Origin: a virus
Strand: one strand, 5' to 3'
DNA length: 40,357 bases
Virus record (IMG/VR): IMGVR_UViG_3300045988_095878
Coordinates: 1 to 40,357 of that record
In this document: positions 1 through 40,357 of the stretch, piece after piece
How positions within the stretch are numbered: the stretch's first letter is position 1
Layout of the letters: every line of letters begins with the position of its first letter
Translations under genes and position numbers: made by a program
The notes under the pieces: generated by a model
Told to the model about the DNA's origin: nothing
Seen by the model: the letters and a program-made list of their open reading frames with translations, nothing else
The model's database searches: none

Positions 1-99
1 CGGAAAACCACTGCTTGTCCAGCTCCGGCTCGATGTCGCTCAGAAACCGGTTGGCGGCTCTTCTGCCCTGCGTGGCGTAGAGGTAGTTGTATACGCCGA
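1..99. repeat. Terminal direct repeat identical to 40259..40357; signature of a circular or circularly permuted genome assembly
   Basis: Both window ends read cggaaaaccactgcttgtccagctccggctcgatgtcgctcagaaaccggttggcggctcttctgccctgcgtggcgtagaggtagttgtatacgccga. A minus-strand ORF runs through the junction in frame. Confidence 0.9.
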
Positions 100-601
100 C
101 CTCGTCGCTCGTCATGAAGGCGTACTTGCCGTAGTCGCCCCCGCGTCCTTGCGCCTGCGCCAGATCCGCCTGTGACCGGAAATTCGCAATGTTGTTGATG
201 TAATCGTATTTCTCGTCGCCGAAAAACTGCCGCTTGCTGCCGGCGCTTTTGGAAAGCTCGGAATAGTCTCCCGCTTTCATATAATCGGCGTATTTCCCGG
301 AGTACAGCGTCGGCGTGCGGTCGTCCGCTTTATTGAAGATGGTTTTGAGAACCGAGGTCGAGCCGCGGGCAGCGTTCCCGCTCTGCTGCCTCAGCTGCGC
401 CGCCGCGTCGGCATAGAGCGACGGCGGCGTCCGGCTTTGCTGAATGCGCTTGGCGAGCGATGGCTCGTCCGAAGAAGCGACTGCATTTTCGGTCATCCCT
501 GTTTTTCCGTAAATGTGTTTTGCAAGCGACGGCTCGCCCGAGGAGGCAGCCGTATTTCCGGTTGCCCCCTGCTTTCCGTAAATTCGTTCTGTCAGGCTCA
601 T
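1..601 (-). CDS. N-terminal ~200 codons of the giant polyvalent-type virion protein; continues at 40258 downwards once the 99-bp overlap is removed
   Basis: ATG at 601..599 follows RBS-like ggaaagggagaaaca. The frame stays open to base 1 (MSLTERIYGKQGATGNTAASSGEPSLAK...SDIEPELDKQWFS). 40258+601-40241=618 is divisible by 3, so it is in frame with track ORF 32574..40241. It is missing from the track because it runs off the window. Confidence 0.8.
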   Translation of the reverse strand, partial: MSLTERIYGKQGATGNTAASSGEPSLAKHIYGKTGMTENAVASSDEPSLAKRIQQSRTPPSLYADAAAQLRQQSGNAARGSTSVLKTIFNKADDRTPTLYSGKYADYMKAGDYSELSKSAGSKRQFFGDEKYDYINNIANFRSQADLAQAQGRGGDYGKYAFMTSDEVGVYNYLYATQGRRAANRFLSDIEPELDKQWFS

Positions 602-623
602 TGTTTCTCCCTTTCCGGCGGTG

Positions 624-1913
624 TTACTTGTTGTTTTTCAGCGCCTTCATTGCGTCATCCAGACCACTGCTTATCGTCGCTCGCTTGATTGCTTCCGCTT
701 GGTCTTTCGTGATGTTTCCTTCGGAAGTCTCTGCATCAATTGCGTTTGCAATGTCCTTGTACGGCGTCCCGCCTCGGCGCAAATTGATCGCTTCAGACAG
801 CATATTACGTCCGTTTTTCTTTGTGTCCTTGCTTCCGCCGTAGTAATACCCGCTGTACGACGGCGCCGCCGGCGCGGAGACGTAGCCGAGCGTCCGTGCA
901 AGGGACGGGTTCGCCGCGATCCACGCCTTTTTCATCTTCGCGATCTCGTCCTCCGTGTAGCCGAGATCGAGATAGCCGGAGAAGTCGCCGTACTGTGCCA
1001 TGTTCTCCGCCCGCTGCGCCTTATCCTGCTGCTGCTGTGCAAGGAGGTTCGCAAGGTTGGCATAGAGATTCTGCTGCGCCTGCGCGTTCGCCTGGTCCCT
1101 CGCGGCGTTCGCCTGATACTCGGCGTCCGCGCCCCGCTCCCGCAGCTTCGCAATGGCGGCGAGCCGCGCCGCCTCGTTCTCGTTGAGCCGCTCGCCGTAG
1201 GCGGTGTCCAGTCCCAGCCGGGCGGACTCGCTCATGCCGCCGGAGTACCCCCGCGCCGCCATCTCCTGCGGCAGAGTGCGCAGGCTCTCCATGTAGTCGC
1301 GGTAGAGCTGCTTGTTGAGATTCCCGTACTGCGTCCCCAGCTCCCCGACGCCCTGCTCCACCTGCCCGAGCGCCCGCTCGGCGGCGGCCTTCGCCGCGTC
1401 GTTGTTCGCCTTCACGGCGTCGTCGTACATCTTCTGGTACTGGTCGCGGAGCTCGTCGAGGTACGTCCGCTTCGGCTCTGCGGGCGTCTCCTCCGTCGTC
1501 CCGTCCGTCGTGCCTTTCTTGGCGTTCCCGTCCTCATCGACATACGTCACCTTCGGCTGCGTCTGCTCCCGGCGCAGACGCTCGATGTAGTCCCAGTCCC
1601 AGCCGTTTGCCGGATTCGCCGGCGTCGCCGGCGTCTCCGACGCCGCGGGCGGTTTGGCGTTTTCCCACGCTTCCTCTGCCGCCGCCGACAGTCCCGGCGG
1701 CTCCTTTCCCGGAAGCAGCAGCCCGAATCCGTCACGATAATACCCCGGCGGCGTATAATTTTTGTTCCGTATCGCTTCGGTATACTCCTTGCTGTATCCG
1801 CCCTTGTTTGTGTTGCTCGGCGTCTGGTTCGCGTTGGATCTCGGAGAGGTGTAATCCGTTTTGTTTACTCCGACGTTCGCGGCGGAATACACCGGCTCAT
1901 ACGTTTTAGCCAT
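624..1913 (-). CDS. Hypothetical virion-associated protein (429 aa) with an Ala/Gln-rich coiled-coil centre
   Basis: ATG at 1913 follows gagaggagaacagaaaa. The gene is tightly packed between the portal/Zn-ribbon ORFs and the giant gene. I recognised no catalytic motif. Confidence 0.6.
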   Translation of the reverse strand: MAKTYEPVYSAANVGVNKTDYTSPRSNANQTPSNTNKGGYSKEYTEAIRNKNYTPPGYYRDGFGLLLPGKEPPGLSAAAEEAWENAKPPAASETPATPANPANGWDWDYIERLRREQTQPKVTYVDEDGNAKKGTTDGTTEETPAEPKRTYLDELRDQYQKMYDDAVKANNDAAKAAAERALGQVEQGVGELGTQYGNLNKQLYRDYMESLRTLPQEMAARGYSGGMSESARLGLDTAYGERLNENEAARLAAIAKLRERGADAEYQANAARDQANAQAQQNLYANLANLLAQQQQDKAQRAENMAQYGDFSGYLDLGYTEDEIAKMKKAWIAANPSLARTLGYVSAPAAPSYSGYYYGGSKDTKKNGRNMLSEAINLRRGGTPYKDIANAIDAETSEGNITKDQAEAIKRATISSGLDDAMKALKNNK

Positions 1914-2016
1914 TTTTCTGTTCTCCTCTCGGATAGTTGATGCACTTCGGGTTTCGGCAGACCCATTTTGTCGCGTTCGTCTTGGTCATTTCAATGCCGC
2001 ATTTTGGGCACTTCAT
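1906..2016 (-). CDS. 36-aa zinc-ribbon microprotein (MKCPKCGIEMTKTNATKWVCRNPKCINYPRGEQKNG)
   Basis: Hand translation. It has CxxC...CxxxxC spacing. Its ATG overlaps the portal stop (ATGA) and its stop overlaps the next gene start (AATGGCTAA). It is below the ORF-track length cut-off. Confidence 0.5.
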   Translation of the reverse strand: MKCPKCGIEMTKTNATKWVCRNPKCINYPRGEQKNG

Positions 2017-3887
2017 ACCGGCGCACCCCCCAGCATCGGGAGACTCTGCGCCCCCGGTATCGCTCCCTCAAGGCTCGCCGCGTCAATACCCCCCTGTGAA
2101 AGGCTCCCTTGTGTAAAGGGAGCTGTCGCCGCAGGCGACTGAGGGATTGCAGTCTCCGGCACCCCGAATTTCCGCTTCCATTCATCAATGATCTCCTGCT
2201 TGCCCGGCAGGTCGATAAGATCGAGCTGCGCTGCGTAGAGCTTCCAGTTGTCCGCCGTGATCTGGCTCTGCGTGAGCGCCTGCAGTGCGCTCAGCGTCTG
2301 CGCCTTGCCGTGGGCAATGCTGTCTCCCGCCGTGATCGTCACGTCCACCCGGGGGAAATACTCCCATTCGTCGCGCACAATGTTTCCTGCCATGTCCATC
2401 ACCGCCGGCATGACCGCCGTGAAGCTGTCGGCGTTGAACGGCATAGCCTGCGCCTCGCGGTCCTTCAGCTTGTCCGCGCCGATGTACAGCATCCGGTCGT
2501 CGTCGAAGAACTCCAGCGCCGACCAGTCCAGCAGCTCGTAGAGCCGTTCAAACCCGGCGGCGCGGTCCGCGCTCTTGATGCTCGACTGCTCCTGCGCGTC
2601 CTGCCGCAGCAGGGCAATGCCCGTCGCCGTCGTGACGCGGGTCGTCTCCTTGCCGGTGTTGGTGTCGTAGTTGCGGCTCGTGCGCTCGATCTGATTTTTG
2701 AAGAACTCAATCCCCATCGCCCCGTTGGCAATGCTCTGCAAGCCGCCGAGCCGTTGCACGCCGCCCATGCGCCCCTGCTTGAGGTGTACTACCGTTCCCG
2801 GCTCGTTCGTCAGCTCCTCGCCGTCGGCGAGCGCTCCGTCCTCTACAAGCAGGATGTCGTTCGCAAGGAACGTGTCGTTCAGAATGCTCATTGCGAGCTT
2901 CCGGTCCGCGGCGTCCACGAGATCGAGAATCGCGGCAAGCTCGCTCTTGTTCCAGAAGCGGTTTTCGTCCTGAATGCGCCAGTAATGCACGAACGGGAAG
3001 AGCCTGTTCTGCTTGCACGTCCTCTTCCAGTAGTTGGGGATGTACTTCAGCTCACGTCCGCCCGCCTGCACCGAGCAGGCGACCGCCCCGGCGGGGACCG
3101 TCTCGCCGTCTATGACCGTCTCGACCGGCTGGCGGAACCAGTGTTCGAGAATCTGCACCGTGTCGTCCACGTCGTCAATCGCCGTCGTTAAATCAAAAAG
3201 TCCCGTGCGGGAGACGTAGTCCGAGCTGAGAATGTCCTCCGCGGTCAGCCCCTGCTTTTCCAGCTCCCGCTTGTAGAGCTGGCAGAATTTAACTTTGTGG
3301 ATTGTGTATACGTAGTCCACAAACTGCCCGTCCTGCAGTGTGCCGTCCCGGATGGACGGATCCGGGAAAATGGATTCCGTCGGCACATCCTTGATCCGGA
3401 TGTCGCCCTCGTTCACGCCGCAGCGCATATCCTTATCCCAGTACGCCTTCCAGAAGGCGTCGCCGAGCTTCAGCAGCCGCCGCTCGTTGCGCGTGTTCAT
3501 GTCGGACAGGCGGTTGTTCTCCGCGATATACCGCACGGCAAACTCGCGCCGCTTCGCCATCGTGCTGTCGAGATCGTCGTCGCGCCCGCGGAACTCTGGC
3601 TCCGGCACGTTCGGCTCGATCTGACTCTCGACAAGGATGTACGGGTCCGGCATGTTTGCCGGCAGCCACGGAATGTCGTTGTCGCGGCAGTATTCGATCA
3701 TGTCCCGCGTCGCGTCATGGATGCCGTTGTAGTAGTCGTTGTACCGCTCCCACTCGGTTTCTACGGCGGTACGCGCCGCCTTTGCCCGGCGGAACAGCGC
3801 GTCCGCCGTCGTCTCCCGCATCTCCTGTGTGGAATAGTCGTACCCGACGATAATATTATCGTCGGGCTTTTTCTTTCGTTTTTTCAT
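2013..3887 (-). CDS. Portal protein (624 aa)
   Basis: Size, position in the structural operon and N-terminal portal-like text (WERYNDYYNGIH, PDPYILVESQIEP, RRLLKLGDAFWKAYWD). It is the only portal-sized candidate. The C-terminal tail carries an in-frame copy of the two-hairpin repeat. Confidence 0.65.
   Translation of the reverse strand: MKKRKKKPDDNIIVGYDYSTQEMRETTADALFRRAKAARTAVETEWERYNDYYNGIHDATRDMIEYCRDNDIPWLPANMPDPYILVESQIEPNVPEPEFRGRDDDLDSTMAKRREFAVRYIAENNRLSDMNTRNERRLLKLGDAFWKAYWDKDMRCGVNEGDIRIKDVPTESIFPDPSIRDGTLQDGQFVDYVYTIHKVKFCQLYKRELEKQGLTAEDILSSDYVSRTGLFDLTTAIDDVDDTVQILEHWFRQPVETVIDGETVPAGAVACSVQAGGRELKYIPNYWKRTCKQNRLFPFVHYWRIQDENRFWNKSELAAILDLVDAADRKLAMSILNDTFLANDILLVEDGALADGEELTNEPGTVVHLKQGRMGGVQRLGGLQSIANGAMGIEFFKNQIERTSRNYDTNTGKETTRVTTATGIALLRQDAQEQSSIKSADRAAGFERLYELLDWSALEFFDDDRMLYIGADKLKDREAQAMPFNADSFTAVMPAVMDMAGNIVRDEWEYFPRVDVTITAGDSIAHGKAQTLSALQALTQSQITADNWKLYAAQLDLIDLPGKQEIIDEWKRKFGVPETAIPQSPAATAPFTQGSLSQGGIDAASLEGAIPGAQSLPMLGGAPV
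2101..2149 (-). repeat. Two-hairpin repeat element, copy 1 (inside the portal 3' end)
   Basis: aggctcccttgtgtaaagggagctgtcgccgcaggcgactgagggattg. Hairpin ctccctt/aagggag plus hairpin gtcgcc/ggcgac, followed by the conserved tail ctgagggattg. Confidence 0.8.
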
Positions 3888-3888
3888 G

Positions 3889-4626
3889 TCATACCCCCAG
3901 AATCCGGTTTACCTCGCTCTGCACGAGATCGTAGAACCACGTACCGAGCTTCTGTTTTCTCTCTTCGCCGTTGCCCCATTGGGCATTGATGACCTCCCGC
4001 GCCATCGCCGTGACGTTCACCGTCCTGTCCTCCGGTGCGGGCGATTCCGGCAGCGGCTCGCCGTCAAAGTAGCTCAGCGGCACATACATCACGTCGAGAT
4101 CGAGCGGAGCGCCCCGGTACTGGTGCAGAATGCACCGGTCGCGGAGATCGGGATAGTTTTCCCCGTCGTTCGCGCCCCACGCCGCGATCCACTTGTCGAA
4201 CCCCGTCTCGCCGATGTGGCTTTCAAACCAGCTCAGGCTGGCGTATACGCCCGTGCGGATGCCCGCGCTTTGCAGCTCGCCGCAGAACGCTTTGCACATC
4301 GCCGTGATTGTCTCGTCCGTCGGAAAGCCGTTTTTCGCCTTGTAGCCGTCCGCGTCCTCCATGTCGAACCAGACGCCGAGCCGGGGCTTTCTGCCGTTCA
4401 GGAACTTGAGACACGCCGCCGCTTCCTCCCGCGCCTGCTCCTCGTTGAGAGCGTAGGAATACCAGTACAGCCCCCACGGGATGGAGAGCGCGTCGCACTT
4501 GGCGATATTCCGCTCCGCCCACGGGTCCACGCTCGTCCAGAACCCCCCGCGAACGATGACAAAGCCGTTCTGATACGGCGCAAGGTTGATGTCGCCCTGC
4601 CATTGGGAAATGTCGATGCCGTTCAT
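3889..4626 (-). CDS. Endolysin: GH25 muramidase with a C-terminal Cpl-7 (CW_7)-type cell-wall-binding repeat
   Basis: The N-terminus MNGIDISQWQGDINL is a classic glycoside hydrolase family 25 start. The C-terminus AREVINAQWGNGEERKQKLGTWFYDLVQSEVNRIL matches the CW_7 repeat pattern. Confidence 0.9.
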   Translation of the reverse strand: MNGIDISQWQGDINLAPYQNGFVIVRGGFWTSVDPWAERNIAKCDALSIPWGLYWYSYALNEEQAREEAAACLKFLNGRKPRLGVWFDMEDADGYKAKNGFPTDETITAMCKAFCGELQSAGIRTGVYASLSWFESHIGETGFDKWIAAWGANDGENYPDLRDRCILHQYRGAPLDLDVMYVPLSYFDGEPLPESPAPEDRTVNVTAMAREVINAQWGNGEERKQKLGTWFYDLVQSEVNRILGV

Positions 4627-5235
4627 TTATCCTGCCTCCCTGTTTCCGAGATACCATTCCTTGATAACTGCACTGTCGTGGGCATTCTGATAGTCGAAGA
4701 TCCGCAGCGTCGGTTTGTTGGACGCGCTGTACGTGAACGTGAGGGACGCCGTAGCGTTCTTGGCGAGGTTAATATCCTTGCTGCCGTATTCCATTCGGCT
4801 GTAGGAGGATACCCGCGTCACGTTCCCGCACGCCACGGAGAGCTTTGTATCCTGCGAGCAGTCAATATCGCTCTTGGCATAGCTCCAGTTTTCGCCGCTG
4901 GTGGACAGCGTAAAGGACGTAGCGCCATACGAGATGCCGCCCGTGCCGGAATGCGTGATGGTGGCGCCGAGAACGCCGTACCAGTAGATGAAACGCTCGG
5001 GGCGCAGACGTGCCGTTGTGTCATCGCTGCACGGTTTGGAGAGCGTCATGCCGGAAAGACCGGCGCTGAACTGGTACACGCCCTTTTTCACCATGGCAAA
5101 GCCGACGCCGCTGTCGTCCAGCGTGACCGTGCCGGTCTCCGCACCCGTGTAGGTGATAACCTCGCCTTTGCCGCCGTAGAGCGTGAGCGTGATCTTTCCG
5201 CCGCCTCCGGCACCGCAGTTTGTTCTTCCGATCAT
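4627..5235 (-). CDS. Hypothetical tail-associated protein (202 aa), Gly/Ser/Thr-rich and beta-rich
   Basis: RBS ggaggtgagagc precedes the ATG. The gene lies between the fibre gene and the endolysin. No motif was recognised. Confidence 0.5.
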   Translation of the reverse strand: MIGRTNCGAGGGGKITLTLYGGKGEVITYTGAETGTVTLDDSGVGFAMVKKGVYQFSAGLSGMTLSKPCSDDTTARLRPERFIYWYGVLGATITHSGTGGISYGATSFTLSTSGENWSYAKSDIDCSQDTKLSVACGNVTRVSSYSRMEYGSKDINLAKNATASLTFTYSASNKPTLRIFDYQNAHDSAVIKEWYLGNREAG

Positions 5236-5239
5236 GCTC

Positions 5240-6100
5240 TCACCTCCAAAGAAGAATCGTCGGGATCGTCACGGCGGCGGACGGAATCTCGGCGGCGTAG
5301 ATATACACGCCCCCGGCATAGCTCTCCGCCACGGGAGCGAACGTCCCGCTCATGGCGTCCGTCACGCCGAACACGACCTCCGGCGTCATCGCTTCCGCCG
5401 CGCCCGTAAGAGGCACGGCGGCGCGGTACGGAAAGTCCCCGTAGGTCTCGTCCGCGGTGAACGACGCCGCTTCCACGGTCGTATTCGTGAACGTCAGCTT
5501 CACCGCGTCGGCGGCGAGCTTCTGCGCCGTGACCGCACCCGGGGAAATATGCGTCGAAAGCACAGCGAGCGCCGCGAGCTTTTCCGCCGTGACCGCCGCC
5601 GCGGCGAGCTTTTCCGTTTCGACGCTGCCCGCGCCGAGCTTATCCGCGCCCAGCACCGGAACGTGCGCCGCATCCAGCACGGGGAGACGCGAAAGCTCCA
5701 GCGTGCCGGATACCACGTCCGCGGCGGCGTGCGTATGCTCCGCCGCCGCGCCGCCGAGGGCGACGGCCGTCACCTCCGCAGCGAGCTTGGCAAGCGTGAT
5801 GCTCCCGTCCGATACGCTGCCCTGCGTCACGTCCTGCATCGCCTGTGCAAGCTGCTCGAGCGCCGTTTGGATGTCGGACGCCGAAAAGCCGGGGATCGTC
5901 GCAACGCCGAGCTGCGCGGCGCACCCGCTGCCGGTCAGCTCGTCGAGCAGCGCGTTGAATTTCTCCCGGACGACCGCCGTGACGAGCGCGTCGAACACCT
6001 TCTTGTTCTGCGCCGCCGTTCCGGTCAGCTTATCCGCCTGACTCTGCACGCCGTTTGCCGCAATGGCTTCCTGCGTAATCTTCTGTTCCTGTATGCTCAT
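5240..6100 (-). CDS. Tail fibre / receptor-binding protein (286 aa)
   Basis: Reiterated fibre-type motifs (ITLAKLAAEVTA, VETEKLAAAAVTAEKLAALAV, VTAQKLAADAVKL). It sits downstream of the nozzle-like gene. Confidence 0.6.
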   Translation of the reverse strand: MSIQEQKITQEAIAANGVQSQADKLTGTAAQNKKVFDALVTAVVREKFNALLDELTGSGCAAQLGVATIPGFSASDIQTALEQLAQAMQDVTQGSVSDGSITLAKLAAEVTAVALGGAAAEHTHAAADVVSGTLELSRLPVLDAAHVPVLGADKLGAGSVETEKLAAAAVTAEKLAALAVLSTHISPGAVTAQKLAADAVKLTFTNTTVEAASFTADETYGDFPYRAAVPLTGAAEAMTPEVVFGVTDAMSGTFAPVAESYAGGVYIYAAEIPSAAVTIPTILLWR

Positions 6101-6104
6101 TTCT

Positions 6105-7964
6105 TCACCTCTTTGCGTAATTGCCCGTTACATAGTGCTTTGTGATCTGGAAAATGCCGAAGCCCTCGTTCGGCTCGCTGTTGCGCACGATGATCTGCAA
6201 CCGCTTATAATTCTTCACCTTGCGGTTGACGAAGATCTCCTGCGGACTTTCGTCCGTGCTGAACGTGATGCGCTCAAAGTCGATGTCCGAAAAGTCGAGA
6301 ATGTCCATCGGCTTCCCGGCGACGCGCTTTTCGTGTCCGCCGGTGCGGTCGGCGCGGATGAACACCTCCGCGCTCGAGCGCGTGTACGGCTTGATCGTCA
6401 CGCAGCAGCCGCGCTTTAAGAGCGTTTTCAGCACCGCCGGGGTGCCGTCGTCGTCGTACTTTGTCGCCCACACGGCGGAGATCGCCGCGCCGTCGTCGCT
6501 GTAGCGGCTCATGTCCTCTTTATCCGTGTTGAACTTGCAGATCCGCCCGTCCGCCGTGCCGAAATAAAGTTCCTCCGTATCGCCCGCTCGCCGGTTTAGC
6601 CAGCAGGAGGCAGGGATGTTCTCGAAATAGTATCCCTCATACACATAGTCGCCGAGCGCCGCGCTCCGGTAGGTCTTGTTCTGCCGCCCGTCCAGCGCGT
6701 AGACGTGACCGTTCGGAAAGGCGATCATGTACATTCCGTTCCAGATCACCGCCTCCGCCTGTGCGCGGCTCTCCTCGTCGTTGAGGAGGTTGTTCACATA
6801 GAAGCTGCGCCCCTGCGTGATCTTCTCGCTCGTGTAGGAGTTCGTGGCGACCGCCATTACGCCCGTGCGCGATAGAAACAGCGGATCGTCCAGCAATGAG
6901 GCAAAGCTCCCCGGCGCGATGGACCCGACACCCGCGACCGCCTGCTGCTGCGGCTGGGCGATCTCGCTGTCCTGCAATTCTGCGGTACGGAGATAGATCG
7001 TGCTGTCCTGCCCGTTGTCCTCCTTCACGATGCCGAGCGAGCGCCCGAGACGGCAGTACCCCTGTATCGCCGTCGCCTCGCTCCCGACCTCGTTGTAGAG
7101 GAGGTCAGGAAAATACGTCGGATCGTTCAGCCCGCTCGTCCAGTCCACATTCGGCAGCTCCGGATTCCCGCTCAGCACCGCCCGGTCGTTCGTTCCTATG
7201 CCGTAGGTCGTGATGACCGTGCATTTGTCGATACGCTCGGTGTAGCCCTCTACCGTGTGCGGAAACTGCACCACAAGCCCGTCCTCAGACCCGGCAAGCG
7301 GCTTTTCCGGCGCGGTCGCCATCTTCACAATGCCTTTCTCCCGGTCGAGCGTGAACGCCGTCGTTTCCTCGCCGAACACCCAGACCTTCACCGTCCCGCT
7401 CGCGTCGATGTCGCCGTCCAGCTGGAAGTCCGTCGCCGTGCCGTCGGTCTGAAAGGCGTTTTTTCGGTACGGCGTGAGCATATTCACATTCTCGTAGCTT
7501 TTCCCGCCGCCCGTCGGCATCCGGGTAATGACCGTTGTCGGGATGTAGGCGCTCTCCGACGCTCTGTGCGCCGCTGTGCCGTCGTAGACGTAGAATCCCG
7601 CTCCCGTGACGATCCACAGCTTACCCGCGAGATAAACCGCCCGGGAGCGCCGTTCCGGCAGCCCTGCGAGGATTTCCGCCGGCGCCGTCTCGTCGTCCCA
7701 TGCGTAGAGCTTCGTCCCGATGTGCGCGAGCTTCTTCTCCGTGCCGTTGAATTTCCCGGCGAACAGCCCGTAAACCGGCTTGTCCTTCCGCCATAGCGTG
7801 CGCCAGCCGGTCCGCTTCTGCGGCATCCCGCCGCCGTCCGCCACGATGTTTGTACACAGCGGGCTGCGGGAATAATCCACCAGCGACGGGTCTGTGGAAA
7901 AGTCCGCGCCCCGGAACGTCTTGTAGATTCTCTGCTGGATGCTTACTCCTGTTTTCTTCGCCAC
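6105..7964 (-). CDS. Large tail protein (619 aa), possibly nozzle / tail tubular B-like
   Basis: GTG start follows ggaggtgagaac. It comes directly after the adaptor-like gene, as in T7-type gp11-gp12 order. The function is inferred from synteny only. Confidence 0.45.
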   Translation of the reverse strand: MAKKTGVSIQQRIYKTFRGADFSTDPSLVDYSRSPLCTNIVADGGGMPQKRTGWRTLWRKDKPVYGLFAGKFNGTEKKLAHIGTKLYAWDDETAPAEILAGLPERRSRAVYLAGKLWIVTGAGFYVYDGTAAHRASESAYIPTTVITRMPTGGGKSYENVNMLTPYRKNAFQTDGTATDFQLDGDIDASGTVKVWVFGEETTAFTLDREKGIVKMATAPEKPLAGSEDGLVVQFPHTVEGYTERIDKCTVITTYGIGTNDRAVLSGNPELPNVDWTSGLNDPTYFPDLLYNEVGSEATAIQGYCRLGRSLGIVKEDNGQDSTIYLRTAELQDSEIAQPQQQAVAGVGSIAPGSFASLLDDPLFLSRTGVMAVATNSYTSEKITQGRSFYVNNLLNDEESRAQAEAVIWNGMYMIAFPNGHVYALDGRQNKTYRSAALGDYVYEGYYFENIPASCWLNRRAGDTEELYFGTADGRICKFNTDKEDMSRYSDDGAAISAVWATKYDDDGTPAVLKTLLKRGCCVTIKPYTRSSAEVFIRADRTGGHEKRVAGKPMDILDFSDIDFERITFSTDESPQEIFVNRKVKNYKRLQIIVRNSEPNEGFGIFQITKHYVTGNYAKR

Positions 7965-7968
7965 GTTC

Positions 7969-8520
7969 TCACCTCCACAGGCTCTGCGTCACGCGCCGGT
8001 TCTCGCCCGGCTGCGTCGTTTTGAGGAGGGAAACCTGGTAGTTGTACATCTGCAGCATTGAGCCGTAGTCCATTATGAGGTCGGGCAGGAGCTGCTGCGC
8101 CGCCACGTAGTACGGCATACATTCGCAGGCGTCCGGCTCGATCTCAAATTTGTAGCTGTCCGGCGCATCCGTCGGGATCGTCTGCGGCATGGCGAAATAT
8201 TCGACCGTCACCTCCGCGTATCCCTCCGGAATGACGAGCTTCCCGCCCATCCATCGGAAGCGCCGTGTCGCATTCTTCCCGTCCGCCCATATCCGGTACA
8301 GCGAGTAGAAATTCTCCGGCATGGCGTAGACGGTTTTTCCCAACGTTGGGACAATGACCTCCTCCCGGAGGATCTTCTTGATCTGCGCGAGCGTCTTCTG
8401 CGCCATGTCGAAAAACGCCGTCATTTTCTTTTCGATGTCCTCGTCATGCTCGATCTCGCCGCCCGCGCTGTGCTCGTCGAGGAGCATATATACCTTGTTT
8501 TTCGCTTCTTCCAGTGTCAT
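7969..8520 (-). CDS. Head-tail adaptor/connector-like protein (183 aa)
   Basis: RBS aaggagg precedes the ATG. The call rests on its size and its position between the head/lysis genes and the large tail protein. Confidence 0.45.
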   Translation of the reverse strand: MTLEEAKNKVYMLLDEHSAGGEIEHDEDIEKKMTAFFDMAQKTLAQIKKILREEVIVPTLGKTVYAMPENFYSLYRIWADGKNATRRFRWMGGKLVIPEGYAEVTVEYFAMPQTIPTDAPDSYKFEIEPDACECMPYYVAAQQLLPDLIMDYGSMLQMYNYQVSLLKTTQPGENRRVTQSLWR

Positions 8521-8532
8521 GTTGTTTCCTCC

Positions 8533-8584
8533 TTACTTACCGAAAACAGGGCGAGTCTCCCCGCCCTGTTCCCTTGGTAAGTAA
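8533..8584 (-). terminator. Compound nested hairpin between the holin and adaptor genes
   Basis: Outer arms are ttacttacc (8533-8541) and ggtaagtaa (8576-8584). Inner arms are aacagggcg (8545-8553) and cgccctgtt (8562-8570). T residues follow on the minus strand. Confidence 0.5.
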
Positions 8585-8586
8585 TA

Positions 8587-8850
8587 TCAGTTTTCGCTCA
8601 GCTGCTTGACGAGCTGATCCACGCCCGTTGCGGCAAGTCCGGATACAATGCCTACGGCTACCGCCGTGATGTAGTCCGTTGCCGGATAATCCGGCATGAT
8701 CTTCATGGCAAGCGCTCCGAGAGCGCCGCCGACGATCCCGACAATGCACGGGATCCATTTGTTGTCCATCGCCGTGTTCTTCACGACCAGCCCCACGATG
8801 TAGGCAATGACCGTGATAGCGGCTACCGATGCAATTCCGAGAATTTCCAT
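8587..8850 (-). CDS. Holin (87 aa, three predicted TM segments)
   Basis: MEILGIASVAAITVIAYIVGLVV...IPCIVGIVGGALGALAM...ITAVAVGIVSGLAATGVDQLVKQLSEN resembles Firmicutes phage holins. Confidence 0.8.
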   Translation of the reverse strand: MEILGIASVAAITVIAYIVGLVVKNTAMDNKWIPCIVGIVGGALGALAMKIMPDYPATDYITAVAVGIVSGLAATGVDQLVKQLSEN

Positions 8851-9110
8851 TAACTTTCTCCTTTCTGATGTTCAAGATCTGCGATCCTGTGATTGATCAC
8901 CTTGATCTGTTCCTCTACAACCGGCATTCTCCGGGCAAAGTTGTTGTGCTCGCGCACTTCGCGTGTAAGCTCCTTTATCTGCTCGTTGAATACCGCCTGC
9001 TGCTTATCCTGTGCGGCAATGAGCTTGTTCTGCGTGCCTTTGGCGGAAAGGAAGATTCCAATGAGGGAAAGCCCGCCCGTGATGAGGGCGGCGAGAACGG
9101 CGTCGCTCAT
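8850..9110 (-). CDS. Membrane-anchored coiled-coil protein (86 aa), XhlA-like lysis accessory (tentative)
   Basis: Internal ATG at 9110 follows aaaggagagaaa. It has an N-terminal TM segment (AVLAALITGGLSLIGIFL) followed by a coiled coil. Its stop overlaps the holin start (TAATG). Confidence 0.5.
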   Translation of the reverse strand: MSDAVLAALITGGLSLIGIFLSAKGTQNKLIAAQDKQQAVFNEQIKELTREVREHNNFARRMPVVEEQIKVINHRIADLEHQKGES

Positions 9111-9121
9111 TTTCTCTCCTT

Positions 9122-9385
9122 TCAGTCCATCAGCATTATGCGAACATCGCTGTTTGCCGCGCTCGCTACGACGGCAAGCACTCCGGCGGCAAATGGCACC
9201 TGAAGCACCGTGTTCGCCGGAATAGGGAAGCCTGCCGCCGCCGTGAGCGCCTTGTTCGGGTCGTGCGGCGCGATGTAAACCACGTTCGCGCTGTTGTTGG
9301 AAACGACGGCGCACTGACAGTGGCAGTCCACCGCCGTCTCCTTCGTGCCCGCCGAAACGGCGAGCACGCGGTCGATTTTCATCAT
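9122..9385 (-). CDS. Small hypothetical head-associated protein (87 aa)
   Basis: ATGATG follows acaggagaaacga. It lies directly downstream of the major capsid gene. Confidence 0.5.
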   Translation of the reverse strand: MMKIDRVLAVSAGTKETAVDCHCQCAVVSNNSANVVYIAPHDPNKALTAAAGFPIPANTVLQVPFAAGVLAVVASAANSDVRIMLMD

Positions 9386-9412
9386 TCGTTTCTCCTGTCT
9401 CACTTTGAAGCG

Positions 9413-10372
9413 TCAGCCCGGATCGCCGAAGATGATTTGCCGGGCGTCGCCCCAGCCCACGCCGAAGTCGGCATACGCCGTGTACAGATCCACCAGCGGG
9501 TTATCCTGCTCCTGCTGCATGACGGTCGGGCGCGTGTTGTAGACGATGTTCACGATTTCCTTCATCAGGCGGCGGTCGCACACCGCCCACTGCTTGCCCG
9601 TGAAGCCGTCCGCACCGCCGCCCATGACGATATAGCGCATACCATACACGGGGTTCGCGGCGTTCGTGTTGTCCTCCGGGTTCTGCGTCGGCATCAGACG
9701 GGCGTTCTCGCCGAACATCTTCTTCGCCTTTTCCTCCAGCTCGGGCGCGATCAGAACGGTGTCAAAATCGCACAGGAACGGCATTCCGTCCGGCGTGACA
9801 AAGCGGTTGGCGCGAGCCTGCGCCGCCGTGATGGCGGAAACGGAAAAGGCGTCCGTGGAGATGTTGGAATACGTCCCGGCGTCGGTGTCCGCCTCGAATC
9901 TGCGTCCCTTCGATCCGCGGGAGGCGACCGGGTGCGCGGCGTTCGCCCAGCTTACGCCGTCGCCGCCGTTGTGGCGGCCGTCGGCGTTCCATGCGTTGGC
10001 GAACATGCGCAGCACGTGCAGATACACCGTGAGCGCCGCGCTGTCGCCGAGCTTCGAGCCGACCTTCTTCGTCTCGCCCATCTTGTCGATCTTCGCCTGC
10101 TTGTAGCCGACGGGGATGGAGAGCGTGTACTCCACCGGCGTGATGACGGTCTTGAAGCCGCGTTTGAGACTGCCGGTATTCAGATTGCTGCCGTCATACT
10201 CCGCCATCTCGCCGTAGCCGCCGGAGCCGGTCAGCTCATAGTCGATGCTCTTGGCGTTCACCTCGCCGATGACGGGGGAGAGCTTGTTCAGACGGTCGGC
10301 ATACGCAAAGTCGAACGCCTTGCCGACAAACTTGTAGTTGTCGGTCTTCCAGTTTTCAAAAATATTAGGCAT
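9413..10372 (-). CDS. Major capsid protein, HK97 fold, Mu gpT-like
   Basis: 319 aa, with RBS gaaggagg. It sits after the scaffold and decoration-like genes. The N-terminal segment layout (YELTGSGGYGEMAEYDGS...FKTVITPVEYTLSIPV) parallels Mu gpT. Confidence 0.8.
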   Translation of the reverse strand: MPNIFENWKTDNYKFVGKAFDFAYADRLNKLSPVIGEVNAKSIDYELTGSGGYGEMAEYDGSNLNTGSLKRGFKTVITPVEYTLSIPVGYKQAKIDKMGETKKVGSKLGDSAALTVYLHVLRMFANAWNADGRHNGGDGVSWANAAHPVASRGSKGRRFEADTDAGTYSNISTDAFSVSAITAAQARANRFVTPDGMPFLCDFDTVLIAPELEEKAKKMFGENARLMPTQNPEDNTNAANPVYGMRYIVMGGGADGFTGKQWAVCDRRLMKEIVNIVYNTRPTVMQQEQDNPLVDLYTAYADFGVGWGDARQIIFGDPG

Positions 10373-10390
10373 TTTCTTTTCCTCCTTCTA

Positions 10391-11062
10391 TCATGTCAGC
10401 GCATGACCGATGACCATGAGCTTCACGGTGCGTCGGTCGTAATCGTGACCGACGCAGCGCAGCTTCGTCGCGCCCGCCGCTGCGAGCGTCAGACCCGTGC
10501 GCTTGTCGTTCAGACTCGCGATGCTGCCGATGGCTGCGCCGATCACGGGGTATACCTCGTACACGTCGCCGGCGCTCGGCGTGCCGCCGCTCGCCTTGGT
10601 CATCACCGTGCCGGTCTTCGTGTAGTCCGTCACAACGATCTGTGTGCCGATCGCGTCCGTGTTGGCGCTGCTCGCGGCTTTCTCGCGCAGCACCAGCACC
10701 GCGCTGTTGAAGGCGTCGTCCGCCGCGGCGGCGTCCACATCGCCCTCGGCGGGGACAATGGTCGTGGCGCTGCCGGAAGCCGCCTTGATCGTCGGCACGG
10801 GGCATTCAAAGATCAGCGTCGGGTTGTCGCATACCTTGATCTCCGTGCCGTTTGCACGCAGATTCAGCGCGTCCTCCGTGCCGGAGTGGAACTCTGCGGC
10901 AATGCCGAGAATCGCTCCGGTCTCCTTCGCCGCCGCAAGCGTCACCTTGCCGGCCGCGATCTTTACAACGGCGCCCGCGTCAATCGCAGTCGCCGCGTCG
11001 ATGGGATAGTTGTGGGCGGTCTGCAGCACGCTGCCGCCGTCCACGTTCTGGATAGGATGCAT
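10391..11062 (-). CDS. Head decoration-like protein (223 aa; tandem DUF2190-like segments, tentative)
   Basis: It lies between scaffold and capsid, like lambda D. Motifs IDAGAVVKIAAGKVTLAAAKETGAILGIAAE and a second similar half are present. Confidence 0.45.
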   Translation of the reverse strand: MHPIQNVDGGSVLQTAHNYPIDAATAIDAGAVVKIAAGKVTLAAAKETGAILGIAAEFHSGTEDALNLRANGTEIKVCDNPTLIFECPVPTIKAASGSATTIVPAEGDVDAAAADDAFNSAVLVLREKAASSANTDAIGTQIVVTDYTKTGTVMTKASGGTPSAGDVYEVYPVIGAAIGSIASLNDKRTGLTLAAAGATKLRCVGHDYDRRTVKLMVIGHALT

Positions 11063-11077
11063 ATTTTTCTTCTCCTT

Positions 11078-11866
11078 TCAGCGTTTCAAAAATTCCTTTG
11101 CGGTCATTTTCATCTGCGGATACTCTCGATTCCACTCGTCGAGCGCCCGCTGCTGGGCGGCCGTCAGCCCCTCCGATACGCCGCCGCTTCCCGCTCCCGT
11201 GGAGCGCTCCGCTTTCTCGGCGCTTTTTCCTACCGCCTTTCCTACGGCGTCCTCTCCGGCAAACTCCTGCCAGTCCTCGTAGAGCTCGCTCAGCGGCTCA
11301 CGTCCGTACCTGCTCCCGCAGAACTTCCGGAACTTCGCATTGCCGTCGAGCTTGGCAAGATCCACGTCCGGGTGGCTTCTCACGAACGCGGCAGCGTCCT
11401 GCCGCACCCACTCGTTGTGTCTATCCTCCTCGGCTCTGACCTTGTCCTGCGCGGCTTTCTCGCGCTTCTGCTGCCGGAGCGCCTCCTTGGCGTCCTCTTC
11501 CTCCTCCAGATCCTCAACGGTCCGTCCCGATTCCTCCGCGGCGGTTTGCAGCCGCTTCCGGCGCACCCGGTCGGCGTATGCCTCCAGCCCGTCCAGCGAG
11601 TCTACCGCGTCGCCGCCGTCCTCGGTCATGCCCAGCTTGGCGAACGCCTTGCGGAATCGGTCCTGCGCACGCTTGAATCCGGCGTCCTCTCCCGCCTTGC
11701 GTGCCGCCTGGAATCTGGCGTTGTCCTCCCGGCTCTGTCTGGCAGGGTCGGCGGTCTCCTGCTTCTTTTCGCCTGCGGGTTCTCCCGCTCCTTCGCCGGT
11801 CTCTGCGGATACGGCTCCGCCCTCTGTTCCCTCGTCCAGAGTTTCGTTTTCCATGTTCTCGTCCAT
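11078..11866 (-). CDS. Scaffolding protein (262 aa from ATG 11866)
   Basis: Highly acidic and coiled-coil, immediately upstream of the capsid genes. ATG follows gaaaggacccac. The longer track ORF (to 11977) has no RBS. Confidence 0.7.
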   Translation of the reverse strand: MDENMENETLDEGTEGGAVSAETGEGAGEPAGEKKQETADPARQSREDNARFQAARKAGEDAGFKRAQDRFRKAFAKLGMTEDGGDAVDSLDGLEAYADRVRRKRLQTAAEESGRTVEDLEEEEDAKEALRQQKREKAAQDKVRAEEDRHNEWVRQDAAAFVRSHPDVDLAKLDGNAKFRKFCGSRYGREPLSELYEDWQEFAGEDAVGKAVGKSAEKAERSTGAGSGGVSEGLTAAQQRALDEWNREYPQMKMTAKEFLKR

Positions 11867-12031
11867 GTGGGTCCTTTCTGCGACTGTACTGCCGTCGCCG
11901 CGATGTATTTTTTTGCTGATTAAAGGGTAACCCGCAATATCTGTCCTGTGCCGACAACTTCTTTGTTTACTTTTCACGAATCGTCAAACCCGTTGGAATA
12001 ACAGGCGGTTCCGGCTCCGAAAAATGAAAAA

Positions 12032-12058
12032 CCGGAGCGGTTTCCCGCTCCGGCTCAA
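12032..12058 (-). terminator. Intrinsic terminator oriented for the minus strand
   Basis: ccggagcgg-tttc-ccgctccgg (12032-12053). On the minus strand the hairpin is followed by tttttcattttt. Confidence 0.6.
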
Positions 12059-12248
12059 AAAACACTGTGAATTTTTACCCGTTTGTATACTCGTCATTCG
12101 TGGCACATGCAGGATCTTCGCTGACGGGTACAACGGCAATATCGCACCTCAGCGCCCCCGCCACCCCCAAAACACCCTTAACAAGAACAAACGTGCAGCG
12201 GACGGTGTCCGAATCGAACACGGAGAGAATACGAAAATTTCTTTATTT

Positions 12249-12303
12249 CCCCCTTGACTTTGTACTCACATTGGTGTACAATGTAAGTACAAAGTCAAGG
12301 GGG
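12249..12303 (+). promoter_or_regulatory. Consensus-like sigma-70 promoter embedded in a 55-bp near-perfect palindrome (operator candidate)
   Basis: -35 TTGACT 12254-12259, 17-nt spacer, -10 TACAAT 12277-12282. Arms cccccttgactttgtact (12249-12266) and agtacaaagtcaaggggg (12286-12303) are perfect complements, with inner arms acattg/caatgt. Confidence 0.7.
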
Positions 12304-12328
12304 GAAGCACCCCGAAAGGAGAACAAAA

Positions 12329-12655
12329 ATGAAATTCACAAATGAATTTACTTCCGAGAATGCCAACGAATGGACAACCCTCGATCACGTTTATATCGCT
12401 CAAGACGAGCCGATCAGCGGCGACGGTGACATCTGGGAGAGCGCGTTCCGCACTCTGGAGGAGGCGAACTCCAGCGCCCGTGATCAGTGGCGGCATCTCA
12501 CGGAGCGCGAGCGCAAGCAGCGGCACATCTGGGTATTCCGCGTTGATCGCGATGATCTCGATCCGAGCAGGTCGAACGAGGACCTGCCCATTGACTGGAA
12601 GGCTTACTCCGCAGCAGGAATCGCTGACGGCGGATTCGATAGCAACGATCTTTAA
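12329..12655 (+). CDS. Small acidic protein (108 aa), unknown function
   Basis: RBS aaaggag lies 7 nt before the ATG. The protein is rich in D/E. It is the first gene downstream of the palindromic promoter. Confidence 0.7.
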   Translation: MKFTNEFTSENANEWTTLDHVYIAQDEPISGDGDIWESAFRTLEEANSSARDQWRHLTERERKQRHIWVFRVDRDDLDPSRSNEDLPIDWKAYSAAGIADGGFDSNDL

Positions 12656-12673
12656 TCAAGGGGGGAGAAAAAA

Positions 12674-13180
12674 ATGAAATTCAAACGTGTTCCGTTCGTT
12701 AACTACCCTGCCGATCGCGGGCTGCTGCGCCGCGGCTACCGATTCACCGGCGCCCCCGTGCAGTGCGACGCGGACGTGCTGGCAGACATCCGCCGCACCC
12801 GCGGCGAGAACTACGCCGCCGGGCTGCTCGATCAGCTGGCTGATGGCTTCGAGCCGATCTGCACCGGCGAGGACGGCAAGCTCTATAGCGTTCTGTTCGA
12901 CGAGACCAAGGAAGAGCCGCGGGCGGTGTACTGGCAGGAGATCGAGAGCTGCCCGATCCCGTATTCCGAGGTGCTGGCAATGCTCGAATGCGATGCCACG
13001 CATTACGCCGCCGATCAGCTCGACGACTTCATCTCCGATGCCGGATGGCAACCGGAATGGATGCGCGACTTCATGGACGATCCCGACGCCGAGGAGATCA
13101 GCGACGAGGACGAGCGCCGTATAAACGATGTTCTCCGCACGGCATGGAAGCACGCGCACAAGGGCGCGGAGGACATCTGA
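12674..13180 (+). CDS. Acidic protein (168 aa), unknown function
   Basis: RBS aaggggggag precedes the ATG. The C-terminus is very acidic (DFMDDPDAEEISDEDERR). It starts MKF like the upstream gene. Confidence 0.7.
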   Translation: MKFKRVPFVNYPADRGLLRRGYRFTGAPVQCDADVLADIRRTRGENYAAGLLDQLADGFEPICTGEDGKLYSVLFDETKEEPRAVYWQEIESCPIPYSEVLAMLECDATHYAADQLDDFISDAGWQPEWMRDFMDDPDAEEISDEDERRINDVLRTAWKHAHKGAEDI

Positions 13181-13479
13181 TGAGCAAGTCCGAACGTGTG
13201 AATCTCCGGCTCACGCCGGAAATGAAAGAACAACTCCAGCGAGCGGCGGACAAAGAACACCGCACGCTCACCAACTTCGTCGAATCCCTCGTGATCAAGG
13301 AGAGTGAAAGAATGGCGAAACTCGAAATGGCACAGATGCTTGTCAATTCCCCCGCGTGGGACGGTCTCCGCCCGGCAGAAAAGCTCGCGGCGGCATACTC
13401 CAAACAGGAGCTTCAAGATGCCTGCGATATGCTGGAGGAAGCCGAGCAGGAATATTTCGATTCCAAGTTCGGAAAGTAA
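13180..13479 (+). CDS. Ribbon-helix-helix (CopG/Arc-type) DNA-binding protein (99 aa)
   Basis: MSKSERVNLRLTPEMKEQLQRAADKEHRTLTNFVESLV fits the RHH beta-alpha-alpha pattern. Its start overlaps the upstream stop (TGATG). Confidence 0.7.
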   Translation: MSKSERVNLRLTPEMKEQLQRAADKEHRTLTNFVESLVIKESERMAKLEMAQMLVNSPAWDGLRPAEKLAAAYSKQELQDACDMLEEAEQEYFDSKFGK

Positions 13480-13509
13480 AAAAGGAGGGCTGAGAAGCCC
13501 TCCTTTTTT
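13478..13509. terminator. Bidirectional intrinsic terminator between the RHH gene and terL
   Basis: aaaaa-aggagggct-gaga-agccctcct-ttttt. Confidence 0.8.
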
Positions 13510-13511
13510 AT

Positions 13512-15167
13512 TCACCACACCCTCTTCGTCCGCTTCTGCCGCTTCACCTGGTCGATGAGCTTTTCCCGCGGCTTTTCCGGCTCCGTGAGAACCGTCATCC
13601 GCTGCTGGTGCCGTACCGCGTAGGTGATCGCCGCGCCCATCACAAGGTCGTCGTGCTTTCCTGCAAGCGCCTCCGGGCGGTGGTCCTCGTTGTAGCAGAA
13701 TACCAGCATCTCCTCGAGCAGCTCCCGGTCGGTGAACCATTCCGGGTGCGTGGAGAATACGTCCACAAGGTTCGCTATCGCCCGCGGGCGGCTCTGTTTG
13801 TCGGTGCGGAAGCCGTAGCTCTTCTTCATCTGCCGCGTGTAGGTGTCCTCCCGCTCGCGGGCGTACTGGTTCGGATACTCCAGCTCCTGCAGCTTCATCA
13901 CCGGGTATGTGGAGAAATTCGTCTCGATGGCGACGAGCGCGTCGTTGTAGTAGCGCCCCAGCGCATAGATCTGCCGGACGTATTCCGGCTCGCTGTACTG
14001 CCGCCGCAGCGCCGCCGCGATCCTGCCCGTGGCGTTGTTGATGACAATCGCCGTGAAGTAGTCCGAGCCCTCGCCCGCCGTATCTCCGCCGAGGACATAC
14101 GGAACGCCCTCCTCCGGCAGCTCGTAGAGCGTGATCGCGCCGTTCTCGCTCTCCGTCCACTCGCCGTCTATGAACTCTCCGCGCCCGGCAGGGGAGGGGA
14201 GCCGTTCCATGCGCAGCACGATCTGCTCATTGTCGAATACGCCCGTGCCGCTGTGGAGAAACGCCTCGCCCGGGCTTGCCGGGTACTCCTGCCGGAACAT
14301 ATCGAGACTCCCGCCGCAGTTGTTCGCAATGCACCAGCGCCGCCATTGCAGCTGCTCGTCAGAGAGCTGGTAGGCGTCCCGCAGCTCCCGCTCCTCCGGC
14401 GTCCACTCCGTTCCCGGCACGACCGGCATCGCGTACTCCGGGTTTTCAAACCACGCGAAGAACACCGGCTCAAAGTCGTTCTCCCCGGCGACGGCGGCGT
14501 CCCAGCGCTCCTTGAAGTCCTCAAAGCCGTTCGCCGTGCTTTCGATGACGACCATCGTTCCCGGCATGGACGGCACCGCCTGCAATATGCCCGCGAGCGT
14601 GGAGGCTTTCCCGTCCGCGCCGTCCGGCCAAAAGGCGTATTCGGAGAGATGCACGCACTGGAGCGTATCGCTGCGTCCGATGCCGCGCCCGCCCGCCGTG
14701 GCGCACCGGATCCGGGAGCGCAGCCCCGGCTTTGCCTCCCGCTCGCTGCGGAGCTTCGAGGGGTTCTCGAATACCAGCTCCTGCGCGTTCGAGGCGCGGA
14801 GCATCGGCTTCACGGGCTTCGGCAGCTCGTCATAGAACAGCTTGCTCATGCGGAACAGGTTCGCCGTCGCGTCCTCCCGGTGGGCTACGATCAGCGCGTT
14901 CACGTTCTCGCGGGTGGCGCAGCTGTGGAAGATCAAGCCCTCCGTCAGCGTGGAAAAGCCGAGCTGCCGCGCCTTGAGGATGATGAGCCGCACCGGCTTC
15001 CCGGCGTCCTGCTGCCGCTTGGCGACGGCGTATAGCTTCCTCTGCGCGTCGTTCAGCCGGAACGGCACGACCGTCCCGCTCTTCGTCTTGATCTTGAGAC
15101 AGCTCTCGATGTAGTCCTTGGCAATGCACGGGTTCACAGCTTCGAGCCTCCTTGCTTTCGGATCCAC
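13512..15167 (-). CDS. terL: Terminase large subunit
   Basis: About 541-551 aa, directly after terS. It has an ATPase-like N-terminal half and a nuclease-like C-terminal half. The more likely start is GTG 15137, which overlaps the terS stop (GTGA) and lies 9 nt after aaggagg. Confidence 0.9.
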   Translation of the reverse strand: MDPKARRLEAVNPCIAKDYIESCLKIKTKSGTVVPFRLNDAQRKLYAVAKRQQDAGKPVRLIILKARQLGFSTLTEGLIFHSCATRENVNALIVAHREDATANLFRMSKLFYDELPKPVKPMLRASNAQELVFENPSKLRSEREAKPGLRSRIRCATAGGRGIGRSDTLQCVHLSEYAFWPDGADGKASTLAGILQAVPSMPGTMVVIESTANGFEDFKERWDAAVAGENDFEPVFFAWFENPEYAMPVVPGTEWTPEERELRDAYQLSDEQLQWRRWCIANNCGGSLDMFRQEYPASPGEAFLHSGTGVFDNEQIVLRMERLPSPAGRGEFIDGEWTESENGAITLYELPEEGVPYVLGGDTAGEGSDYFTAIVINNATGRIAAALRRQYSEPEYVRQIYALGRYYNDALVAIETNFSTYPVMKLQELEYPNQYAREREDTYTRQMKKSYGFRTDKQSRPRAIANLVDVFSTHPEWFTDRELLEEMLVFCYNEDHRPEALAGKHDDLVMGAAITYAVRHQQRMTVLTEPEKPREKLIDQVKRQKRTKRVW

Positions 15168-15577
15168 TCCTCAATGCTCTCGACCGCGCCGGTCTGCTCC
15201 TCGGCAAAGTCCATGTGCTCGGTAAGCTCATGCAGCGCCCGGATAGCGCCGTTGGCGTCGAACGTCCACGTCCCGTTCGGCTCCTTCTGCCGCGTGACGC
15301 TGTTCCATTCCAGCACCGGCGTCTTTTGCATCGAGCGCTCGATGATCTCCACCAGCCGCAGCCCAATCCACGCCTTGGAGATGCCCATCTCGTCGAACAG
15401 CTTCTTCTCCAGCTTCCGGCGGTACTCGATCACGCCCGGCGTCTCCAGCAGCTTCGATGCCCGCGAGGCGGCGCTCTTAGTGCTGTACCCCGCGGCGATC
15501 GCGGCGTCTGTGGCGTTCCCGCTGCGCAAATACTCCTGCACGAATTTCTTCTGCATCGGAGTTATGTCCTTTGCCAT
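15134..15577 (-). CDS. terS: Terminase small subunit (Terminase_2-type)
   Basis: MAKDITPMQKKFVQEYLRSGNATDAAIAAGYSTKSAASRASKLL is the typical N-terminal HTH of this family. Confidence 0.85.
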   Translation of the reverse strand: MAKDITPMQKKFVQEYLRSGNATDAAIAAGYSTKSAASRASKLLETPGVIEYRRKLEKKLFDEMGISKAWIGLRLVEIIERSMQKTPVLEWNSVTRQKEPNGTWTFDANGAIRALHELTEHMDFAEEQTGAVESIEEWIRKQGGSKL

Positions 15578-15593
15578 TACTTTTTTCCCCCTT

Positions 15594-15869
15594 TCAAATC
15601 GGGCGGTACGCCGCGTAGAACTCGCGGCGCAGCTGGTACACCCGCCCCACCGGTACGCTCGTCTCGCGGCTCGCTGTCTCCGGCGTCTTGCTTTTCAAGA
15701 GAACGGCGACAAGGGCACGCCCCTCGGCCTGCCCTCGCGCTGTGATCTCTATCGTTTTCCGGATGCTCTCCTGCTCCGGCGGCGGCAGATTTTTGTATGC
15801 CTCCAGAAAGGCGTGGATGATCCTCTGCTGCCATACTGTCCCGCATCCCTTCATCGGTCGGAACCTCAA
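15594..15869 (-). CDS. Small hypothetical protein (about 86-91 aa), possibly DNA-binding
   Basis: TTG start overlaps the Rep stop (TTGA) after ggaggtg; an alternative ATG lies 15 nt downstream. The gene sits between Rep and terS. Confidence 0.45.
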   Translation of the reverse strand: MRFRPMKGCGTVWQQRIIHAFLEAYKNLPPPEQESIRKTIEITARGQAEGRALVAVLLKSKTPETASRETSVPVGRVYQLRREFYAAYRPI

Positions 15870-16660
15870 CGCCGCATCACCTCCGATTTTGCAGAGGATT
15901 TGACATTTGTTTCAGTTGAACGCACAGACGCGCCCGCGGACTTGCCCTTTCTTTCCCCGTCCTTGCGGACATAGCGTACGTAGGCGGAATAAAACCCGCT
16001 CTCCTCGTCCCGCGTTTCGGTCTGCTCGCGGATGGAAGCGTCCTTCGGGAGCTTCATCTTGCTGTAGGCGTATACCGGCACCGGCTCGGTGTAGACCGGC
16101 TTCTTCAGCCCGCGGGACGGATGGTATTTCTTTTTTCCCGCCTCGCCCCTGGCGTTGGAGATCATGTACCGGGCGACGCCGGTATAATCCCCTCGACCGT
16201 CAAGGCGGCGGTAGGTAACGCATTCCCGCTCCCACAGGGCGCAGATCAGCTCATAGTCCATCGCCGGGAGGACGATGTGGAAATGCGGGCGGGCATCCAT
16301 CCCTCCACTTTTTCTGCCTTCCGCGTATATGTACCGCAGCTTCTCTCCCGTTTTTTCCCGATACGACGTCCGAAGGCGGCGCAGGAACTGACCGAACCGC
16401 GCTTGAGCGGTCTCCCATGCGATGTCTTCCCCCGGAAAGGTGAGCGTAACCCACAGATCCCCGCACGTGAAATTGCAGTTGAGCAGACGGGCAAGGGCTT
16501 TCACCGCATTGATCTCATTCCGGAGGATCTTCTTGATGCTGGACTTCTTGGCTCTCGTTCCCCGCCGGATGCGCTGACTGCCTCTCGCCGTCGGCATCAT
16601 CGCCCGGCGGATCTCCTCCACCGGTCCGGCAATGATCTTGTACTCCATCAGTGCGAACAC
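15866..16660 (-). CDS. HUH-superfamily rolling-circle replication initiator-like protein
   Basis: Ordered motifs: LWVTLTF (motif I-like), RPHFHIVL (HUH) and GVARYMISN (catalytic Tyr candidate). Confidence 0.6.
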   Translation of the reverse strand: MFALMEYKIIAGPVEEIRRAMMPTARGSQRIRRGTRAKKSSIKKILRNEINAVKALARLLNCNFTCGDLWVTLTFPGEDIAWETAQARFGQFLRRLRTSYREKTGEKLRYIYAEGRKSGGMDARPHFHIVLPAMDYELICALWERECVTYRRLDGRGDYTGVARYMISNARGEAGKKKYHPSRGLKKPVYTEPVPVYAYSKMKLPKDASIREQTETRDEESGFYSAYVRYVRKDGERKGKSAGASVRSTETNVKSSAKSEVMRR

Positions 16661-16826
16661 TCCTTTTCCTCCTCGTCGTAACGTTATCCTTTTAACAGGT
16701 CCGTAAAAATTCGCGCACGCGCACGCGAATTATATAAGGTATCGTCGCAGGTTTTTCCGCCCTCATTTCTGCCGCCGTCCTCCGGCAGCAGAAATCAAAG
16801 CAGAAAACAAATTGTAATACGCCGCC

Positions 16827-16854
16827 GCCCGCCGGTTTCCCGGCGGGCTTTTTT
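16827..16854. terminator. GC-rich hairpin just after the 121-aa gene; the T-tract is on the plus strand
   Basis: gcccgccgg-tttc-ccggcgggc-tttttt. Confidence 0.4.
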
Positions 16855-16860
16855 CGCATT

Positions 16861-17226
16861 TCAGATGGTGTAGCAGATGTTCTCGGCGTGCTTGTAGGCG
16901 TCCAGATAGATCTCGTTCTTCGCCTTGTTGTATGTAACCTCGTAATACATGCCGTCTTCAACGGTCGTCGAAAGCAGCGCCTTCATGTTTCCGAGGATGT
17001 AGGCGTTCCACACAACGTACACCTCAAACACCGGTGCGTCTGGCGTGTTGTATTCGGTGTACTCCCGCACGAGTTTCTTTGCCTTTTCCGTAAATTCCGT
17101 GTTTCCCATGTCCTTCTGTTCCTCCTTCCTTTGAAAATAGTTCATCGGCGTGCCCGGATAGCAGAAACAGCAGGGTTTCCCGCTCATAGCGCTCGGCGGC
17201 CAGTTGACGCACTCTTCGCAGCTCAT
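16861..17226 (-). CDS. Hypothetical protein (121 aa) with an N-terminal Cys cluster
   Basis: RBS ggaggaataaacgt precedes the ATG. The N-terminus reads MSCEECVNWPP...CCFC. The conserved-looking C-terminal half is FEVYVVW...DGMYYEVTYN. Confidence 0.6.
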   Translation of the reverse strand: MSCEECVNWPPSAMSGKPCCFCYPGTPMNYFQRKEEQKDMGNTEFTEKAKKLVREYTEYNTPDAPVFEVYVVWNAYILGNMKALLSTTVEDGMYYEVTYNKAKNEIYLDAYKHAENICYTI

Positions 17227-17230
17227 ACGT

Positions 17231-17815
17231 TTATTCCTCCGGCGCGTCCCAGTCGCACCAGCTCATTACCTCCAGATGCCGCCACTTTCGGAGCGTCGCC
17301 TCGCTGTCCGTGTCCTCGCGCGGTCGATAGCCGCGGCGGTACAGCCGTTCGTCGGTGTCGCCGTCCTCCTGCCGGACGATCCCGCCCGGCGTGATCGCAT
17401 ACCGGCGCACGTCCAGATTTGCCCCGCGTGGCACCACGCCGACGATCTCGCCGTTTATTTTCTGCATTAGGAAGTTCAGCCCCATACGCAGTCCGGTCGG
17501 ACGGATCTCCTCGGTGTGCGTTTCCCCGGCGTAGCCGCAGATCTCCTCGCCGACCGTCTCCGGCAGCTCCGGCTGCACGAGATAGCCGCCCTTGTTGCGC
17601 ACGATCCGCACCGTGTCGTTCTCCGGGATGTAGCCGAGCATCTCCACCAGCGCGCCGAGCGTCCCGCGCAGCCGCTCCCGCAGGCCGTCCATCGGCACGA
17701 CCGCCATCCACTCATATCCGAGCGCCGTGAGCGTCTCGCCGTTGCAGTAGAGCGTCAGCCCGTGCTTCGTCTCCGCCCTCAGTGCCCGCTCCAGCGCCGC
17801 ATCATCAAACGCCAT
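17231..17815 (-). CDS. Hypothetical protein (194 aa)
   Basis: ATG 17815 overlaps the upstream stop (TAATG). The upstream part of track ORF 17231..18634 is an overlapping out-of-frame shadow of the DUF3102-like gene. Confidence 0.6.
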   Translation of the reverse strand: MAFDDAALERALRAETKHGLTLYCNGETLTALGYEWMAVVPMDGLRERLRGTLGALVEMLGYIPENDTVRIVRNKGGYLVQPELPETVGEEICGYAGETHTEEIRPTGLRMGLNFLMQKINGEIVGVVPRGANLDVRRYAITPGGIVRQEDGDTDERLYRRGYRPREDTDSEATLRKWRHLEVMSWCDWDAPEE

Positions 17816-18843
17816 TATCCGCACCTCCCGATCAGCGTTTCCAAGATCTTCCTTGTCCCCGCGAGCAGCTTGTCCGCCGTCTCGCCGTCCGCGCTCTTCA
17901 TCACATGCAGCTTTTCCACAGCCAGATTGAAGTTCTCCTGCGCGAGCTTCACGAGCAAAATCACCTCGTTTGCCCCGCTCTGCGCGGCCGCAAGCCGCTT
18001 GCGCAGCTCCTCGGCCTCCGCCCGTGCCTTTTCCGCTTCCGCTCCCGCGCTCTTTCCGGCGTCCTTCGCGGCGTCCTCCGCCGCCCTCAGACGCTTTTCC
18101 AGCGCCGCCACGGCTTTTTTCTTTTCCTCCGCAGCGGCGGCCTTCGCCTCCTCCACGGCTTTCTGTACCGCCGTCTCGTCGATGGCGACCTCCACCGGGC
18201 GGCTCTCCGCCTCGCGCAGCATCGCCTCCATCCTCTGCGCCGCGTCCTCGGCGTCCTCGCGCTTCACACGCTGGTCCTCGAGCGCATCCTTCGTCTCGGC
18301 AAGCTCTGCCTCGGTGTCTTTCAACGCCTTCTGCGCCTCGCTCAGCTCCCGGTCCGCCGTTTCGAGATTCCGCCGAGCCGCGTCCCGCTCGCGGATCGCG
18401 TCCTCCAGCTCCCTTGCAGAGATATGCTCGGCGTCCACCTCGCGGGCGAACTCCTCGCGCTCCTCCTCCGGCACGGCTAAAAGCCGCAAAGCATTGGAAA
18501 CGCTGATTTTTCCCAACGTTGGGAAAAGGTTGTCCACGCCCAAAAGGGAACCCTGCGCCGATCCGTACTCGGTGTAGAGCTTGAGAAAGCGGTAAGCGCT
18601 CGACTTGCTGATCTCCGTCTCGCGCTCCACCCATCCGGCAAAGTCCTCGCCTACCTTGTCCTTTGCAAGCTGGAGCCGATACCCGATCTGGATGCCGTAT
18701 TCCAGCACCATCTGCCGCGCCTGCCGCGTCAGCAGCCGGATCTCGCCGCCCAGCTGCTCCGGCGTCATGTCCTCCGTTTTGATCAAATCATTCACGCTGC
18801 ACTTGTCCTCCGTTTCCGGCCGGAGTGAATCCATTCCAGCCAT
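17815..18843 (-). CDS. DUF3102-like protein with a long coiled-coil C-terminus
   Basis: EIRLLTRQARQMVLEYGIQIGYRLQLAKDKVGEDFAGWVERETEISKSSAYRFLKLY...LLAVPEEEREEF matches the DUF3102 pattern. The exact start is uncertain. Confidence 0.65.
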   Translation of the reverse strand: MAGMDSLRPETEDKCSVNDLIKTEDMTPEQLGGEIRLLTRQARQMVLEYGIQIGYRLQLAKDKVGEDFAGWVERETEISKSSAYRFLKLYTEYGSAQGSLLGVDNLFPTLGKISVSNALRLLAVPEEEREEFAREVDAEHISARELEDAIRERDAARRNLETADRELSEAQKALKDTEAELAETKDALEDQRVKREDAEDAAQRMEAMLREAESRPVEVAIDETAVQKAVEEAKAAAAEEKKKAVAALEKRLRAAEDAAKDAGKSAGAEAEKARAEAEELRKRLAAAQSGANEVILLVKLAQENFNLAVEKLHVMKSADGETADKLLAGTRKILETLIGRCG

Positions 18844-20402
18844 GCATTTTCAAAGTTCTGTATCTCCTTGGTGCGCGCACAGTTGCACATGCCCCGGTTC
18901 TCCGTCACCGATAGCCGCTTCTCGTTGAAGTTGAGCGTATACCACGGCTCGTCCGGCTTGTCCTTCCGCCGGATAAGGAAGATCGTGAGCTCTCCCCGTG
19001 CGTGCCGCTCGGCGTAGGAGTCGACGCAGTGGTGCAGCGCCTTTCCCTCGGCGATGAGCTCCTCCTCCGTCTCGCACGGGCGGAGGAAGATATTGCCGTC
19101 CTCGAAGGCGTACTTTTTCATGCGCTCATAGCGCTGTTGAAAAGCCTCCCGGCGCTTCTCCGCGGCCTCTGCCTTCTGCCGCTCCTGCATCTGATCGTGC
19201 GCCCGCTTGAGATTCTGCGGGAACAGAACGTCGCGGTCTGTGAGATCCTCTCCCGCCATCTCCGCCATGCTCCAGTAATCCAGCAGATAGTTGAACCACA
19301 GCGAATTTTTGTACCGCTTTTTCTGCCTGGCGATATACGCCTCCGCCCGCGACGGCAGCACCCCGCGCTTCAGGCAGCCCTCCTGCTGCTCCTCCGCCGT
19401 CGCCGTGACCTCCTCGCCGAGACGGCAGGGAACGTTATATTTCCGGGCAAGCAGCAGCGCCTTCAAGCGCTTCGGCGCGTCCTCCGCGCCGTTGAAGTAG
19501 TTGAGCTCCTCCTTCGTCATCCGCAGCAGCTCGTGCGGCTTTTTTGCCTTCCATTTTATGTTGTGCAGAACGTCGGTCTTCTCCGACCAGTATTTGTTAT
19601 ATGTCGGAGAGCGCTTCCCCTCGGCGATGAGAGCCGCCGCGAGCTTTCTTGCGTTCGGCGCCATCAGCGCCTCGGCGTTTTTGTGCCGCTGCCAGGTCTT
19701 CATCCATGCGACCGGGAATCGGTATTCCGTCTCCACTCCCATATAGGTCTCCAGCTTGCAGTTGGCGCACTCCGTCTGCGCGTATATGTTCGCCAACCCC
19801 TCCGGGCAGTACACGAGATCCACGTCCAGCATCGAGTCGGCAAACCGCTTCCGCTCCTCCCAGCCGGGGATGATGTAGGTCGTGGTCATGTATTTCTTCC
19901 AGTGCCGCCAGCGTGCGGCGCTCGTCCTGCCGAAGGCGTATACCTCCCACGGATCAACGCGCCATGTGACGCGCCCGCTCTTCTCCACGTCCCGGCACAC
20001 GCGCCAGAGATAGAGAATGAGCTTCCCGCCCTGCGCCTCCGCCGTCATGGGCCATACATAGCGCTTGAGCTGTGTCGCGCTCGAAATGTGCCGCGCCTCC
20101 ACCTCCTCGCCGCACATCGGGCAGGCGAGCTTGTCGCCGCTTATGAGCGCGTCCCCGCTCGCCGGATGCATAAATCCGAACGGGGCGCTGTATCCCGCGT
20201 GCCCGCAGCCGCCGCCCGGCACATACGAGAGCTTCACCGTCTCCCCACACGCCGAGCACACGGCATCCACGCATTTGTGCCGCAGCCCCGTCAGCGGCTC
20301 CGTCTGCCATCCGGCGCGGTAGACGAAATAGTCCCGCCAGTCGAGCTTCTGCGCCTTGATCCAGTCCAGCAGCCCCTCCGGCGGCGTTTCCGAGAGAGTC
20401 AT
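18792..20402 (-). CDS. PcfJ-like protein (536 aa) with N-terminal Cys-rich regions
   Basis: The C-terminal LIAEGKALHHCVDSYAERHARGELTIFLIRRKDKPDEPWYTLNF matches the PcfJ-like domain signature. Its ATG overlaps the upstream stop (ATGA). Confidence 0.75.
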   Translation of the reverse strand: MTLSETPPEGLLDWIKAQKLDWRDYFVYRAGWQTEPLTGLRHKCVDAVCSACGETVKLSYVPGGGCGHAGYSAPFGFMHPASGDALISGDKLACPMCGEEVEARHISSATQLKRYVWPMTAEAQGGKLILYLWRVCRDVEKSGRVTWRVDPWEVYAFGRTSAARWRHWKKYMTTTYIIPGWEERKRFADSMLDVDLVYCPEGLANIYAQTECANCKLETYMGVETEYRFPVAWMKTWQRHKNAEALMAPNARKLAAALIAEGKRSPTYNKYWSEKTDVLHNIKWKAKKPHELLRMTKEELNYFNGAEDAPKRLKALLLARKYNVPCRLGEEVTATAEEQQEGCLKRGVLPSRAEAYIARQKKRYKNSLWFNYLLDYWSMAEMAGEDLTDRDVLFPQNLKRAHDQMQERQKAEAAEKRREAFQQRYERMKKYAFEDGNIFLRPCETEEELIAEGKALHHCVDSYAERHARGELTIFLIRRKDKPDEPWYTLNFNEKRLSVTENRGMCNCARTKEIQNFENAWLEWIHSGRKRRTSAA

Positions 20403-20788
20403 AAAAACGCCCCCAGATCAATGATCCCGGCGTTGCCCCCATTGTCGCCCGTAGGGGCGCTGCTCTGCTCCGCCCGCGCCGTCAGCCCGTAAAATTCCCG
20501 CAAAATCCTCTCCGCCTCCACGGGCGTCACGCACGCAAAGCTCCCGGTTTTGTGCGCGTCGGCATACGCCTTGATTTTCTTTTCGGCGTTCTGAATGCTC
20601 ATCTCCGGAACATCGAGATCCTTGTCGAGCAGCTCCGCGCTCTCCAGCTCGCGCCGGGCCATGTCCTTGAGCTGCTCTCCCACCATCCACGCGGCGGTGC
20701 GCCCCTTCTCCTTCGCCTGCTGCCGCTCGATCTTCTCCACGGCCGACATAAACATCCGTCCTTTCTGCGACCTGCCATCCTCAGGCAT
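20399..20788 (-). CDS. PcfK-like protein (the family that includes AcrIIA9), tentative
   Basis: It lies immediately upstream of PcfJ-like, which is the usual pairing. The segment KKIKAYADAHKTGSFACVTPVEAERILREFYGL resembles the PcfK core. The likelier start is ATG 20749, after aaagga. Confidence 0.5.
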   Translation of the reverse strand: MPEDGRSQKGRMFMSAVEKIERQQAKEKGRTAAWMVGEQLKDMARRELESAELLDKDLDVPEMSIQNAEKKIKAYADAHKTGSFACVTPVEAERILREFYGLTARAEQSSAPTGDNGGNAGIIDLGAFL

Positions 20789-20828
20789 GGGCGGTCATCC
20801 CCATGCGACGGGCTTCCGCCCGTTTCGG

Positions 20829-20909
20829 CTAAAAAATATGCCCCAGCACCGCGAGCAGCGCCGCCGCAGCGGCGCACGCCCCACAAGCCCATAAAACCCG
20901 CTCCTTCAC
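20829..20909 (-). CDS. Possible 26-aa hydrophobic peptide (VKERVLWACGACAAAAALLAVLGHIF)
   Basis: GTG overlaps the upstream stop (GTGA). Its first ~40 nt are duplicated at about 21650-21690. Confidence 0.3.
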   Translation of the reverse strand: MKERVLWACGACAAAAALLAVLGHIF

Positions 20910-21058
20910 GTCTGTTCCCTCAGCTCCTCCTTCATCTCCGCGACCTGCTCGGCAAGCATCACACAGCCGAACGGCTCTGAGCATCCGTCCTCGCACTTCC
21001 AGCAGTTTTTCATCGCGGCTTCCCGCCACATATCATGCTCCAGGCGGTTCACCTGCAT
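20906..21058 (-). CDS. Cys-rich microprotein, paralogue B (50 aa)
   Basis: MQVNRLEHDMWREAAMKNCWKCEDGCSEPFGCVMLAEQVAEMKEELREQT is a paralogue of 21981..22127. Confidence 0.55.
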   Translation of the reverse strand: MQVNRLEHDMWREAAMKNCWKCEDGCSEPFGCVMLAEQVAEMKEELREQT

Positions 21059-21624
21059 CAGTTCAGCACTCCTTCGTTTTGCTCTACATAGCGCCAGCTC
21101 TGCGGCGGAATCTGTACCGGATCCCAGCAGTACGTGTCGCAGTCTCCGACGTACTCGCAACCGAGGCAGCTGAAGAAGTTTGTTATATCAACCGGTCTGC
21201 TGTAGATTTTCAGATCGGAGATATGCCACCCGAACCCTGTTCCCCCTCTTAGGTACGTTTCGAGTTTTTCCTCCGTTAAGCACGCCGATTCAAGAAGTCG
21301 CGAGATGTCATGCGCATAATGCCAATCGTCCACGATTCGGTACTTCGGTCTCTCTTGGTCGCCGGTGTATCCGATACGCGCCAGCCGGTCGATTCGGTCG
21401 CACACAAACTCGCCAATGACTTTCCCTCCGCCATAAAAGCCTTGCTTTCCCACCAGCGCGAAGAAATCCTCGTGTTCAAATCGCGGCTTCGTGCAGTAGA
21501 CATACACCTTAAAGGGCGTCTGCATCAGCGTCGGGCGCGTTTTCCGCACCTCAACCCTTTTTTCGCCCTGAAGGATTTTCTCGCACCAACGCGGCTTGAT
21601 GCTCATGAGAACCGCCCTCTTCAT
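21058..21624 (-). CDS. ASCH-domain protein (188 aa)
   Basis: MKRAVLMSIKPRWCEKILQGEKRVEVRKTRP is a typical ASCH N-terminus. ATG follows aggagggcaaacaa. Confidence 0.65.
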   Translation of the reverse strand: MKRAVLMSIKPRWCEKILQGEKRVEVRKTRPTLMQTPFKVYVYCTKPRFEHEDFFALVGKQGFYGGGKVIGEFVCDRIDRLARIGYTGDQERPKYRIVDDWHYAHDISRLLESACLTEEKLETYLRGGTGFGWHISDLKIYSRPVDITNFFSCLGCEYVGDCDTYCWDPVQIPPQSWRYVEQNEGVLN

Positions 21625-21681
21625 TTGTTTGCCCTCCTGTTCCACCGCCACACGCCCCGCACGCCCACAAAACCCGCTCCT

Positions 21682-21984
21682 TCATTCCGCGATTTCCTTT
21701 CTATGCTCATCAGCCAGCATCTCGTCTATGTCCTTTGCAGCCTTATCAAGCGCTTCAGCGAAGGTTTTTCCCGTATATGTGTAGCAGATTTCCGGATCGC
21801 CGATGGAATAGACATTCAGGGTGATTCGCCACAGGACATCTTTCTCATCGGAAAAGCAGCCAGGAAACTCTCGGGCGACCTGGAGCCATCCGTCAGATGG
21901 CCTTCGTTTTCCCCCTGCCGCCTTTTTGACCGCATCAAACACCCTCTGTCGAAGAGCAAAGAAAGCGTTCCATTCAACGCTCAT
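21682..21984 (-). CDS. Hypothetical protein (100 aa)
   Basis: The ATG overlaps the paralogue A stop (ATGA). No motif was recognised. Confidence 0.5.
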   Translation of the reverse strand: MSVEWNAFFALRQRVFDAVKKAAGGKRRPSDGWLQVAREFPGCFSDEKDVLWRITLNVYSIGDPEICYTYTGKTFAEALDKAAKDIDEMLADEHRKEIAE

Positions 21985-22127
21985 CGCATCTCCTCCTTCA
22001 TCTCCACGATCCGCTCCGCGAGCATCACACACTTCTCCTGTCCGGGGCATCTCGTAAACGGACACGCCCGGCAAAGCTCATTCACCGCCCGCACCCACAG
22101 ATCATGCTCTATTCGGTTCATTTGCAT
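21981..22127 (-). CDS. Cys-rich microprotein, paralogue A (48 aa)
   Basis: MQMNRIEHDLWVRAVNELCRACPFTRCPGQEKCVMLAERIVEMKEEMR. RBS ggaaggag lies 10 nt upstream. Confidence 0.55.
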   Translation of the reverse strand: MQMNRIEHDLWVRAVNELCRACPFTRCPGQEKCVMLAERIVEMKEEMR

Positions 22128-22638
22128 CTGTCCGGTACTCCTTCCACTCGCAAAATGGACACAGCCCATCACCCCACATGAAGCACATTTCGCACATGTC
22201 TTTCAGCAGCTTGTCAAAAAGTTCTCGCGGAACGGCGTCAACGGTCGGCTCAGCATTTATGATTTGCCGCATCCATATCTTGTTGGCATAAGACAAAGCA
22301 ATGTTGTGTTCGTCCAAAAAATGGTTCTTTATCAATGCGTCAGCAGAAATCAGTCGGCCCATTGATTTCCTTCTATCGTTTTGTTCTACCCCTTCGGCGC
22401 AGAAGAACTCATTCGGAACCCACCCGCCAACGATCTGTTGGCAGTAAACCGTCCCCGGCTGCTCATCTTCGTGATGTGCGCATTTCTCACACCGCACCAC
22501 CGTCACAACATCAGCAGCCGGAAAGTTTGAAATCGTCTCTCGCGCTTCACGCAGGGAAATCAACGTTCCGTTTACGTTCATCATGTCATCAATGTTGAAC
22601 TTACGAAGCAGCCGCTCGCGTTCTATGTGTTCACCCAT
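22102..22638 (-). CDS. Hypothetical protein (178 aa) with Cys clusters
   Basis: RBS ggggaggg precedes the ATG. An internally repeated module ends in AADVVTVV / PTVDAVP. Confidence 0.55.
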   Translation of the reverse strand: MGEHIERERLLRKFNIDDMMNVNGTLISLREARETISNFPAADVVTVVRCEKCAHHEDEQPGTVYCQQIVGGWVPNEFFCAEGVEQNDRRKSMGRLISADALIKNHFLDEHNIALSYANKIWMRQIINAEPTVDAVPRELFDKLLKDMCEMCFMWGDGLCPFCEWKEYRTDANEPNRA

Positions 22639-22837
22639 GCCGCCCTCCCCGGAGGATCGCCGCGTCCGGCATGCGCATCCAGCGGCACAGATCGGCGGCG
22701 AACGAGCCGTAGCCGTAAAGCGCGAACAGCGCCTCCACGATCCCGAACCCCTTTCCGTTCAGCCAGATAAAGAAGATCACCGCGCTCATCAGCGTCATTA
22801 CGAGCGCCGTCACAAACAACGCCTTGCTTCGGCTCAT
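22631..22837 (-). CDS. Small membrane protein (68 aa, two TM segments)
   Basis: MSRSKALFVTALVMTLMSAVIFFIWL...EALFALYGYGSFAADL. The ATG overlaps the upstream stop (ATGA). Confidence 0.55.
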   Translation of the reverse strand: MSRSKALFVTALVMTLMSAVIFFIWLNGKGFGIVEALFALYGYGSFAADLCRWMRMPDAAILRGGRHG

Positions 22838-23097
22838 TTTTCTTTCCTCTCTCTCGTCTTTTTGGGGCAGAAGTGGAATTTGTGGGCGCTGCCCCGCGCC
22901 TCGTATTCGCCGCACTCGATCACCGGCAGCGGCGTGCCGTTGTTGGTGTAGAGCGTCACCATGTCGCAGCTGCTCTCCTCGGCGTTTCGGAAGCGGTACG
23001 GCGTCAGCTCCGCCTCCACGCACAGCAGCCCCCGCGGTCCCGGTACGAACATCACCGGCTTCTTGCAGTACCTGCACTTAATTACCTTCGGAATCAT
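22834..23097 (-). CDS. Small Cys-containing protein (87 aa)
   Basis: RBS aaggaaggag precedes the ATG. Motifs CRYC...C...C and HKFHFC are present. Confidence 0.55.
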   Translation of the reverse strand: MIPKVIKCRYCKKPVMFVPGPRGLLCVEAELTPYRFRNAEESSCDMVTLYTNNGTPLPVIECGEYEARGSAHKFHFCPKKTRERKEK

Positions 23098-23115
23098 CGA
23101 ATATCTCCTTCCTTA

Positions 23116-23370
23116 TTAAGGCTCCCTTGTGTAAGGGTAGCTGTCAGCCGTCAGGCTGACCAAGGGATTGTCGTCCCCCGTCGCTTCCTTCCTCCGTTTC
23201 CCACACCACGCCGGCGTCGGGATCCGGTCCGGGTAGGGATTGCCGGCGCTCGTCACGCCCAGCACCCGCCCGAAATACCGTCCGTTCCCCACGCAGAAGC
23301 ACCGTACCGCCGTTTTCCCCTGCGGCCACTGCTCCAGCGCGATGTGCGGGCAGTCCCGGCACGTCATCAT
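23116..23370 (-). CDS. Small Cys-rich protein (84 aa); the last 18 codons are supplied by repeat copy 2
   Basis: MMTCRDCPH...CFCVG...WCG. The C-terminus DNPLVSLTADSYPYTREP plus the stop lies inside the repeat. Confidence 0.5.
   Translation of the reverse strand: MMTCRDCPHIALEQWPQGKTAVRCFCVGNGRYFGRVLGVTSAGNPYPDRIPTPAWCGKRRKEATGDDNPLVSLTADSYPYTREP
23119..23170 (-). repeat. Two-hairpin repeat element, copy 2
   Basis: aggctcccttgtgtaagggtagctgtcagccgtcaggctgaccaagggattg. The second stem is gtcagcc/ggctgac. Confidence 0.8.
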
Positions 23371-23948
23371 GTTTTCACCCTCCCGTGCGAGTTCTGCGGG
23401 TTGTGCGCCGGCAGTCCCAGCCGGGTGCGGCTCTTCTGCACCGTCTGCCGCGATGTGCCGAGCCTCTCCGCAATCTGCGTATCGTTCATCCCGGCGCCCC
23501 AGAGCCTCCGGAGCGTCTCCGGCTCGATCCGGTCCTTGTGCGGGTGCGGCGGCAGCCCCGCGCCTATGCGCCAGTTTCTCACCGTATCGCTGTAGCAGCC
23601 AATCTCCTTGGCGATGGCGCGGTCGGTGTACCCCTCATCGTAAAGCGCCCGGAACTGCGCCCAGTCGTATCTCTTCCCGCCGGTGCGCCGCCGGAGATCC
23701 TCCTTGCGCGGGACGACCGGCTTCTTCCGCCGCGGCGGGCTTTTCGCCGACACTGTGATCAGCTGCTTGTCCGGCGTCGCCCTCTCCCCCGGCGCGTAAA
23801 GCCCGCACCTCCGCGTGATGTCCGCCTCGCCGAGACTGGTTTTCGTCCGCCCGGTAATGAAGAAGTAATTGCAGCTCGGTACGCCTCCGTCCACGCGCCC
23901 GGCGTGATACCGGCAGCTCGTCCGGTAGCAAATATATGGGTCCTTCAA
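23367..23948 (-). CDS. DNA-binding protein with two HTH motifs (193 aa from TTG 23948)
   Basis: YTDRAIAKEIGCYSDTVRNWR and MNDTQIAERLGTSRQTVQKSR are HTH-like. The TTG overlaps the HNH stop (TTGA) downstream of gaggaggagg. There is no in-frame ATG near the 5' end. Confidence 0.55.
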   Translation of the reverse strand: MKDPYICYRTSCRYHAGRVDGGVPSCNYFFITGRTKTSLGEADITRRCGLYAPGERATPDKQLITVSAKSPPRRKKPVVPRKEDLRRRTGGKRYDWAQFRALYDEGYTDRAIAKEIGCYSDTVRNWRIGAGLPPHPHKDRIEPETLRRLWGAGMNDTQIAERLGTSRQTVQKSRTRLGLPAHNPQNSHGRVKT

Positions 23949-24304
23949 AACGGCAACAGCGCCTCCTCCTCGATCAGATGAAAGGCTTCCTCGTTGTCCC
24001 AGTCGCGGCTCGGATGCTCCAGCTCCCAGATCTCCGCCTCGTCGAGGTAGTTCTTCCCGAAGTGCGCGATAAACTCCTCCACGCCCCAGCCCTGCTCCTT
24101 CATCGCCCGGCGCTGCCCGTACCGGTGCAGCAGCTCGGCGGTCTCGTCGCTCCGGTGGGCGCTGTCTGCGTCGATCCGGTGGCACCACGGGCAGAGATGG
24201 ACAGTCAGCCCGTACTTCGTCGATGCTGGACGCCGCGCCCCGCCGAAAATGTGGTGCTCCTCGAGCTGCTCAAAATTCCCGCACAAAAAACAAATGCCTT
24301 TCAT
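23945..24304 (-). CDS. HNH endonuclease (119 aa)
   Basis: MKGICFLCGNFEQLEEHHIFGGARR...GLTVHLCPWCHR gives the CxxC...HH...CxxCH signature. RBS gaaagga lies 9 nt upstream. Confidence 0.7.
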   Translation of the reverse strand: MKGICFLCGNFEQLEEHHIFGGARRPASTKYGLTVHLCPWCHRIDADSAHRSDETAELLHRYGQRRAMKEQGWGVEEFIAHFGKNYLDEAEIWELEHPSRDWDNEEAFHLIEEEALLPF

Positions 24305-24335
24305 CGTTCTTCGTCCTTTCCAAAATGTCTCCCGA

Positions 24336-24445
24336 AGCTCCCTTGCCTCCCCTAACAGGGGAGGTGTCAGCCGAAGGCTGACGGAGGGGTTCAGGCTCCC
24401 TTGTGCAAAGGGAGCTGGCTCGCCGTAGGCGAGACTGAGGGATTG
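24336..24445 (-). repeat. Two-hairpin repeat element, tandem copies 3a (24336-24392) and 3b (24393-24445)
   Basis: 3a: agctcccttgcctcccctaacaggggaggtgtcagccgaaggctgacggaggggttc. 3b: aggctcccttgtgcaaagggagctggctcgccgtaggcgagactgagggattg. Confidence 0.8.
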
Positions 24446-24645
24446 TCGCCCTCCCCTGTAAACCAGCGGAGCCACTCCGCCGCGCGGTAACGCGAGATCT
24501 GAAACGTCCGCTGTTTTCCCTTGATGCAGATCGCAAAGGGATAAACTCCCTGCTCGATCCCGTCTCCCAGAGTCACCAGAGACGTTGAGATTCCATGCGC
24601 CCGAAACTCCGCCGCCAGCTCGACCAGCGTCATCGTCGGTTCCAT
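24391..24645 (-). CDS. Small winged-helix/excisionase-like DNA-binding protein (84 aa), tentative
   Basis: RBS aaggaggtgggg precedes the ATG. TLVELAAEF...QRTFQISRYRAAEWL resembles Xis/MerR-type HTH layout. The last ~18 codons (DNPSVSPTASQLPLHKGA) come from repeat 3b. Confidence 0.4.
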   Translation of the reverse strand: MEPTMTLVELAAEFRAHGISTSLVTLGDGIEQGVYPFAICIKGKQRTFQISRYRAAEWLRWFTGEGDNPSVSPTASQLPLHKGA

Positions 24646-24792
24646 TTACCCCACCTCCTTCTCGTCCTTCTTGGTGTTCTCGGTCGCGCCCGCTCCGAGC
24701 ACGAACCCGACGCACAGACTCTGCTGCATCGGCGGCAGCGTCTCCAGCTTCCGCACAGCGTCCAGGATCATCTCTTTGATTTCTTCACTCAT
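24646..24792 (-). CDS. Hypothetical microprotein (48 aa)
   Basis: Hand translation gives MSEEIKEMILDAVRKLETLPPMQQSLCVGFVLGAGATENTKKDEKEVG. RBS ggaggtgagatc is present. The stop abuts the next ATG (TAAATG). Confidence 0.5.
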   Translation of the reverse strand: MSEEIKEMILDAVRKLETLPPMQQSLCVGFVLGAGATENTKKDEKEVG

Positions 24793-24804
24793 GATCTCAC
24801 CTCC

Positions 24805-24903
24805 TTATCCAACAAACCCGAGCAAGAAGAAGTACACTCTCCGCAGCTGCTCTCCGTCGAGTCTGCTCAGCATTCGCTCGATGTTTTTAAGCGTTTCTTT
24901 CAT
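24805..24903 (-). CDS. 32-aa microprotein MKETLKNIERMLSRLDGEQLRRVYFFLLGFVG (paralogue of 28624..28722)
   Basis: Hand translation. About 25 nt is nearly identical to the second locus (gaagaagtacac[t/c]ctccgcagctgc). The RBS is weak. Confidence 0.4.
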   Translation of the reverse strand: MKETLKNIERMLSRLDGEQLRRVYFFLLGFVG

Positions 24904-25468
24904 AGCTGCTCTTTTTTCTTCTGGCGACATATGACTCCAACCCTCCTTCAGATTTTCCAAATAAGATAAAATCGCCTGGTTTTCTTTTTTCTTTTGGTCT
25001 AATAACGCGCATACCGGCGGTGTATGGCTTCCAACCTTCTCTGATCCGCCTTTCCAAATCCTCTTCGTCCCACTCTTTGCAATACTGTTTAGCCTCTTTG
25101 CGTGTAAGTCCCGTTTTTTCTACGACCGCCCACCCAGATTGTCCCGCCACATACCAAACTTCATATGCGCGAGGCTCTTTTTTTCGCCACGTCGCAGGAC
25201 GCCTCGCCCGCTTTCTGTTCTCATCAAGAGGAATCCACCGGCAATTATCCGGCGTGTAATCACCGTCCGGATCGACTCTGTCAATCGACAAAGCCGGTGC
25301 ATAGCCGTTCTTCAAGGACCATGCTTTGAAAGCCTCAAAATCGTGTTCCCACTCATCGCATACGCGAATCCCTCTATCGTGATACCATGCCGCCGCAGTA
25401 TGCTTTGGGTTGTTACATCGTTGCTTCATGCAGCTCCATATGTTATAGAGCCGTTTTTCATTATCCAA
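24887..25468 (-). CDS. HNH-endonuclease-like DNA-binding protein; first gene of the leftward (lytic) transcript
   Basis: YNIWSCMKQRCNNPKH...YHDRGIRVCDEW...LSIDRVDPDGDYTPDNCRWI is a motif set often annotated as phage HNH endonuclease. The proposed start is TTG 25468, after aaggtggg, because the track start (25525) is itself the -35 box of a promoter. Confidence 0.6.
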   Translation of the reverse strand: MDNEKRLYNIWSCMKQRCNNPKHTAAAWYHDRGIRVCDEWEHDFEAFKAWSLKNGYAPALSIDRVDPDGDYTPDNCRWIPLDENRKRARRPATWRKKEPRAYEVWYVAGQSGWAVVEKTGLTRKEAKQYCKEWDEEDLERRIREGWKPYTAGMRVIRPKEKRKPGDFILFGKSEGGLESYVARRKKSSYERNA

Positions 25469-25496
25469 ATCGCACCCACCTTGCTTGTCTATTGCA

Positions 25497-25525
25497 AATA
25501 TACGCTTGCGAGTGGCTATTGTCAA
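25497..25525 (-). promoter_or_regulatory. Leftward (lytic) promoter
   Basis: On the minus strand: TTGACA (25525-25520), 17 nt, TATATT (25502-25497). Confidence 0.65.
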
Positions 25526-25557
25526 GCTATTTTTTGGCTTTTGTTGCTTGGCTATTG
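25514..25557. promoter_or_regulatory. Three operator-like direct repeats GGCT(A/T)TTG in the switch region
   Basis: GGCTATTG 25514-25521, GGCTTTTG 25536-25543 and GGCTATTG 25550-25557. The outer two overlap the two -35 boxes. Confidence 0.45.
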
Positions 25558-25583
25558 CATTTTCTCTCTTTTGCTGTTATAGT
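25555..25583 (+). promoter_or_regulatory. Rightward (repressor) promoter
   Basis: TTGCAT (25555-25560), 17 nt, TATAGT (25578-25583), followed by RBS aaaggagg. Confidence 0.6.
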
Positions 25584-25606
25584 GCTCTCGAAAGGAGGTG
25601 CTGCCT

Positions 25607-26014
25607 ATGTCCGTAGCAACCAGAACAAAGGAGCTTCGCAAGGCTCTTGGCCTCACGCAGCAAGAGTTTGCAAACCGTCTTCACATTACGCGCGGTGCCG
25701 TATCCAACTGGGATCTGGATATTACTTCCCCTTCGGATGCCGCAATCTCACTAATCTGCCGTGAGTTCGATGTTAACGAAGACTGGCTCCGTTCCGGCGA
25801 AGGAGAAATGTTTGAGCAGCTCACGGAGGACGAAGATCGCGCCCGCTTCTTTGGTTCTCTCGCCAAAGGGGACGCCTCGCCCGAAGTACTGGCGTTCATC
25901 GACGCCCTGCGGAAAACACCTGAATCCGCTATCCGTCCCGCTCTCCAGTTCATCCGTGAGATCTACGAATCCTACAACGCCCTGCAAAAAGAAAAAGGAA
26001 GCGAATCGAAGTGA
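25607..26014 (+). CDS. CI-like XRE-family repressor
   Basis: KELRKALGLTQQEFANRLHITRGAVSNWDLD is a canonical XRE HTH. It is divergent from the lytic operon. ATG 25607 lies 8 nt after ggagg; the track start is GTG 25598. Confidence 0.85.
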   Translation: MSVATRTKELRKALGLTQQEFANRLHITRGAVSNWDLDITSPSDAAISLICREFDVNEDWLRSGEGEMFEQLTEDEDRARFFGSLAKGDASPEVLAFIDALRKTPESAIRPALQFIREIYESYNALQKEKGSESK

Positions 26015-26028
26015 TCCGCTTCCTTTTT
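25997..26028 (+). terminator. Intrinsic terminator overlapping the repressor stop
   Basis: ggaagcg...cgcttcc followed by ttttt. Confidence 0.6.
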
Positions 26029-26029
26029 C

Positions 26030-26058
26030 TTGTTTTTTCTATCAATTTTTGCTATATT
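26030..26058 (+). promoter_or_regulatory. Promoter of the nuclease moron
   Basis: TTGTTT (26030-26035), 17 nt, TATATT (26053-26058). RBS aaggaggg precedes ATG 26097. Confidence 0.5.
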
Positions 26059-26096
26059 CTCCTTGTCTCCGCGTATAAAGCAAGGAGGGTGTTAAA

Positions 26097-27323
26097 ATGT
26101 TCGACTCCGCGTTTTGCATCATTTTCTTGTGTATTTCCATCATTCTATTCGTCCGCTGGAAAAGCAGCTGCGCCGCCGTTGATGAATGGAGAAAAAAATA
26201 CACGATTTCTTTTGCCGAATGGAAAGCCCAATATGCCAAGATGGAAAAGGATTTGCTCGAAGCAAAAGGCTCCCCTACTGTACGTGCCTTAAAAAACTCC
26301 GAATTATTCGCTCGAGAACAGAAATTATTTGAAGATGAACGTAAGCTCGAAATGCAAAAGCAAACGTTTGACCAAAATATCCGCAAGATCATCTATGACA
26401 AGTCTCAGCAGTACCCTTACATTGCGGCGCAGATTGCAGACCTGTATTGTCTTTATGATGAACGCCTTGCCAAGAGCCTCGCTCAGAAAGCTCGCCCCGC
26501 TGTCCGCGCATCCGAAGACGTCGCTCGTATAGCCAGAGAAAAGCGCGAGCTTACACAGCGGGTCAAGGCGCTTGAATATCAAATCTCTGAATATGAGGCG
26601 TTTTTCCCGCAGCTATCCTCTATAGCCGATCTGACTACGAGTGAGCTTTGTGAGGCTTCTCAATCTTCTGAGGATCGCGATTCTCTGCGCGACTGGCTTT
26701 CCGATTCAGAGTATGTGTCCCTATCAGACGAAAGAAAATTCCAACTTGCTTTGGACCGGTGGCGGCGCAGGCCGCGCAGCAACTGGCAAGTTGGCCGTGA
26801 CTTTGAGCGATACATCGGCTACCTGTACGAAATGAACGGATGGAAGGTGTCTTTCTTCGGTGCGCTGAACGGCAAAAACGACCTGTGCCGCGATCTCATC
26901 GCGCAAAAGAACAGTCAAACTCTCATCATCCAATGCAAACGCTGGGCGAAGGAGAAGACGATCCACGAAAAGCACGTGTTTCAGCTCTTTGGCAGCGTTA
27001 TGAGCTACGGGATTGAGAACCCCAGCTCATCTCCCAAAGGCTTGCTTATAACTACCTGCCCGCTCTCAGACGTTGCCAAGCAGTACGCCCATGCTCTGAA
27101 CATAGACTTTGAGCAGAATTATCACTCTCGCGATCTTGACTCCTATCCGGTTATTAAATGCAACATCGCAAAAGAAGGCGAGAAGATATTCCATCTTCCG
27201 TTCGATCAGCAGTATGACCGTATCCGCATAAGCCCAGAGGCCGGCGAGAAATACGTCTCCACCGTTCGTGAAGCTATGGACGCCGGTTTCCGCCGAGCGT
27301 ACCGCTGGCACGGCAGCGACTGA
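26097..27323 (+). CDS. Membrane-anchored coiled-coil protein with a C-terminal Mrr_cat (PD-(D/E)xK restriction endonuclease-like) domain
   Basis: N-terminal TM segment FCIIFLCISIILFV and a long coiled coil. The core reads WQVGRDFERYIGYLYEMNGWKVSFFG...NDLCRDLIAQKNSQTLIIQCKRWAKEKTIHEKHVFQLFG. The region is visibly AT-richer than the rest of the phage. Confidence 0.75.
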   Translation: MFDSAFCIIFLCISIILFVRWKSSCAAVDEWRKKYTISFAEWKAQYAKMEKDLLEAKGSPTVRALKNSELFAREQKLFEDERKLEMQKQTFDQNIRKIIYDKSQQYPYIAAQIADLYCLYDERLAKSLAQKARPAVRASEDVARIAREKRELTQRVKALEYQISEYEAFFPQLSSIADLTTSELCEASQSSEDRDSLRDWLSDSEYVSLSDERKFQLALDRWRRRPRSNWQVGRDFERYIGYLYEMNGWKVSFFGALNGKNDLCRDLIAQKNSQTLIIQCKRWAKEKTIHEKHVFQLFGSVMSYGIENPSSSPKGLLITTCPLSDVAKQYAHALNIDFEQNYHSRDLDSYPVIKCNIAKEGEKIFHLPFDQQYDRIRISPEAGEKYVSTVREAMDAGFRRAYRWHGSD

Positions 27324-27432
27324 CGCCCTGCGCAAGTCGTCCGATACCACCATCCGCTCCGCGCTTGAGTTCGTCTGCAACGTCTACGAATCCTACAACG
27401 CCCTGCAAAAAGAAAAAGAGAACGGAGATTGA
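27322..27432 (+). pseudogene. Orphan 3' remnant of a second repressor allele (36 codons)
   Basis: DALRKSSDTTIRSALEFVCNVYESYNALQKEKENGD compares with the repressor C-terminus DALRKTPESAIRPALQFIREIYESYNALQKEKGSESK. 35 nt are identical (25963-25997 = 27384-27418). Confidence 0.8.
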
Positions 27433-27447
27433 CCTCCGTTCTCTTTT
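27418..27447 (+). terminator. Intrinsic terminator after the repressor remnant
   Basis: gagaacggag-attgac-ctccgttctc-tttt. Confidence 0.6.
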
Positions 27448-27456
27448 CCGTTTTTC

Positions 27457-27557
27457 GGTGCAGTTAGGTGCAAAACGGTGCTGAACGCTGTTAAACGCCG
27501 CACATGACCGCTTTTTGCCGCAGTTTGCCCGTTTATTCACAGTTTGTTCACAATTTG
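27457..27557 (+). repeat. Helically phased short direct repeats upstream of the Abi gene
   Basis: GGTGCA 27457, GGTGCA 27467 and GGTGCT 27477 have exact 10-bp spacing. TTCACAGTTTG (27536) and TTCACAATTTG (27547) are tandem 11-mers. Confidence 0.6.
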
Positions 27558-27632
27558 TTAATCACTTTCCAAACACTTTCCCATAAGATAATAGCAACAG
27601 AGCTGCTTGGAGATTTAATTGCTCCGGGGGCC

Positions 27633-27657
27633 AAGCCGAGCTTTTATGGCTCGGCTT
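27633..27657 (+). terminator. Hairpin with a T-rich tail just upstream of the Abi start
   Basis: aagccgagc-ttttatg-gctcggctt-tcttt. Confidence 0.45.
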
Positions 27658-27678
27658 TCTTTATAGGTGGGTGTACAG

Positions 27679-28581
27679 ATGGACTTAAAGAAACCGCTGC
27701 CCTTTGATGAATTGGCGGACAAGATGGAAGAGCATCACCTTGTTGTGAACGACCGCAGCGAAGCTATCCGTGTTCTCCAGCATATTAGCTATTACCGCTT
27801 GTCCGGTTACCTTCTTCCATATAGGCTTTCCCAAAATGACAGCGATTTGAAAGATGTCGCTTTTGAAGACCTTATGGCGATTTATAATTTTGACTCTGAT
27901 CTCCGCAACTTTCTTCGGAAATACATAGAAATCGCAGAGGTTTACTATCGCACGCAGATCTCTCATTGGTTTTCCCTTTCACGCTGCAGCGCTCCTCCGC
28001 ACGATCAGCATTACGATGATCACAACTTTTATCGTAAGCAGAGCTATCACGATGTAATGCGTAAATACGAAAGTGACAAGGCCGAATACTACGGGGACAG
28101 TCTTGTCATGCGCCACCACAGAGAGCGATACGGCGGACACGAGCCTCTTTGGGTCATCACGGAGATACTTTCGTTTTCCAATCTCTCAAAGCTGTACAAC
28201 TCAATGTATTACTCCGATAAGGATCTGATTGCCAATGCTGTCGGCACCGGCCGCGAAGTGCTTTCCAACCATCTTCATTGCATCACCATTCTTCGCAACA
28301 AATGTGCTCATGCCGCGAGGCTTTACAATACGAAAATGTCCAAGCCCGTGCAGCTTTCTGCATACTTTCTGCGGGCGAATCCGGAAATAAAGAACAATTC
28401 CTTGTTCGCCTACATTATCATGCTCCTCAAACGTCTTCCGGACGATCCTACAAAGAAAGATTACATCGCAGAGTTTACCCGCATAGTCGAGAAGTACCGC
28501 GAAACCGTGGACATGAGGTTTATCGGCATACCGGATAAGTGTAATTATAACGCCGTTCTGGCTCAAAATAGGTATTCATAA
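27679..28581 (+). CDS. Abi_2 family (AbiD/AbiF-like) abortive-infection protein
   Basis: LPFDELADKMEEHHLVVNDRSEAIRVLQHISYYRLSGYLLPYR...AIYNFDSDLRNFLRKYIEIAEVYYRTQIS is a typical Abi_2 N-terminus. The gene is AT-rich. Confidence 0.85.
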   Translation: MDLKKPLPFDELADKMEEHHLVVNDRSEAIRVLQHISYYRLSGYLLPYRLSQNDSDLKDVAFEDLMAIYNFDSDLRNFLRKYIEIAEVYYRTQISHWFSLSRCSAPPHDQHYDDHNFYRKQSYHDVMRKYESDKAEYYGDSLVMRHHRERYGGHEPLWVITEILSFSNLSKLYNSMYYSDKDLIANAVGTGREVLSNHLHCITILRNKCAHAARLYNTKMSKPVQLSAYFLRANPEIKNNSLFAYIIMLLKRLPDDPTKKDYIAEFTRIVEKYRETVDMRFIGIPDKCNYNAVLAQNRYS

Positions 28582-28588
28582 TTGAGGA

Positions 28589-28622
28589 GGAACCCGTCGG
28601 AAATTCCGACGGGTTCCTTTTT
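28589..28622 (+). terminator. Strong intrinsic terminator after the Abi gene
   Basis: 12-bp stem ggaacccgtcgg / ccgacgggttcc followed by ttttt. Confidence 0.8.
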
Positions 28623-28623
28623 G

Positions 28624-28722
28624 CTACGTCATCCCCAGCACGAAGAAGTACACCCTCCGCAGCTGCCGTATGTCCATCCGTCGCAGCATCCGCACAATCT
28701 CCTCGATCTTCGTCTCTTCCAT
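28624..28722 (-). CDS. 32-aa microprotein MEETKIEEIVRMLRRMDIRQLRRVYFFVLGMT (paralogue of 24805..24903)
   Basis: ATG 28722 follows aaggggggaagaa. It is convergent with the Abi gene and divergent from the HTH-TM/integrase pair. Confidence 0.45.
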   Translation of the reverse strand: MEETKIEEIVRMLRRMDIRQLRRVYFFVLGMT

Positions 28723-28744
28723 TTCTTCCCCCCTTGTCGTTTTG

Positions 28745-28773
28745 TTGCATTTCCTGTCATTTTCTTGTATACT
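28745..28773 (+). promoter_or_regulatory. Candidate promoter for the HTH-TM/integrase pair
   Basis: TTGCAT (28745-28750), 17 nt, TATACT (28768-28773). A structured leader of about 250 nt follows. Confidence 0.45.
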
Positions 28774-29018
28774 ACAACAAACTTTTATCTTTTTTGCGTC
28801 GTTCTTTGGCATTTGTTCTATAGTGTAGGCAAGGCGCCCGGGGTGATCGTGCCACAAGTCCGCCCCGGGCGTCCGCCGCAGGGCGTCCCGCTCGCCCTGC
28901 TGTGCCTGTATCGTAGCATACTCTCCCGGATTCTGAAACCGAACGCCTTGTGAGCGAGCCGGAGTATAGTGTTTTACCCCTCGGATATATCCCGGCTTGC
29001 CACTGGAATAACGAAAGG

Positions 29019-29549
29019 ATGGAAACCATGAACGAAAACGAAATGGACGTGTTGAAAAACCGCTGGAGAGAGGCGAAGAGTACGCGCACGTTCTCGGACA
29101 TTGCCGAAGCCGCCGATCTGTCGCCGAGCACCGTGGAGTATGCTTTCTCCTTCAGATCTGCAAACCCTTGCATTGATACGGTCGTGCGCATCTCCCGGGA
29201 GCTGCACGTCTCGCTCGACGATACCTTCGGCATCCTCTCGCCGAGCAATCGTTCGGAGACGGAGCTTGCCCGTCAGGACGCCGCCCACTGGAAAGCGCGG
29301 TGTGAGTCCGCCGAACGGGACGTCGAATATCTCCGGACGGTCCTCTTGATGCTCGGCGTGTTCTTTCTCGTCCTCGTCGTCTGGTGTGTAACGATGGATC
29401 TTCGCTGCACGGAGATTGGTTTCTTCCGCGGGCGGTGGAGCTTTGGCGCCGTGTTCTCGATGCTCTGCGTCGCCGTCGCCGCAGTGATGGTTGTTCTCGT
29501 CATCGTCCGCGTCTGCCGCCGCCACAGGCAGCGTAAGGAGCAGAAATAA
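29019..29549 (+). CDS. Membrane-anchored HTH protein (XRE-like N-terminus, coiled coil, two TM segments)
   Basis: STRTFSDIAEAADLSPSTVEYAFS...IDTVVRISRELHVSLDDTFG is HTH-like. The TM segments are VLLMLGVFFLVLVVWCV and FGAVFSMLCVAVAAVMVVLVIV. The start is ATG 29019 or 29028, after aaagga. Confidence 0.6.
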   Translation: METMNENEMDVLKNRWREAKSTRTFSDIAEAADLSPSTVEYAFSFRSANPCIDTVVRISRELHVSLDDTFGILSPSNRSETELARQDAAHWKARCESAERDVEYLRTVLLMLGVFFLVLVVWCVTMDLRCTEIGFFRGRWSFGAVFSMLCVAVAAVMVVLVIVRVCRRHRQRKEQK

Positions 29550-30694
29550 TGAAGTGCTGCAGCTGCTCCCGCGAGATCCCGGAAAACTCGCTGTACTGCA
29601 ACTGGTGCGGGAAAAAGCAGTCAAAAACAAAAAAACGCCGGCGCAAACGCGCCGACGGCTTCGGTTCTGTATGGAAACTGCAAGGGAAGAGATCCCGCCC
29701 ATGGGTGGCACAGAAGGACGGTCAGACCGTCGGGTACTATGCGACTGCGAAAGAGGCAGACGAAGCTCTGTCCCTGCTCGTGCGTACTCCTCTGACAGAG
29801 AGATATAATTATACTCTCGCGGAAGCGCACGATCTCTGGCAATCCGAAAAGTTTCGTACCCTCGGTGAAAAAGGGCAGGAAGGATATTGTTCGGCATGGA
29901 AGCACCTTGCACCGCTGTACAGCACAAGACTTCGAGAAATTCGTTCCGAAGATTGGCAGAGCGCCATCGACGAAATGCGAGGGAAGAGCCGAAGTACCTG
30001 CGACAAGGTGAAACAGCTTGCGAGCCAGATTTCCAAATGGGGGATCAGAGAGGAAATTCTCCAAGTGAACTACGCGCAGTTTATCGTTCTTCCGGCGGAA
30101 AAGAAAAAGCCCGTCGTTACATTTACGCCGGAAGAGCTGGCAAAGCTCGCCGCCTCGCAGAGCGATACGGCGGACATTATTCTTCTTCTCATGTATACCG
30201 GAGCGCGTATCAACGAATTGTTCACCGTCCCGCTGGAATGTTGTTACGACAAATGGATCCTGTGGGGCAGCAAATCCGATGCCGGGCGTGATCGCAGCAT
30301 TCCAATCCCCGACATAATCCTTCCGCGCTACACACGCATCCGGCAGCGTGCGCTCGATACCGGCGGCACGCGCTTGATTGATGGGTATTCCGGCGCTCAC
30401 GATGTAAGCAACTTCCGCAAGAGAGACTATTATCCCCTTCTCGAATCCCTCGGTATTGAGCGTAAAGTACCGCACACTTCAAGGAAAACTTTTATCTCTG
30501 CCAACGTCGAAGCTGGAACACGCCCAGAGATCCTGCAAACCGTCGTTGGACACGCCGATTATGATACGACCTTGAAATACTATACCAAATTTTCCCACGA
30601 AACGCTCTCCGCGGCAGTGAACAAGGCAGTCAGTTGCCAACAAATCCCCAACAAAAGCGAAAAAGCCGAAAATAAAAAAGCCCGTAATCCTTGA
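29549..30694 (+). CDS. int: Tyrosine recombinase (phage integrase) with an N-terminal zinc ribbon
   Basis: TGARINELF (Arg), HTSRKTF (HxxR) and GHADYDTTLKYY (His/Tyr) are present. The N-terminus is MKCCSCSREIPENSLYCNWCG. The start overlaps the upstream stop (TAATG), and attP lies immediately downstream. Confidence 0.9.
   Translation: MKCCSCSREIPENSLYCNWCGKKQSKTKKRRRKRADGFGSVWKLQGKRSRPWVAQKDGQTVGYYATAKEADEALSLLVRTPLTERYNYTLAEAHDLWQSEKFRTLGEKGQEGYCSAWKHLAPLYSTRLREIRSEDWQSAIDEMRGKSRSTCDKVKQLASQISKWGIREEILQVNYAQFIVLPAEKKKPVVTFTPEELAKLAASQSDTADIILLLMYTGARINELFTVPLECCYDKWILWGSKSDAGRDRSIPIPDIILPRYTRIRQRALDTGGTRLIDGYSGAHDVSNFRKRDYYPLLESLGIERKVPHTSRKTFISANVEAGTRPEILQTVVGHADYDTTLKYYTKFSHETLSAAVNKAVSCQQIPNKSEKAENKKARNP
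30631..30653 (+). repeat. Arm-type repeat, left copy (inside the int 3' end)
   Basis: cagttgccaacaaatccccaaca compared with cagttaccaacaaatttccaaca at 30858: 20 of 23 bases identical, same orientation, flanking the tRNA-like core. Confidence 0.6.
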
Positions 30695-30711
30695 GATTAC
30701 AGGCTTTTTTT
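30679..30711 (+). terminator. Terminator hairpin spanning the int stop
   Basis: agcccgtaatc-cttga-gattacaggct, with one mismatch, followed by ttttttt. Confidence 0.6.
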
Positions 30712-30757
30712 GGTGGAGACGAATGGGCTCGAACCATCGACCTCATGCGTGTGAATT
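30711..30757 (-). other. attP core: 3' half of a tRNA (anticodon loop to CCA), not a complete tRNA gene
   Basis: The minus strand reads ttcacac-gcatg-aggtc-gatgg-ttcgagc-ccatt-cgtctcc-a-cca (anticodon loop, stem, variable loop, T arm, acceptor, CCA). No 5' half lies upstream. The loop would imply Val(CAC). Confidence 0.7.
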
Positions 30758-30857
30758 TTATTCGACAGAAAGTTTTACACGATACCGCACGAAATAACCC
30801 TGATTTTTCAACGCTTTTCGGCGTTCCCGTTTCTTTCTGTTTTGTTGTATTCCGTGT

Positions 30858-30880
30858 CAGTTACCAACAAATTTCCAACA
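30858..30880 (+). repeat. Arm-type repeat, right copy
   Basis: cagttaccaacaaatttccaaca. Confidence 0.6.
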
Positions 30881-30904
30881 GTTCACCGTACTGTACGGGT
30901 TGCT

Positions 30905-31207
30905 TTATCTCCCGTCATAGAGCGCGAGCTTCATTCGGATCATCGCTTCCCGCTCCATGATCCGATCATGCTCATATTCCCAGATCGAGCGCATACTTTC
31001 GGGGGGCTCCTTGTCGTACTCGCGGATGAGCCGCACCGCCTGCGCGTGGAACAGCTCGCAATGCTCCAGCTCCTGCCGCGCCACTCTCGCGTAGACGTCG
31101 CCGAGCTCCTTGTCCTCGTCTTTGTTTCGCAGGGCGTGCTTTGCGTAGTGCTCGGCAGCCTCCAGCTCATAGCCCATATCCTTAACAAGGCACTGGATTT
31201 TTTTCAT
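30905..31207 (-). CDS. Small helical protein (100 aa), unknown function
   Basis: RBS aaggag lies 9 nt before the ATG. It is the last gene before attP. Confidence 0.6.
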   Translation of the reverse strand: MKKIQCLVKDMGYELEAAEHYAKHALRNKDEDKELGDVYARVARQELEHCELFHAQAVRLIREYDKEPPESMRSIWEYEHDRIMEREAMIRMKLALYDGR

Positions 31208-31208
31208 C

Positions 31209-31550
31209 TCACATTTCTCCTTTCAGATAGCGGTATAATTTCTCAAAGTCGCCGCGGTCGAACCGGAAGTCCCCGACGACCGGCAGCGAGATCAGCACCG
31301 GCTCGTTGATGTACGGCGAAACCGCCGAAAAGAGTGCGTCCACGTCCACGCCTTCTTCGGATACCGCTCCGGTCAGTGCCACGAGCGGCTTGTCCTTCAT
31401 TCCTTGCAGCATCCCGGCGGCGTTCTTCGTGGCGAGCGCCGCGTATCCGCCGAGCAGGATCCGCTTCCCGCCGGTCATATGCGGCAGCATTTCCGCGTCA
31501 ACGAACCGCGTAAGGCGCGTCTGAAGCTCTGCATAAGAAACCATAGTCAT
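31209..31550 (-). CDS. Hypothetical protein (113 aa)
   Basis: RBS gaggagg is present; the start is ATG 31550 or 31544. Confidence 0.6.
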   Translation of the reverse strand: MTMVSYAELQTRLTRFVDAEMLPHMTGGKRILLGGYAALATKNAAGMLQGMKDKPLVALTGAVSEEGVDVDALFSAVSPYINEPVLISLPVVGDFRFDRGDFEKLYRYLKGEM

Positions 31551-31607
31551 ATCCTCCTCATAAGATCAAGCGGGGGAGGGAATTTCACCTCCCCCGCCCG
31601 GCGTGGG

Positions 31608-32153
31608 TCAGGTGGTCGTGGTGGTCGTCGCGGGCTTGACGGTCACTTCGCCCCAGCCCGGGCAGCAGGAGCTGTTCGGGACGACGAGCTTCGTGAGACC
31701 CTGAAGCTGCGCGACCTGCGCCTGGATGCAGCCGACGGCGGCGGTGTTCGTGCCGTTGTAAACCGCCTGCTGGAGATTGATGCCGTTCTGCTCTTCCTTG
31801 TTCGAGCGAACCTCTCCGGCAAGATCGAGGATACGGCTTTCGAGCTTGGAGTAGGCGTCCGTGATCTTGCGGCTCGTCTCGTCCTGCCCGCGCCAGTAGG
31901 CGATCTCCATGTCCTTCTGCGCGATGGTCTGCGCCTGATCGAGTTCGTAGCGGCTGACCGGCGCGTCGTCTCCGCACTTCTGCGCCGCCATACCGGCAGC
32001 GAGACCGGCAACGGCAGGGACGGCAGCCGCCGCCGCGTTGTTCCCCATGCCGCCGAAAAGATTGCTGAGACCGCCGTTGAGCAGCCAACCGGCCGTACCG
32101 GCGATGCCGAGACCGAGGGCGGTCCCGCCCGTAGCTTTGGATGCGTATTCCAT
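31608..32153 (-). CDS. Gly/Ala-rich membrane-associated coiled-coil protein (181 aa) with a C-terminal CC..GWG and poly-Thr tail
   Basis: RBS aggagg lies 9 nt before the ATG. TALGLGIAGTAGWLLNGGLSNLFGG...AAVPAVAGLAAGMAA is followed by a coiled coil, and the protein ends KPATTTTTT. Confidence 0.6.
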   Translation of the reverse strand: MEYASKATGGTALGLGIAGTAGWLLNGGLSNLFGGMGNNAAAAAVPAVAGLAAGMAAQKCGDDAPVSRYELDQAQTIAQKDMEIAYWRGQDETSRKITDAYSKLESRILDLAGEVRSNKEEQNGINLQQAVYNGTNTAAVGCIQAQVAQLQGLTKLVVPNSSCCPGWGEVTVKPATTTTTT

Positions 32154-32212
32154 ACAATGATTCCTCCTTAAAAATTTTCACCGTAGCGCTCCGGCTAAAG
32201 AAATCATCGCAT

Positions 32213-32247
32213 AAAAAGAGAGAGCCGCCCTGTCGGGAAGCTCCCTC
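32213..32247 (-). terminator. Intrinsic terminator after the small sigma-r4-like gene
   Basis: The minus strand reads gagggagc-(14 nt)-gctctctc-ttttt, with one G-U pair. Confidence 0.55.
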
Positions 32248-32268
32248 TTTCGCTGCGGGAAACTGTCG

Positions 32269-32466
32269 CTAAACTCTCGCCATTTTGGCCTTGATGCACC
32301 GGATCTTCCGGTTCACCGCCGATTCGGACAGGCTCAGCGCCATGCATACCTCGACGATGCTCTTGTCCGATACCCGGAGATCGAATACCTTTCGCTCCAG
32401 CTCAGTAAAATTGCATTCTCTCCGGAAGTGCTCCGCTTCCGGGCGCGTGAGATTGTTGAACTGCAT
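32269..32466 (-). CDS. Small sigma-70 region-4 / LuxR-type HTH protein (65 aa), possible late-gene regulator
   Basis: FTELERKVFDLRVSDKSIVEVCMALSLSESAVNRKIRCIKAKM. ATG 32466 lies 5 nt after aaaggag. Confidence 0.6.
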   Translation of the reverse strand: MQFNNLTRPEAEHFRRECNFTELERKVFDLRVSDKSIVEVCMALSLSESAVNRKIRCIKAKMARV

Positions 32467-32573
32467 AGCCGCTCCTTTCGTTCGGAGCGCCTCGCGGTGG
32501 CACACGCTGCAAGCGTCACGCGGCGCAAATCCTGCGCATTATCCCGCTCCCCGCTTATCGCGGGGAGCTTCTC

Positions 32574-35500
32574 TTACCTTGAACTCGGCAGCTTGCCGTG
32601 CTTCAAAAAGTAGTCCAGCGGGCTGCCCCCCTTGATGGTGATCGTCCGGTTGCCGTGCTTGATCACGGTGTCCACGGCTTTCTCCGTCGCCTTGCGGATG
32701 TCCGTTCCGCCCGACATCTTCGCAAAGTCCGCGATGGCGTTTCCTTTCGTTCCGTTGGTCGAGACCTTCGCCTCCGGAATTACGTTCTTCGCCGCCTTCG
32801 GCGCGGCGGGAGCCTTGAGCGCCTTTGCCTTTCTGCTGCGCCGTCCGCCCCTGCCGGAGCCGCTGCCTCCGTTCCACGGCTGATACCGCAGGCTGTTCTC
32901 CTTGTACCCAGCGGCAATGTACAGCGCGTCCTTCTGCTCGGCGGGAATGTCGAGCGAGTTGATGTACTCCACGACCTTTTTCTTCTTTGACCCGGAAATG
33001 CTCTTGCCGTTCTCGTCCTTGTCGGCGTGCATATCCTTCGTGGCGAAATAGTAGTCGTAGTAGGTGTCGTAGCTCACGCCCTTACCGTAGGCGGTGCGTG
33101 CCTTGTCGTACACGTCCGAGCTGTACGTTTTCAGCGCGTACTCCGCGCCGAAGATCTCCCGGTTGATCTCGCGGTAGACGATGGCGTCCATGCGGCTCTC
33201 CGCCTGCTCCTCTGTGATGTCGTACTTCTCAGCGAACTCCGCAATGGCGGCGTCGTTGTCGGAGGAAAGCTCCGGATGCTCCTTGAGATACTTGTTCACC
33301 GCCTCGCGGTACGGCTCCGACTTGGCGATGATCTCCCTCTGCCGCTCAATGAGCTGCGCCTTCAAAGCGCGGACGAGCCGGTTCTTTTCGCCCTTGGAAA
33401 GCGTCTTGTCGTTCTGTATCTCGCGGATCTGCGCGTAGTAGTCGTTCACCGTGTCCCCGGCGTGGGAGACATACCGCCGCGTGATTTCCGCGCCGAGATC
33501 CCCGTCGTTCTTATCGTACTTGAGATCATCCAGCAGGTCGTAGTACTCGCTCGTCACGCGGTTGTTGCTGGTTGTGTCGATGGTGAACGCCGCCTTCGGC
33601 GCAGCGAGCAGCGGGTGCGACGCGCTCGTCGCCGGCGTAATGTGCGGCAGGAGGATGTCTCCGATGACGCCGGAGTACTGATCCAACAAATAATTGATCT
33701 TCTTCGGCGACAGGTTGAACGTTTTTCCGATCCATTTGGAAAGCTCGTCCGTTTTCTCGTCGTACCGCTCGCCCGGTCGGTAATTCTGCAATCTCTCGCT
33801 CTCGATGTTCCCGCCGTACCACGTCGTGCCGGGGTTGTCCGAGTTGAGGAGCTTTGTCTGCGTCCACGCCGTCGCGATGTTCTGATTGAAGATGTCCGTC
33901 GGGGCGACGTTGCTTTTGATTACCTCGAACACGTCGGAAAACTTCACGTCTCTGCCGTTGAGCTTCTCCTGCCCGTACACCGCGGCGGTACTCAGCACGG
34001 CAATGGCGCGTCCCTTCGGGATCTTGATCCAGTAGCCATTTCCCCATTTGATGAGATAGTAGTTCGCTTTCGTGTTGGCGGGGATGTCGTCCCACTCGTC
34101 ATCGTCGCCGTGCATAAGACCGTTCAACAGCAGCGGCGGCAGATTGATAAGCGCCGCTTTCAGAATGAGCGTCGCAGCCGCTTTCACGTCCCGCCGCTGC
34201 ACAATGTCCGTGGCGTTCCGGATAAATTTGTCGAACCCCTGCACGGACGGGTTGAGGAACGGCACAAAATACCGGTTGAGCGCCTTCGTCACGGTGCCGC
34301 CGCGGGCAAAGTTTGTCGTGATGTCCGCCGCGCCCAGCATCGCCTCCATCAGGTCGTTCTGCGTGAATTTCCCGGTTTTCACTCCGTTCACCGTCTTGCT
34401 CCCGCCCTTGTTGGCGAGGATGGTCATAAACTCCGCAAGACGGGGCGCAGCTTCGATTGCCTGTCCGAACGACTCATATTTTGCCCACACCTTCCCCGCA
34501 AGGCTTTTCGGCTCCTTCACCATGCCGGTCGTATAGTCCAGCATGGAGGCGTAGGAGCCGCCCAGCGCCTTGTACTGCTGCCAGATTTCGCCGTTCCTTG
34601 CGATCTGCACAATCGCCACCGGGTACATTTTTTCCCACGTGGTCCAGTCCGTGGAGTAGAACCCCGCGTCCTGCCAGTCGCGCACGGCGTTCCGCACCAT
34701 GAAAAACGGGTTGTACCCTGTGCAGAGAGCCTTGAACAGGTCGTTGAGCTTTTTCAGCCCCTGCGCCACGGGGAGATTGCCGTATTTGTCCGGCTGGAAC
34801 GCATTCAGCGCCTGCGTCAGCCCCTCGTCCATCGTGATGTCGTAAACCTTTCCGTCGCGCTTCACCGAGAAGATGTTTTGGAATACCGGCTGGTAATCCT
34901 CGTCGCTTTCGATGACGGCGTCCGTCGGCGTATACTCGCTTTCCGCGACATTCCAGATATACTTTTCCACGCGCTTTTTGTTGCCCTCGTATTCGTCCAG
35001 CAGCGCGGCTCCGAGCTGGTTTATGCCGGCGTTTCGCATCACGGATACCGTTTTCCGGCTCAGTGCGGTGTGCAGCGGCAGCAGCACAGCGTCGTCGCCT
35101 ACAGCTCTTCCTATGGCGTTCGACACGGTAATCCCGCCGTTTTTCCGGGCTTTTCTCCCCGCTCTGCTGTTTGTTCCTTCTCGCAGCGTGGGAACGTAAT
35201 GCGGGTAACGCTTTTGCAGATTCCGAGCATACTCCGCCGTAATGAGTCCCGCTCTGACGCGATAAGCAAGCAGGTCGTCGGAATACTTGTATACTTCCTT
35301 TGCCCATTGCTTGAACTCCGGGTTGGTATCCTCCAGCAGCTTTGCCGTTTCGCGGCTTTCTTCCGCCGTCACTTCGTATCCGAACACGGGCTTCAGTCCC
35401 TGCCGCTCCGCAATGCTTCTCTGCTTTTCCAGCTCCAGCACATACGCGGCGGCGGTCGCAACGGACGTTATCCTGCGCGGCTCGCCCTTGTGGGCAGCAA

Positions 35501-38500
35501 GGAACACTTCATGCGCCTCCGCCCGCACGACCGGCGAATCGCCGTCATATTCCACGATCTGCCGCAGCTCGTTTTTAGACAGCTCCCGGAGCTGGGGGAA
35601 TTTGTCCTTCACCCATTTAAGATTTTCTTTGATTTTCGCTATCTCCGCGGAGTTGTCGTACATCATGCGGTCTACGTTGTGCATATGGTAGAGATACAGC
35701 TGGAAATCCCGATACTTTGCCTCATTCTTCCGCATCGGTGCAAGCGTGTCCGCAAGACTTGATCCGATCTTGTGTCCGTCGATGTCGGTGCGTGCGCCGC
35801 CCTTGGTGATCCAGTTTCCCGCTCGCTGCGAATACGCCCCGGCGTTGAAGTAGTAGCCCTCCAGACTTTTGTTTCCGGTCGCCTTGGCGATCCGCCGCAC
35901 CGTGTCCCCGGCGTTCACGAACATCCGCATAGCGCCGCTCGAAATGCTCTCCATATTCTCCCGGAAGCTCTTCGCCGTCTTTGTGACCTCGGTAGTGATC
36001 TTCCCTGCCGTTGCCTCGTCCGTCGTGGCAGCTTCCAGTCTTGCCGCCGTCCGTTTTTTCTCCTGCTCGGCGGCAGCCGCATCTTCGGAATCTCCGAACA
36101 GCTCGGCAATGCGGGCATCCTCCTCGGCGGTTCTTTCCGCCTCCAGCTTCTTCGCTCTCTGGAAATTTTCCTCCGAGAAATTTTTGTTTGCCTGTGCATC
36201 GACGTACTCTGCGGCGTTTCGTGCCGCCACTTCCTTCAAGGGGCTGGACTCCTTGTATATCTGCCTCCCCGCGTGCTGGATCGTCGCGGTATGATTGACG
36301 CCGAGCGCGTCGGATTCCAGCTTGACCTTGTACACGGTCGTCCTCGGCTGATCCATTGAGATCGGCGCTGCCACTTCGGACTTTCCGCTGCTCATCAGCT
36401 CGCGGTATACCTGCCCCGCACCCTTGTCCGGCGCCGGGCGTCCATACCCGCGGTTGGCTCTGGCAAGCGTCTCGTCCTTTCTCATCAGCCGGGCAGCTTC
36501 CTGCCGGTCCTGCTGTGCCATCTTTCGGAACCATTCCCGGCGCTTGTCGGCTTCGTTCTGCTCTTCCACCTCTACGCTCGCCCGCCCGGAAGAAGCCTTC
36601 TGCACCACACCTCCGAGCTCGCTTAATTTTTTCCCTGTAATCTTGACACCGTCTTCGGCATATGCTATATTGCCTATAGAGCCATACGGTGGTTGGCGTG
36701 ACGGGAATTGTACCCTGAGCTGCATCAGCCACGTATCGGCTCTATTTTTGTTTGTGTCAAGGTACAAAAGTTCCGAGTTGTTGATCAGGTTTTGCAGGTT
36801 TCCGACAGATCTTCCGTAAGCGCTCGTCACGAGGGAAAACTCCGCTTCCGTCCTTCCGCCCGGCTTTGGTGTTAGCTCCAACGCGACCATCAGATTGTTT
36901 CCGTTTTTTGCCTTTTCTTCGCTCAGCAGCACGATGCTGTCCGACCGGGTAAGTGACTTCATAATCAAAACCGGGTTTTCGAGAATATCCGGAACCTTTT
37001 TGATGACATCCGCGGTTACTTCCGGGTGTTCCTCAAAGATTGTCCCGATCTTGCTTTTCCGCATATAGATGTTGTCCGTCCTTGCGCCGATGCTTTGCAG
37101 CGCCTCGGATGTCGTTCCCACGCGGAAATAGCCCGGCGACGTACTCAGCGCATCCACCGGCGTATTCTTCACCCAGTCGTCTACGTTCTTCCCGAAGTTC
37201 TCGTCAATGCTGTAGCTTGTCGTGTACCCATCCGCAAACACGGTATCCGCGTCGCCCAGATCGGGCGGCGTTTTTTTGCGCTCCTCGGCGGTCATCCGGC
37301 GGCGTGCGGCGGTGTCTCTCGCCTCGATCTCCCCGGCGGTGTTCCAGTAGAACTCTTTCACCGCTTCGCTCGCGTCGCCGAGAATGCGGTCGTACCGGTT
37401 CAGCTTTCCGAACCATTCCTTTCCGTAAAGCTCCCTGTACAGCTCGTCCGAGCGCTTCTCCAGCTCGTCCATTCGGCTTTCATCGTAGAGCACGGAGCCG
37501 TCGAGCATCGCTCCCATCTCGCGTTCAGTGCTGCGGTACTCGTCGTACAGCGCCCGATCCTCTGCGCTCAGACCATGGAGAAGCCGCGCCCGATTATCCC
37601 GATATTTTTCCGTCGCTTCGTTGTAGGTCGCCTCCCGGTTCCAGTATTGCGGGCTTGCGCCGCCGGTAAAGCCTTCCGTATTCTGTATGACGTGCTGGAG
37701 CTCGTGCAGTACAACGTCGGTCTCTTCCCCGAACAGAGAATCGCTCAGGATGATCGTGTTGTCCCGCTTGCTGAAATAGCCCTTTTGTCCATCCGGCAGA
37801 GAGTCGAACCTTACTGTCACGTTTTTCAGATCGGGGTATGCTTCAAAGAGCTTCGGATGGTTTATATACTCTGCCAAAGATAAATCATTTTTCCCCGCAG
37901 ACGCGCTCATTTTTCCTTCCAGCGCTGCGGCGAAGTTCTCAAACTCGTCCCCCAACACATCGGTCAGCTGCTGATAGGTTTTATCGCTGAACTCACCTCT
38001 TTCTCGCTGGCTTACGTACTCTCTGAGCATTCCGCGCTGTTCATTCGTTAGCCCGTCACCCGTGAGATTCTTGAACCGCGCCGTGTATTCCCGCAGAGCC
38101 TGAGTTTTTTCACGTTCCGACACGTAGGCTTTCCGAGTTTTCATCCCGGAATCGTCGATTTCAAAGCGCCATTTGCCGTCTCTGCCGCGATACCAGCCCG
38201 TTTCCTGCCGGATGGTCTCATTGTCCGTCCCGCTCTTTTCCAGCGCTTCTGCGCGGCGCAGGGCGGCGCTGTCGGCGGTTCTGGCGTTGATTCCCGCCGC
38301 ACTCGCTTTGCCCGGCGGTCCCGTCGTCTCCTGCTGCGTCTCGGTTCTCTGAGCCGGGGCGCTTTTTTGCGTCTCGGCGCGGATGGCGTCGCCGATCTCG
38401 CCGCGACCGTAGAAGAAATTCAGCCCCGCATAGGCGTCCGCCGCGATCTCCTCGGTGAGCAGCCGCTCGATTTCGTCCACGCTCATGGTCTCAAAATCAT

Positions 38501-40357
38501 AGATGCCCGCGTAGGCGTCCCGGTAGCTCTCATACATGGCGTCGTACTCCTCGGCGGTCATGCTCTCGCGTACCACGTCGTCCGCCGTCCGGATCATCTC
38601 CTCCGTGGCGTTTGCGTGGAAAAGCTCATGCTCCGCGATCAGCGCCGGGGAGACGGCAAGCCCGCTCCCGGTTTTCGCGTCCACGCGGAAATATACCCTG
38701 CCGTTTTCCACATAGCCGTTCACCGCCGTGCCGTTGATGAACATCTCGCCGCGGAACGCCACCGGCTCCATTCCGGCGGCAGTCACCTTGTCATACGCCG
38801 CCTGCGCTCTGGTGTCGAGCCGCTGCGCGTCCACGAGCGTGATCGTCTCGTTCCCGCCGCCGCGGATGCCGAGCTGCGCCGGGGTTACTTGCCGTAGATC
38901 CGCCTGCGTGTACGCTCCCACGCCTCCCGGAATTTCTTTTCCGCCGCCGGCGAGAGCTTGCGCTCCTGCTTCGGCGGCAGCTTGTCCGCCGGCGCGGAGA
39001 CCAGCATACCCGTTTTCTCGTCCCTGATAAGCGCTCTGTCCATTGTTCAAATCTCCTTCCGTATTCTGGATTTCCTGCGCGGCAGCCGCGACAGGCGACT
39101 GAGGGATTGTCGCTTCCTCTCTCTGCGCCGTATTGGCGGCTGTAGGCGCGTTTTTTGTCTGGGCAGTATAAGTACTCTCCTTCGCATCGGAACGCGCTCC
39201 TGCCTCCATCTGCTGCGTCATATACGCCGCAGCGCGTTCCATGTCTTTCCCCGTGCCGACCTTTGCCCGGAGTTCGTCCGCGTTCTTCGCGTCCACCAGC
39301 TCCGCCAGTGCGTACACCATGCCGGGGTCATCCGTTTTCGCGTCCCGCATCATCCGAACGACGTCCTGCGCCGTCGTGTCCAGCTGCTCCGCCACATAGT
39401 TAACGTATTGTTTATTGCTGTAGCTCTGTACGGTGCTGCTGCCGACGGAAGCAAGTGCGCCGCCGAGGAAGGAAAGCCCCTCCTGTCCGAGAACGGCGGC
39501 GAACGTCGCAAGCTCCGGGTGTTCCTTCTGGAACGGCGTGCCGTTCTGCTTGTAATACTCCAGCATCTTGGGAATGCCGCTCTCCTGCGTGCCGAAAAGC
39601 GCGTCCACCACGAGGTTTACCGCGCCGTTCGCCGCGTCCGACATCACTTCCTCCACGCCCTCCGGAGCCATAGCCAGCAGCACGCTTTTTATGAGATTCG
39701 TCGGGTTCTGTTTGAAGATTTTGATCGCCCACTCGCCGCCGACGGCTTCCGAGGCAAATTCAATGGCGCCGCGGGTAAGTCCGAGCGCGAGCGCCCCCTC
39801 GTTGGAATAGCCCTTTTCCTTGCTCTCGGCAATGGAGAGGGACGCCACCTCCGAGGACATCGCCAGCGAGCCGATGACGTTCGTCGCCGACATCAGCGCA
39901 GGTCCGGAAAAACCTGCCGCTTCTCCGAAGCCTTTTGCGACCAGCATATTCACAGCGCTGTCCGCGGCGCTCATCGCCGTGTTGTAAACAAAGCTGCCGA
40001 CCTTGCCGCCGAGACCCGGGTTTGTCTCCTCGATGTGTGATGCCGTGTCTCCGCGCAGCTCCTGCGTGATGTTGCTCGGCTGTCTCCACTTGGAATACGG
40101 ATTGATCTCCTGCCCGCGCAGCGACCGGACCGCGTCCTCTCCCATGGCGATTACGCTTGTCAGATTCCGCACCGGCTGCGCCGCAACGGTCATGGCGCTG
40201 GCAAGCGCTCTCGTCCCCGCGTTCTTGCCCAGCGCTTCCACAGTGCCGCGGTTCGCTCCGGAAAACCACTGCTTGTCCAGCTCCGGCTCGATGTCGCTCA
40301 GAAACCGGTTGGCGGCTCTTCTGCCCTGCGTGGCGTAGAGGTAGTTGTATACGCCGA
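32574..40357 (-). CDS. Main body of the giant polyvalent-type virion protein; about 2,761 aa in total after joining to 1..601
   Basis: The frame is uninterrupted. Two HExxH motifs are present (HELFH 38616-38630, HELQH 37692-37706). There is an LPD-like WYRGRDGKWRFEIDD, a GEIEARD motif and a MuF_C-like segment (about 36747-37139). The track start at 40241 is an internal GTG. Confidence 0.85.
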   Translation of the reverse strand, partial: GVYNYLYATQGRRAANRFLSDIEPELDKQWFSGANRGTVEALGKNAGTRALASAMTVAAQPVRNLTSVIAMGEDAVRSLRGQEINPYSKWRQPSNITQELRGDTASHIEETNPGLGGKVGSFVYNTAMSAADSAVNMLVAKGFGEAAGFSGPALMSATNVIGSLAMSSEVASLSIAESKEKGYSNEGALALGLTRGAIEFASEAVGGEWAIKIFKQNPTNLIKSVLLAMAPEGVEEVMSDAANGAVNLVVDALFGTQESGIPKMLEYYKQNGTPFQKEHPELATFAAVLGQEGLSFLGGALASVGSSTVQSYSNKQYVNYVAEQLDTTAQDVVRMMRDAKTDDPGMVYALAELVDAKNADELRAKVGTGKDMERAAAYMTQQMEAGARSDAKESTYTAQTKNAPTAANTAQREEATIPQSPVAAAAQEIQNTEGDLNNGQSAYQGRENGYAGLRAGGQAAAEAGAQALAGGGKEIPGGVGAYTQADLRQVTPAQLGIRGGGNETITLVDAQRLDTRAQAAYDKVTAAGMEPVAFRGEMFINGTAVNGYVENGRVYFRVDAKTGSGLAVSPALIAEHELFHANATEEMIRTADDVVRESMTAEEYDAMYESYRDAYAGIYDFETMSVDEIERLLTEEIAADAYAGLNFFYGRGEIGDAIRAETQKSAPAQRTETQQETTGPPGKASAAGINARTADSAALRRAEALEKSGTDNETIRQETGWYRGRDGKWRFEIDDSGMKTRKAYVSEREKTQALREYTARFKNLTGDGLTNEQRGMLREYVSQRERGEFSDKTYQQLTDVLGDEFENFAAALEGKMSASAGKNDLSLAEYINHPKLFEAYPDLKNVTVRFDSLPDGQKGYFSKRDNTIILSDSLFGEETDVVLHELQHVIQNTEGFTGGASPQYWNREATYNEATEKYRDNRARLLHGLSAEDRALYDEYRSTEREMGAMLDGSVLYDESRMDELEKRSDELYRELYGKEWFGKLNRYDRILGDASEAVKEFYWNTAGEIEARDTAARRRMTAEERKKTPPDLGDADTVFADGYTTSYSIDENFGKNVDDWVKNTPVDALSTSPGYFRVGTTSEALQSIGARTDNIYMRKSKIGTIFEEHPEVTADVIKKVPDILENPVLIMKSLTRSDSIVLLSEEKAKNGNNLMVALELTPKPGGRTEAEFSLVTSAYGRSVGNLQNLINNSELLYLDTNKNRADTWLMQLRVQFPSRQPPYGSIGNIAYAEDGVKITGKKLSELGGVVQKASSGRASVEVEEQNEADKRREWFRKMAQQDRQEAARLMRKDETLARANRGYGRPAPDKGAGQVYRELMSSGKSEVAAPISMDQPRTTVYKVKLESDALGVNHTATIQHAGRQIYKESSPLKEVAARNAAEYVDAQANKNFSEENFQRAKKLEAERTAEEDARIAELFGDSEDAAAAEQEKKRTAARLEAATTDEATAGKITTEVTKTAKSFRENMESISSGAMRMFVNAGDTVRRIAKATGNKSLEGYYFNAGAYSQRAGNWITKGGARTDIDGHKIGSSLADTLAPMRKNEAKYRDFQLYLYHMHNVDRMMYDNSAEIAKIKENLKWVKDKFPQLRELSKNELRQIVEYDGDSPVVRAEAHEVFLAAHKGEPRRITSVATAAAYVLELEKQRSIAERQGLKPVFGYEVTAEESRETAKLLEDTNPEFKQWAKEVYKYSDDLLAYRVRAGLITAEYARNLQKRYPHYVPTLREGTNSRAGRKARKNGGITVSNAIGRAVGDDAVLLPLHTALSRKTVSVMRNAGINQLGAALLDEYEGNKKRVEKYIWNVAESEYTPTDAVIESDEDYQPVFQNIFSVKRDGKVYDITMDEGLTQALNAFQPDKYGNLPVAQGLKKLNDLFKALCTGYNPFFMVRNAVRDWQDAGFYSTDWTTWEKMYPVAIVQIARNGEIWQQYKALGGSYASMLDYTTGMVKEPKSLAGKVWAKYESFGQAIEAAPRLAEFMTILANKGGSKTVNGVKTGKFTQNDLMEAMLGAADITTNFARGGTVTKALNRYFVPFLNPSVQGFDKFIRNATDIVQRRDVKAAATLILKAALINLPPLLLNGLMHGDDDEWDDIPANTKANYYLIKWGNGYWIKIPKGRAIAVLSTAAVYGQEKLNGRDVKFSDVFEVIKSNVAPTDIFNQNIATAWTQTKLLNSDNPGTTWYGGNIESERLQNYRPGERYDEKTDELSKWIGKTFNLSPKKINYLLDQYSGVIGDILLPHITPATSASHPLLAAPKAAFTIDTTSNNRVTSEYYDLLDDLKYDKNDGDLGAEITRRYVSHAGDTVNDYYAQIREIQNDKTLSKGEKNRLVRALKAQLIERQREIIAKSEPYREAVNKYLKEHPELSSDNDAAIAEFAEKYDITEEQAESRMDAIVYREINREIFGAEYALKTYSSDVYDKARTAYGKGVSYDTYYDYYFATKDMHADKDENGKSISGSKKKKVVEYINSLDIPAEQKDALYIAAGYKENSLRYQPWNGGSGSGRGGRRSRKAKALKAPAAPKAAKNVIPEAKVSTNGTKGNAIADFAKMSGGTDIRKATEKAVDTVIKHGNRTITIKGGSPLDYFLKHGKLPSSR
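39092..39109 (-). repeat. Partial (3' half) copy 4 of the two-hairpin repeat, inside the giant gene
   Basis: caggcgactgagggattg is identical to 2132-2149. It is translated as IPQSP in the same frame as in the portal. Confidence 0.7.
40259..40357. repeat. Terminal direct repeat, second copy of 1..99
   Basis: The 99-nt sequence is identical on direct reading. Confidence 0.9.

Follow-up and report, generated by a model that had tools for sequence, protein, structure and literature searches.

Comparison of a 40,357-nucleotide stretch of viral DNA (the window; IMG/VR record IMGVR_UViG_3300045988_095878) with about 120 related loci showed that positions 12254–13510 are a mobile module. We propose, at somewhat less than an even chance of being right, that this module is an insulated, self-repressed accessory-gene cassette whose cargo serves in counter-defence, in the manner of anti-CRISPR (Acr/Aca) operons, with a ribbon-helix-helix (RHH) protein as the Aca. 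The elements named in a preliminary description of the locus (promoter, palindrome, two ORFs beginning MKF, RHH gene and terminator) were all present where it had placed them (Table 1).

Table 1. Features of the cassette and its borders, in window coordinates.
Feature	Positions	Strand	Remarks
Gene at the scaffold position	11078–11977		
48-aa ORF	12075–12221	−	
Extra sequence, phage backbone to −35	12083–12253		171 nt; within the insertion relative to empty-site relatives
Palindrome, 61 bp	12246–12306		28-nt arms (12246–12273, 12279–12306), 5-nt centre; encloses the promoter
Sigma-70-type promoter	12254–12282	+	−35 TTGACT (12254–12259), 17-nt spacer, −10 TACAAT (12277–12282)
Core operator	12260–12281		TTGTAC-N10-GTACAA; fills the spacer, overlaps the −10; predicted RHH repressor site
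Additional half-site	12291–12296		GTACAA
5'-UTR stem-loop	12300–12313	+	GGGG-N6-CCCC; immediately 5' of the Shine-Dalgarno
Shine-Dalgarno, ORF1	12318–12321	+	GGAG
ORF1	12329–12655	+	108 aa; cargo domain family dA
Shine-Dalgarno, ORF2	12660–12667	+	GGGGGGAG
ORF2	12674–13180	+	168 aa; domains dB + dC
Domain dB	12707–12949	+	about aa 12–92 of ORF2
Domain dC	12971–13162	+	about aa 100–163 of ORF2
RHH regulator gene (RHH99)	13180–13479	+	99 aa; Pfam TacA1 match
RHH DNA-binding domain	13180–13314	+	aa 1–45; pI 8.2
RHH C-terminal extension	13315–13476	+	aa 46–99; acidic, pI 4.4
Bidirectional intrinsic terminator	13477–13510		perfect 15-bp stem, 4-nt loop; A-run before, T-run after
terL stop codon	13512–13514	−	2 nt from the terminator end

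Homology of the module to other phage lineages begins exactly at the first base of the −35 hexamer and ends with the terminator. The preliminary description had called the locus a self-contained moron on the opposite strand, and close relatives bear this out: L034 and L035 (terL 91–93% identical at the amino acid level) have an empty site, with about 104 nt in place of window positions 12083–13511. The same gap between terL and the scaffold position is occupied in the window and in its near-twin L030, and is occupied in the other orientation in L121–L124. As in phage morons, the unit is thus present or absent in close relatives at one site and has its own promoter and terminator. The tail (ATNDEY..G) of the 48-aa ORF in the upstream extra sequence is fused to a truncated RHH58 in L121.

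Phages of a second lineage carry the module at the end of the prophage, flanked by attP/integrase on one side and the lysis genes on the other. A gene for an ArdC-like anti-restriction protein (ArdcN 3e-24, MPTase-PolyVal 7e-36) directly follows it in 9 contigs, and in 15 related contigs (L088–L100, L102, L103) the cassette is absent and the integrase follows directly. Both orientations were seen adjoining DUF7841. The phages that share the cassette are unrelated human-gut phages. The whole unit, regulatory parts included, is 72–97% identical in nucleotide sequence between unrelated phages. As judged from these sequence comparisons, the cassette is an insertion; three or more phage backbones carry it, at several sites, two of which have it in both orientations.

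The flanking genes had been given as terL and a scaffold gene. The former was confirmed (phrog_2, 6e-28); the latter had no family match, and its label stems from position and composition only. The Mu gpT-like capsid also reported for this phage was not supported, reaching only E 0.19 in Pfam (11.5 bits, below the cut-off of 20.1). The parallel drawn with the position of acr loci in Mu-like phages is weak, because the cassette occupies several other sites, in both orientations. The terminator, described as bidirectional, has a perfect hairpin with an A-run before and a T-run after it; on the minus strand it stands downstream of terL. A further terminator lies at 12026–12056. Its hairpin, GGAGGGCT-N4-AGCCCTCC, closes cassettes of the other lineage too, and was found after DUF7841 where the cassette is absent. 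The recognisable defence genes of the window phage, Mrr_cat and Abi_2, lie elsewhere, in the lysogeny module.

As had been described, the promoter is near consensus (10 of 12 matches) and buried in the palindrome, whose arms are 93% complementary. It is the sole such site in positions 11000–15000, but shuffled sequences average 1.0 such sites, so the hexamers alone are not significant. The cassette promoter is conserved across all related cassettes. Transcription would start near 12289. Two other roles for the palindrome were rejected: a single-strand (Frpo-like) promoter, since the 28-bp stem is too short to provide a duplex over both −35 and −10, and a transcribed terminator, since the expected start of transcription lies inside the right arm and no T-run follows.

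All RHH cassettes have an imperfect palindrome, of which that in the window is an extended, nearly perfect version. The near-perfect right arm occurs only in the window and L030; in the relatives this arm is GTACTCACAAGGACAA, with about 15 of 21 positions symmetric by manual count. A single copy of the core TTGTAY-N10-KTACAA is present in the 40-kb window, against 0.13 expected, and the core is kept across the spacer and −10 in every RHH cassette. Where a sister cassette has an HTH regulator, this position is taken by a palindrome unrelated to the core, ACCACCAA-N-TTGGTGGT (ACCACC..GGTGGT), and an RHH variant whose beta-strand reads EQLNIRV, not ERVNLRL, is accompanied by a changed inner operator. 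Because the operator covaries with the type of regulator across cassettes, being kept with the RHH, altered with the variant RHH and swapped with the HTH, the trailing RHH protein very probably represses the promoter from which it is expressed, as the preliminary description had predicted. A scan of IMG/VR with the promoter/operator pattern returned mostly chance AT-rich promoters, the genuine new cassettes being L131 and L173 only.

Most cassette types have a hairpin at this 5'-UTR position, with differing stems (GGGCG/CGCCC, GGGCA/TGCCC, GGGGC/GCCCC); it is missing in L058 and degenerate in L003.

Behind this regulatory frame the cargo varies. One promoter/operator and terminator pair is found around either ORF on its own, around ORF1 and ORF2 together, and around an unrelated protein of 102 aa. 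The combinations observed are ORF1 with RHH46 or RHH98, ORF2 with RHH99 or RHH58, and ORF1 and ORF2 together with RHH99 (regulators named by length); RHH46 accompanies ORF1 in most loci. The 102-aa cargo (pI 5.9, not markedly acidic) is paired with RHH99, and an unrelated 135-aa cargo is paired with RHH115 behind an identical operator. Four unrelated cargo families (ORF1, ORF2, 102-aa and 135-aa) therefore precede related RHH genes, the pattern used in guilt-by-association. In a sister cassette, the N-terminal domain of ORF2 (dB) stands with an HTH regulator and a different promoter palindrome. Natural variants include an ORF1–ORF2 fusion, a deletion footprint, and fusions to HTH domains in P0034 (HTH+dB), P0061 (dB+HTH) and P0046 (dC+HTH+dA). 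On sequence grounds, then, promoter/operator, 5'-UTR, regulator and terminator are conserved, and the cargo is exchanged, stacked or fused.

The RHH gene is translationally coupled to ORF2, as had been noted, its ATG overlapping the ORF2 stop codon (TGATG). The N-terminal beta-strand and two helices of RHH99 fit profiles of the ribbon-helix-helix (MetJ/Arc/CopG) class: TacA1 at 1.1e-7 (32.1 bits, above the 21-bit cut-off), RHH_5 at 1.4e-5 (25.2 bits, slightly below the 26-bit cut-off), Arc at 0.0037 and RHH_1 at 0.015. The TacA1 match covers only positions 1–40 of the 80 in the profile. RHH99 also matches phrog_10531 over its full length, the KacA antitoxin among PDB sequences (E 0.0019) and the NCBIfam RelB-like family (0.018), and RHH46 matches Arc over its full length (3.6e-6). 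The C-terminal extension is absent from RHH46 and replaced in the 58- and 115-aa forms. It assorts independently of the cargo, each of ORF1 and ORF2 occurring with two forms of regulator. The idea that it is specific to ORF2 was rejected, as L011 has ORF1 and RHH98 without ORF2.

The cargo proteins were correctly described as small and acidic: ORF1 has a pI of 4.45 and a net charge of −12, and ORF2 a pI of 4.40 and a net charge of −18. Their dN/dS values (0.06–0.48 for ORF1, 0.17–0.37 for ORF2) indicate that both are real genes. Compared with the backbone gene next to it, the cargo has about 10-fold the dN, and among close relatives cargo dN/dS rises to 0.34–0.48, versus 0.03–0.04 for the backbone. 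ORF1 has 12 homologues at 53–92% identity, and a distant one in the P0046 fusion (35% identity, E 2e-11). An exhaustive HMMER search found dB and dC also as stand-alone proteins of ~90 and ~80 aa and in other fusions; a cytochrome from this search (P0032) was discarded as a false positive.

No family was found for ORF1 or ORF2 in Pfam, NCBIfam, PADLOC, PDB or the annotated PHROGs; dC matches phrog_25567, a family of unknown function. The only matches, PADLOC CARF_RelE (E 0.025) and TruB (E 0.007), both fell far below cut-off, and profile searches of PDB sequences with dA, dB and dC gave no match. AlphaFold2 on shallow alignments gave models of ORF1 and ORF2 that were too poor for use (pLDDT 54.4 and 51.5), and Foldseek searches of PDB with these low-pLDDT models reached at best E 0.25–0.35 with TM <0.4. 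AcrIF9, at rank 10 for ORF1 (E 1.3), was dismissed as meaningless. The window holds no further copy of dA, dB or dC, including within its 2555-aa polyvalent protein. Among GenBank phages, blastn with the locus and tblastn with ORF1 and ORF2 returned a single item, a faecal phage fragment without annotation that matches dB; plasmids searched by tblastn with ORF2 gave no match. None of the GTDB representative genomes scanned carries ORF1; for dC, the GTDB genomes yielded one Eubacteriales MAG, and the metagenomes scanned gave nothing beyond near-identical copies.

From architecture and association, an Acr/Aca-like anti-defence function appears to be the best fit. We counted in its favour the acidic cargo, the elevated cargo dN, the HTH-fused cargo domains and the location of the defence genes elsewhere. 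Counted against it were the prophage-end position and the autonomous promoter and terminator, equally typical of lysogenic-conversion or defence morons. The earlier proposal of an anti-CRISPR/aca-like operon was supported by the varied cargo beside a conserved small regulator, a hallmark of Acr/Aca loci, and the frequent ArdC-like neighbour agrees with it; it gained no support from the cargo itself, for which no homologue of a validated inhibitor was found in Pfam, PHROGs, NCBIfam, PADLOC, PDB or by comparison with AcrIIA22. The operon does encode an RHH protein, its predicted regulator, and the palindromic operator spanning spacer and −10 is unique in the window.

In the mechanism that we envisage, host RNA polymerase would fire the near-consensus promoter on entry or in the lysogen, yielding ORF1, ORF2 and the translationally coupled RHH protein. 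RHH dimers would then occupy the TTGTAC...GTACAA half-sites spanning the spacer, −10 and start region, and bring the promoter down to a low steady level. Such damping would limit the cost of the cargo and, in the window phage, also reduce collisions with late transcription, which runs convergently from terL to capsid; the terminator would insulate the cassette on both strands. In the least certain step, the small acidic cargo, comprising the new domain families dA, dB and dC, would act by binding and blocking some component of host immunity.

Control of acr operons by RHH proteins now has documented examples, Aca14 (bioRxiv 10.64898/2026.07.27.740549) and AcrIE10 (PMC13530269). The Aca14 operons of Pasteurella multocida (csx20-aca14 and acr-rhh) likewise have a strong promoter, an inverted repeat over the −10, variable upstream cargo and a small RHH gene in last place; autorepression has been shown for Aca14 and is predicted here. 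The operators are also alike, TGTATATG-N4-CATATACA for Aca14 and TTGTATAGC-N4-GCTATACAA for the cassette in L058. The regulators are not of one family: with Aca14 (the translation of the construct printed in the supplement, one base restored), BLASTP gave no alignment to RHH99 (E 9.9), and the 29% identity to RHH46 over 34 aa (pairwise E 0.013) is generic RHH similarity only. Aca14 scores with RHH_1/CopG and has a 27-aa N-terminal extension, whereas the RHH of the window scores with TacA1/Arc/RHH_5 and extends at the C-terminus. The hosts differ as well, being probably high-GC gut Clostridia for the cassette phages and Proteobacteria for Aca14; no cassette cargo is a known Acr, and the window contains no second regulated operon, since the operator is unique there.

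AcrIE10, a bifunctional RHH-Acr of Klebsiella plasmids, binds through its N-terminal RHH to an inverted repeat over the −35/−10 of its own promoter (PMC13530269). Like RHH99 it has a short, helical, acidic C-terminal domain after the RHH, and its gene, like that of the RHH here, comes last in its operon, for AcrIE10 a two-gene acr locus; the HTH-Acr fusions AcrIIA1, AcrIIA13-15 and AcrIF24 are comparable. In contrast, the 54-aa extension of RHH99 is dispensable in nature, as the RHH46 and RHH58 forms exist, and an effector role for it is only putative. No chain named AcrIE10 was among the matches listed by phmmer of RHH99 against PDB sequences.

The acrIIA22 loci of gut Clostridia (CAG-217; PMC8545432) resemble the second-lineage sites in lying at the prophage/host junction of human-gut clostridial prophages, and share small ORFs of unknown function and rapid recombinational turnover without a dedicated recombinase. 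Because of this similarity in prophage-end position, AcrIIA22 was sought by tblastn, and was absent from the window and all fetched loci; the cassette sequence was not found in the portion searched of the supplementary sequence files of PMC8545432. The conserved anchor is an Acr in the acrIIA22 loci, whereas here it is the regulator with promoter and terminator.

Classical phage morons are promoter-gene-terminator units inserted between phage genes, and the immI region of P22 places the RHH repressors Arc and Mnt within the late region. The cassette is likewise an autonomous unit between late genes, with a small RHH (predicted repressor) and an operator overlapping a strong promoter; it differs in having its regulator last rather than first and, from classical morons, in being shared whole between unrelated phages and reusable for different cargo. 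It is unlikely, but deserves serious consideration, that the cassette is a moron of lysogenic conversion or defence, with prophage expression that the RHH keeps at a homeostatic level and with cargo that protects the lysogen or alters host physiology. Protection under this alternative could take the form of superinfection exclusion, or of abortive or other defence. The second-lineage position at the prophage end is a classical conversion locus, the autonomous promoter and terminator and the accessory distribution are as expected, and cassette-bearing phages do carry the defence genes Mrr_cat and Abi_2. However, PADLOC yielded no match below E 0.025, and the cargo is small, soluble, acidic and without enzymatic motifs, its stacking, fusion and swapping being unusual for defence effectors. 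The window unit moreover lies inside the late region, the inverted L121 copy is co-directional with the late genes, and the neighbour in the second lineage is an anti-restriction gene rather than a defence gene.

We regard as improbable a regulatory module, whose cargo would act as partners of DNA-binding regulators (anti-repressors or co-repressors) and tune lysis-lysogeny or inter-phage competition. Such proteins would act either on the repressor of the same phage or on one belonging to a co-resident prophage. The HTH fusions of dA, dB and dC (of the XRE type) and the constant pairing of cargo with a small DNA-binding protein agree with this, as does a layout resembling P22 immI, where Arc controls an antirepressor. 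But RHH46 is too short for a partner-binding domain, one regulator serves four unrelated cargo families, and an antirepressor acting on the repressor of its own phage would, if made constitutively, make lysogeny unstable even at damped levels; fusions of cargo to an HTH are just as familiar from bifunctional Acr-Aca proteins (PMC13530269).

The toxin-antitoxin alternative raised in the preliminary description, a type II system in reverse gene order with ORF1 and/or ORF2 as toxins and a TacA/RelB-like antitoxin autoregulating the operon, is very improbable: the best RHH family matches are indeed to antitoxins, as in TacA-TacT/KacA-KacT (DUF1778 RHH with GNAT toxin), which share a palindrome at an autoregulated promoter (autoregulation being predicted here), and the genes are translationally coupled, but no GNAT or other toxin family was found in ORF1 or ORF2 (Pfam, PADLOC, NCBIfam), the RHH is the last gene and lies directly before the terminator, with no GNAT toxin adjacent, the matches are limited to the DNA-binding part, leaving the toxin-binding part of TacA unmatched, RHH46 lacks a neutralising tail, the cargo is interchangeable and acidic, not basic, and dB is also paired with an HTH regulator.

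Extending the anti-defence interpretation, we consider it possible, though doubtful, that the cassette is a reusable expression chassis, composed of promoter/operator, 5'-UTR hairpin, interchangeable RHH/HTH autorepressor and terminator, in which gut-Clostridia phages shuffle, stack and fuse novel counter-defence domains (dA, dB, dC and two or more further cargo families). Passed between unrelated phages in either orientation, it would amount to an integron-like anti-defence economy without an integrase, with cargo families that are new inhibitors of an Oscillospirales-type host immune system.

Irrespective of what the cargo does, the set of compared loci is unusually clear: it includes the empty site, cassettes with a single cargo gene or with two, insertions in each orientation, fusions, deletion footprints, and RHH/HTH swaps with matching operator swaps. 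It shows the travel of a complete regulated unit between phages and supplies natural controls for experiments. Until mid-2026, guilt-by-association searches relied almost wholly on HTH Aca proteins; if the anti-defence interpretation is true, the new RHH regulator and its operator would be usable as bait in such searches. If the cargo does serve in counter-defence, ORF1/dA, dB, dC and the 102-aa and 135-aa proteins would represent several new inhibitor families from phages of hard-to-culture gut Clostridia.

Every element of the accessory unit named in the preliminary description was recovered in the window: a promoter, a palindrome, two acidic ORFs starting with MKF, a translationally coupled RHH gene and a bidirectional hairpin (Table). 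The promoter hexamers taken alone are no better than chance. The operator core TTGTAY-N10-KTACAA has a single occurrence in the window, where chance predicts 0.13 over the 40 kb. Pfam assigns the 99-aa protein to the ribbon-helix-helix (RHH) class (TacA1, 1.1e-7; RHH_5, 1.4e-5; Arc, 0.004), and all three cassette proteins carry the source label 'hypothetical protein'. A 5'-UTR stem-loop, immediately 5' of the Shine-Dalgarno sequence, recurs at the equivalent position in related cassettes, where the stems vary by cassette type yet remain paired (GGGG/CCCC, GGGCG/CGCCC, GGGCA/TGCCC, GGGGC/GCCCC), and is reminiscent of RNA motifs reported for acr-aca 5'UTRs. The start context AAAAATGAAATTCA, common to ORF1 and ORF2, is likely a recombination point. 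The terL gene converges on the cassette, and its stop codon is 2 nt away from the end of the terminator. The identities of terL and terS were confirmed (PHROGs, Pfam); 'scaffold' has no family match in Pfam or PHROGs, its name resting on position only.

Table. Positions and make-up of the cassette, its variants and other features of the phages
Feature	Locus	Position (strand)	Details
Promoter, sigma-70 type	window	12254-12282 (+)	TTGACT-17-TACAAT; sole such site within 11000-15000
61-bp palindrome enclosing promoter	window	arms 12246-12273 and 12279-12306	28 nt each, 93% complementary
5'-UTR stem-loop	window	12300-12313	
Start contexts AAAAATGAAATTCA	window	12325-12338; 12670-12683	ORF1; ORF2
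ORF1	window	12329-12655 (+)	108 aa, starts MKF, pI 4.45, net charge -12
ORF2	window	12674-13180 (+)	168 aa, starts MKF, pI 4.40, net charge -18
RHH gene	window	starts 13180 (+)	99 aa; start overlaps ORF2 stop (TGATG)
Terminator hairpin	window	13477-13510	perfect 15-bp stem, A-run ahead, T-run behind; closes cassette
Backbone hairpin	window	12026-12056 (-)	
48-aa ORF	window	12075-12221 (-)	C-terminus ...ATNDEYTNG
'Scaffold'	window	11078-11977	
ORF1+RHH46	L001-L007 and others		common flanks
ORF1+RHH98	L011, L110		common flanks
ORF2+RHH99	L008		common flanks
ORF2+RHH58	L121		common flanks
ORF1+ORF2+RHH99	window, L030, L116-L120		common flanks
102-aa cargo (MKNTKADL...)+RHH99	L058	4897-5202 (-)	unrelated cargo; common flanks
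135-137-aa cargo (MKKYNLSKIMKRAHEIKR...)+115-aa RHH	L131; L173	543-950; 1210-1623	unrelated cargo; low-GC (42% GC) phages
ArdC-like gene	L072; L015; 20 further loci	5141-5986; 6025-6873	directly after cassette or DUF7841 (second lineage)
Second site	window	16810-16814	empty, 5 nt
Second site	L035; L034	4849-5420; ~4850-5420	sister cassette, 572 nt in L035
P22-like portal	window	2013-3887 (-)	
Rep	window	15866-16660 (-)	
PcfJ-like protein	window	18792-20402 (-)	
Lysogeny module	window	26097-28581 (+); 29549-30694 (+)	
Polyvalent protein	window	32574-40241 (-)	2555 aa, single ORF

About 120 loci were compared, drawn from the genomic contexts of ORF1 and ORF2 relatives and from IMG/VR scans (ORF1 relatives: n = 12, 53-92% identity; close ORF2 relatives: n = 4). 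The comparison makes it very probable that window 12254-13510 is a mobile, self-repressed accessory cassette. The proposed insertion is borne out by two empty-site relatives, L034 and L035, which have ~104 nt in place of window 12083-13511, are colinear with 10733-12082 and 13512-16747, and encode TerL proteins 91-93% identical to that of the window. When the window is aligned with a quite different phage lineage, the -35 hexamer (12254) marks the exact start of homology and the terminator (~13506-13513) its end; in that lineage the cassette adjoins a DUF7841 gene and lysis genes.

Both orientations were found at both kinds of site, terL-scaffold and DUF7841. L030, a 37.6-kb IMG/VR contig, is a twin of the window (97% identical) with the same arrangement. 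In L121-L124, from the window's lineage, terL, the promoter, ORF2, RHH58 and scaffold follow in this order and are all co-directional, the reverse of the window; cassettes adjoining DUF7841 vary between contigs, some being convergent and others co-directional. The truncated RHH58 of L121 (3630-3677 region) ends in ...ATNDEYKSG, and the DNA encoding this tail is homologous to the 48-aa minus-strand ORF in the 171-nt stretch that separates backbone from cassette in the window, which places one inversion or recombination breakpoint inside the RHH gene, just past the RHH domain. The window is itself a mosaic, with 12254-12643 92% identical to L011 and 12664-13506 92% identical to L008. On the minus strand, late transcripts of the window running from terL to scaffold/capsid have to pass two terminator-like hairpins as well as a strong promoter that faces them. 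One of these hairpins (12026-12056) belongs to the backbone, since the empty-site relatives have it too.

The cargo is modular, with different ORFs exchanged between a common promoter/operator, 5'UTR and terminator ('common flanks' in the Table). Neither the 102-aa nor the 135-137-aa cargo belongs to a Pfam family; the operator ahead of the latter, TTGACTTTGTACGYACAATGGTGTACAAT, is identical to that of the cassette. Two members of the ORF2 cluster are natural variants: P0100 (277 aa) joins ORF1 and ORF2 in frame through a linker, and P0105, in which ORF2 follows the first 7 residues of ORF1, is a deletion footprint. An exhaustive HMMER search divided ORF2 into two domains, dB (~aa 12-92) and dC (~aa 100-163), the latter corresponding to phrog_25567, a function-unknown family. 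It also returned stand-alone versions (dB ~90 aa, dC ~80 aa) and further fusions: a tandem dB duplicate, HTH+dB, dB+HTH, and dC+HTH+ORF1-like domain (P0046; 35% identity to ORF1, E 2e-11).

The dN/dS values of ORF1 (0.06-0.48) and ORF2 (0.17-0.37) show that the cargo is under purifying selection. Those of the RHH domain and the neighbouring DUF7841 gene are 0.03-0.05 and 0.03-0.04, respectively, and in one phage pair dN was 0.198 for ORF1 vs 0.017 for DUF7841. The cargo is thus far more divergent than the backbone, with more relaxed selection among close relatives.

The motif TTGTAY...KTACAA, over the spacer and -10, is kept in all RHH cassettes; near-perfect 28-nt palindrome arms are confined to the window and L030, with an imperfect form in relatives. 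The L058 RHH has the DNA-reading strand EQLNIRV in place of ERVNLRL, and its inner operator is likewise altered (TTGTATAGC-ATTT-GCTATACAA). In a sister cassette, the gene for a dB-only protein (~90 aa) is followed and overlapped by that for an XRE-HTH of 57 aa, and the terminator is often that of the RHH cassettes; the equivalent promoter position holds ACCACCAA-N-TTGGTGGT, a wholly different palindrome. That regulator and operator co-vary across cassettes is the chief reason to think that the trailing gene represses its own promoter, its product presumably binding the operator.

In the DUF7841 lineage, the cassette is found at the prophage end, with attP/integrase on one side and the lysis genes on the other. 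Among 52 distinct IMG/VR loci of this lineage, the occupants of the slot are the ORF1 cassette, the dB/HTH cassette and the 102-aa cargo; the slot is empty in 15 contigs (integrase ~320 nt away), and an ArdC-like operon stands alone in 5. The ArdC-like anti-restriction protein (282 aa; ArdcN, 2.9e-24; zincin MPTase-PolyVal, 7.2e-36), with its own promoter and two tiny ORFs upstream, lies directly 3' of co-directional ORF1 cassettes in 9 contigs. In the window's lineage, the dB/HTH sister cassette uses another site (the second site of the Table), on the downstream side of Rep; each phage examined carries a cassette at one or other of the two sites.

The window spans the full 40,357-nt contig on record. 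Its rolling-circle-type Rep (REP_ORF2-G2P; phrog_3584, 4e-49) adjoins terS. Beside a tyrosine integrase, the lysogeny module has two genes that are likely prophage-encoded defence, one for a restriction-endonuclease-like protein, Mrr_cat (408 aa, 3.8e-12), and one for an abortive-infection protein, Abi_2 (304 aa, 2.7e-43); the other lineage has a similar Mrr_cat gene in its lysogeny module. By its Pfam matches (LPD38, 4.8e-24; MuF_C, 2.2e-22; LPD23, 2.1e-20), the 2555-aa ORF encodes a large polyvalent protein containing none of the dA (ORF1), dB or dC domains. Virion-delivered multi-domain polyvalent proteins have a proposed role in phage-host conflict.

The cassette shares its architecture with acr-aca operons, as put forward at the outset; no family, defence-system or solved-structure match was found for any cargo protein. 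AlphaFold models of ORF1 and ORF2 were unusable (pLDDT 54 and 51), and Foldseek searches with the cargo models found nothing. An Acr/Aca-like counter-defence function is the best reading, if a tentative one. RHH proteins were demonstrated as Aca very recently (bioRxiv 10.64898/2026.07.27.740549; PMC13530269): Aca14 is an RHH in the Aca role, with an inverted repeat over the -10, EMSA binding and reporter repression (bioRxiv 10.64898/2026.07.27.740549), and AcrIE10 combines an RHH and an Acr domain in one fusion protein (PMC13530269). By sequence, the cassette RHH falls outside the Aca14 family, with which it shares only generic RHH similarity. However, the Aca14 operators, TGTATATG-AAAT-CATATACA and TGTATATG-TAAT-CATATACA (supplement, bioRxiv 10.64898/2026.07.27.740549), resemble that of L058 in half-site sequence, in having a 4-nt spacer and in overlying the -10. 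Hypervariable small-ORF loci surround acrIIA22 at prophage ends in gut Clostridia (PMC8545432); acrIIA22 is absent from the window and the compared loci.

The cassette could instead be a moron expressed from the prophage for conversion or defence, which we consider rather unlikely, and a regulator-partner or antirepressor module is less probable still. The toxin-antitoxin alternative of the preliminary description, here in reverse gene order, is very improbable, because a neutralising tail is missing from the 46-aa RHH, four unrelated cargoes share a single regulator, and the cargoes are acidic, with no toxin family among them.

Systems of this kind, in which a small autorepressor closes a variable accessory operon, are already known. 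New are the pairing of this RHH with its operator, the families of cargo domains and the behaviour of the cassette, which occupies several sites in both orientations and undergoes RHH/HTH swap, stacking and fusion.

Follow-up and report, generated by a model that had tools for sequence, protein, structure and literature searches.

A hairpin repeat shared by a phage and gut Clostridia looks like a new relative of the BoxC/REP-type selfish repeats and frames DUF559 nuclease genes in bacteria

The DNA analysed here is a phage sequence of 40,357 nt (IMG/VR record IMGVR_UViG_3300045988_095878, positions 1 to 40,357), hereafter the window. It contains four full copies and one truncated copy of a structured repeat, present singly or in tandem only. 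A covariance model built from 55 other copies of the repeat (R1) placed all of them on the + strand, antisense to the genes, and gave no match in the window beyond these five loci:

2101..2149, + strand: copy A, subfamily 1a (R1 76.8 bits at 2102-2148)
23119..23170, + strand: copy B, subfamily 1a, slightly decayed (R1 45.3 bits at 23120-23169)
24336..24392, + strand: copy C, sister subfamily (R1 38.8 bits at 24345-24391)
24393..24445, + strand: copy D, subfamily 1a (R1 59.2 bits at 24394-24444)
39081..39109, + strand: truncated copy (R1 14.9 bits, E 0.02, at 39081-39108)

A preliminary description of this DNA had reported a repeat at these five loci, in a single orientation relative to transcription and clustered in the early region. 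All five loci and the uniform orientation were recovered. A cluster does exist at 23-24.5 kb, but 2 of the 4.5 copies lie outside it, one of them in the 3′-terminal part of the portal gene, the other inside a long ORF. The sequence said to be shared was only partly so: allowing up to 3 mismatches, the 25-mer AGGCTCCCTTGTGYAAAGGGAGCTG is found at 2101, 23119 and 24393, and in none of 100 shuffles, but is absent from the sister-subfamily copy at 24336-24392, and the shared 3′ box is exact in three copies but reads CCAAGGGATTG at 23160.

Copy A falls in the 3′-terminal part of the minus-strand portal ORF 2013..3887 (assigned via PHROG 156), which reads through it as ..AIPQSPAATAPFTQGSL.. and continues for 29 aa. 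In its hairpin 1, 2103-2110 pairs with 2116-2123; in hairpin 2, 2125-2130 pairs with 2134-2139; the putative purine third-strand box occupies 2140-2148. Copy B has an indel and a mismatch in hairpin 1 (GGGTAG) and a stem 2 of GTCAGCC/GGCTGAC. The last ~18 codons and the stop codon of ORF 23116..23370 (minus strand), whose translation ends in ..GDDNPLVSLTADSYPYTREP, come from copy B, whose end is separated by 21 nt from the downstream start of ORF 22834..23097. Copies C and D form a direct tandem of a type that recurs at other sites in relatives. Copy C consists of a left box GCTCCCTTG, hairpin 1 (CCTCCCC/GGGGAGG), hairpin 2 (GTCAGCC/GGCTGAC) and a mirror box CGGAGGGGTT, in that order, and has the sister-subfamily signature CCTCCCC TAAC AGGGGAGG with the flank CGGAGGGGTTC; it is located ~30 nt upstream of the ATG at 24304 of ORF 23945..24304 (minus strand). 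Copy D has hairpin 1 GGCTCCCTT/AAGGGAGCT, stem 2 CTCGCC/GGCGAG and the box CTGAGGGATTG; the minus-strand ORF 24391..24645, whose translation ends in ..GEGDNPSVSPTASQLPLHKGA, takes its C-terminus and stop codon from this copy. Nothing but the 3′ half of hairpin 2 with the box CTGAGGGATTG is left in the truncated copy; the long minus-strand ORF 32574..40241 reads it in frame as ..EEATIPQSPVAAA.., and the alignment of relatives breaks at ~39049, near this copy. The possibility that the repeat is a coding unit for a selected peptide was rejected because the copies are read in different frames.

Two hairpins are predicted for each full copy, whether the transcribed strand is folded as RNA (z −2.6 to −4.2) or the + strand as DNA (z −4.3 to −5.0); the computed folds comprise Watson-Crick hairpins only. 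Stem 2 had been described as paired in every copy and as covarying; it does pair in every full copy of the window, and a larger alignment confirmed the covariation. In an ungapped alignment of 55 copies, 98.3% of the cells were paired and changes on both sides were seen in 8 of the 14 pairs, with a covariation score of 0.240 against 0.077 in shuffled alignments (reached by 0 of 500 shuffles). The segment is hypervariable, with 168 distinct middle segments among 264 copies, nearly all of them perfect hairpins of 4-9 bp. The suggestion that a downstream TCGCC pairs alternatively with the 3′ arm in several copies was not sustained. It holds in two copies only, and in relatives GTCG(T/C)C is constant while stem 2 changes, so the alternative pairing shows no covariation.

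The conserved 3′ box CTGAGGGATTG mirrors the purine arm of hairpin 1. Box and arm covary over at least seven arm variants, with G corresponding to G, A to A or T, and C to T. With a TTG as the anchor for reading the flank, the counts were as follows:

arm AAGGGAGCT, box CTGAGGGA: 95/114
arm AAGGGAGGT, box CGGAGGGA: 25/31
arm AGGGGAGGT, box CGGAGGGG: 16/19
arm AGGGGAGCT, box CTGAGGGG: 3/3
arm AAGGAGGGT, box CGGGAGGA: 3/3
other subfamilies: arm GGGAGAG, box GAGAGGG; arm GAGGGGG, box GGGGGAG; arm AGGGAAA, box AAAGGG

An exact mirror 7-mer followed downstream in 92 of 730 hairpin-strands, compared with 12 for the direct repeat and ~0.5% for each of the other permutations. Loci selected by protein only replicated the result (mirror 46, direct 20, permutations ~1%). 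An antiterminator-like switch, in which the box would pair with the 5′ arm by Watson-Crick bonds, was rejected, as cognate and non-cognate combinations gave −9.7 and −9.0 kcal/mol, respectively. Alternative Watson-Crick pairing of 5-6 bp may nevertheless form because the purine tracts are nearly mirror-symmetric. As far as sequence comparison can tell, the mirror covariation indicates an antiparallel purine-motif intrastrand triplex, as in the BoxC/PIT/TMECO elements. In two subfamilies, with GGGAAGG and GGGGAAG arms, the box carries a TG insertion (GGATGAGG), which fits a triplex awkwardly.

The BoxC/PIT/TMECO elements of E. coli consist of a pyrimidine tract, a purine tract and a mirror purine tract, and fold in vitro into an intrastrand triplex (Hoyne and Maher 2000; Holder et al. 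2015, PMC4666352). The repeat described here has the same order of parts (pyrimidine tract, loop, purine tract, connector and mirror purine tract, class II purine motif), with mirror boxes more frequent than direct repeats or permutations, and the same base correspondences of G to G and A to A or T. Both kinds are intergenic without strand bias on bacterial chromosomes, have two subtypes that pair in inverted orientation, and show frequent local deletion and variation. The differences are also clear. The second loop of the present repeat is a hypervariable hairpin of 4-9 bp (13-30 nt) whereas that of BoxC/PIT/TMECO is 3 nt, and the published finder, which takes loops of 1-6 nt only, would miss the clostridial repeat (PMC4666352). 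The arms are CTCCCTT/AAGGGAG or variants instead of CCCTCNCCC/GGGNGAGGG, and neither the short loops nor the consensus CCCTCNCCC..GGGNGAGGG..GGGNGAGGG is found in the clostridial and phage copies. The hosts are Firmicutes in contrast to Proteobacteria or Cyanobacteria, and the density is much higher. The clostridial repeat occurs in phage genomes, whereas TMECO was reported without association to phages or other mobile elements (PMC4666352).

The element was found well outside this phage, in many IMG/VR phage contigs and in metagenome-assembled genomes (MAGs) of Oscillospiraceae, Acutalibacteraceae and other Clostridia. Exact hairpin-1 matches were present in at least 120 stretches of these MAGs, in agreement with the earlier proposal of a host-type REP-like element. 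The window copy at 2100-2149 has a chromosomal counterpart of 98% identity, which also fits that proposal. R1 gave 202 matches (E ≤ 0.001) in 643 kb of genome loci, a density of ~1 copy per 3 kb in the fetched loci, and ~70 of the first 120 viral pattern matches were true copies. An inverted partner was located within 150 nt in 123 of the 221 parsed genome copies. A scan of the copies against Rfam, which the preliminary description had proposed, gave no match at the gathering threshold or at E ≤ 1, and a literature search with sequence and peptide strings returned unrelated primer matches only. The repeat itself was the sole match when phage sequence was sought in the bacterial genome loci.

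The preliminary description had also asked whether relatives lack individual copies, and they do. Near-identical phages carry occupied and empty alleles with flanks 98-100% identical. The site of copy B is empty in relative L046, and three sites that are empty in the window are filled in relatives:

8531..8537, no strand assigned: empty site; a 1a copy, as an insert of ~70 nt, in L002, L091, L081 and L085 (alignment A2)
9404..9415, no strand assigned: empty site; filled in relatives (alignment A1)
16744..16765, no strand assigned: empty site; a CCTCCCT/AGGGAGG-type copy in L025, L058 and L115 (alignment A4)

The first site is also empty in L058 and L112, again with flanks 98-100% identical. 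The second holds a sister-subfamily copy alone in L081, L112 and L085, and a sister-subfamily copy in tandem with a 1a copy in L058 and L019. No clean target-site duplication was found at the junctions, where only imperfect duplications of 6-9 bp and of varying form (TTACCG, TCTTTYC, GGCTCCC) were seen. The ends are mirror and not inverted repeats, so that the element, with neither terminal inverted repeats nor a fixed-length target-site duplication, is not a classical MITE.

An association with a nuclease gene was observed in the bacterial loci. In 13 of the 120 genome loci, a DUF559 gene (PF04480, E ~1e-29) has a forward 1b copy on one side and an inverted 1a copy on the other. It encodes a Vsr-like endonuclease of 116 aa, and its stop codon is inside the inverted copy. 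At metagenome DUF559 loci the repeat motif occurred within 130 nt upstream in 44 of 80 cases and downstream in 34 of 80, against a background of 0.09 per 260 nt. Different DUF559 lineages go with different repeat subfamilies. At least 8000 close DUF559 homologues were found, mostly on contigs of 0.5-1.5 kb. The enterobacterial DUF559 genes (YcjD) behave alike: at four different chromosomal sites all of them end in an inverted TMECO, with a forward TMECO adjoining, so that in both systems, by our own analysis, the stop codon of the DUF559 gene falls within an inverted copy. No DUF559 gene is encoded in the window or in the viral pattern-match loci L001-L120, and the whole of IMG/VR gave 22 DUF559 matches only; mobilisation in phages would therefore have to occur in trans. 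The mirror relation of box and arm, the inverted pairs and the flanking DUF559 gene were all absent from the preliminary description.

We regard the five loci as copies of a host-derived, non-autonomous REP/REPIN-like repeat, a known kind of element in a new variant. It has the look of a new relative of the selfish BoxC/REP-type repeats known from E. coli, not of a phage invention. The full reading, to which we assign a probability of about 0.6, is that of a selfish DNA repeat of Oscillospiraceae-type gut Clostridia that folds into a triplex, is mobilised by DUF559 and was repeatedly acquired by this phage lineage. A unit comprises, 5′ to 3′ on the + strand, a pyrimidine arm, a loop and the purine arm that pairs with the first arm to give hairpin 1, then a second hairpin that is free in sequence provided that pairing is kept, and a purine box mirroring the purine arm. 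In single-stranded or extruded DNA, and presumably in vivo, the box would fold onto hairpin 1 as an antiparallel purine-motif third strand, with G*GC, A*AT, T*AT and T*CG as the proposed triads and hairpin 2 as the connecting loop. In bacteria the units form inverted pairs, some of them framing the DUF559 gene, whose Vsr-like PD-(D/E)xK product may recognise the folded repeat; a nick or break followed by repair would then copy the repeats, in analogy to RAYT and REPINs. Against this scheme, strand transfer is, to our knowledge, beyond the reach of a PD-(D/E)xK nuclease acting by itself. The phage lineage would have taken up copies repeatedly. These lie between genes or at gene 3′ ends, are gained or lost among near-identical relatives, and alter the C-termini and stop codons of ORFs. 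The wider proposal that DUF559 (YcjD-type) is the dedicated partner of intrastrand-triplex repeats in general, both enterobacterial BoxC/PIT/TMECO and the clostridial/phage hairpin family, in a triplex-recognising selfish system, is more tentative, and we hold it at somewhat under even odds.

DUF559 could instead be a passenger or a homing gene merely using the repeats. As a homing-type selfish gene it would target the spacer of a repeat pair, the repeats being its landing site and spreading by some transposase or by replication slippage. The DUF559 fold gives a match to the homing endonuclease I-Bth0305I in the latter's catalytic domain (3R3P, E 6e-4), and the gene occupies the position of the 20-45 nt spacer in gene-less pairs. 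E. coli has one ycjD but 23 TMECO repeats, and in L241 the whole unit lies between 32-nt direct repeats, unlike a simple transposon. One enzyme gene with many repeats is, however, the rule for RAYT/REPINs also. In E. coli, a spread of ycjD 3′ fragments to other TMECO sites was not seen, with 1-2 places per genome. The covariation of repeat subfamily with DUF559 lineage fits a dedicated enzyme as well, and ~2 Mb of loci showed no alternative enzyme adjoining the repeats. We consider this the strongest of the competing explanations, though an unlikely one.

Slightly less probable is that the copies are cis-acting RNA elements kept by the phage as processing sites, 3′ exonuclease barriers or modulators of translational coupling. 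In phage T7, RNase III processing hairpins lie between the early genes as phage-specific RNA signals, likewise conserved stem-loops in one orientation between co-oriented genes; those hairpins are not high-copy host repeats and have neither a mirror box nor insertion polymorphism. The orientation is uniform for all 4.5 window copies and at all nine independent sites of the phage lineage, and among unpaired copies in viral contigs antisense orientation to the flanking genes prevails by 37 to 5. The RNA folds are strong, the copies closely follow stop codons, with the next ribosome-binding site 20-30 nt further on, and the hairpins hold sequences resembling Shine-Dalgarno (SD) and anti-SD motifs. 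On bacterial chromosomes, in contrast, the copies show no preferred orientation with respect to the flanking genes, 26 vs 27 overall and 14 vs 13 for copies without an inverted partner, on crude gene calls in these foreign loci. Such evenness speaks against a mainly strand-specific RNA signal, the alternative envisaged earlier beside the REP-like element. RNA base pairing also leaves the mirror covariation unexplained, near-identical phages dispense with individual copies, no U-tract follows the hairpins and no Rfam family matches. The bias in phages may reflect a constraint at the RNA or replication level, which the selfish-repeat model does not predict. On mRNA the copies are the C-rich strand with two stable hairpins and may stabilise upstream messages, an effect superfluous to the explanation.

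Movement of classical REPs or REPINs by a RAYT (Y1 HUH transposase) or an IS200/IS605-type enzyme acting on single-stranded hairpins is improbable, for all the general likeness. REP/BIME/REPIN elements and the present repeat alike are short, structured and extragenic and number hundreds of copies; both occur as inverted doublets of two subtypes and frame a small enzyme gene, with enrichment downstream of genes and an occasional copy inside an ORF. Divergent promoter regions are avoided here as well (25 convergent vs 6 divergent contexts of genome copies). However, the consensus lacks the GTAG head, the genes framed by repeats at the loci examined encode the PD-(D/E)xK nuclease DUF559 and not a RAYT, which is an HUH tyrosine transposase, and the repeat has an extra conserved hairpin and the mirror purine box. 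On the complementary strand, hairpin 2 of 1b reads CGTC-stem-GCCA, which by inspection resembles the CGTC head and CCA tail of the CGTC-tagged REPs; for these a dedicated transposase is likewise not known (Di Nocera et al. 2013, PMC3733652). Their stems are conserved and of 8-9 bp, those here hypervariable and of 4-9 bp, and the published CGTC families come from Proteobacteria, Bacteroidetes and some other phyla, Firmicutes not being among them (PMC3733652). That the GC-rich intergenic hairpins are intrinsic terminators or attenuators between early transcription units is very improbable, as most copies have no consistent T/U run after the hairpins in either orientation, one copy lies within the portal ORF and another within a long ORF, and PIT elements were reported to show no terminator activity (PMC4666352).

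The DUF559 link is the most novel lead of this analysis. The placement of the gene inside inverted repeat pairs in two phyla suggests a function for a widespread uncharacterised nuclease family and an origin for repeats that were reported without an associated enzyme. The case for the BoxC/PIT triplex was previously based mainly on in vitro work, and the mirror covariation adds comparative evidence for an intrastrand DNA triplex selected in cells. If the partnership is real, it would provide at once a function for DUF559, an origin for BoxC and comparative support for triplex selection in vivo, and DUF559 with its repeat would be a widespread nuclease-plus-repeat selfish system analogous to RAYT/REPINs.

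The repeat rewrites many ORF ends in gut Clostridia and their phages, and probably yields many spurious or chimeric "hypothetical proteins" (..DNPSVS..LPLHKGA, ..PFTQGSL..). It also breaks metagenome assemblies, and its recognition would improve annotation. Repeat-bearing phages could carry copies between hosts.

Fifty-five repeat copies, all from sources other than the window, were used to build a covariance model, which recovered the five repeat loci that the preliminary description had correctly located, and gave no match beyond these plus-strand loci in the window.

Repeat copies of the window, with covariance model scores, and three window genes
2102-2148, plus strand, repeat copy A, 76.8 bits
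2151-3887, portal gene
23120-23169, plus strand, repeat copy B, 45.3 bits
23367 to ~23930, HTH DNA-binding gene
24345-24391, plus strand, repeat copy C, 38.8 bits
24394-24444, plus strand, repeat copy D, 59.2 bits
24887-25525, HNH endonuclease gene
39081-39108, plus strand, truncated repeat copy, 14.9 bits

Copies A, B and D belong to subfamily 1a and copy C to a sister subfamily. Two hairpins were predicted in each full copy, whether it was folded as RNA of the transcribed strand or as plus-strand DNA (z ~-3 to -5), and the 25-mer of hairpin 1 had zero matches in shuffled sequence. Bases 1-99 are identical to 40259-40357, and this 99-nt terminal repeat indicates a circular assembly whose unit length is 40,258 bp (~40.26 kb). 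The G+C content of the window is ~60% and the minus strand carries most genes. The last ~18 codons and the stop codon of ORFs 23116..23370 and 24391..24645 are repeat sequence, copy A is read through by the portal ORF, and the truncated copy is read through by a long ORF. The recurrent peptides described earlier are by-products, since the copies are translated in differing frames. The long ORF (32574-40241, minus strand) runs for 2555 codons uninterrupted through the truncated repeat. In a different frame, a 52-codon ORF begins at 39043 from a start with a good ribosome-binding site. The long ORF may represent two genes joined by read-through at the repeat remnant.

The compensatory stem changes proposed from the window copies were upheld when 55 distinct copies were aligned without gaps. 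Pairing was kept in 98.3% of cells, 8 of the 14 pairs were altered on both sides, and the covariation score was 0.240 versus 0.077 in shuffles (0/500 reached 0.240). The signal collapsed in slid-alignment controls. Stem 2 is hypervariable, with 168 versions in 264 copies (4-9 bp, loops mostly 3-4 nt), and its pairing is almost always perfect. Hairpin 1 is near-invariant inside any one subfamily.

About 25 fetched phage loci are related to the window at 72-97% nucleotide identity, and they vary in repeat copies at intergenic sites. Relatives lacking individual copies exist: copy B is missing in the phage locus L046, and the ~70-nt insert that some relatives carry at window 8531-8537 is absent in others with 98-100% identical flanks. 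At 9404-9415 relatives have a sister-subfamily copy, either by itself or with a 1a copy in tandem, and more copy-variable sites lie at ~15.9, 16.75 and 20.45 kb. Only short imperfect duplications, and no terminal inverted repeats, were found at the insertion junctions, which do not reveal the copying mechanism. Repeat orientation is one-sided in phages, with one orientation common to all nine sites in the lineage, and this leaves room for the main rival explanation, an RNA-level or replication-level effect of the phage copies. In bacterial loci, as judged with a crude gene caller, orientation relative to flanking ORFs was even (26 vs 27) and contexts were convergent in 25 cases versus divergent in 6.

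The element occurs well outside the window genome. In a loose pattern scan of IMG/VR, ~70 of the 120 matches listed were true copies, consisting of GGCTCCCTTGTGYAAAGGGAGCTG, a variable palindrome and then CTGAGGGATTG. Among the matches listed in an exact hairpin 1 scan with one genome per species, nearly all were gut MAGs of Oscillospiraceae, Acutalibacteraceae, Faecousia, "Clostridia" and "Eubacteriales". The covariance model found 202 copies in 643 kb of bacterial genome loci, and there are many more subfamilies with different arm sequences. Copy A is 98% identical to one chromosomal copy, and no phage sequence besides the repeat was found in the bacterial genome loci searched. The window repeats belong to a clostridial repeat family and are non-autonomous copies derived from the host. 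Of the REP/MITE-like host element first proposed, the REP/REPIN-like behaviour in Clostridia stands, while the absence of terminal inverted repeats speaks against the MITE-like part. An Rfam search gave no matching family, and a literature search found no account of the element.

The conserved 3' box is no motif of its own but, unexpectedly, mirrors the purine arm of hairpin 1 and alters whenever that arm does. The flank was positioned solely by the TTG that comes after.

Purine arms of hairpin 1, their flanks and counts
arm AAGGGAGCT, flank CTGAGGGA, 95/114
arm AAGGGAGGT, flank CGGAGGGA, 25/31
arm AGGGGAGGT, flank CGGAGGGG, 16/19
arm AAGGGGGCT, flank CTGGGGGA, 3/5
arm AGGGGAGCT, flank CTGAGGGG, 3/3
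arm AAGGAGGGT, flank CGGGAGGA, 3/3

The rule also holds in other loop families. Among 7-mers after the hairpin the exact mirror occurred 92 times, versus 12 for a direct repeat and ~0.5% for other permutations; at loci chosen solely by protein similarity the values were 46, 20 and ~1%. Watson-Crick pairing of the box with the 5' arm was rejected as the cause of this pattern, with -9.7 kcal/mol for cognate versus -9.0 kcal/mol for non-cognate combinations, and several 5' arms were predicted to pair better with a foreign box than with their own. Mirror repeats are the product of no copying process that we know of, and the mirror covariation of box and arm thus points to selection. A G in the arm is answered by G in the box, an A by A or T, and a C by T. 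These correspondences match the antiparallel purine motif with its base triplets G*GC, A*AT, T*AT and T*CG. The purine arm runs to the base of hairpin 1, hairpin 2 begins two nucleotides on, and the box starts 0-1 nt past hairpin 2, so that hairpin 2 could act as a connecting loop. We infer a fold in which the box would turn back on hairpin 1 as a triplex, and the geometry fits it. An exception to the mirror rule is found in AA-arm subfamilies, which have ATGA in the box (GGATGAGG, GATGAGGGG; L023, L053, L090, L151, L175, L211 and other loci of the CCTTCCC/GGGAAGG subfamily), a constant 2-nt insertion at the mirrored position that lies outside the triplex model's account.

A precedent is BoxC of E. 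coli, also called PIT or TMECO, CCCTCNCCC-N3-6-GGGNGAGGG-N3-GGGNGAGGG, a class II purine-motif intrastrand triplex repeat whose triplex was demonstrated in vitro (PMC4666352). MG1655 has 23 intergenic copies without strand bias, in two subtypes paired in inverted orientation; their function is not known, and no mobile-element or phage link was found by those authors (PMC4666352). In the clostridial repeat the second loop is a hairpin, whereas in E. coli it is N3. The published search admits 1-6 nt loops only (PMC4666352), and therefore a motif with a hairpin as second loop escapes it. The clostridial family is REP/REPIN-like in genomic behaviour and BoxC/PIT-like in architecture, and its novelty is the hairpin in place of the second loop.

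In the bacterial loci, copies of subfamilies 1b and 1a often stand tail to tail as inverted pairs, separated by a spacer of 20-45 nt. For 13 of the 120 genome loci, a 116-aa DUF559 gene (PF04480, E ~1e-29) takes the place of this "spacer", with the forward 1b box GGAGGG(A/G)TTGTAA 5-8 nt upstream of its ATG and its stop codon inside the inverted 1a copy. Close homologues of the protein number at least 8000, and most of them lie on contigs of 0.5-1.5 kb, as one would expect of an assembly-breaking repeat; on one 275 kb contig the unit lies among ribosomal-protein and tRNA-synthetase genes. A strict detector was applied to 80 metagenome DUF559 loci selected by protein similarity (47-74% identity). 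It placed a triplex-type repeat no more than 130 nt from the gene on the upstream side in 44 loci and on the downstream side in 34, against a background of 0.09 per 260 nt. The sequences of arm and loop varied by DUF559 lineage. No DUF559 gene was found in the window or in viral loci L001-L120, and a search of all IMG/VR gave only 22 DUF559 matches, which indicates that the phage copies are non-autonomous. Among solved structures, the nearest are 3HRL and 3R3P, a homing endonuclease domain. We infer a role of the DUF559 protein with the repeats; to our knowledge, a PD-(D/E)xK nuclease does not transpose DNA on its own. In the bacterial locus L241, a 32-nt direct repeat AACCTGCCTATAAGCCGATTATCGCTATAAAAT (9861-9893 and ~10540-10572), far longer than the usual target duplication, surrounds a ~650 bp unit of forward repeat, DUF559 gene and inverted repeats. 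In L230 the DUF559 gene (2001-2369, minus strand) carries a TGA in frame at a position where its relatives encode Trp (..EERHL*YDFLR..), and this copy is probably decaying.

The clostridial DUF559 protein shares 41% identity with E. coli YcjD, whose gene occurs in 3378 of the 5426 complete E. coli genomes. In K-12 (L251, 1351.2-1351.8 kb) the end of the ycjD ORF is a decayed C-rich TMECO arm, and a canonical TMECO lies ~170 nt downstream. The 3' end of ycjD is also partly duplicated in K-12. In Enterobacter, Klebsiella and Kluyvera (L354-L359) the DUF559 gene occupies chromosomal sites other than that of K-12, and each stops within an inverted type B TMECO adjoined by a forward type A TMECO. 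Overall, ycjD-type genes ending in an inverted TMECO, with a forward TMECO alongside, were found at four different chromosomal sites in enterobacteria. A literature search found no mention of this arrangement.

The window also contains a type II hammerhead ribozyme (20766-20830, minus strand; 40.6 bits, E 5e-5, above the Rfam gathering score), overlapping the start of ORF 20399..20788, and near it a 42-nt repeat (20867-20908 and 21643-21684, 86% identical). A 97-nt direct repeat (25901-25997 and 27322-27418, 78% identical) is located at the ends of two plus-strand ORFs, and a 69-nt tandem duplication (443-580, 71% identical) lies within a minus-strand ORF.

Follow-up and report, generated by a model that had tools for sequence, protein, structure and literature searches.

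The window, by which we mean the whole stretch of 40,357 nucleotides analysed here, encodes a 408-aa protein in which a predicted membrane anchor is joined to a nuclease domain of the Mrr_cat type, and the gene lies in a lysogeny module directly downstream of the repressor. The interpretation that we tentatively favour, by analogy, is that this protein is a DNase produced in the lysogen and confined to the membrane, where it would cut incoming phage DNA in the manner of SNIPE and of ShdA from Shield, without being their homolog. Judged by the same analogy, the nuclease family to which it belongs probably protects the lysogen from other phages. We infer DNase activity, anti-phage protection and cleavage during injection for this nuclease, and the position and orientation of the gene suggest that it is expressed in the lysogen. 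Our literature search found no description of the family or of its architecture.

The first 99 bases of the window are identical to the last 99 bases, which indicates that the window is the circularly closed genome of a temperate phage of 40,258 bp and not an integrated prophage, as had been supposed in the initial annotation, where the gene was called prophage-encoded. Matches to a portal protein, a large terminase and structural proteins identify the genome as that of a phage. Its lysogeny module runs from the repressor through the nuclease gene, AbiD and a gene for an HTH protein with a TM segment to the integrase (Table 1), and the nuclease gene shares the direction of transcription of this module, the lytic genes running the other way. 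The earlier placement of the gene beside cI agrees with our finding, on the same strand and directly upstream, of a repressor matching HTH_3 and Phage_CI_repr. The ORF finder starts this repressor at a GTG at 25598, but an ATG at 25607, giving a protein of 135 aa, is likelier because orthologs of 135 aa are called at the loci L006 and L167-L170. The AbiD gene is a separate, neighbouring defence cargo; further copies of this phage have it whole, have it split or lack it. The gene for the HTH protein overlaps the start of the integrase gene. A tRNA scan of the window found none, and the attachment site was not located.

Table 1. Features of the lysogeny module in the window, with the parts of the nuclease gene.
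Feature	Position	Strand	Evidence
cI-like repressor	25598..26014	+	HTH_3 5.2e-11; Phage_CI_repr 1.1e-4; phrog_8/phrog_4 repressor matches
Hairpin and U-run ending the repressor gene, likely intrinsic terminator	25990..26039	+	RNAfold -22.4 kcal/mol
Candidate extended -10, TGcTATATT	26050..26058	+	Inferred by eye; kept in L006
Shine-Dalgarno AAGGAGG	26082..26088	+	Read from sequence; 8 nt 5' of the nuclease ATG
Membrane-anchored Mrr_cat nuclease, 408 aa, complete gene	26097..27323	+	ORF list, Pfam, AF2
N-terminal TM anchor, aa 1-20	26097..26156	+	KD19 2.58; predicted N-out/C-in
Variable helical stalk, aa 23-99	26163..26393	+	AF2 helices 3-55 and 60-99
Conserved family-specific helical domain, aa 100-232	26394..26792	+	42% mean identity, many invariant positions
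Mrr_cat PD-(D/E)xK nuclease domain, aa 233-339	26793..27113	+	Pfam PF04471 3.8e-12
Catalytic codons	E237 26805-26807; D266 26892-26894; Q279 26931-26933; K281 26937-26939	+	
C-terminal sunset mini-domain, aa 340-405	27114..27311	+	NCBIfam NF051437; AF2 pLDDT 83.7
Copy of the repressor-gene 3' end (remnant)	27322..27418	+	78% identical to 25901-25997
Strong intrinsic terminator, end of the nuclease transcript	27414..27447	+	14-bp stem and T-run; -28.4 kcal/mol
AbiD / Abi_2 abortive-infection gene	27667..28581	+	PADLOC AbiD 6.4e-73; Pfam Abi_2 2.7e-43
HTH protein with hydrophobic C-terminal segment	28950..29549	+	Weak phrog_4 repressor match; C-terminus read from translation
Tyrosine integrase, end of the lysogeny module	29549..30694	+	Phage_integrase 4.3e-8

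The ORF of the nuclease, with its ATG start and 408 codons for amino acids, was found exactly as first annotated. The gene had also been credited with its own promoter and ribosome-binding site, and here the two parts of the claim fared differently: the ribosome-binding site is present, whereas a consensus promoter scan of 26014-26097 returned no sigma-70 site and did not report the extended -10 that we picked out by eye. This candidate, together with the terminator upstream of it, makes a promoter belonging to the nuclease gene plausible. The hairpin at the end of the repressor gene is followed by UUGUUUUUUC, and a shorter version of it was returned by the terminator scan; it is kept in L006, the locus of an 86%-identical homolog, as is the repressor-nuclease intergenic region. 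The gene has a GC content of 49.7% (41.8% in its first 300 nt) compared with 60.5% in the lytic and structural genes, which bears out its description as AT-richer than the rest of the phage. The remnant of the repressor gene begins at the nuclease stop codon, is nearer in sequence to the L006 allele of the repressor, and marks a recombination scar of the nuclease cassette. With its low GC content, the repressor 3' scar and a terminator of its own, the gene behaves as a cassette.

The protein consists of five parts: a TM helix, a variable stalk, a conserved helical domain, the Mrr_cat nuclease and a C-terminal mini-domain (sunset). The TM helix reported earlier was recovered at aa 1-19 (Kyte-Doolittle 19-residue mean 2.58) in a region that AF2 also models as a helix, and the Kyte-Doolittle scan revealed no second hydrophobic segment in the 408-aa protein. 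Instead of the coiled coil of about 200 aa that had been described, we find a variable helical stalk of about 80 aa followed by the conserved helical domain. A Pfam search with aa 60-232 at E<=10 gave no match in the helical domain, DUF4041 included, and the isolated stalk, middle and C-terminal regions gave nothing meaningful in Pfam at the same threshold. The assignment to Mrr_cat is sound, with PF04471 matching aa 233-333 at E=3.8e-12 (46.8 bits, where 21 is the cut-off), and E237, D262, D266, Q279, C280 and K281 are invariant in 104 sequences. The predicted structure (AF2 pLDDT 88.6) has a restriction-endonuclease-like alpha/beta fold, for which Foldseek returned AF1548 (1y88), MspJI, NucS/EndoMS and Hjc at a probability of 1.0; the modification-dependent enzymes MspJI and AspBHI are both among its matches.

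The C-terminal module noticed in the initial annotation (IFHLPFDQQYD...GFRRAYRW) is real and nearly invariant in the family. It corresponds to NCBIfam NF051437, "sunset", which matched all 37 family members tested (best E 8.6e-9), and the window protein scores 18.1 bits as a whole and 23.8 bits as the isolated domain, where the cut-off is 27. In a fold search of the PDB with this domain, the top three matches were all DNA-bound N-Ada, at weak values (E 0.2-0.8, TM about 0.5), and on these models the mini-domain is possibly a nucleic-acid-binding module. A PDB sequence search with the whole protein and a profile search with the C-terminal domain returned chance-level matches only, and a literature search on "sunset domain" found nothing relevant.

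The family comprises at least 839 clusters at 50% identity from many phyla, and its distribution is patchy, with 332 matches among 185,579 species representatives; prophages and plasmids carry the gene. RefSeq names homologs "restriction endonuclease". When the whole protein was compared by tblastn with 50,697 GenBank phage genomes (INPHARED), no match was found: none of these genomes carries the family, and no cultured model phage was found. The core is conserved at 37-50% across phyla, and within the family the mean identity is 10% for the N-terminus (10% also for the stalk) compared with 42-59% for the core. The N-terminal part varies in length from about 70 to 430 aa among homologs, and near-identical cores are found with swapped N-termini; in P0003, the stalk is 34% identical to that of the window protein and the core 87-99% identical.

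A TM-like segment is present in 88 of 104 close homologs, and a membrane anchor is encoded in cis at 135 of 162 loci. At 11 or more of the remaining 27 loci, a small TM protein is encoded just upstream in tight coupling with the nuclease gene, and several of these partners carry a Topo-I zinc ribbon. Counted in cis or in trans, about 97% of the complete family members keep a membrane anchor. The initial description of a single-gene system holds for the window phage, but not for some relatives in which the anchor is split off into a separate upstream gene. For 165 homologs with a single TM segment, the mean K+R is 0.08 before this segment and 3.58 after it, and by these positive-inside statistics the nuclease is predicted to face the cytoplasm (N-out/C-in). 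Where the N-terminal tail is long, a second TM segment is present, and in 52 two-TM variants the C-flank is positive too (K+R 3.42), which indicates that the C-terminus stays inside.

In Clostridia prophages the polarity of the neighbourhood is kept, running from cI through the nuclease and a variable defence cargo to the integrase. An HTH/S24 repressor is found one or two genes upstream of the nuclease at 28 of the 75 loci from genomes and at 47 of the 78 from viruses, and an integrase lies at most six genes downstream at 53 loci and upstream at only 2; the arrangement is kept even in a homolog that is only 45% identical. The genes between nuclease and integrase include Abi_2 (4 loci), DCD (3 loci) and ThsB_TIR (2 loci), and AbiD in the window. 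On plasmids of Hymenobacter, the gene has DUF4238 and FRG proteins as neighbours. Beyond the Clostridia prophages, most of the adjacent genes have housekeeping functions and true defence genes are few among 136 neighbours, so that guilt by association is weak there; the defence-type neighbours found outside prophages are PglX/Type IIG, reverse transcriptases, BrxHI and DUF4238, with an enrichment that is only modest by neighbour tally. A pairing of an HTH antitoxin with a nuclease toxin was also considered and rejected, because 10 of the 21 upstream HTH proteins carry Peptidase_S24, which makes them true cI/LexA-type repressors, and because the pairing is absent outside prophages.

The initial annotation regarded a restriction-type nuclease tethered to the membrane as a nonstandard layout, a view that is dated, given the precedents of Shield ShdA (PMC10270631) and SNIPE (PMC13190303). 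SNIPE (PD-lambda-1) of E. coli is an experimentally established system composed of a TM segment, DUF4041 and a GIY-YIG nuclease, which cleaves injected DNA and becomes toxic when its TM segment is deleted; its homologs have an N-terminus hypervariable in length and sequence, and a conserved nuclease (PMC13190303). Like SNIPE, the window protein is a single chain with an N-terminal TM anchor (predicted here), a cytoplasmic middle domain and a C-terminal nuclease, and its family likewise has a hypervariable N-terminus, a conserved core and a minority of members lacking a TM segment in cis. We liken it by analogy to SNIPE, in which self and non-self are told apart by location at the membrane. The two differ in that the window protein has an Mrr_cat PD-(D/E)xK nuclease rather than GIY-YIG, no DUF4041 match and an additional sunset domain, and in that it is encoded next to cI by phages of Gram-positive Clostridia, with a function that is here predicted. 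The ManYZ route of the SNIPE example is missing in Gram-positive hosts, and this counts against a SNIPE-like reading. Homology to SNIPE was rejected at the sensitivity of HMMER (no DUF4041 at E<=10), and a remoter homology below that sensitivity is possible.

ShdA of Shield combines a TM segment with an RmuC nuclease, is sufficient for immunity on its own and degrades DNA in vitro (PMC10270631, where the RmuC domain is discussed). The window protein resembles ShdA and RmuC in being membrane-bound and in having a nuclease of the restriction-endonuclease-like superfamily, and the accessory partner genes of some Shield subtypes are comparable to the split TM partner found here; however, it has no RmuC (PF02646) match and its accessory domains differ. 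Shield is located in chromosomal defence islands of Pseudomonas, whereas the present family is found in the lysogeny modules of phages. E. coli Mrr and other Type IV enzymes share with the window protein the PF04471 catalytic domain and the E...D...(Q/E)xK signature, but the N-terminal winged helix of Mrr is replaced by the TM anchor, the stalk and a novel helical domain. As for location, Sie genes of the Ltp type are found at this point of the lysogeny module in phages of Firmicutes (PMC3952083). Ltp of TP-J34 and proteins of the Sie2009 type have in common with the window protein a slot on the lysogeny strand that is bounded by the repressor and the integrase, and the association with the membrane, and would also have in common expression in the prophage state and the hindering of incoming phage DNA. 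Ltp/Sie proteins are small, non-enzymatic and block injection at the outer face, unlike the cytoplasm-facing nuclease described here, and there is no known sequence relationship between them. PADLOC, named as a check in the initial annotation, assigned the nuclease to no defence family (v2), known or candidate, gave no PD-Lambda-1 match, and matched the neighbouring AbiD; the nuclease obtained only a weak match to the nuclease domain of ZorD (E=3.7e-4, profile positions 951-1050 of 1071). ZorD of Zorya is similarly an Mrr-like nuclease acting at the membrane against injecting DNA, but the window protein has no SNF2 helicase and no ZorABC partners (its neighbours are the repressor and AbiD), and it carries its own anchor where ZorD is recruited by a motor complex.

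Under the mechanism that we propose, the single TM helix (N-out/C-in) and the helical stalk would hold three cytoplasmic parts near the membrane, namely the conserved helical domain, an active Mrr-type PD-(D/E)xK DNase, and the sunset domain, which may bind nucleic acid. Confinement to the membrane would keep the DNase away from the nucleoid and the resident phage genome, and the DNA of a superinfecting phage, which crosses the membrane there, would be cut on entry, resulting in superinfection exclusion by cleavage; experiments have demonstrated this logic for SNIPE. Localisation or phage specificity may be set by the anchor and the stalk, the hypervariable N-terminal parts, while the conserved helical domain may control the nuclease, or may be what contacts the DNA or the injection machinery. 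The earlier proposal of defence or exclusion at the envelope is partly supported, being in line with the lysogeny slot kept across homologs, the known defence genes (AbiD, ThsB-TIR, DCD) found in that slot, the invariant catalytic residues, the anchor and the N-terminal variability, although PADLOC offers nothing beyond the weak ZorD match.

The same features can be read in other ways. A membrane-held nuclease might act as an abortive-infection effector: upon infection, a disturbed envelope, a proteolytic step or some trigger from the phage would release or activate it, and it would then destroy the DNA of host and phage alike and so kill the cell. Mrr_cat nucleases are suicide effectors in Avs and STAND proteins (PMC9122126), the toxicity of SNIPE without its TM segment (PMC13190303) implies that release would be lethal, the adjoining AbiD is an Abi gene, and autoinhibition could be the role of the conserved helical domain. 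We nevertheless consider this unlikely, given that Pfam detects no sensor, protease or signalling domain in the protein, that anchors supplied in trans favour stable tethering over release, and that killing its own lysogen would be costly for a phage gene, common as Abi genes are in prophages. The opposite topology, with the C-terminus outside and the nuclease degrading environmental DNA from the cell surface, is scarcely credible: outward-facing membrane nucleases are known in Firmicutes and mycoplasmas and a single N-terminal hydrophobic segment would suit one, but the distribution of charges is strongly opposite, there is neither a positively charged n-region nor a lipobox, and the long-tailed variants with two TM segments keep the C-terminus inside. 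A secreted or outward-facing nuclease is rejected on the positive-inside statistics.

Two further readings concern the activity of the nuclease rather than its placement. That the protein is an Mrr-like restriction enzyme of Type IV, anchored to the membrane only incidentally and depending on DNA modification instead of location to recognise non-self, is suggested by its catalytic domain, by the Foldseek matches to MspJI and AspBHI and by the RefSeq naming, and such enzymes need no methyltransferase partner. We judge it distinctly unlikely, as Pfam finds no domain for reading DNA modification, be it an Mrr_N winged helix, SRA or another, in the whole protein or, at E<=10, in aa 60-232, and as neither the near-universal anchor nor the fast evolution of the N-terminus would be explained. 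RmuC is built from a TM segment, a coiled coil and a PD-(D/E)xK domain, the same overall plan as that of the window protein, which raises the question of a DNA-processing factor of the phage or host without a role in defence, either a nuclease for recombination or repair that resembles RmuC or a protein that works on the DNA of the phage itself during entry, induction or packaging. The many non-prophage homologs among housekeeping genes and the housekeeping-like conservation of the core across phyla agree with such a role, but it is very unlikely in view of the patchy distribution, the location on prophages and plasmids, the transcription as one of the lysogeny genes, against the direction of the lytic ones, and the near-identical cores with swapped N-termini, all of which fit an accessory gene that moves horizontally.

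If the favoured reading of a membrane-confined DNase is true, discrimination by location would have arisen more than once from nucleases that are not related to each other (GIY-YIG for SNIPE, RmuC for Shield and Mrr_cat here), and would extend to Gram-positive gut anaerobes, whose phage-defence biology is little explored. A wider view, which we offer with less confidence, is that the family, large and strongly conserved as it is, may represent a second type of injection-site nuclease with an evolutionary origin of its own. It would then be a defence found throughout bacteria and preferred by phages of gut Clostridia, with an exchangeable anchor (in cis, or in trans as a small TM/zinc-ribbon partner) and with helical and Ada-like sunset domains that recognise the entering DNA or the tape-measure channel. 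The family members whose anchor is encoded by a gene of its own, and those with swapped N-termini, are natural experiments on the roles of anchor and stalk. The sunset mini-domain would gain its first functional context, and the nuclease would provide a new marker gene for annotating the lysogeny modules and defence hotspots of Clostridia prophages.

The open reading frame proposed in the initial annotation is correctly placed, and the Mrr_cat and membrane-anchor assignments made for its product are borne out. In Pfam, aa 233-333 match Mrr_cat at E = 3.8e-12 (46.8 bits, cut-off 21), and Mrr_cat_2 is matched less strongly. Residues 1-19, MFDSAFCIIFLCISIILFV, form the N-terminal transmembrane (TM) segment that had been claimed (Kyte-Doolittle mean 2.58); no further hydrophobic segment was found by this measure over the whole protein. 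An AlphaFold2 model computed with 104 homologues as input is confident (mean pLDDT 88.6), and the Foldseek matches of its core in the PDB are all PD-(D/E)xK enzymes, namely AF1548 (1y88), MspJI, AspBHI, NucS/EndoMS, Hjc and Cdn1. Residues E237, D262, D266 and Q279-C280-K281 are invariant among 104 sequences. The middle domain matches nothing in Pfam at a threshold as lax as E <= 10, DUF4041 included.

Features of the window, of the nuclease protein and of homologous loci (protein identities are means relative to the window protein)
Feature	Position	Strand	Remarks
HNH endonuclease gene	24887-25525	-	
Promoter-like site	25497-25525	-	TTGACA-17-TATATT
cI-like HTH_3 repressor	25598/25607..26014	+	
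Candidate extended -10	26050-26058		TGcTATATT, by eye
Shine-Dalgarno	26082-26088		AAGGAGG
Nuclease gene	26097..27323	+	ATG start, 408 aa; second in lysogeny module
Repressor 3'-end copy	27322-27418		97 nt
Terminator	27414-27447		strong, 3' of nuclease gene
AbiD/Abi_2	27667..28581	+	PADLOC 6.4e-73
HTH protein, hydrophobic C-terminus	28950..29549	+	199 aa
Tyrosine integrase	29549..30694	+	
Large polyvalent protein ORF	32574-40241	-	2,555 aa
TM anchor			identity 10%
Variable stalk			identity 10%
Helical middle domain	aa 100-232		identity 42%
Mrr_cat nuclease	aa 233-339		identity 56%
C-terminal (sunset) module	aa 340-405 (27114-27311)		identity 59%
Helices	aa 3-55 and 60-99		AlphaFold2 model
Helical region	aa 107-224		AlphaFold2 model
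Alpha/beta nuclease core	aa 229-339		AlphaFold2 model
Small beta-rich C-terminal unit	aa 353-395		AlphaFold2 model
Split partner gene, L060	5390-5698		upstream of nuclease
Split partner gene, L063	5453-5956		upstream of nuclease
Split partner gene, L072	5466-5924		upstream of nuclease
Split partner gene, L083	5522-5821		upstream of nuclease

The gene had been described as prophage-encoded; the window is instead a circular phage assembly without host flanks. Bases 1-99 are identical to 40259-40357, so the assembly closes as a complete temperate phage genome of 40,258 bp. Matches to portal, large terminase, structural and HNH endonuclease proteins lie on the minus strand, and the lysogeny module on the plus strand. 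The copy of the repressor 3' end starts precisely with the nuclease stop codon. It shares 78% identity with the resident sequence (25901-25997) and is nearer to the repressor allele of L006, a locus whose nuclease homologue is 86% identical. It is a recombination scar and shows that the gene came as a cassette, either added to the repressor region or exchanged there. Copies of the same phage from other samples (L167, L168 and L169) carry a 100% identical nuclease, with AbiD intact, split in two ORFs, or absent.

The protein encoded just before the integrase has a weak repressor-like HTH in its N-terminal region, and its C-terminal segment is strongly hydrophobic; the stop of its gene and the start of the integrase gene overlap (ATGA), and orthologues of 168-173 aa occupy the same place in L006 and L167-L169. 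Large polyvalent proteins are carried by phages and conjugative elements, and the one in the window has MuF_C, LPD38 and LPD23 domains; L006 has a similar giant ORF after the integrase. In one sample (L170, 253-2595) the repressor-nuclease pair adjoins an adenylosuccinate synthetase gene, not the usual early phage genes, and this copy may be integrated or rearranged.

The ribosome-binding site claimed for the gene is readable in the sequence 8 nt before the ATG, and its AT-richness is borne out by a GC content of 49.7% (41.8% in the first 300 nt) versus 60.5% in the lytic and structural genes. The claimed own promoter is plausible: a consensus scan found no sigma-70 site in the 82 nt that separate the repressor and nuclease genes, but a candidate extended -10 can be seen by eye. 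It follows a hairpin and U-run (-22.4 kcal/mol) that closes the repressor gene at the start of this gap, and the intergenic region is conserved over its full length in L006. The top promoter-like site of the region (11/12 match) is directed leftward from the repressor gene to the HNH endonuclease and lytic genes, and is likely the promoter from which the genetic switch drives early lytic transcription. Because this site and the TTG start given by the ORF finder overlap, the HNH gene probably begins farther downstream.

Homologues of the protein form a large family: a word-indexed search (E <= 1e-3) gave over 4,257 clusters at 90% identity. When the core (aa 100-408) was used in an exhaustive HMMER scan of clusters at 50% identity, 839 reached E <= 1e-30 and 1,275 reached E <= 1e-10. 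A scan of one genome per species found 332 relatives, 37-50% identical over aa ~65-408, in Bacillota, Pseudomonadota, Bacteroidota (Hymenobacter), Cyanobacteria, Planctomycetota, Chloroflexota, CPR lineages and a few archaeal MAGs. The family is present on 94 viral contigs of IMG/VR and, in PLSDB, on four Hymenobacter plasmids, where it is annotated 'restriction endonuclease', as in RefSeq; none was found in GenBank phage genomes. The core is C-terminal in every case and is preceded by ~70 to 430 aa. Conservation differs sharply from region to region (table), and this is so among close relatives too. The homologue P0003 is 87-99% identical to the window protein in the core, but its stalk is 34% and its TM segment 18% identical, and it follows that N-termini are exchanged. 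One sub-group (P0006-P0009, P0011, P0016 and P0109) has a SWIM zinc finger (PF04434) in a long N-terminal region before the core, with a TM helix in some members and none in others.

A TM-like segment is present in the variable region of 88 of 104 close homologues and at 135 of 162 fetched loci. The 27 anchorless loci include several truncated or borderline cases, and in at least 11 a small N-terminal-TM protein is encoded upstream on the same strand, by a gene that overlaps the nuclease gene or lies no more than 14 nt from it (L073, L080, L081, L085, L156, L157 and L162, besides the four in the table). Those in L060, L063, L072 and L083 are mutually homologous across four different phyla and, in translation, have a common C-terminal CxxC...C...C motif. 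Pfam confirms a Topo-I-type C4 zinc ribbon in the partners of L063 and L073, and five upstream neighbours in all match this model. From these translationally coupled partners, which often end in the zinc ribbon, we infer that the anchor is provided in cis or in trans, the L060/L063/L072/L083 type being a putative natural split version. In single-TM homologues (n = 165, TM within 15 residues of the N-terminus) K+R, counted over 15 residues on each side, averages 0.08 before the TM and 3.58 after it, and in two-TM homologues (n = 52) the C-flank is likewise positive; the core is therefore predicted to be cytoplasmic. Judged from sequence, a membrane anchor is a defining trait of the family.

The NCBIfam 'sunset' model recognises the C-terminal module in 37 of 37 family members tested (best E 8.6e-9), the window copy scoring slightly under the curated cut-off. 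NCBIfam 'sunset variants' exist for ribosomal proteins L17, L4 and L20, and a stand-alone copy is gp605 of Bacillus phage G (59 aa, 42% identity). When the module was modelled in isolation (AF2 pLDDT 83.7), the three best-ranked PDB structures were all of the N-terminal domain with which Ada binds DNA (1u8b, 1zgw and 1wpk), weak matches with TM about 0.5 and E 0.2-0.8. The shared motif I-[FY]-[HC]-x-P ... E-A-x-x-x-G-F-R is in keeping with this Ada-like fold match, whereas the zinc-binding cysteines of Ada are absent. The model hints at, and does not prove, nucleic acid binding.

Neighbours at 162 loci were taken from crude gene calls and classed with Pfam and iterated HMMs. An HTH repressor lies at -1/-2 in 28 of 75 genome loci, nearly all from Clostridia, and in 47 of 78 viral loci; 10 of 21 immediately upstream HTH proteins of the genome set carry Peptidase_S24. 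An integrase is found within six genes downstream in 53 loci (directly downstream in 23) and upstream in only two. By these counts the nuclease is a recurrent, often sole, occupant of the repressor-integrase slot, which in Firmicute phages houses superinfection-exclusion genes such as ltp (PMC3952083). The homologue P0092 (45% identical, more than 100 contigs) shows the order repressor, nuclease, variable SLATT/ThsB-TIR/DCD cargo and integrase, in a prophage insertion adjoining yabP/yqfD. Genes between nuclease and integrase include Abi_2 (4 loci), DCD (3), ThsB_TIR (2), M78/HTH pairs and Gp49-type toxins. At loci outside prophages, most neighbours are housekeeping genes that occur once; a few have an evident defence function (PglX/Type IIG, reverse transcriptases, BrxHI and DUF4238), and this uncontrolled tally lends modest support to a defence role. 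On a Hymenobacter sp. DG25B plasmid (L171; NZ_CP010057.1, 2188-8977) the homologue has a DUF4238 protein on one side and, on the other, a 415-aa protein that is unannotated and contains a nuclease-like motif, 'EVEKS'. An FRG-domain protein is encoded close by, and the group forms a small defence-like islet amid metal-resistance genes.

The anatomy points to a DNase tethered at the inner face of the membrane, and location-based immunity is the best-supported reading. SNIPE (PD-lambda-1) provides an experimental precedent. Resident DNA would be beyond the reach of the membrane-held nuclease, and superinfecting phage DNA would enter beside it and be cut. SNIPE consists of a TM anchor, DUF4041 and a GIY-YIG nuclease; PhoA/LacZ fusions demonstrated that it faces the cytoplasm, deletion of the TM renders it toxic, it cuts DNA during injection and not after prophage induction, and its homologues have hypervariable N-termini, with one TM in 59% (PMC13190303). 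ShdA of Shield (TM + RmuC), a membrane-bound nuclease of the restriction-endonuclease-like superfamily, is sufficient for defence alone (PMC10270631), and a recent review classes Zorya, Kiwa and SNIPE together as 'membrane localisation' systems (PMC12904381). The Mrr_cat family would act like SNIPE, Shield and Zorya, yet by domain tests it falls outside them: Pfam finds neither DUF4041 nor GIY-YIG nor RmuC in the window protein, and the SNF2 helicase and zorABC neighbours of Zorya are absent. PADLOC, proposed earlier as a check, returned only a weak match to the ZorD nuclease domain.

Among other readings, an abortive-infection effector released from the membrane is unlikely. A modification-dependent Type IV enzyme is somewhat less probable again, since the protein is without a modification-reader domain and the conserved anchor would go unexplained. 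A DNA-processing role of the RmuC kind, outside defence, we consider slightly more doubtful still, and an outward-facing nuclease, contradicted by the charge statistics, is highly improbable.

The concept of membrane-localised nuclease defence is already known. Literature searches found no paper on this architecture, and the family, its helical domain, the sunset module within it and the split-anchor variants are not known to have been described. We infer that this nuclease family is a well-founded defence candidate, and one that is readily testable.

Follow-up and report, generated by a model that had tools for sequence, protein, structure and literature searches.

A circularly assembled gut phage genome cut within the gene for a giant LPD38-containing polyvalent protein

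Phage genes and probable host

The window, by which we mean the whole 40,357-nt stretch of DNA analyzed here, is a complete phage genome from a gut metagenome, assembled as a circle. The phage is temperate and podovirus-like, and its virion genes include a portal protein of the P22-portal type (2013..3887, minus strand; phrog_156, E 1e-29), whose identical counterpart in an independent scaffold, L001, matches PF16510. The terminase large subunit (TerL, 13512-15167, minus strand) and small subunit (TerS, 15134-15577, minus strand) were identified by phrog_2/phrog_51 matches for the terminase genes, and the relatives of TerL include T4-like and Stx-converting phages. TerL/TerS, an SU10-type adaptor, and a GH25+CW_7 endolysin are all encoded on the same strand as the largest gene of the genome, which we call the giant gene. 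The portal gene lies two genes upstream of the giant gene and is transcribed in the same direction. Between them is a gene for a 429-aa protein (624..1913, minus strand), which has neither a Pfam nor a PHROG match and is found at the same position in L001 and in two further loci (L002 and L019).

A tyrosine integrase (29549-30694, plus strand; PF00589) is followed by an intergenic stretch (30695-30904, plus strand), which is where attP, the natural opening point of the circle, would be expected. The window's homology to an integrated relative (L019) ends at window position 30904, and host genes of L019 lie beyond this point. In this prophage, the giant gene is intact, and the prophage end is on the integrase side. 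A tRNA scan for a clue to the attachment site found none.

The host is probably a member of the Oscillospiraceae, and probably a Gram-positive gut bacterium, based on several genomic features: the GH25+CW_7 endolysin, Shine-Dalgarno motifs before 22 of the 31 genes (compared to a 17% background), homologues in Oscillibacter MAG bins, and one homologue in a Vescimonas prophage. Looking up the host proteins that flank the integrated relative by exact match gave no organism names. One homologue carries the NCBI label "Alistipes putredinis." We did not adopt this assignment, as the endolysin, the Shine-Dalgarno motifs, and the Oscillibacter/Vescimonas homologues favor Oscillospiraceae.

The rejoined giant gene and the terminal repeat

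In the linear ORF list, the giant gene appears as 32574..40241 (minus strand), a 2555-aa frame with a GTG start. A sequence-only reading of the window had proposed that the contig is a closed circle cut inside its largest gene. Direct comparison reproduced the repeat on which this proposal was based: bases 1-99 are identical to 40259-40357, and the exact terminal repeat is 99 bp, since identity collapses at base 100. The only other repeated 30-mers in the window belong to one short repeat near 25966/27387. As features, the two copies carry no strand. The left copy (1..99) encodes, on the minus strand, aa 168-201 of the giant protein and represents the assembly overlap, while the right copy (40259..40357) is redundant and is dropped on circularization. 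The resulting circle is 40,258 bp with 58.9% GC.

When one copy was dropped, the circle rotated, and the ORFs called again, as the sequence-only reading had suggested, a single minus-strand frame ran through the junction. The longest stop-to-stop frame on the rejoined circle extends from 637 across the junction to 32574, and its first start codon is the ATG at 601. This ATG is preceded by GGAAAGGGAGAAACA, with GGAAAGGGAG located 5-14 nt upstream. The rejoined gene thus consists of a 5' part (1..601, minus strand), which encodes aa 1-200, includes the first base of codon 201, and is lost in linear annotation, and the remainder up to the junction (32574..40258, minus strand; stop codon 32574-32576). 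Together, these make 8,286 nt, or 2,761 aa, which is 20.6% of the circle and agrees with the predicted length and genome share. We recomputed both the frame arithmetic, in which (40258+601-40241) mod 3 = 0 with a difference of 618, and the stop-free translation over the junction (...DEVGVYNYLYATQGRRAANRFLSDIEPELDKQWFSGANRGTVEALGKNAG...), and both agree with the earlier values.

Independent sequence data also support the rejoined gene. The protein P0001 (ENA scaffold BRIT16-1_SAMN02334040_METAG-scaffold_1474, 21,427 bp) has the same sequence as the giant protein along its full 2,761 aa (100% identity) and is encoded by an uninterrupted gene. Its N-terminus, called independently, is MSLTERIYGK..., which is conserved in homologues. 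This is the N-terminus given by the ATG at 601, the proposed start, and it lies upstream of the GTG at 40241, which is therefore only internal, as had been argued. At the DNA level, this scaffold (L001) aligns gap-free and with 100% identity to the rejoined junction ±3 kb and is 99.965% identical over 20,159 bp, confirming that the contig closes on itself. The junction-spanning residues are nearly invariant among homologues, and relatives on 37-40-kb contigs have the giant gene intact and internal. A DNA-level search of the giant gene against cultured phages gave only a 69-bp match at chance level.

While the circular topology of the assembly was borne out, the claim of a closed circular genome does not extend to the physical molecule, as the virion DNA is probably linear, circularly permuted, and terminally redundant, with the circle as its replicative or assembly form. 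This is based on the presence of an integrase, the integrated relative, and the grouping of TerL with terminases of the T4-phage and Stx-phage type. We also considered whether the repeat is a true direct terminal repeat (DTR), in which case the virion ends would be fixed inside the giant gene, and the gene would be whole only after circularization in the host. A terminal direct repeat is indeed how a short-DTR genome appears in an assembly. However, this repeat falls within a coding stretch that is strongly conserved (aa 168-201 hardly vary among homologues) rather than in an intergenic region near the terminase, the 99-mer is single-copy in L001, which passes straight through it, and relatives of the same size are cut at other places. 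The terminases with which TerL groups are of the headful type, and the 933W-like relative JC1 has a circularly permuted genome (PMC9144972). All of this makes a true DTR very unlikely.

The length of the repeat is itself informative: 99 is a standard final k-mer size (the older MEGAHIT default k-max, and a member of SPAdes k-lists), and circular contigs from assemblers of this type keep an overlap of length k. By its sequence context, then, the repeat is most likely an assembler overlap from a de Bruijn-graph walk of a cycle, with no physical terminus, and the arbitrary cut point happens to sit at codons 168-201 of the largest gene. The consequence for the record is that linear annotation shortens its largest gene by 618 nt, or 206 codons (601 nt of them at the left end, the part that had been expected to be missed), and has it begin at a GTG that is not its true start. 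Several other viral contigs from this phage group in public databases terminate inside the giant gene as well, so the databases hold fragments of it. Unless contigs are re-circularized and rotated, with attP or the terminase as the preferred origin, statistics on completeness and gene content will be inaccurate for these phages.

Modular architecture of the giant protein

The N-terminal module (aa 1-846; 38322..40258 plus 1-601, minus strand) contains short N-terminal repeats, a Gly/Ala-rich helical region with a PHROG match (phrog_22978, aa 153-538), and a first HExxH motif (HELFH, 38616-38630), the region of which has no family match in Pfam or PHROG. This module is conserved only in the close clade; phmmer finds it in 8 of 150 distant representatives.

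The middle of the protein is made up of variable, swappable cassettes bounded by conserved joints with the core G-[RK]-A-[ST]. Joint 1 (GPPGKASAAG, aa 847-856; 38292..38321, minus strand) opens this region, and the recurrent joint 2 (SSGRASVEVE, aa 1423-1432) is found at 36564..36593 on the minus strand. Among the matches listed, joint 1 is at the same place in 120 of 120 homologues, and hybrid joints show that exchange occurs exactly at the core. In this phage, the middle region carries an LPD23 domain (aa 854-907; 38139..38300, minus strand; PF18838, E 2.3e-20), a metallopeptidase-like cassette with the second HExxH motif (37650..37826, minus strand; HELQH at 37692-37706), and a MuF-C domain (aa 1276-1373; 36741..37034, minus strand; PF18819, E 2.4e-22). 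Close relatives, with flanks that are 92-97% identical, encode LPD3 or PBECR3 instead of LPD23/MuF-C.

The second HExxH region has a weak match to the phrog_87 metalloprotease family (E 4e-4) and one to DUF6782, a putative metallopeptidase (E 1.5e-5; 24.8 bits, under the cut-off of 27), while a Pfam search gave no match to the MPTase-PolyVal model anywhere in the giant protein. Judged by their motifs, the HExxH units are metallopeptidase-like and putatively act as proteases. MuF-C has been assigned to the PBECR RNase fold (PMC5512222). A His (EEHPEV, aa 1278) and a Thr-Ser pair (LVTSAYG, aa ~1346-1347) are present in the MuF-C region and may correspond to the catalytic positions described in PMC5512222.

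The C-terminal module (aa 1640-2660; 32880..35942, minus strand) contains Pfam LPD38 (33630-34103; PF18857, E 5.3e-24, 85.8 bits versus a cut-off of 27), as well as a conserved hydrophobic helix followed by a DDDEWDD patch (34110-34187, minus strand). All three named domains, LPD23, MuF_C, and LPD38, score above their Pfam cut-offs. The C-terminal module is found in 4,497 protein-cluster representatives (E<=1e-3), always at the C-terminus, and is shared by 140-150 of 150 representatives by phmmer. The conserved unit of ~1,000 aa thus reaches far beyond the 189-position Pfam LPD38 model. In tblastn searches, it matched a 2,793-aa giant protein of the Sepvirinae phage POCJ13 and a 2,631-aa protein of the 37-kb phage BA3; identity to remote homologues is about 22-25%.

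An AF2 model of the C-terminal module, built on a diverse alignment of 45 sequences, reached a pLDDT of 79.6 and predicts an almost entirely helical fold with two small beta-hairpins (an alignment of 11 close homologues gave a pLDDT of 40 and was not used). Compared with phage LPD38 polyvalent proteins, the model gives TM-scores of 0.5-0.69, and these structural matches are fused to lysozyme, RelA/SpoT, or methylase domains. Foldseek searches of the PDB returned only insignificant helical-bundle matches (transporters, proteasome lid; E >= 0.36, TM < 0.15), and phmmer searches of PDB sequences with the full protein, along with the family profile, yielded nothing usable. The module therefore has a confident predicted fold without a solved counterpart.

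Identity, proposed role, and relation to known systems

The giant gene product belongs to the phage-type large polyvalent proteins and bears an LPD38 module. Such proteins combine 2-15 functionally unrelated domains per polypeptide, and LPD38 is restricted to phage polyvalent proteins found with portal-terminase systems (PMC5512222). The giant protein shows several of the features by which the class is recognized: it has several distinct domains in one polypeptide (LPD23, MuF_C, and LPD38 plus two HExxH regions), it is encoded among the virion genes of a portal-terminase (pro)phage (portal, TerL/TerS, adaptor, endolysin), and it contains the phage-subset domain LPD38. For the zincin-like MPTase hub domain, also typical of the class, the two HExxH motifs would be the candidates. 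The polyvalent class, its association with the virion, and a share of ~20% of the genome have all been described already.

Altogether, we consider it quite probable that the window is a circular assembly of a phage genome cut inside a polyvalent gene, and that this gene encodes a modular protein that is made late, packed into the virion, and ejected as an early effector. For polyvalent proteins, packaging and injection have been predicted, with MPTase domains proposed as processors (PMC5512222). It is probable that the giant protein travels inside the capsid and leaves it with the DNA to act as an early effector polyprotein, because remote homologues of its LPD38 module are either virion-borne or occupy ~20% of their genomes. 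The former is the case for phi24B gp47 (2,811 aa; LPD5+LPD1+LPD38+MuF-C), which virion proteomics detects in abundance and which cannot be seen in the cryo-EM map; its proposed role is that of an encapsidated ejection protein (bioRxiv 10.64898/2026.04.10.717836). The latter applies to a protein of Thalassomonas phage BA3 and to JC1 gp69/Bcep22 gp75, which has LPD38 at its C-terminus and makes up 22.1% of the genome (PMC9144972).

In the mechanism we propose, the protein would be made late and packed into the capsid via its conserved C-terminal module, then expelled by way of the portal and tail, either ahead of the DNA or together with it, to help the genome across the envelope. The middle cassettes would be released to act early, as effectors directed at host RNA, proteins, or defenses, possibly by cleavage at the joints by the protein's own putative metallopeptidase units. 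Exchange of cassettes between near-identical phages would then represent an arms-race repertoire. A bolder version, which we offer tentatively and rate as possible but doubtful, is a virion-delivered polyprotein on a fixed chassis, in which the joints serve both as HExxH cleavage sites and as homologies for cassette swapping, and the LPD38 module is a universal encapsidation/ejection device, perhaps forming a trans-envelope conduit via its hydrophobic hairpin and DDDEWDD patch. If true, this would be a defined, programmable cargo-delivery system common to thousands of phages. The joints may instead be recombination scars only; their regularity makes the idea of a processed polyprotein directly testable.

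Three other roles can be weighed against this proposal. The protein could be made late but remain unpackaged, acting in the producing cell or lysogen (e.g., as an anti-defense or superinfection factor), with the adjacency to the portal gene incidental. Its effector-type domains (RNase fold, metallopeptidase-like) could work in cis, and the gene adjoins the lysogeny end of the genome. However, the gene also shares the orientation of the structural genes and the portal gene and lies directly downstream of them, the protein's remote homologue gp47 is abundant in virions, and LPD38 occurs in the portal-terminase context noted above (PMC5512222). An invariant C-terminal module of ~1,000 aa in thousands of otherwise different proteins better suits a shared delivery or assembly role, and we therefore regard an unpackaged protein as unlikely. 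As for the C-terminal module hiding a virion-packaged enzyme as its main job, such as a cryptic RNA polymerase like that of N4 or crAss-like phages, this would fit a giant virion-type protein in a podovirus and a module that is large, conserved, and uncharacterized, and the polyvalent class also takes in the N4-type vRNAPs (PMC5512222). Against it, the confident model is almost entirely helical, apart from its two small hairpins, and has no PDB match to a polymerase or other enzyme (best E 0.36), nor did the profile search of PDB sequences find one, leaving this highly improbable. It is scarcely credible that the ORF encodes a tail tape-measure or other tail structural protein, even though it is the largest gene of the structural block and its product is mostly alpha-helical with Gly/Ala-rich stretches. 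Neither the protein nor its neighbors match tail tube, sheath, or tape-measure families in Pfam or PHROGs; its Pfam matches are LPD23, MuF-C, and LPD38, its structural neighbors are polyvalent proteins, and the adaptor, portal, and short-fiber genes point to a podovirus-type tail. Tape-measure proteins scale at roughly 1.5 angstrom per residue, so a protein of 2,761 aa would correspond to a tail ~400 nm long. The tape-measure, true-DTR, and cryptic-polymerase readings were thus all rejected, based on family matches, repeat context, and fold searches.

Among known systems, N4 virion RNA polymerase and the internal (ejection) proteins of T7 and P22 are large proteins that podoviruses keep in the capsid and pass through the tail when they infect. 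They provide a working analogy only. PDB searches found no sequence or fold similarity to the giant protein, which has no polymerase signature. The polyvalent proteins described by Iyer, Burroughs, Anand, de Souza & Aravind 2017 (PMC5512222), which include mosaic orthologues, are alike in size, in LPD23/MuF-C/LPD38, in HExxH units, and in that mosaicism. In contrast to them, the giant protein is without the DNA methylase-helicase dyad, ART, ParB, and lysozyme domains, and its metallopeptidase-like units fail to match the MPTase-PolyVal model. The passages of PMC5512222 consulted here make no mention of regular G-[RK]-A-[ST] cassette joints.

The ~37-kb podophages, namely Thalassomonas (BA3_0002), Vibrio 1.211, and Shewanella X14, together with the "DarB-like" JC1 gp69/Bcep22 gp75, share with our phage an LPD38-ending gene that takes up ~20-22% of the genome. 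Their giant proteins carry lytic transglycosylase, N6-adenine methylase, and SF2 helicase domains, which are absent here, and are ~22% identical to ours in the shared module. Phi24B gp47 and its Sepvirinae counterparts resemble the giant protein in being ~2,800 aa proteins of temperate podoviruses, with MuF-C and a C-terminal LPD38. Shigella phage POCJ13 gp71 (2,793 aa), taken to be a gp47 counterpart based on subfamily, size, and LPD5 annotation, aligns with the C-terminal module at 25% identity over ~350 aa (E 4e-6). Only this module is detectably related between gp47 and the giant protein: gp47 has LPD5 and LPD1, whereas the giant protein has LPD23, and the gp47 phage has a Gram-negative host and a genome of ~60 kb, compared to 40 kb and a probable Gram-positive host here. 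The rejoined gene thus adds to these systems a clean, complete example of an LPD38-terminated polyvalent protein from a probable Gram-positive gut host.

A giant gene cut by linearization of a circularly assembled genome

Bases 1-99 of the window equal its last 99, with the match ending at base 100; the only other 30-mers repeated within the window lie in one short repeat near 25966/27387. The sequence-only reading had proposed a closed circular genome cut inside its largest gene, such that the minus-strand ORF 32574..40241 (2,555 aa from a GTG start in the ORF list) is a truncation. We dropped one repeat copy, rotated the origin of the resulting 40,258-bp circle (58.9% GC), and re-called ORFs, which gave a single 2,761-aa ORF through the junction. 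The frame arithmetic across the junction was reproduced exactly, and the junction peptide quoted in that reading matched our retranslation. The longest stop-to-stop frame on the rotated circle runs from 637 through the junction to 32574, and the ATG at 601, which follows GGAAAGGGAGAAACA, is its first start codon. With 8,286 nt, the giant gene occupies 20.6% of the circle, and the 99-bp repeat encodes aa 168-201 of its product.

The rejoined gene is real, and it is intact on an independent scaffold; both the observation and its interpretation hold. A search of 5.8 billion proteins recovered one (P0001), from a separately named 21,427-bp ENA scaffold (BRIT16-1_SAMN02334040_METAG-scaffold_1474; L001), that is identical to the giant protein across all 2,761 residues. 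This scaffold aligns gap-free at 100% identity over 3 kb on either side of the rejoined junction, and its match to the window overall is 99.965% over 20,159 bp; it carries the 99-mer in single copy, and its gene order (portal, 429-aa gene, giant gene, small genes) is that of the circularized window. There are more than 1,000 homologs, many of them internal to 37-40-kb contigs, and the junction-spanning residues are near-invariant across them. The ATG at 601 is further backed by the N-terminus MSLTERIYGK..., which is common to many homologs. Within aa 1-55 (window 439-601), there are two to three short tandem repeats (...EPSLAKHIYGK... / ...EPSLAKRIQQ...), with variants in homologs (KKPSLANRIAQNGG / KQKPSLASRIEANGG).

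A repeat at both ends could mark either a physical terminus or an assembly overlap on a cycle. The latter is most likely, since the repeat is part of conserved coding sequence, has a k-mer-like length (k = 99 is a standard last step in de Bruijn assembly), and relatives of equal length have cut points elsewhere. TerL clusters with the terminases of T4-like and Stx phages, and the 933W-like phage JC1 is reported to have circularly permuted DNA and headful packaging (PMC9144972). Based on these, the virion DNA is probably permuted and terminally redundant, and such DNA also assembles as a circle.

Several IMG/VR contigs (L007, L008, L016, and L017), one of 39,610 bp, start or stop inside the giant gene. 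Assemblies seem to break often in this gene, probably in its variable middle, so databases contain truncated copies. The main value of our result is as an annotation warning, given that several IMG/VR contigs also break within this gene.

Domains and exchangeable cassettes

The giant protein has three Pfam domains well over cut-off: LPD23 (aa 854-907), MuF_C (aa 1276-1373), and LPD38 (aa 2253-2410). PHROGs matches were to giant function-unknown families only, plus one weak metalloprotease match. HExxH motifs occur at aa 744 and aa 1052; the region of the first matched no family, while that of the second matched DUF6782 "putative metallopeptidase" slightly under cut-off (E 1.5e-5). With this domain content, the protein bears the hallmarks of phage-type large polyvalent proteins (Iyer et al. 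2017). In that paper (PMC5512222), LPD38 is described as confined to phages and MuF-C as a PBECR RNase-fold domain, processing of polyvalent chains by metallopeptidases is proposed, and mosaic orthologs are described.

Such mosaicism is seen in the close clade, where conservation covers the first ~846 and last ~1,330 residues and the middle is swapped: in relatives 92-97% identical in the flanks, LPD3 or PBECR3 replaces LPD23/MuF-C. Among the homologous proteins listed (P0001-P0120), every cassette border is marked by a joint whose core is G-[RK]-A-[ST]. Joint 1 reads ...TTGPPG[RK]A[ST]AAGI... at about aa 847 (aa 847-856; window 38292-38321), and joint 2, ...SSG[RK]ASVEV..., follows each cassette (aa 1423-1432; window 36564-36593). 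Hybrid joints also occur, e.g. SQEKSSGKASVAGIGARTADS, and show that cassettes are exchanged exactly at the core. The joints may serve as cleavage sites for a protease, as points of recombination, or as both. We hypothesize that the chain is processed at them, and the protein makes a neat test case for polyprotein processing.

Genome organization, integration, and host

The minus-strand late block runs TerS, TerL, a capsid-region block, holin, SU10-type adaptor, 619-aa virion protein, fiber-like protein, GH25+CW_7 endolysin, P22-type portal, 429-aa unknown, giant gene, and four small genes. The capsid-region block includes a 319-aa protein, whose Phage_capsid_4 match, in L001, is weak. The order is odd in that holin, adaptor, tail proteins, and endolysin are ahead of the portal (window 2013-8850), and it is repeated in L001, L002, and L019. 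We found no tail tube, sheath, or tape-measure genes in the window, so the particle is podovirus-like. On the replication side (15866-20788, minus), a rolling-circle-type Rep (REP_ORF2-G2P, phrog_3584) is beside PcfJ-like and DUF3102 proteins, genes more typical of plasmids and conjugative elements than of tailed phages.

The plus strand has a single sizeable block (26097-30694), encoding an Mrr-type nuclease, an Abi_2 abortive-infection-like protein, a small HTH/membrane protein, and a tyrosine integrase (29549-30694); it looks like a lysogeny/defense island expressed from the prophage. A 97-nt direct repeat (25901-25997 and 27322-27418; 78% identical overall and fully so over the last ~37 nt) flanks the Mrr_cat restriction-nuclease gene (26097-27323), and a hairpin follows each copy. 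The gene looks like a cassette acquired through recombination at a duplicated gene end.

The phage is temperate. An integrated relative in a 93-kb contig (L019) has the giant gene whole, and host genes (flavodoxin, AraC, GH2, and GH31) begin just past a 100-aa gene. Because homology to L019 ends at window 30904 (L019 20876-21258), attP should be in about 30695-30904, a 210-bp intergenic region ~1.7 kb from the giant-gene stop. A tRNA scan of the window found none.

Host signals from the window and from L003, L005, and L006 conflict. One homolog is labeled Alistipes putredinis at NCBI, but the GH25+CW_7 endolysin, Shine-Dalgarno motifs before 22 of 31 genes (vs 17% background), Oscillibacter MAG bins, and a prophage homolog in Vescimonas sanitatis point to an Oscillospiraceae host. 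The V. sanitatis homolog (MH37-1 scaffold1, L005, 7610-13411) is distant (1,933 aa, LPD3+LPD38, 37% identity). About 3.7 kb upstream are a reverse-transcriptase gene and a DUF6273 protein (2467-3903), possibly a diversity-generating retroelement, and a host radA-like gene is about 2.6 kb past the homolog.

A widespread C-terminal module and its relatives in cultured phages

The C-terminal 1,199 residues, searched against 1.84 billion cluster representatives, gave 4,497 matches at E<=1e-3, of which 1,311 reached E<=1e-30. The matched proteins are about 800-4,400 aa long and always carry the match at their C-terminus. Comparing the segments one by one with 150 representatives by phmmer defined the common unit as aa 1640-2660 (C-module); the N-module (aa 1-846) was found in just 8 of them. 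A shallow alignment gave a useless structure model (pLDDT 40), which we replaced using a diverse 45-sequence alignment (aa 1810-2660; pLDDT 79.6, pTM 0.68). The predicted fold is nearly all helical with two small beta-hairpins. Directly before the Pfam LPD38 region, a conserved hydrophobic helix is followed by an acidic DDDEWDD patch. Foldseek against PDB found no significant neighbor (best E 0.36, TM < 0.15), and sequence and profile searches against PDB were empty. Against predicted viral structures, there were 65 matches at E<=1e-3 (TM 0.5-0.69); those with names were mostly LPD38 or other phage polyvalent proteins, and some were named for lysozyme (LT_GEWL), RelA/SpoT, or type I methylase domains. 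The giant protein is a new member of an already described type.

In cultured phages, tblastn detects the C-module at 22-25% identity, including Thalassomonas BA3 (37.3 kb genome, 2,631-aa hypothetical protein), Vibrio, Shewanella, and 31 Ralstonia phages, Aeromonas phiARM81mr ("putative virion structural protein"), and Sepvirinae, e.g. POCJ13 gp71 (2,793 aa). Based on shared-module homology and gene position, we infer that the giant protein is probably packaged inside the head and ejected along with the DNA. The C-module would then be a common assembly/delivery device and the middle cassettes exchangeable early effectors. Phi24B gp47 (2,811 aa; LPD5, LPD1, LPD38, MuF-C), which shares LPD38 and MuF-C with the giant protein, is reported to be abundant in the virion proteome and missing from the cryo-EM map, and is proposed as an encapsidated ejection protein (2026 preprint, bioRxiv 10.64898/2026.04.10.717836). 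JC1 gp69/Bcep22 gp75 likewise ends in LPD38, and takes up 22.1% of its genome (PMC9144972) compared with 20.6% here.

Follow-up and report, generated by a model that had tools for sequence, protein, structure and literature searches.

The window analysed here, a 40,357-nt stretch of viral DNA (positions 1 to 40,357 of IMG/VR record IMGVR_UViG_3300045988_095878), raises the question of what is encoded at its right end, where an initial annotation had recognised, at 36747-38630, the architecture of a polyvalent protein in a giant gene, with two zincin-type HExxH modules and a MuF_C-like module. The plus-strand translation of 36747-38630 is riddled with stop codons; the feature lies on the minus strand, within an open reading frame (ORF) that runs off the right end of the window. 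All eight peptides quoted in that annotation were found in this one minus-strand ORF. With residues (g) numbered from the minus-strand translation of 32577-40355, the full-length number being g+168, these are VSPALIAEHELFHANATEEM (g568-587, coordinates 38654-38595, beginning 24 nt beyond position 38630), WYRGRDGKWRFEIDDSG (g721-737), LFEAYPDL... (g836-872), VVLHELQHVIQNTEGFTGG (g881-899), YWNTAGEIEARDTAARR (g1003-1019), IYMRKSKIG... (g1096-1134), LMVALEL (g1155-1161), and LVTSAYGRS (g1175-1183).

Self-comparison revealed that bases 1-99 of the window recur identically at 40259-40357; with this 99-bp terminal repeat, the 40.3-kb contig is either circular or terminally redundant. The giant ORF therefore wraps around the contig junction: on the minus strand it starts with an ATG at 601, preceded by a ribosome-binding site (GGAAAGGGAG), crosses the junction in frame, and stops at 32574, encoding 2,761 amino acids (aa) and occupying 20.6% of the genome (about one fifth of 40 kb). 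Its main part is a single ORF with a GC3 of 0.76. That the gene follows the portal gene, as initially annotated, holds only after circularisation and not as direct adjacency, the minus-strand order being portal (3887-2016), a 429-aa ORF (1913-624), and the giant gene from 601. The same strand encodes TerS, TerL, an SU10-type adaptor, a virion protein ending in an amidase-like region, a tail-fibre-like protein, a GH25 lysin, and the P22-like portal; the adaptor matches that of SU10 (Kuravirus), a short-tailed phage. An integrase is also encoded in the genome, as are PcfJ-like, DUF3102, and Rep (ORF2/G2P) proteins at 15.9-20.4 kb. We read the phage as temperate and short-tailed; its host is probably an Oscillospiraceae bacterium of the gut.

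From N to C terminus, the predicted order of the parts is short repeats, a Gly/Ala-rich region, a zincin-like metallopeptidase (module 1), LPD23 joined to a second metallopeptidase (module 2), MuF_C/PBECR, a charged helical spacer, a C-terminal module of ~600 aa, and a basic tail (Table 1).

Table 1. Coordinates of the giant gene, its predicted parts, and the adjacent genes in the window
Feature	Position	Strand	Detail
Portal gene	2013..3887	-	P22_portal E 8.3e-13; phrog_156 portal E 9.7e-30
429-aa ORF between portal and giant genes	624..1913	-	No Pfam, PHROG, or NCBIfam match
Giant gene, 5' end across contig junction	1..601	-	ATG 601 after GGAAAGGGAG; 1-99 repeats 40259-40357
N-terminal short repeats SLxxxIYGKxGxTxNxxASSxEP, two and a half copies	437..601	-	Full-length aa 1-55; read from the translation
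Giant gene, main part	32574..40357	-	Codons 136-2761 plus stop at 32574-32576
Conserved Gly/Ala-rich N-terminal region	39300..40349	-	Full-length aa 171-520
HExxH module 1, putative zincin-like, g515-665	38361..38813	-	HELFH 38616-38630; E636-x3-D640 38436-38450
LPD23, g686-739	38139..38300	-	Pfam PF18838 E 2.1e-20, 72.7 bits vs 27 cut-off
HExxH module 2, whole, g686-1030	37266..38300	-	HELQH 37692-37706; NTAGEIEARD helix 37314-37343
MuF_C/PBECR domain, g1108-1205	36741..37034	-	Pfam PF18819 E 2.2e-22, 79.5 bits vs 27.6
Candidate catalytic residues	His1110 37026-37028; Thr1177/Ser1178 36822-36827	-	Alignment
Conserved C-terminal module, g1640-2260	33576..35438	-	tblastn vs phages
Hydrophobic helix in C-terminal module	34125-34181	-	Hydropathy peak 1.75
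LPD38	33630-34103	-	Pfam E 4.9e-24, 85.9 bits vs 27 cut-off

Polyvalent proteins were defined by Iyer et al. (J Bacteriol, 2017, PMC5512222), LPD23, MuF_C, and LPD38 being signature domains, of which LPD23 is without discussion in the main text of that paper. All three score above their Pfam cut-offs here and are accompanied by the two HExxH modules, which bears out the polyvalent architecture proposed initially. Several unrelated domains, LPD domains among them, are thus joined in one 2,761-aa ORF, and the gene lies among the virion genes of a phage with portal and terminase, one ORF downstream of the portal gene. As judged from its sequence, the giant protein is almost certainly a further phage-type polyvalent protein, i.e., a member of an already described class. 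The whole protein matched nothing in NCBIfam or PADLOC and gave only noise in a phmmer search of PDB sequences, and megablast of 30000-40357 against phage and plasmid collections returned no match.

Exactly two HExxH motifs are present in the giant protein, at g576 and g884, compared to an expectation of 0.021 from its composition; two or more arose in only 5 of 20,000 shuffles. Both motifs are invariant among homologues, and sequence comparison indicates that the two-protease arrangement is not due to chance. A second HExxH lies 150-700 aa upstream of module 2 in 50 of 54 relatives and downstream of it in 4 of 57, and 47 of 51 giant proteins contain exactly two such motifs. When modules 1 and 2 were aligned with each other by hhalign, strand, strand, and HExxH were matched (E 0.0099). 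With the window's own sequence, neither module passes a curated profile cut-off.

In module 1, alignment of homologues identified H576, E577, H580, Y611, E636, and D640 as invariant. The AF2 model (pLDDT 93.3, pTM 0.87) predicts a helix, a beta-sheet, the HExxH helix, and a Glu helix in the order of the zincin core topology. Module 1 was found in at least 1,041 protein clusters (representative search, E≤1e-3), while a homologue search with module 1 alone as the query yielded only 8 short fragments. Among 128 representatives with a mutual identity of at most 50%, HExxH is retained in all and ExxxD in 124. No Pfam family matched in a search at E≤5, and the resemblance to eCIS_core/DUF4157 at the HExxH was not significant (E 0.16). 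Against BFVD, the best matches were to phage polyvalent proteins (E 8.6e-5), with further matches to a "Metalloprotease" (E 0.034) and a "PolyVal Metallopeptidase" (E 0.056). The best Foldseek match in the PDB was not significant (E 2.3), the top six being Zn peptidases with a probability of ≤0.03, and profile searches of PDB sequences with modules 1 and 2 gave only noise. The initial reading of module 1 as a zincin is carried by the invariant HExxH...ExxxD and the confident zincin-core model and finds no counterpart among profiles; we regard the module as a putative zincin-like metallopeptidase.

Module 2 begins with LPD23, which spans the WYRGRDGKWRFEIDDSG block (pLDDT 92-98) and according to the model is the structured N-terminal part of a composite LPD23-metallopeptidase unit. 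The AF2 model of the whole module (pLDDT 86.9) predicts the order LPD23, helical insert, three-strand sheet, HELQHVIQNTE helix, helical insert, and NTAGEIEARD helix. In a 26-sequence alignment of module 2, H, E, Q, H, Q, and E of the motif HExQHxxQxxE are invariant together with G-E-x-E-A-R; all 26 sequences keep H884, E885, H888, and E1009/E1011 (g numbering), and E894, E1009, or E1011 would be candidates for the third ligand. This alignment (A1) was also the query with which related loci were obtained in genomes, a search with a single C-terminal segment having found none. Pfam DUF6782 ("putative metallopeptidase") matched module 2 with an E of 2.2e-5 and 24.2 bits, under the cut-off of 27, and was above it in the homologues P0106 (36.7 bits), P0029 (31.8), and P0016 (27.3), the first of which also matches SprT-like (28.6 versus 25.6 bits). 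The homologues that pass the DUF6782/SprT-like cut-offs are 33-58% identical to module 2 across all 345 aa. A metallo-protease family, phrog_87, matched as well (E 3e-4). The top Foldseek matches in the PDB were the minigluzincins jannalysin and selecase (probability 0.97 and 0.82, E 0.32-0.9), jannalysin 4jix_B aligning over 47 columns with an E of 0.32, and no match was found at E≤1e-3. The zincin-like nature of module 2 is hence suggested by lines that converge and are individually weak. Overall, the profile and structure searches foreseen in the initial annotation placed LPD23 and MuF_C above cut-off and the zincin modules below it or without a match, and with Foldseek neither module reached a significant E. 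A natural split of the gene after module 2, considered for the short relatives L015 and L073, was rejected: ORFs that overlap in a second frame point to frameshifts instead.

The MuF_C-like module described initially is confirmed by its Pfam score (Table 1), with an overlapping PBECR3 match below cut-off (E 0.0024, 18.2 bits). Using the PBECR active-site definition of PMC5512222, with structural elements assigned by alignment alone, we found the His in 13 of 15 diverse homologues and the Ser/Thr in 15 of 15. This His plus Ser/Thr configuration is that of active BECR endoRNases, and a metal-independent endoRNase is predicted. The designation as a MuF-type head protein is apt for the MuF_C/PBECR domain and fails for the MuF head domain: Phage_Mu_F (PF04233, head morphogenesis) was not found in the whole protein at E≤1 or in its segments at E≤5. 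The module also appears to be exchangeable. A sister phage (L004), with a portal 78% identical and a 429-aa ORF 83% identical in the same position, carries LPD3 where the giant protein has MuF_C, and other close homologues add PBECR3, ART-PolyVal, or PBECR5, consistent with an exchange of effector cassettes between closely related phages.

Of the terminal regions, the Gly/Ala-rich one, for which Pfam and NCBIfam gave no family match, is the part most widely common to the related giant proteins: jackhmmer detected it in 68 of 92 giants with module 1 and in 37 of 51 with module 2. The C-terminal module was found by tblastn also in giants of E. coli 933W/phi24B-type, Vibrio, Thalassomonas, Shewanella, Aeromonas, and Ralstonia phages. 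LPD38 was considered as a universal chassis of these giants and discarded because the module occurs in only ~5 to 10% of those having module 1 or 2 (jackhmmer, 5/92 and 5/51).

The explanation that best accommodates these data overall, with a probability of roughly 0.65, is a phage-type polyvalent protein that is packaged in the capsid, ejected, and equipped with enzymatic cassettes. The protein would be synthesised late and incorporated into the capsid and, at infection, would be expelled via portal and tail, before the DNA or together with it. Its conserved non-enzymatic N- and C-terminal modules would serve in packaging and in either passage or membrane insertion. The enzymatic cassettes would come into play during the opening minutes of infection, the PBECR RNase by cleaving host or defence-related RNA. 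Packaging and ejection are likely by analogy with gp47 of the Stx phage phi24B (2,811 aa, MuF-C plus LPD38), detected in virions by proteomics (preprint). It is from this finding and from the genomic context that we infer ejection, the multi-effector nature, and the counter-defence role put forward initially; proteolysis and RNase activity are predicted. For the two metallopeptidases, cutting of the polyprotein into separately acting pieces would be the most probable action, and host proteins might also be cut; as a claim of its own, self-processing by the two putative proteases is tentative, at rather less than even odds. In PMC5512222, self-processing is one of several roles considered, and N4 vRNAP, ArdC, and TraC1 are delivered uncleaved.

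A mainly structural function would put part of this evidence to another use, the giant protein being an ejectosome component that, once released, bridges the Gram-positive wall and membrane as a conduit, its HExxH modules digesting wall or envelope proteins instead of processing the polyprotein or attacking defences. Short-tailed phages such as T7, P22, and N4 need envelope-spanning ejection proteins. A conserved hydrophobic helix in the C-terminal module and the conservation of the Gly/Ala-rich N-terminal region, the highest across relatives, would suit such a conduit, and the phi24B authors propose gp47 as an ejection protein or conduit component (preprint). However, an amidase-like C terminus on another virion protein and a GH25 lysin are already at the phage's disposal, and the PBECR RNase and the swappable LPD3, ART, and PBECR cassettes have no obvious conduit role. 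Nor are HExxH zincins the usual peptidoglycan peptidases, M23 and M15 using other motifs. We consider a mainly structural function quite unlikely; it is also compatible with, and not exclusive of, the main explanation. A factor that stays unpackaged in the producing cell, acting late as a maturation or scaffold-processing protease or as a toxin in superinfection or inter-phage conflict, would fit the gene's place in the late operon close to the head genes, a neighbourhood that also harbours prohead proteases, and none of the unannotated ORFs was recognised as a capsid protease. This is very unlikely, since 2,761 aa with LPD23, LPD38, and MuF_C point to the polyvalent class and to no prohead protease family, a homologous phi24B-type protein has been found in virions, and the cassettes vary between near-identical phages, as is typical of conflict effectors.

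Two further readings were rejected on genomic context. A tape-measure protein of a long-tailed phage with acquired enzymatic domains would account for the giant gene being the longest ORF among the structural genes, and peptidase or lysozyme domains are known from some tape measures; the giant gene lies, however, after the portal gene and not after tail-tube genes, in a phage with an SU10 adaptor match, a P22-like portal, only ~10 kb of structural genes between TerL and portal, and no tape-measure, tail-tube, sheath, or chaperone-pair gene detected in its genome. Homologues are, moreover, carried by podophage-sized genomes of 36-37 kb and by podoviruses of the 933W type, and a tape measure is extremely improbable. 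Least probable of all is an integrative conjugative element with an ArdC-type polyvalent protein delivered by conjugation. It would account for the integrase and for the PcfJ-like, DUF3102, and Rep (ORF2/G2P) proteins, common on conjugative plasmids, but the 40.3-kb circle carries terminase, portal, adaptor, tail fibre, and lysin, searches for ArdC-N, relaxase, and T4SS gave no match, and LPD38 has been reported only in phage-type proteins (PMC5512222).

Within the preferred reading of a packaged and ejected polyvalent protein, a more specific and rather unlikely proposal is that the N-terminal region, the upstream zincin, and the LPD23-zincin form a dedicated, directional two-protease "launcher" unit that thousands of phage proteins of 2-4 kaa, most of them from Clostridia, would have in common. 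The proteases would act sequentially, or one would regulate the other, and the unit would free interchangeable cassettes (MuF_C RNase, LPD3, ART, PBECR) after ejection. If this were true, module 1 would stand for a large gluzincin family that still lacks a name, and the second protease would have LPD23 built into it for regulation or for recognising substrates. Polyvalent proteins are regarded as a phage's opening weapons, in use before any of its own genes are expressed; to our knowledge, experimental work has covered hardly any of them, and no example encoded by phages of gut Clostridia. Because the example is complete, the genome small (40 kb), and the domain map clear, and a sister phage differs mainly in one effector cassette, this giant protein is a tractable case in which to address the packaging of such giants, the cutting of a polyprotein by tandem zinc proteases, and the target of the PBECR RNase. 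The near-obligatory, directional HExxH pairing and a module-1 family that Pfam lacks, with at least 1,041 clusters, could also improve the annotation of phage giants in metagenomes.

In comparison with known systems, the giant protein shares with phage-type polyvalent proteins the huge multidomain polypeptide, the virion-gene setting, the predicted PBECR/MuF-C RNase, and the LPD domains. A zincin-like metallopeptidase (MPTase) is the hub domain of that class, with more than one in only ~8% of the MPTase-bearing proteins (PMC5512222), whereas in the LPD23-MPTase subfamily the upstream second HExxH is the rule (50/54); module 1 and the N-terminal region, in addition, lie outside current Pfam models. 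With the MuF/SPP1 gp7 minor head proteins and MuF-fused toxins it has in common MuF_C (PBECR), located at the C terminus of Mu gp30, and a gene near the portal gene. It differs from them in lacking the Phage_Mu_F domain, and its PBECR has the His and Ser/Thr, while that of Mu gp30 itself is described as inactive (PMC5512222). Module 2 resembles the minigluzincins selecase, jannalysin, and abylysin in its compact core of sheet and HExxH helix (rmsd 2.1-2.4 Å over 47-50 columns, matches that are not statistically significant at E 0.32-2) and the DUF6782/SprT-like zincins through profile matches in homologues; unlike all of these, it has inserts of ~90 and ~110 aa and an N-terminal LPD23. Coliphage N4 vRNAP (Schitoviridae) is likewise very large (~3,500 aa), travels in the capsid of a podovirus, is ejected into the host, and has a zincin-like MPTase region, but it is delivered uncleaved and has an RNA polymerase module, none being detectable by Pfam in the giant protein.

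By sequence, the closest studied analogue is phi24B gp47. The phi24B gp47/933W-type giants are 2,789-2,811 aa long, compared to 2,761 here, and both kinds belong to temperate short-tailed phages. In the PhiR12_3 representative (XSB41893.1, a 2,789-aa CDS), Pfam identified LPD5, LPD1, MuF_C, and LPD38. In the E. coli giant, LPD5 and LPD1 stand in place of the N-terminal region, module 1, and LPD23-module 2; its gene occupies the distal end of the late region, beyond the tail-fibre genes and not beside the portal gene, the gene upstream of it has no similarity to the 429-aa ORF, and the host is Gram-negative. Identity is 25-27% and confined to MuF_C (BLASTP, E 5e-10) and the C-terminal module (LPD38 module, 25% over 513 columns, E 1e-11). 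These two matches are collinear, and in both proteins a conserved module with LPD38 at its end lies several hundred residues downstream of MuF_C.

Translation across 36747-38630 gave no coding on the plus strand. The feature is encoded on the minus strand, within an open reading frame that extends from the window's right edge to a stop at 32574, and all eight peptides quoted in the initial annotation were found in this frame. The two ends of the window carry an exact 99-bp direct repeat (1-99 identical to 40259-40357), which marks a circular assembly or a terminal repeat; the genome is therefore complete, circular or terminally redundant, with a unique length of 40,258 bp. The giant gene is cut by the window boundary and its frame runs on across the junction to an ATG at 601, with GGAAAGGGAG ahead of the start, giving a product of 2,761 aa encoded by 20.6% of the genome. 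Residues prefixed g are numbered on the translation of window:32577-40355:-; full-length numbering is g+168.

Features of the giant gene and of the surrounding phage genome (giant-protein features in order from the N terminus, then the late genes in minus-strand order, then the island)
Feature	Position	Strand	Remarks
N-terminal repeats, ~23 aa, SLxxxIYGKxGxTxNxxASSxEP	437-601, full-length aa 1-55	-	two and a half copies
HELFH motif, module 1	38616-38630, g576	-
LPD23 (WYRGRDGKWRFEIDDSG block)	g686-739	-	Pfam 2.1e-20
HELQH motif, module 2	37692-37706, g884	-
MuF_C	g1108-1205	-	Pfam 2.2e-22
Hydrophobic segment AAATLILKAALINLPPLLL	34125-34181, g2059-2077	-	KD 1.75; just before LPD38
LPD38	g2085-2242	-	Pfam 4.9e-24
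TerS	15577-15137	-	first in gene order
TerL	15167-13515	-	after TerS; then several unannotated ORFs
SU10-type adaptor	8520-7972	-	after the unannotated ORFs
619-aa virion protein	6105-7964	-	amidase-like C terminus, phrog_5107 2.9e-08
Tail-fibre-like protein	between 619-aa virion protein and lysin	-
GH25+CW_7 lysin	between tail-fibre-like gene and portal	-
P22-like portal	3887-2016	-	after lysin
429-aa ORF	between portal and giant gene	-	no assigned function
Lower-GC island	25598-30694	+	GC 0.48-0.55; opposite strand to late genes

Identification as a phage-type polyvalent protein that combines two zincin-like modules with a MuF_C/PBECR domain has good support. In Pfam searches of the whole protein LPD23, MuF_C and LPD38 all scored far over their cut-offs, with a weak PBECR3 match overlapping MuF_C. 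Iyer et al. 2017 (PMC5512222) describe MuF-C as one clade of predicted RNases with the phage BECR fold, marked by a His in helix 1 and a Ser/Thr in the fourth strand; by alignment, H1110 and T1177/S1178 match these positions, and diverse homologues conserve the His in 13/15 and the Ser/Thr in 15/15 cases. No Phage_Mu_F domain was detected in the giant protein, searched whole and in segments; the protein thus has the PBECR domain of the MuF C terminus yet is not a MuF protein.

Module 1 (g515-665) had no Pfam match. Among 16 homologues H576, E577, H580, Y611, E636 and D640 are invariant, so that HExxH is followed ~60 residues on by ExxxD, the gluzincin pattern. The very confident model (pLDDT 93.3, pTM 0.87) runs from an N-terminal helix through a small sheet, the HExxH helix and two insert helices to the ExxxD helix. 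Its structure matches in the PDB were below significance, the best six being zinc peptidases; among predicted viral structures the best match (E 8.6e-5) and many others were large phage polyvalent proteins, and entries named "PolyVal Metallopeptidase" and "Metalloprotease" matched at E 0.03-0.06. Searching 1.84 billion representatives with a profile recovered 1,041 clusters at E<=1e-3 (715 at E<=1e-10), in which proteins bearing the module had a median length of 2,760 aa and full-length matches kept HExxH in 128/128 and ExxxD in 124/128 cases. Module 1 thus stands for a large HExxH family under constraint, as yet without a name, found in our searches mostly in giant phage proteins.

In module 2 (g686-1030), LPD23, the HELQH region and the NTAGEIEARD helix are conserved together as a single unit of ~320-350 aa across 64 homologues, the invariants of which include H884, E885, Q887, H888, Q891, E894 and G1008-E-x-E-A-R1013. 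The isolated segment matched DUF6782 ("putative metallopeptidase family") at E 2.2e-5, with 24.2 bits against a cut-off of 27 that homologues passed, one of them also passing the SprT-like cut-off; phrog_87 "metallo-protease" matched at 3e-4. The AlphaFold model (pLDDT 86.9, pTM 0.71; very high confidence for the LPD23 element, lower for the first helical insert) orders the LPD23 element, a helical insert, a three-strand sheet, the HExxH helix, a long helical insert and a Glu helix, a predicted topology that is the zincin core of Iyer et al. (PMC5512222). Its top Foldseek PDB matches were the minigluzincins jannalysin, selecase and abylysin (probability up to 0.97, rmsd 2.1-2.4 A), with E values of only 0.32-2 and no PDB match reaching 1e-3. 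Zincin membership is carried by the convergence of these lines, no one test being significant by itself.

The two HExxH motifs are the only ones in the giant protein; composition predicts 0.021, and just 5 of 20,000 shuffles contained at least two. Scanning GTDB genomes with the module 2 alignment yielded 157 relatives, mostly in metagenome-assembled genomes of Oscillospiraceae and other Clostridia. Among ORFs with enough flanking sequence, a second HExxH lay 150-700 aa upstream of module 2 in 50/54 (median 318 aa) and an additional one downstream in 4/57, and of the 51 giants with 2,000 aa or more, 47 had exactly two. The upstream partner comes from varying clades, as only 14 of the 50 belonged to the module 1 family. 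Sharing was widest for the Gly/Ala-rich N-terminal region (68/92 giants with module 1 and 37/51 with module 2), MuF_C and the LPD38 module being far rarer.

The claim that the gene follows the portal holds only once the contig is circularised; direct adjacency does not, the 429-aa ORF lying in between. The genes of the window showed no tail tube, sheath or tape measure, which together with the SU10-type adaptor and P22-like portal points to a short-tailed phage. The late-gene order (2013-15577, minus strand) is unusual: ~10 kb separate the portal from the terminase genes upstream, the adaptor, tail-fibre and lysin genes precede it, and the lysin lies amid structural genes. An 886-aa plus-strand ORF (9263-11923; GC1 0.82, GC3 0.62) is almost certainly spurious, overlying three minus-strand ORFs of 319, 223 and 299 aa (9413-11977) with normal codon-position GC; none of the three had a family match in any library, and they presumably include the genes for capsid and scaffold. 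The island, which resembles a defence and lysogeny module carried by a prophage, encodes a cI-like HTH repressor, a Mrr-like nuclease (408 aa), AbiD (PADLOC E 6.4e-73, Pfam Abi_2 2.7e-43), a tyrosine integrase and two small ORFs with no assigned function; these genes mark the phage as temperate. At 15866-20402 (minus strand), beside the small terminase gene, are genes characteristic of conjugative plasmids: PcfJ-like (E 9.7e-40), DUF3102 (4.7e-29) and a replication initiator resembling Rep ORF2/G2P (2.8e-09). An ARAGORN scan of the whole window detected neither tRNA nor tmRNA genes.

From this context, the model of Iyer et al. and phi24B gp47, we infer that the giant protein would be synthesised late, encapsidated and ejected along with the DNA, its effector cassettes then being freed by proteolysis to act. 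Self-processing is our preferred role for the proteases, though not a secure one, because some metallopeptidase-bearing proteins reach the host uncleaved (Iyer et al. 2017, PMC5512222).

A sister phage on a 39-kb contig binned with Oscillibacter sp. ER4 (CAVFND010000002.1, giant-gene layout at 7406-17119) has the order lysin, portal, 429-aa ORF, giant protein, integrase, with 78% (portal), 83% (429-aa ORF) and 90% (integrase) identity. Its 3,238-aa giant protein has LPD23 and LPD38, with LPD3 at the place of MuF_C; in other close homologues PBECR3, PBECR5, LPD3 or ART-PolyVal stands beside the LPD23-zincin unit.

Iyer et al. (PMC5512222) had already published the polyvalent class, most of the domains and the hypothesis in 2017. 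Our additions are modest: a full-length giant gene wrapping the contig junction, a large HExxH...ExxxD family without a name in Pfam, NCBIfam or PHROGs, the near-obligatory, one-directional pairing of two HExxH modules in the LPD23 subfamily, and the MuF_C/LPD3 exchange between sister phages.

By tblastn against phage genomes, the C-terminal module (g1640-2236) was matched in giant proteins of Thalassomonas, Vibrio, Shewanella, Aeromonas, Ralstonia and E. coli phages. The 2,789-aa protein of E. coli phage PhiR12_3 (LPD5, LPD1, MuF_C, LPD38) is collinear with ours over MuF_C (27% identity, E 5e-10) and the LPD38 module (25% over 513 columns, E 1e-11), including the hydrophobic helix. That segment, the sole strongly hydrophobic one in the 2,761 aa, aligns with a hydrophobic stretch of the PhiR12_3 protein and may be a membrane-insertion helix. 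The closest studied analogue, gp47 of the Stx phage phi24B (2,811 aa; LPD5, LPD1, LPD38, MuF-C), is reported in a 2026 preprint to be abundant by virion proteomics and missing from the reconstruction, and is proposed by the authors to be an encapsidated ejection protein.
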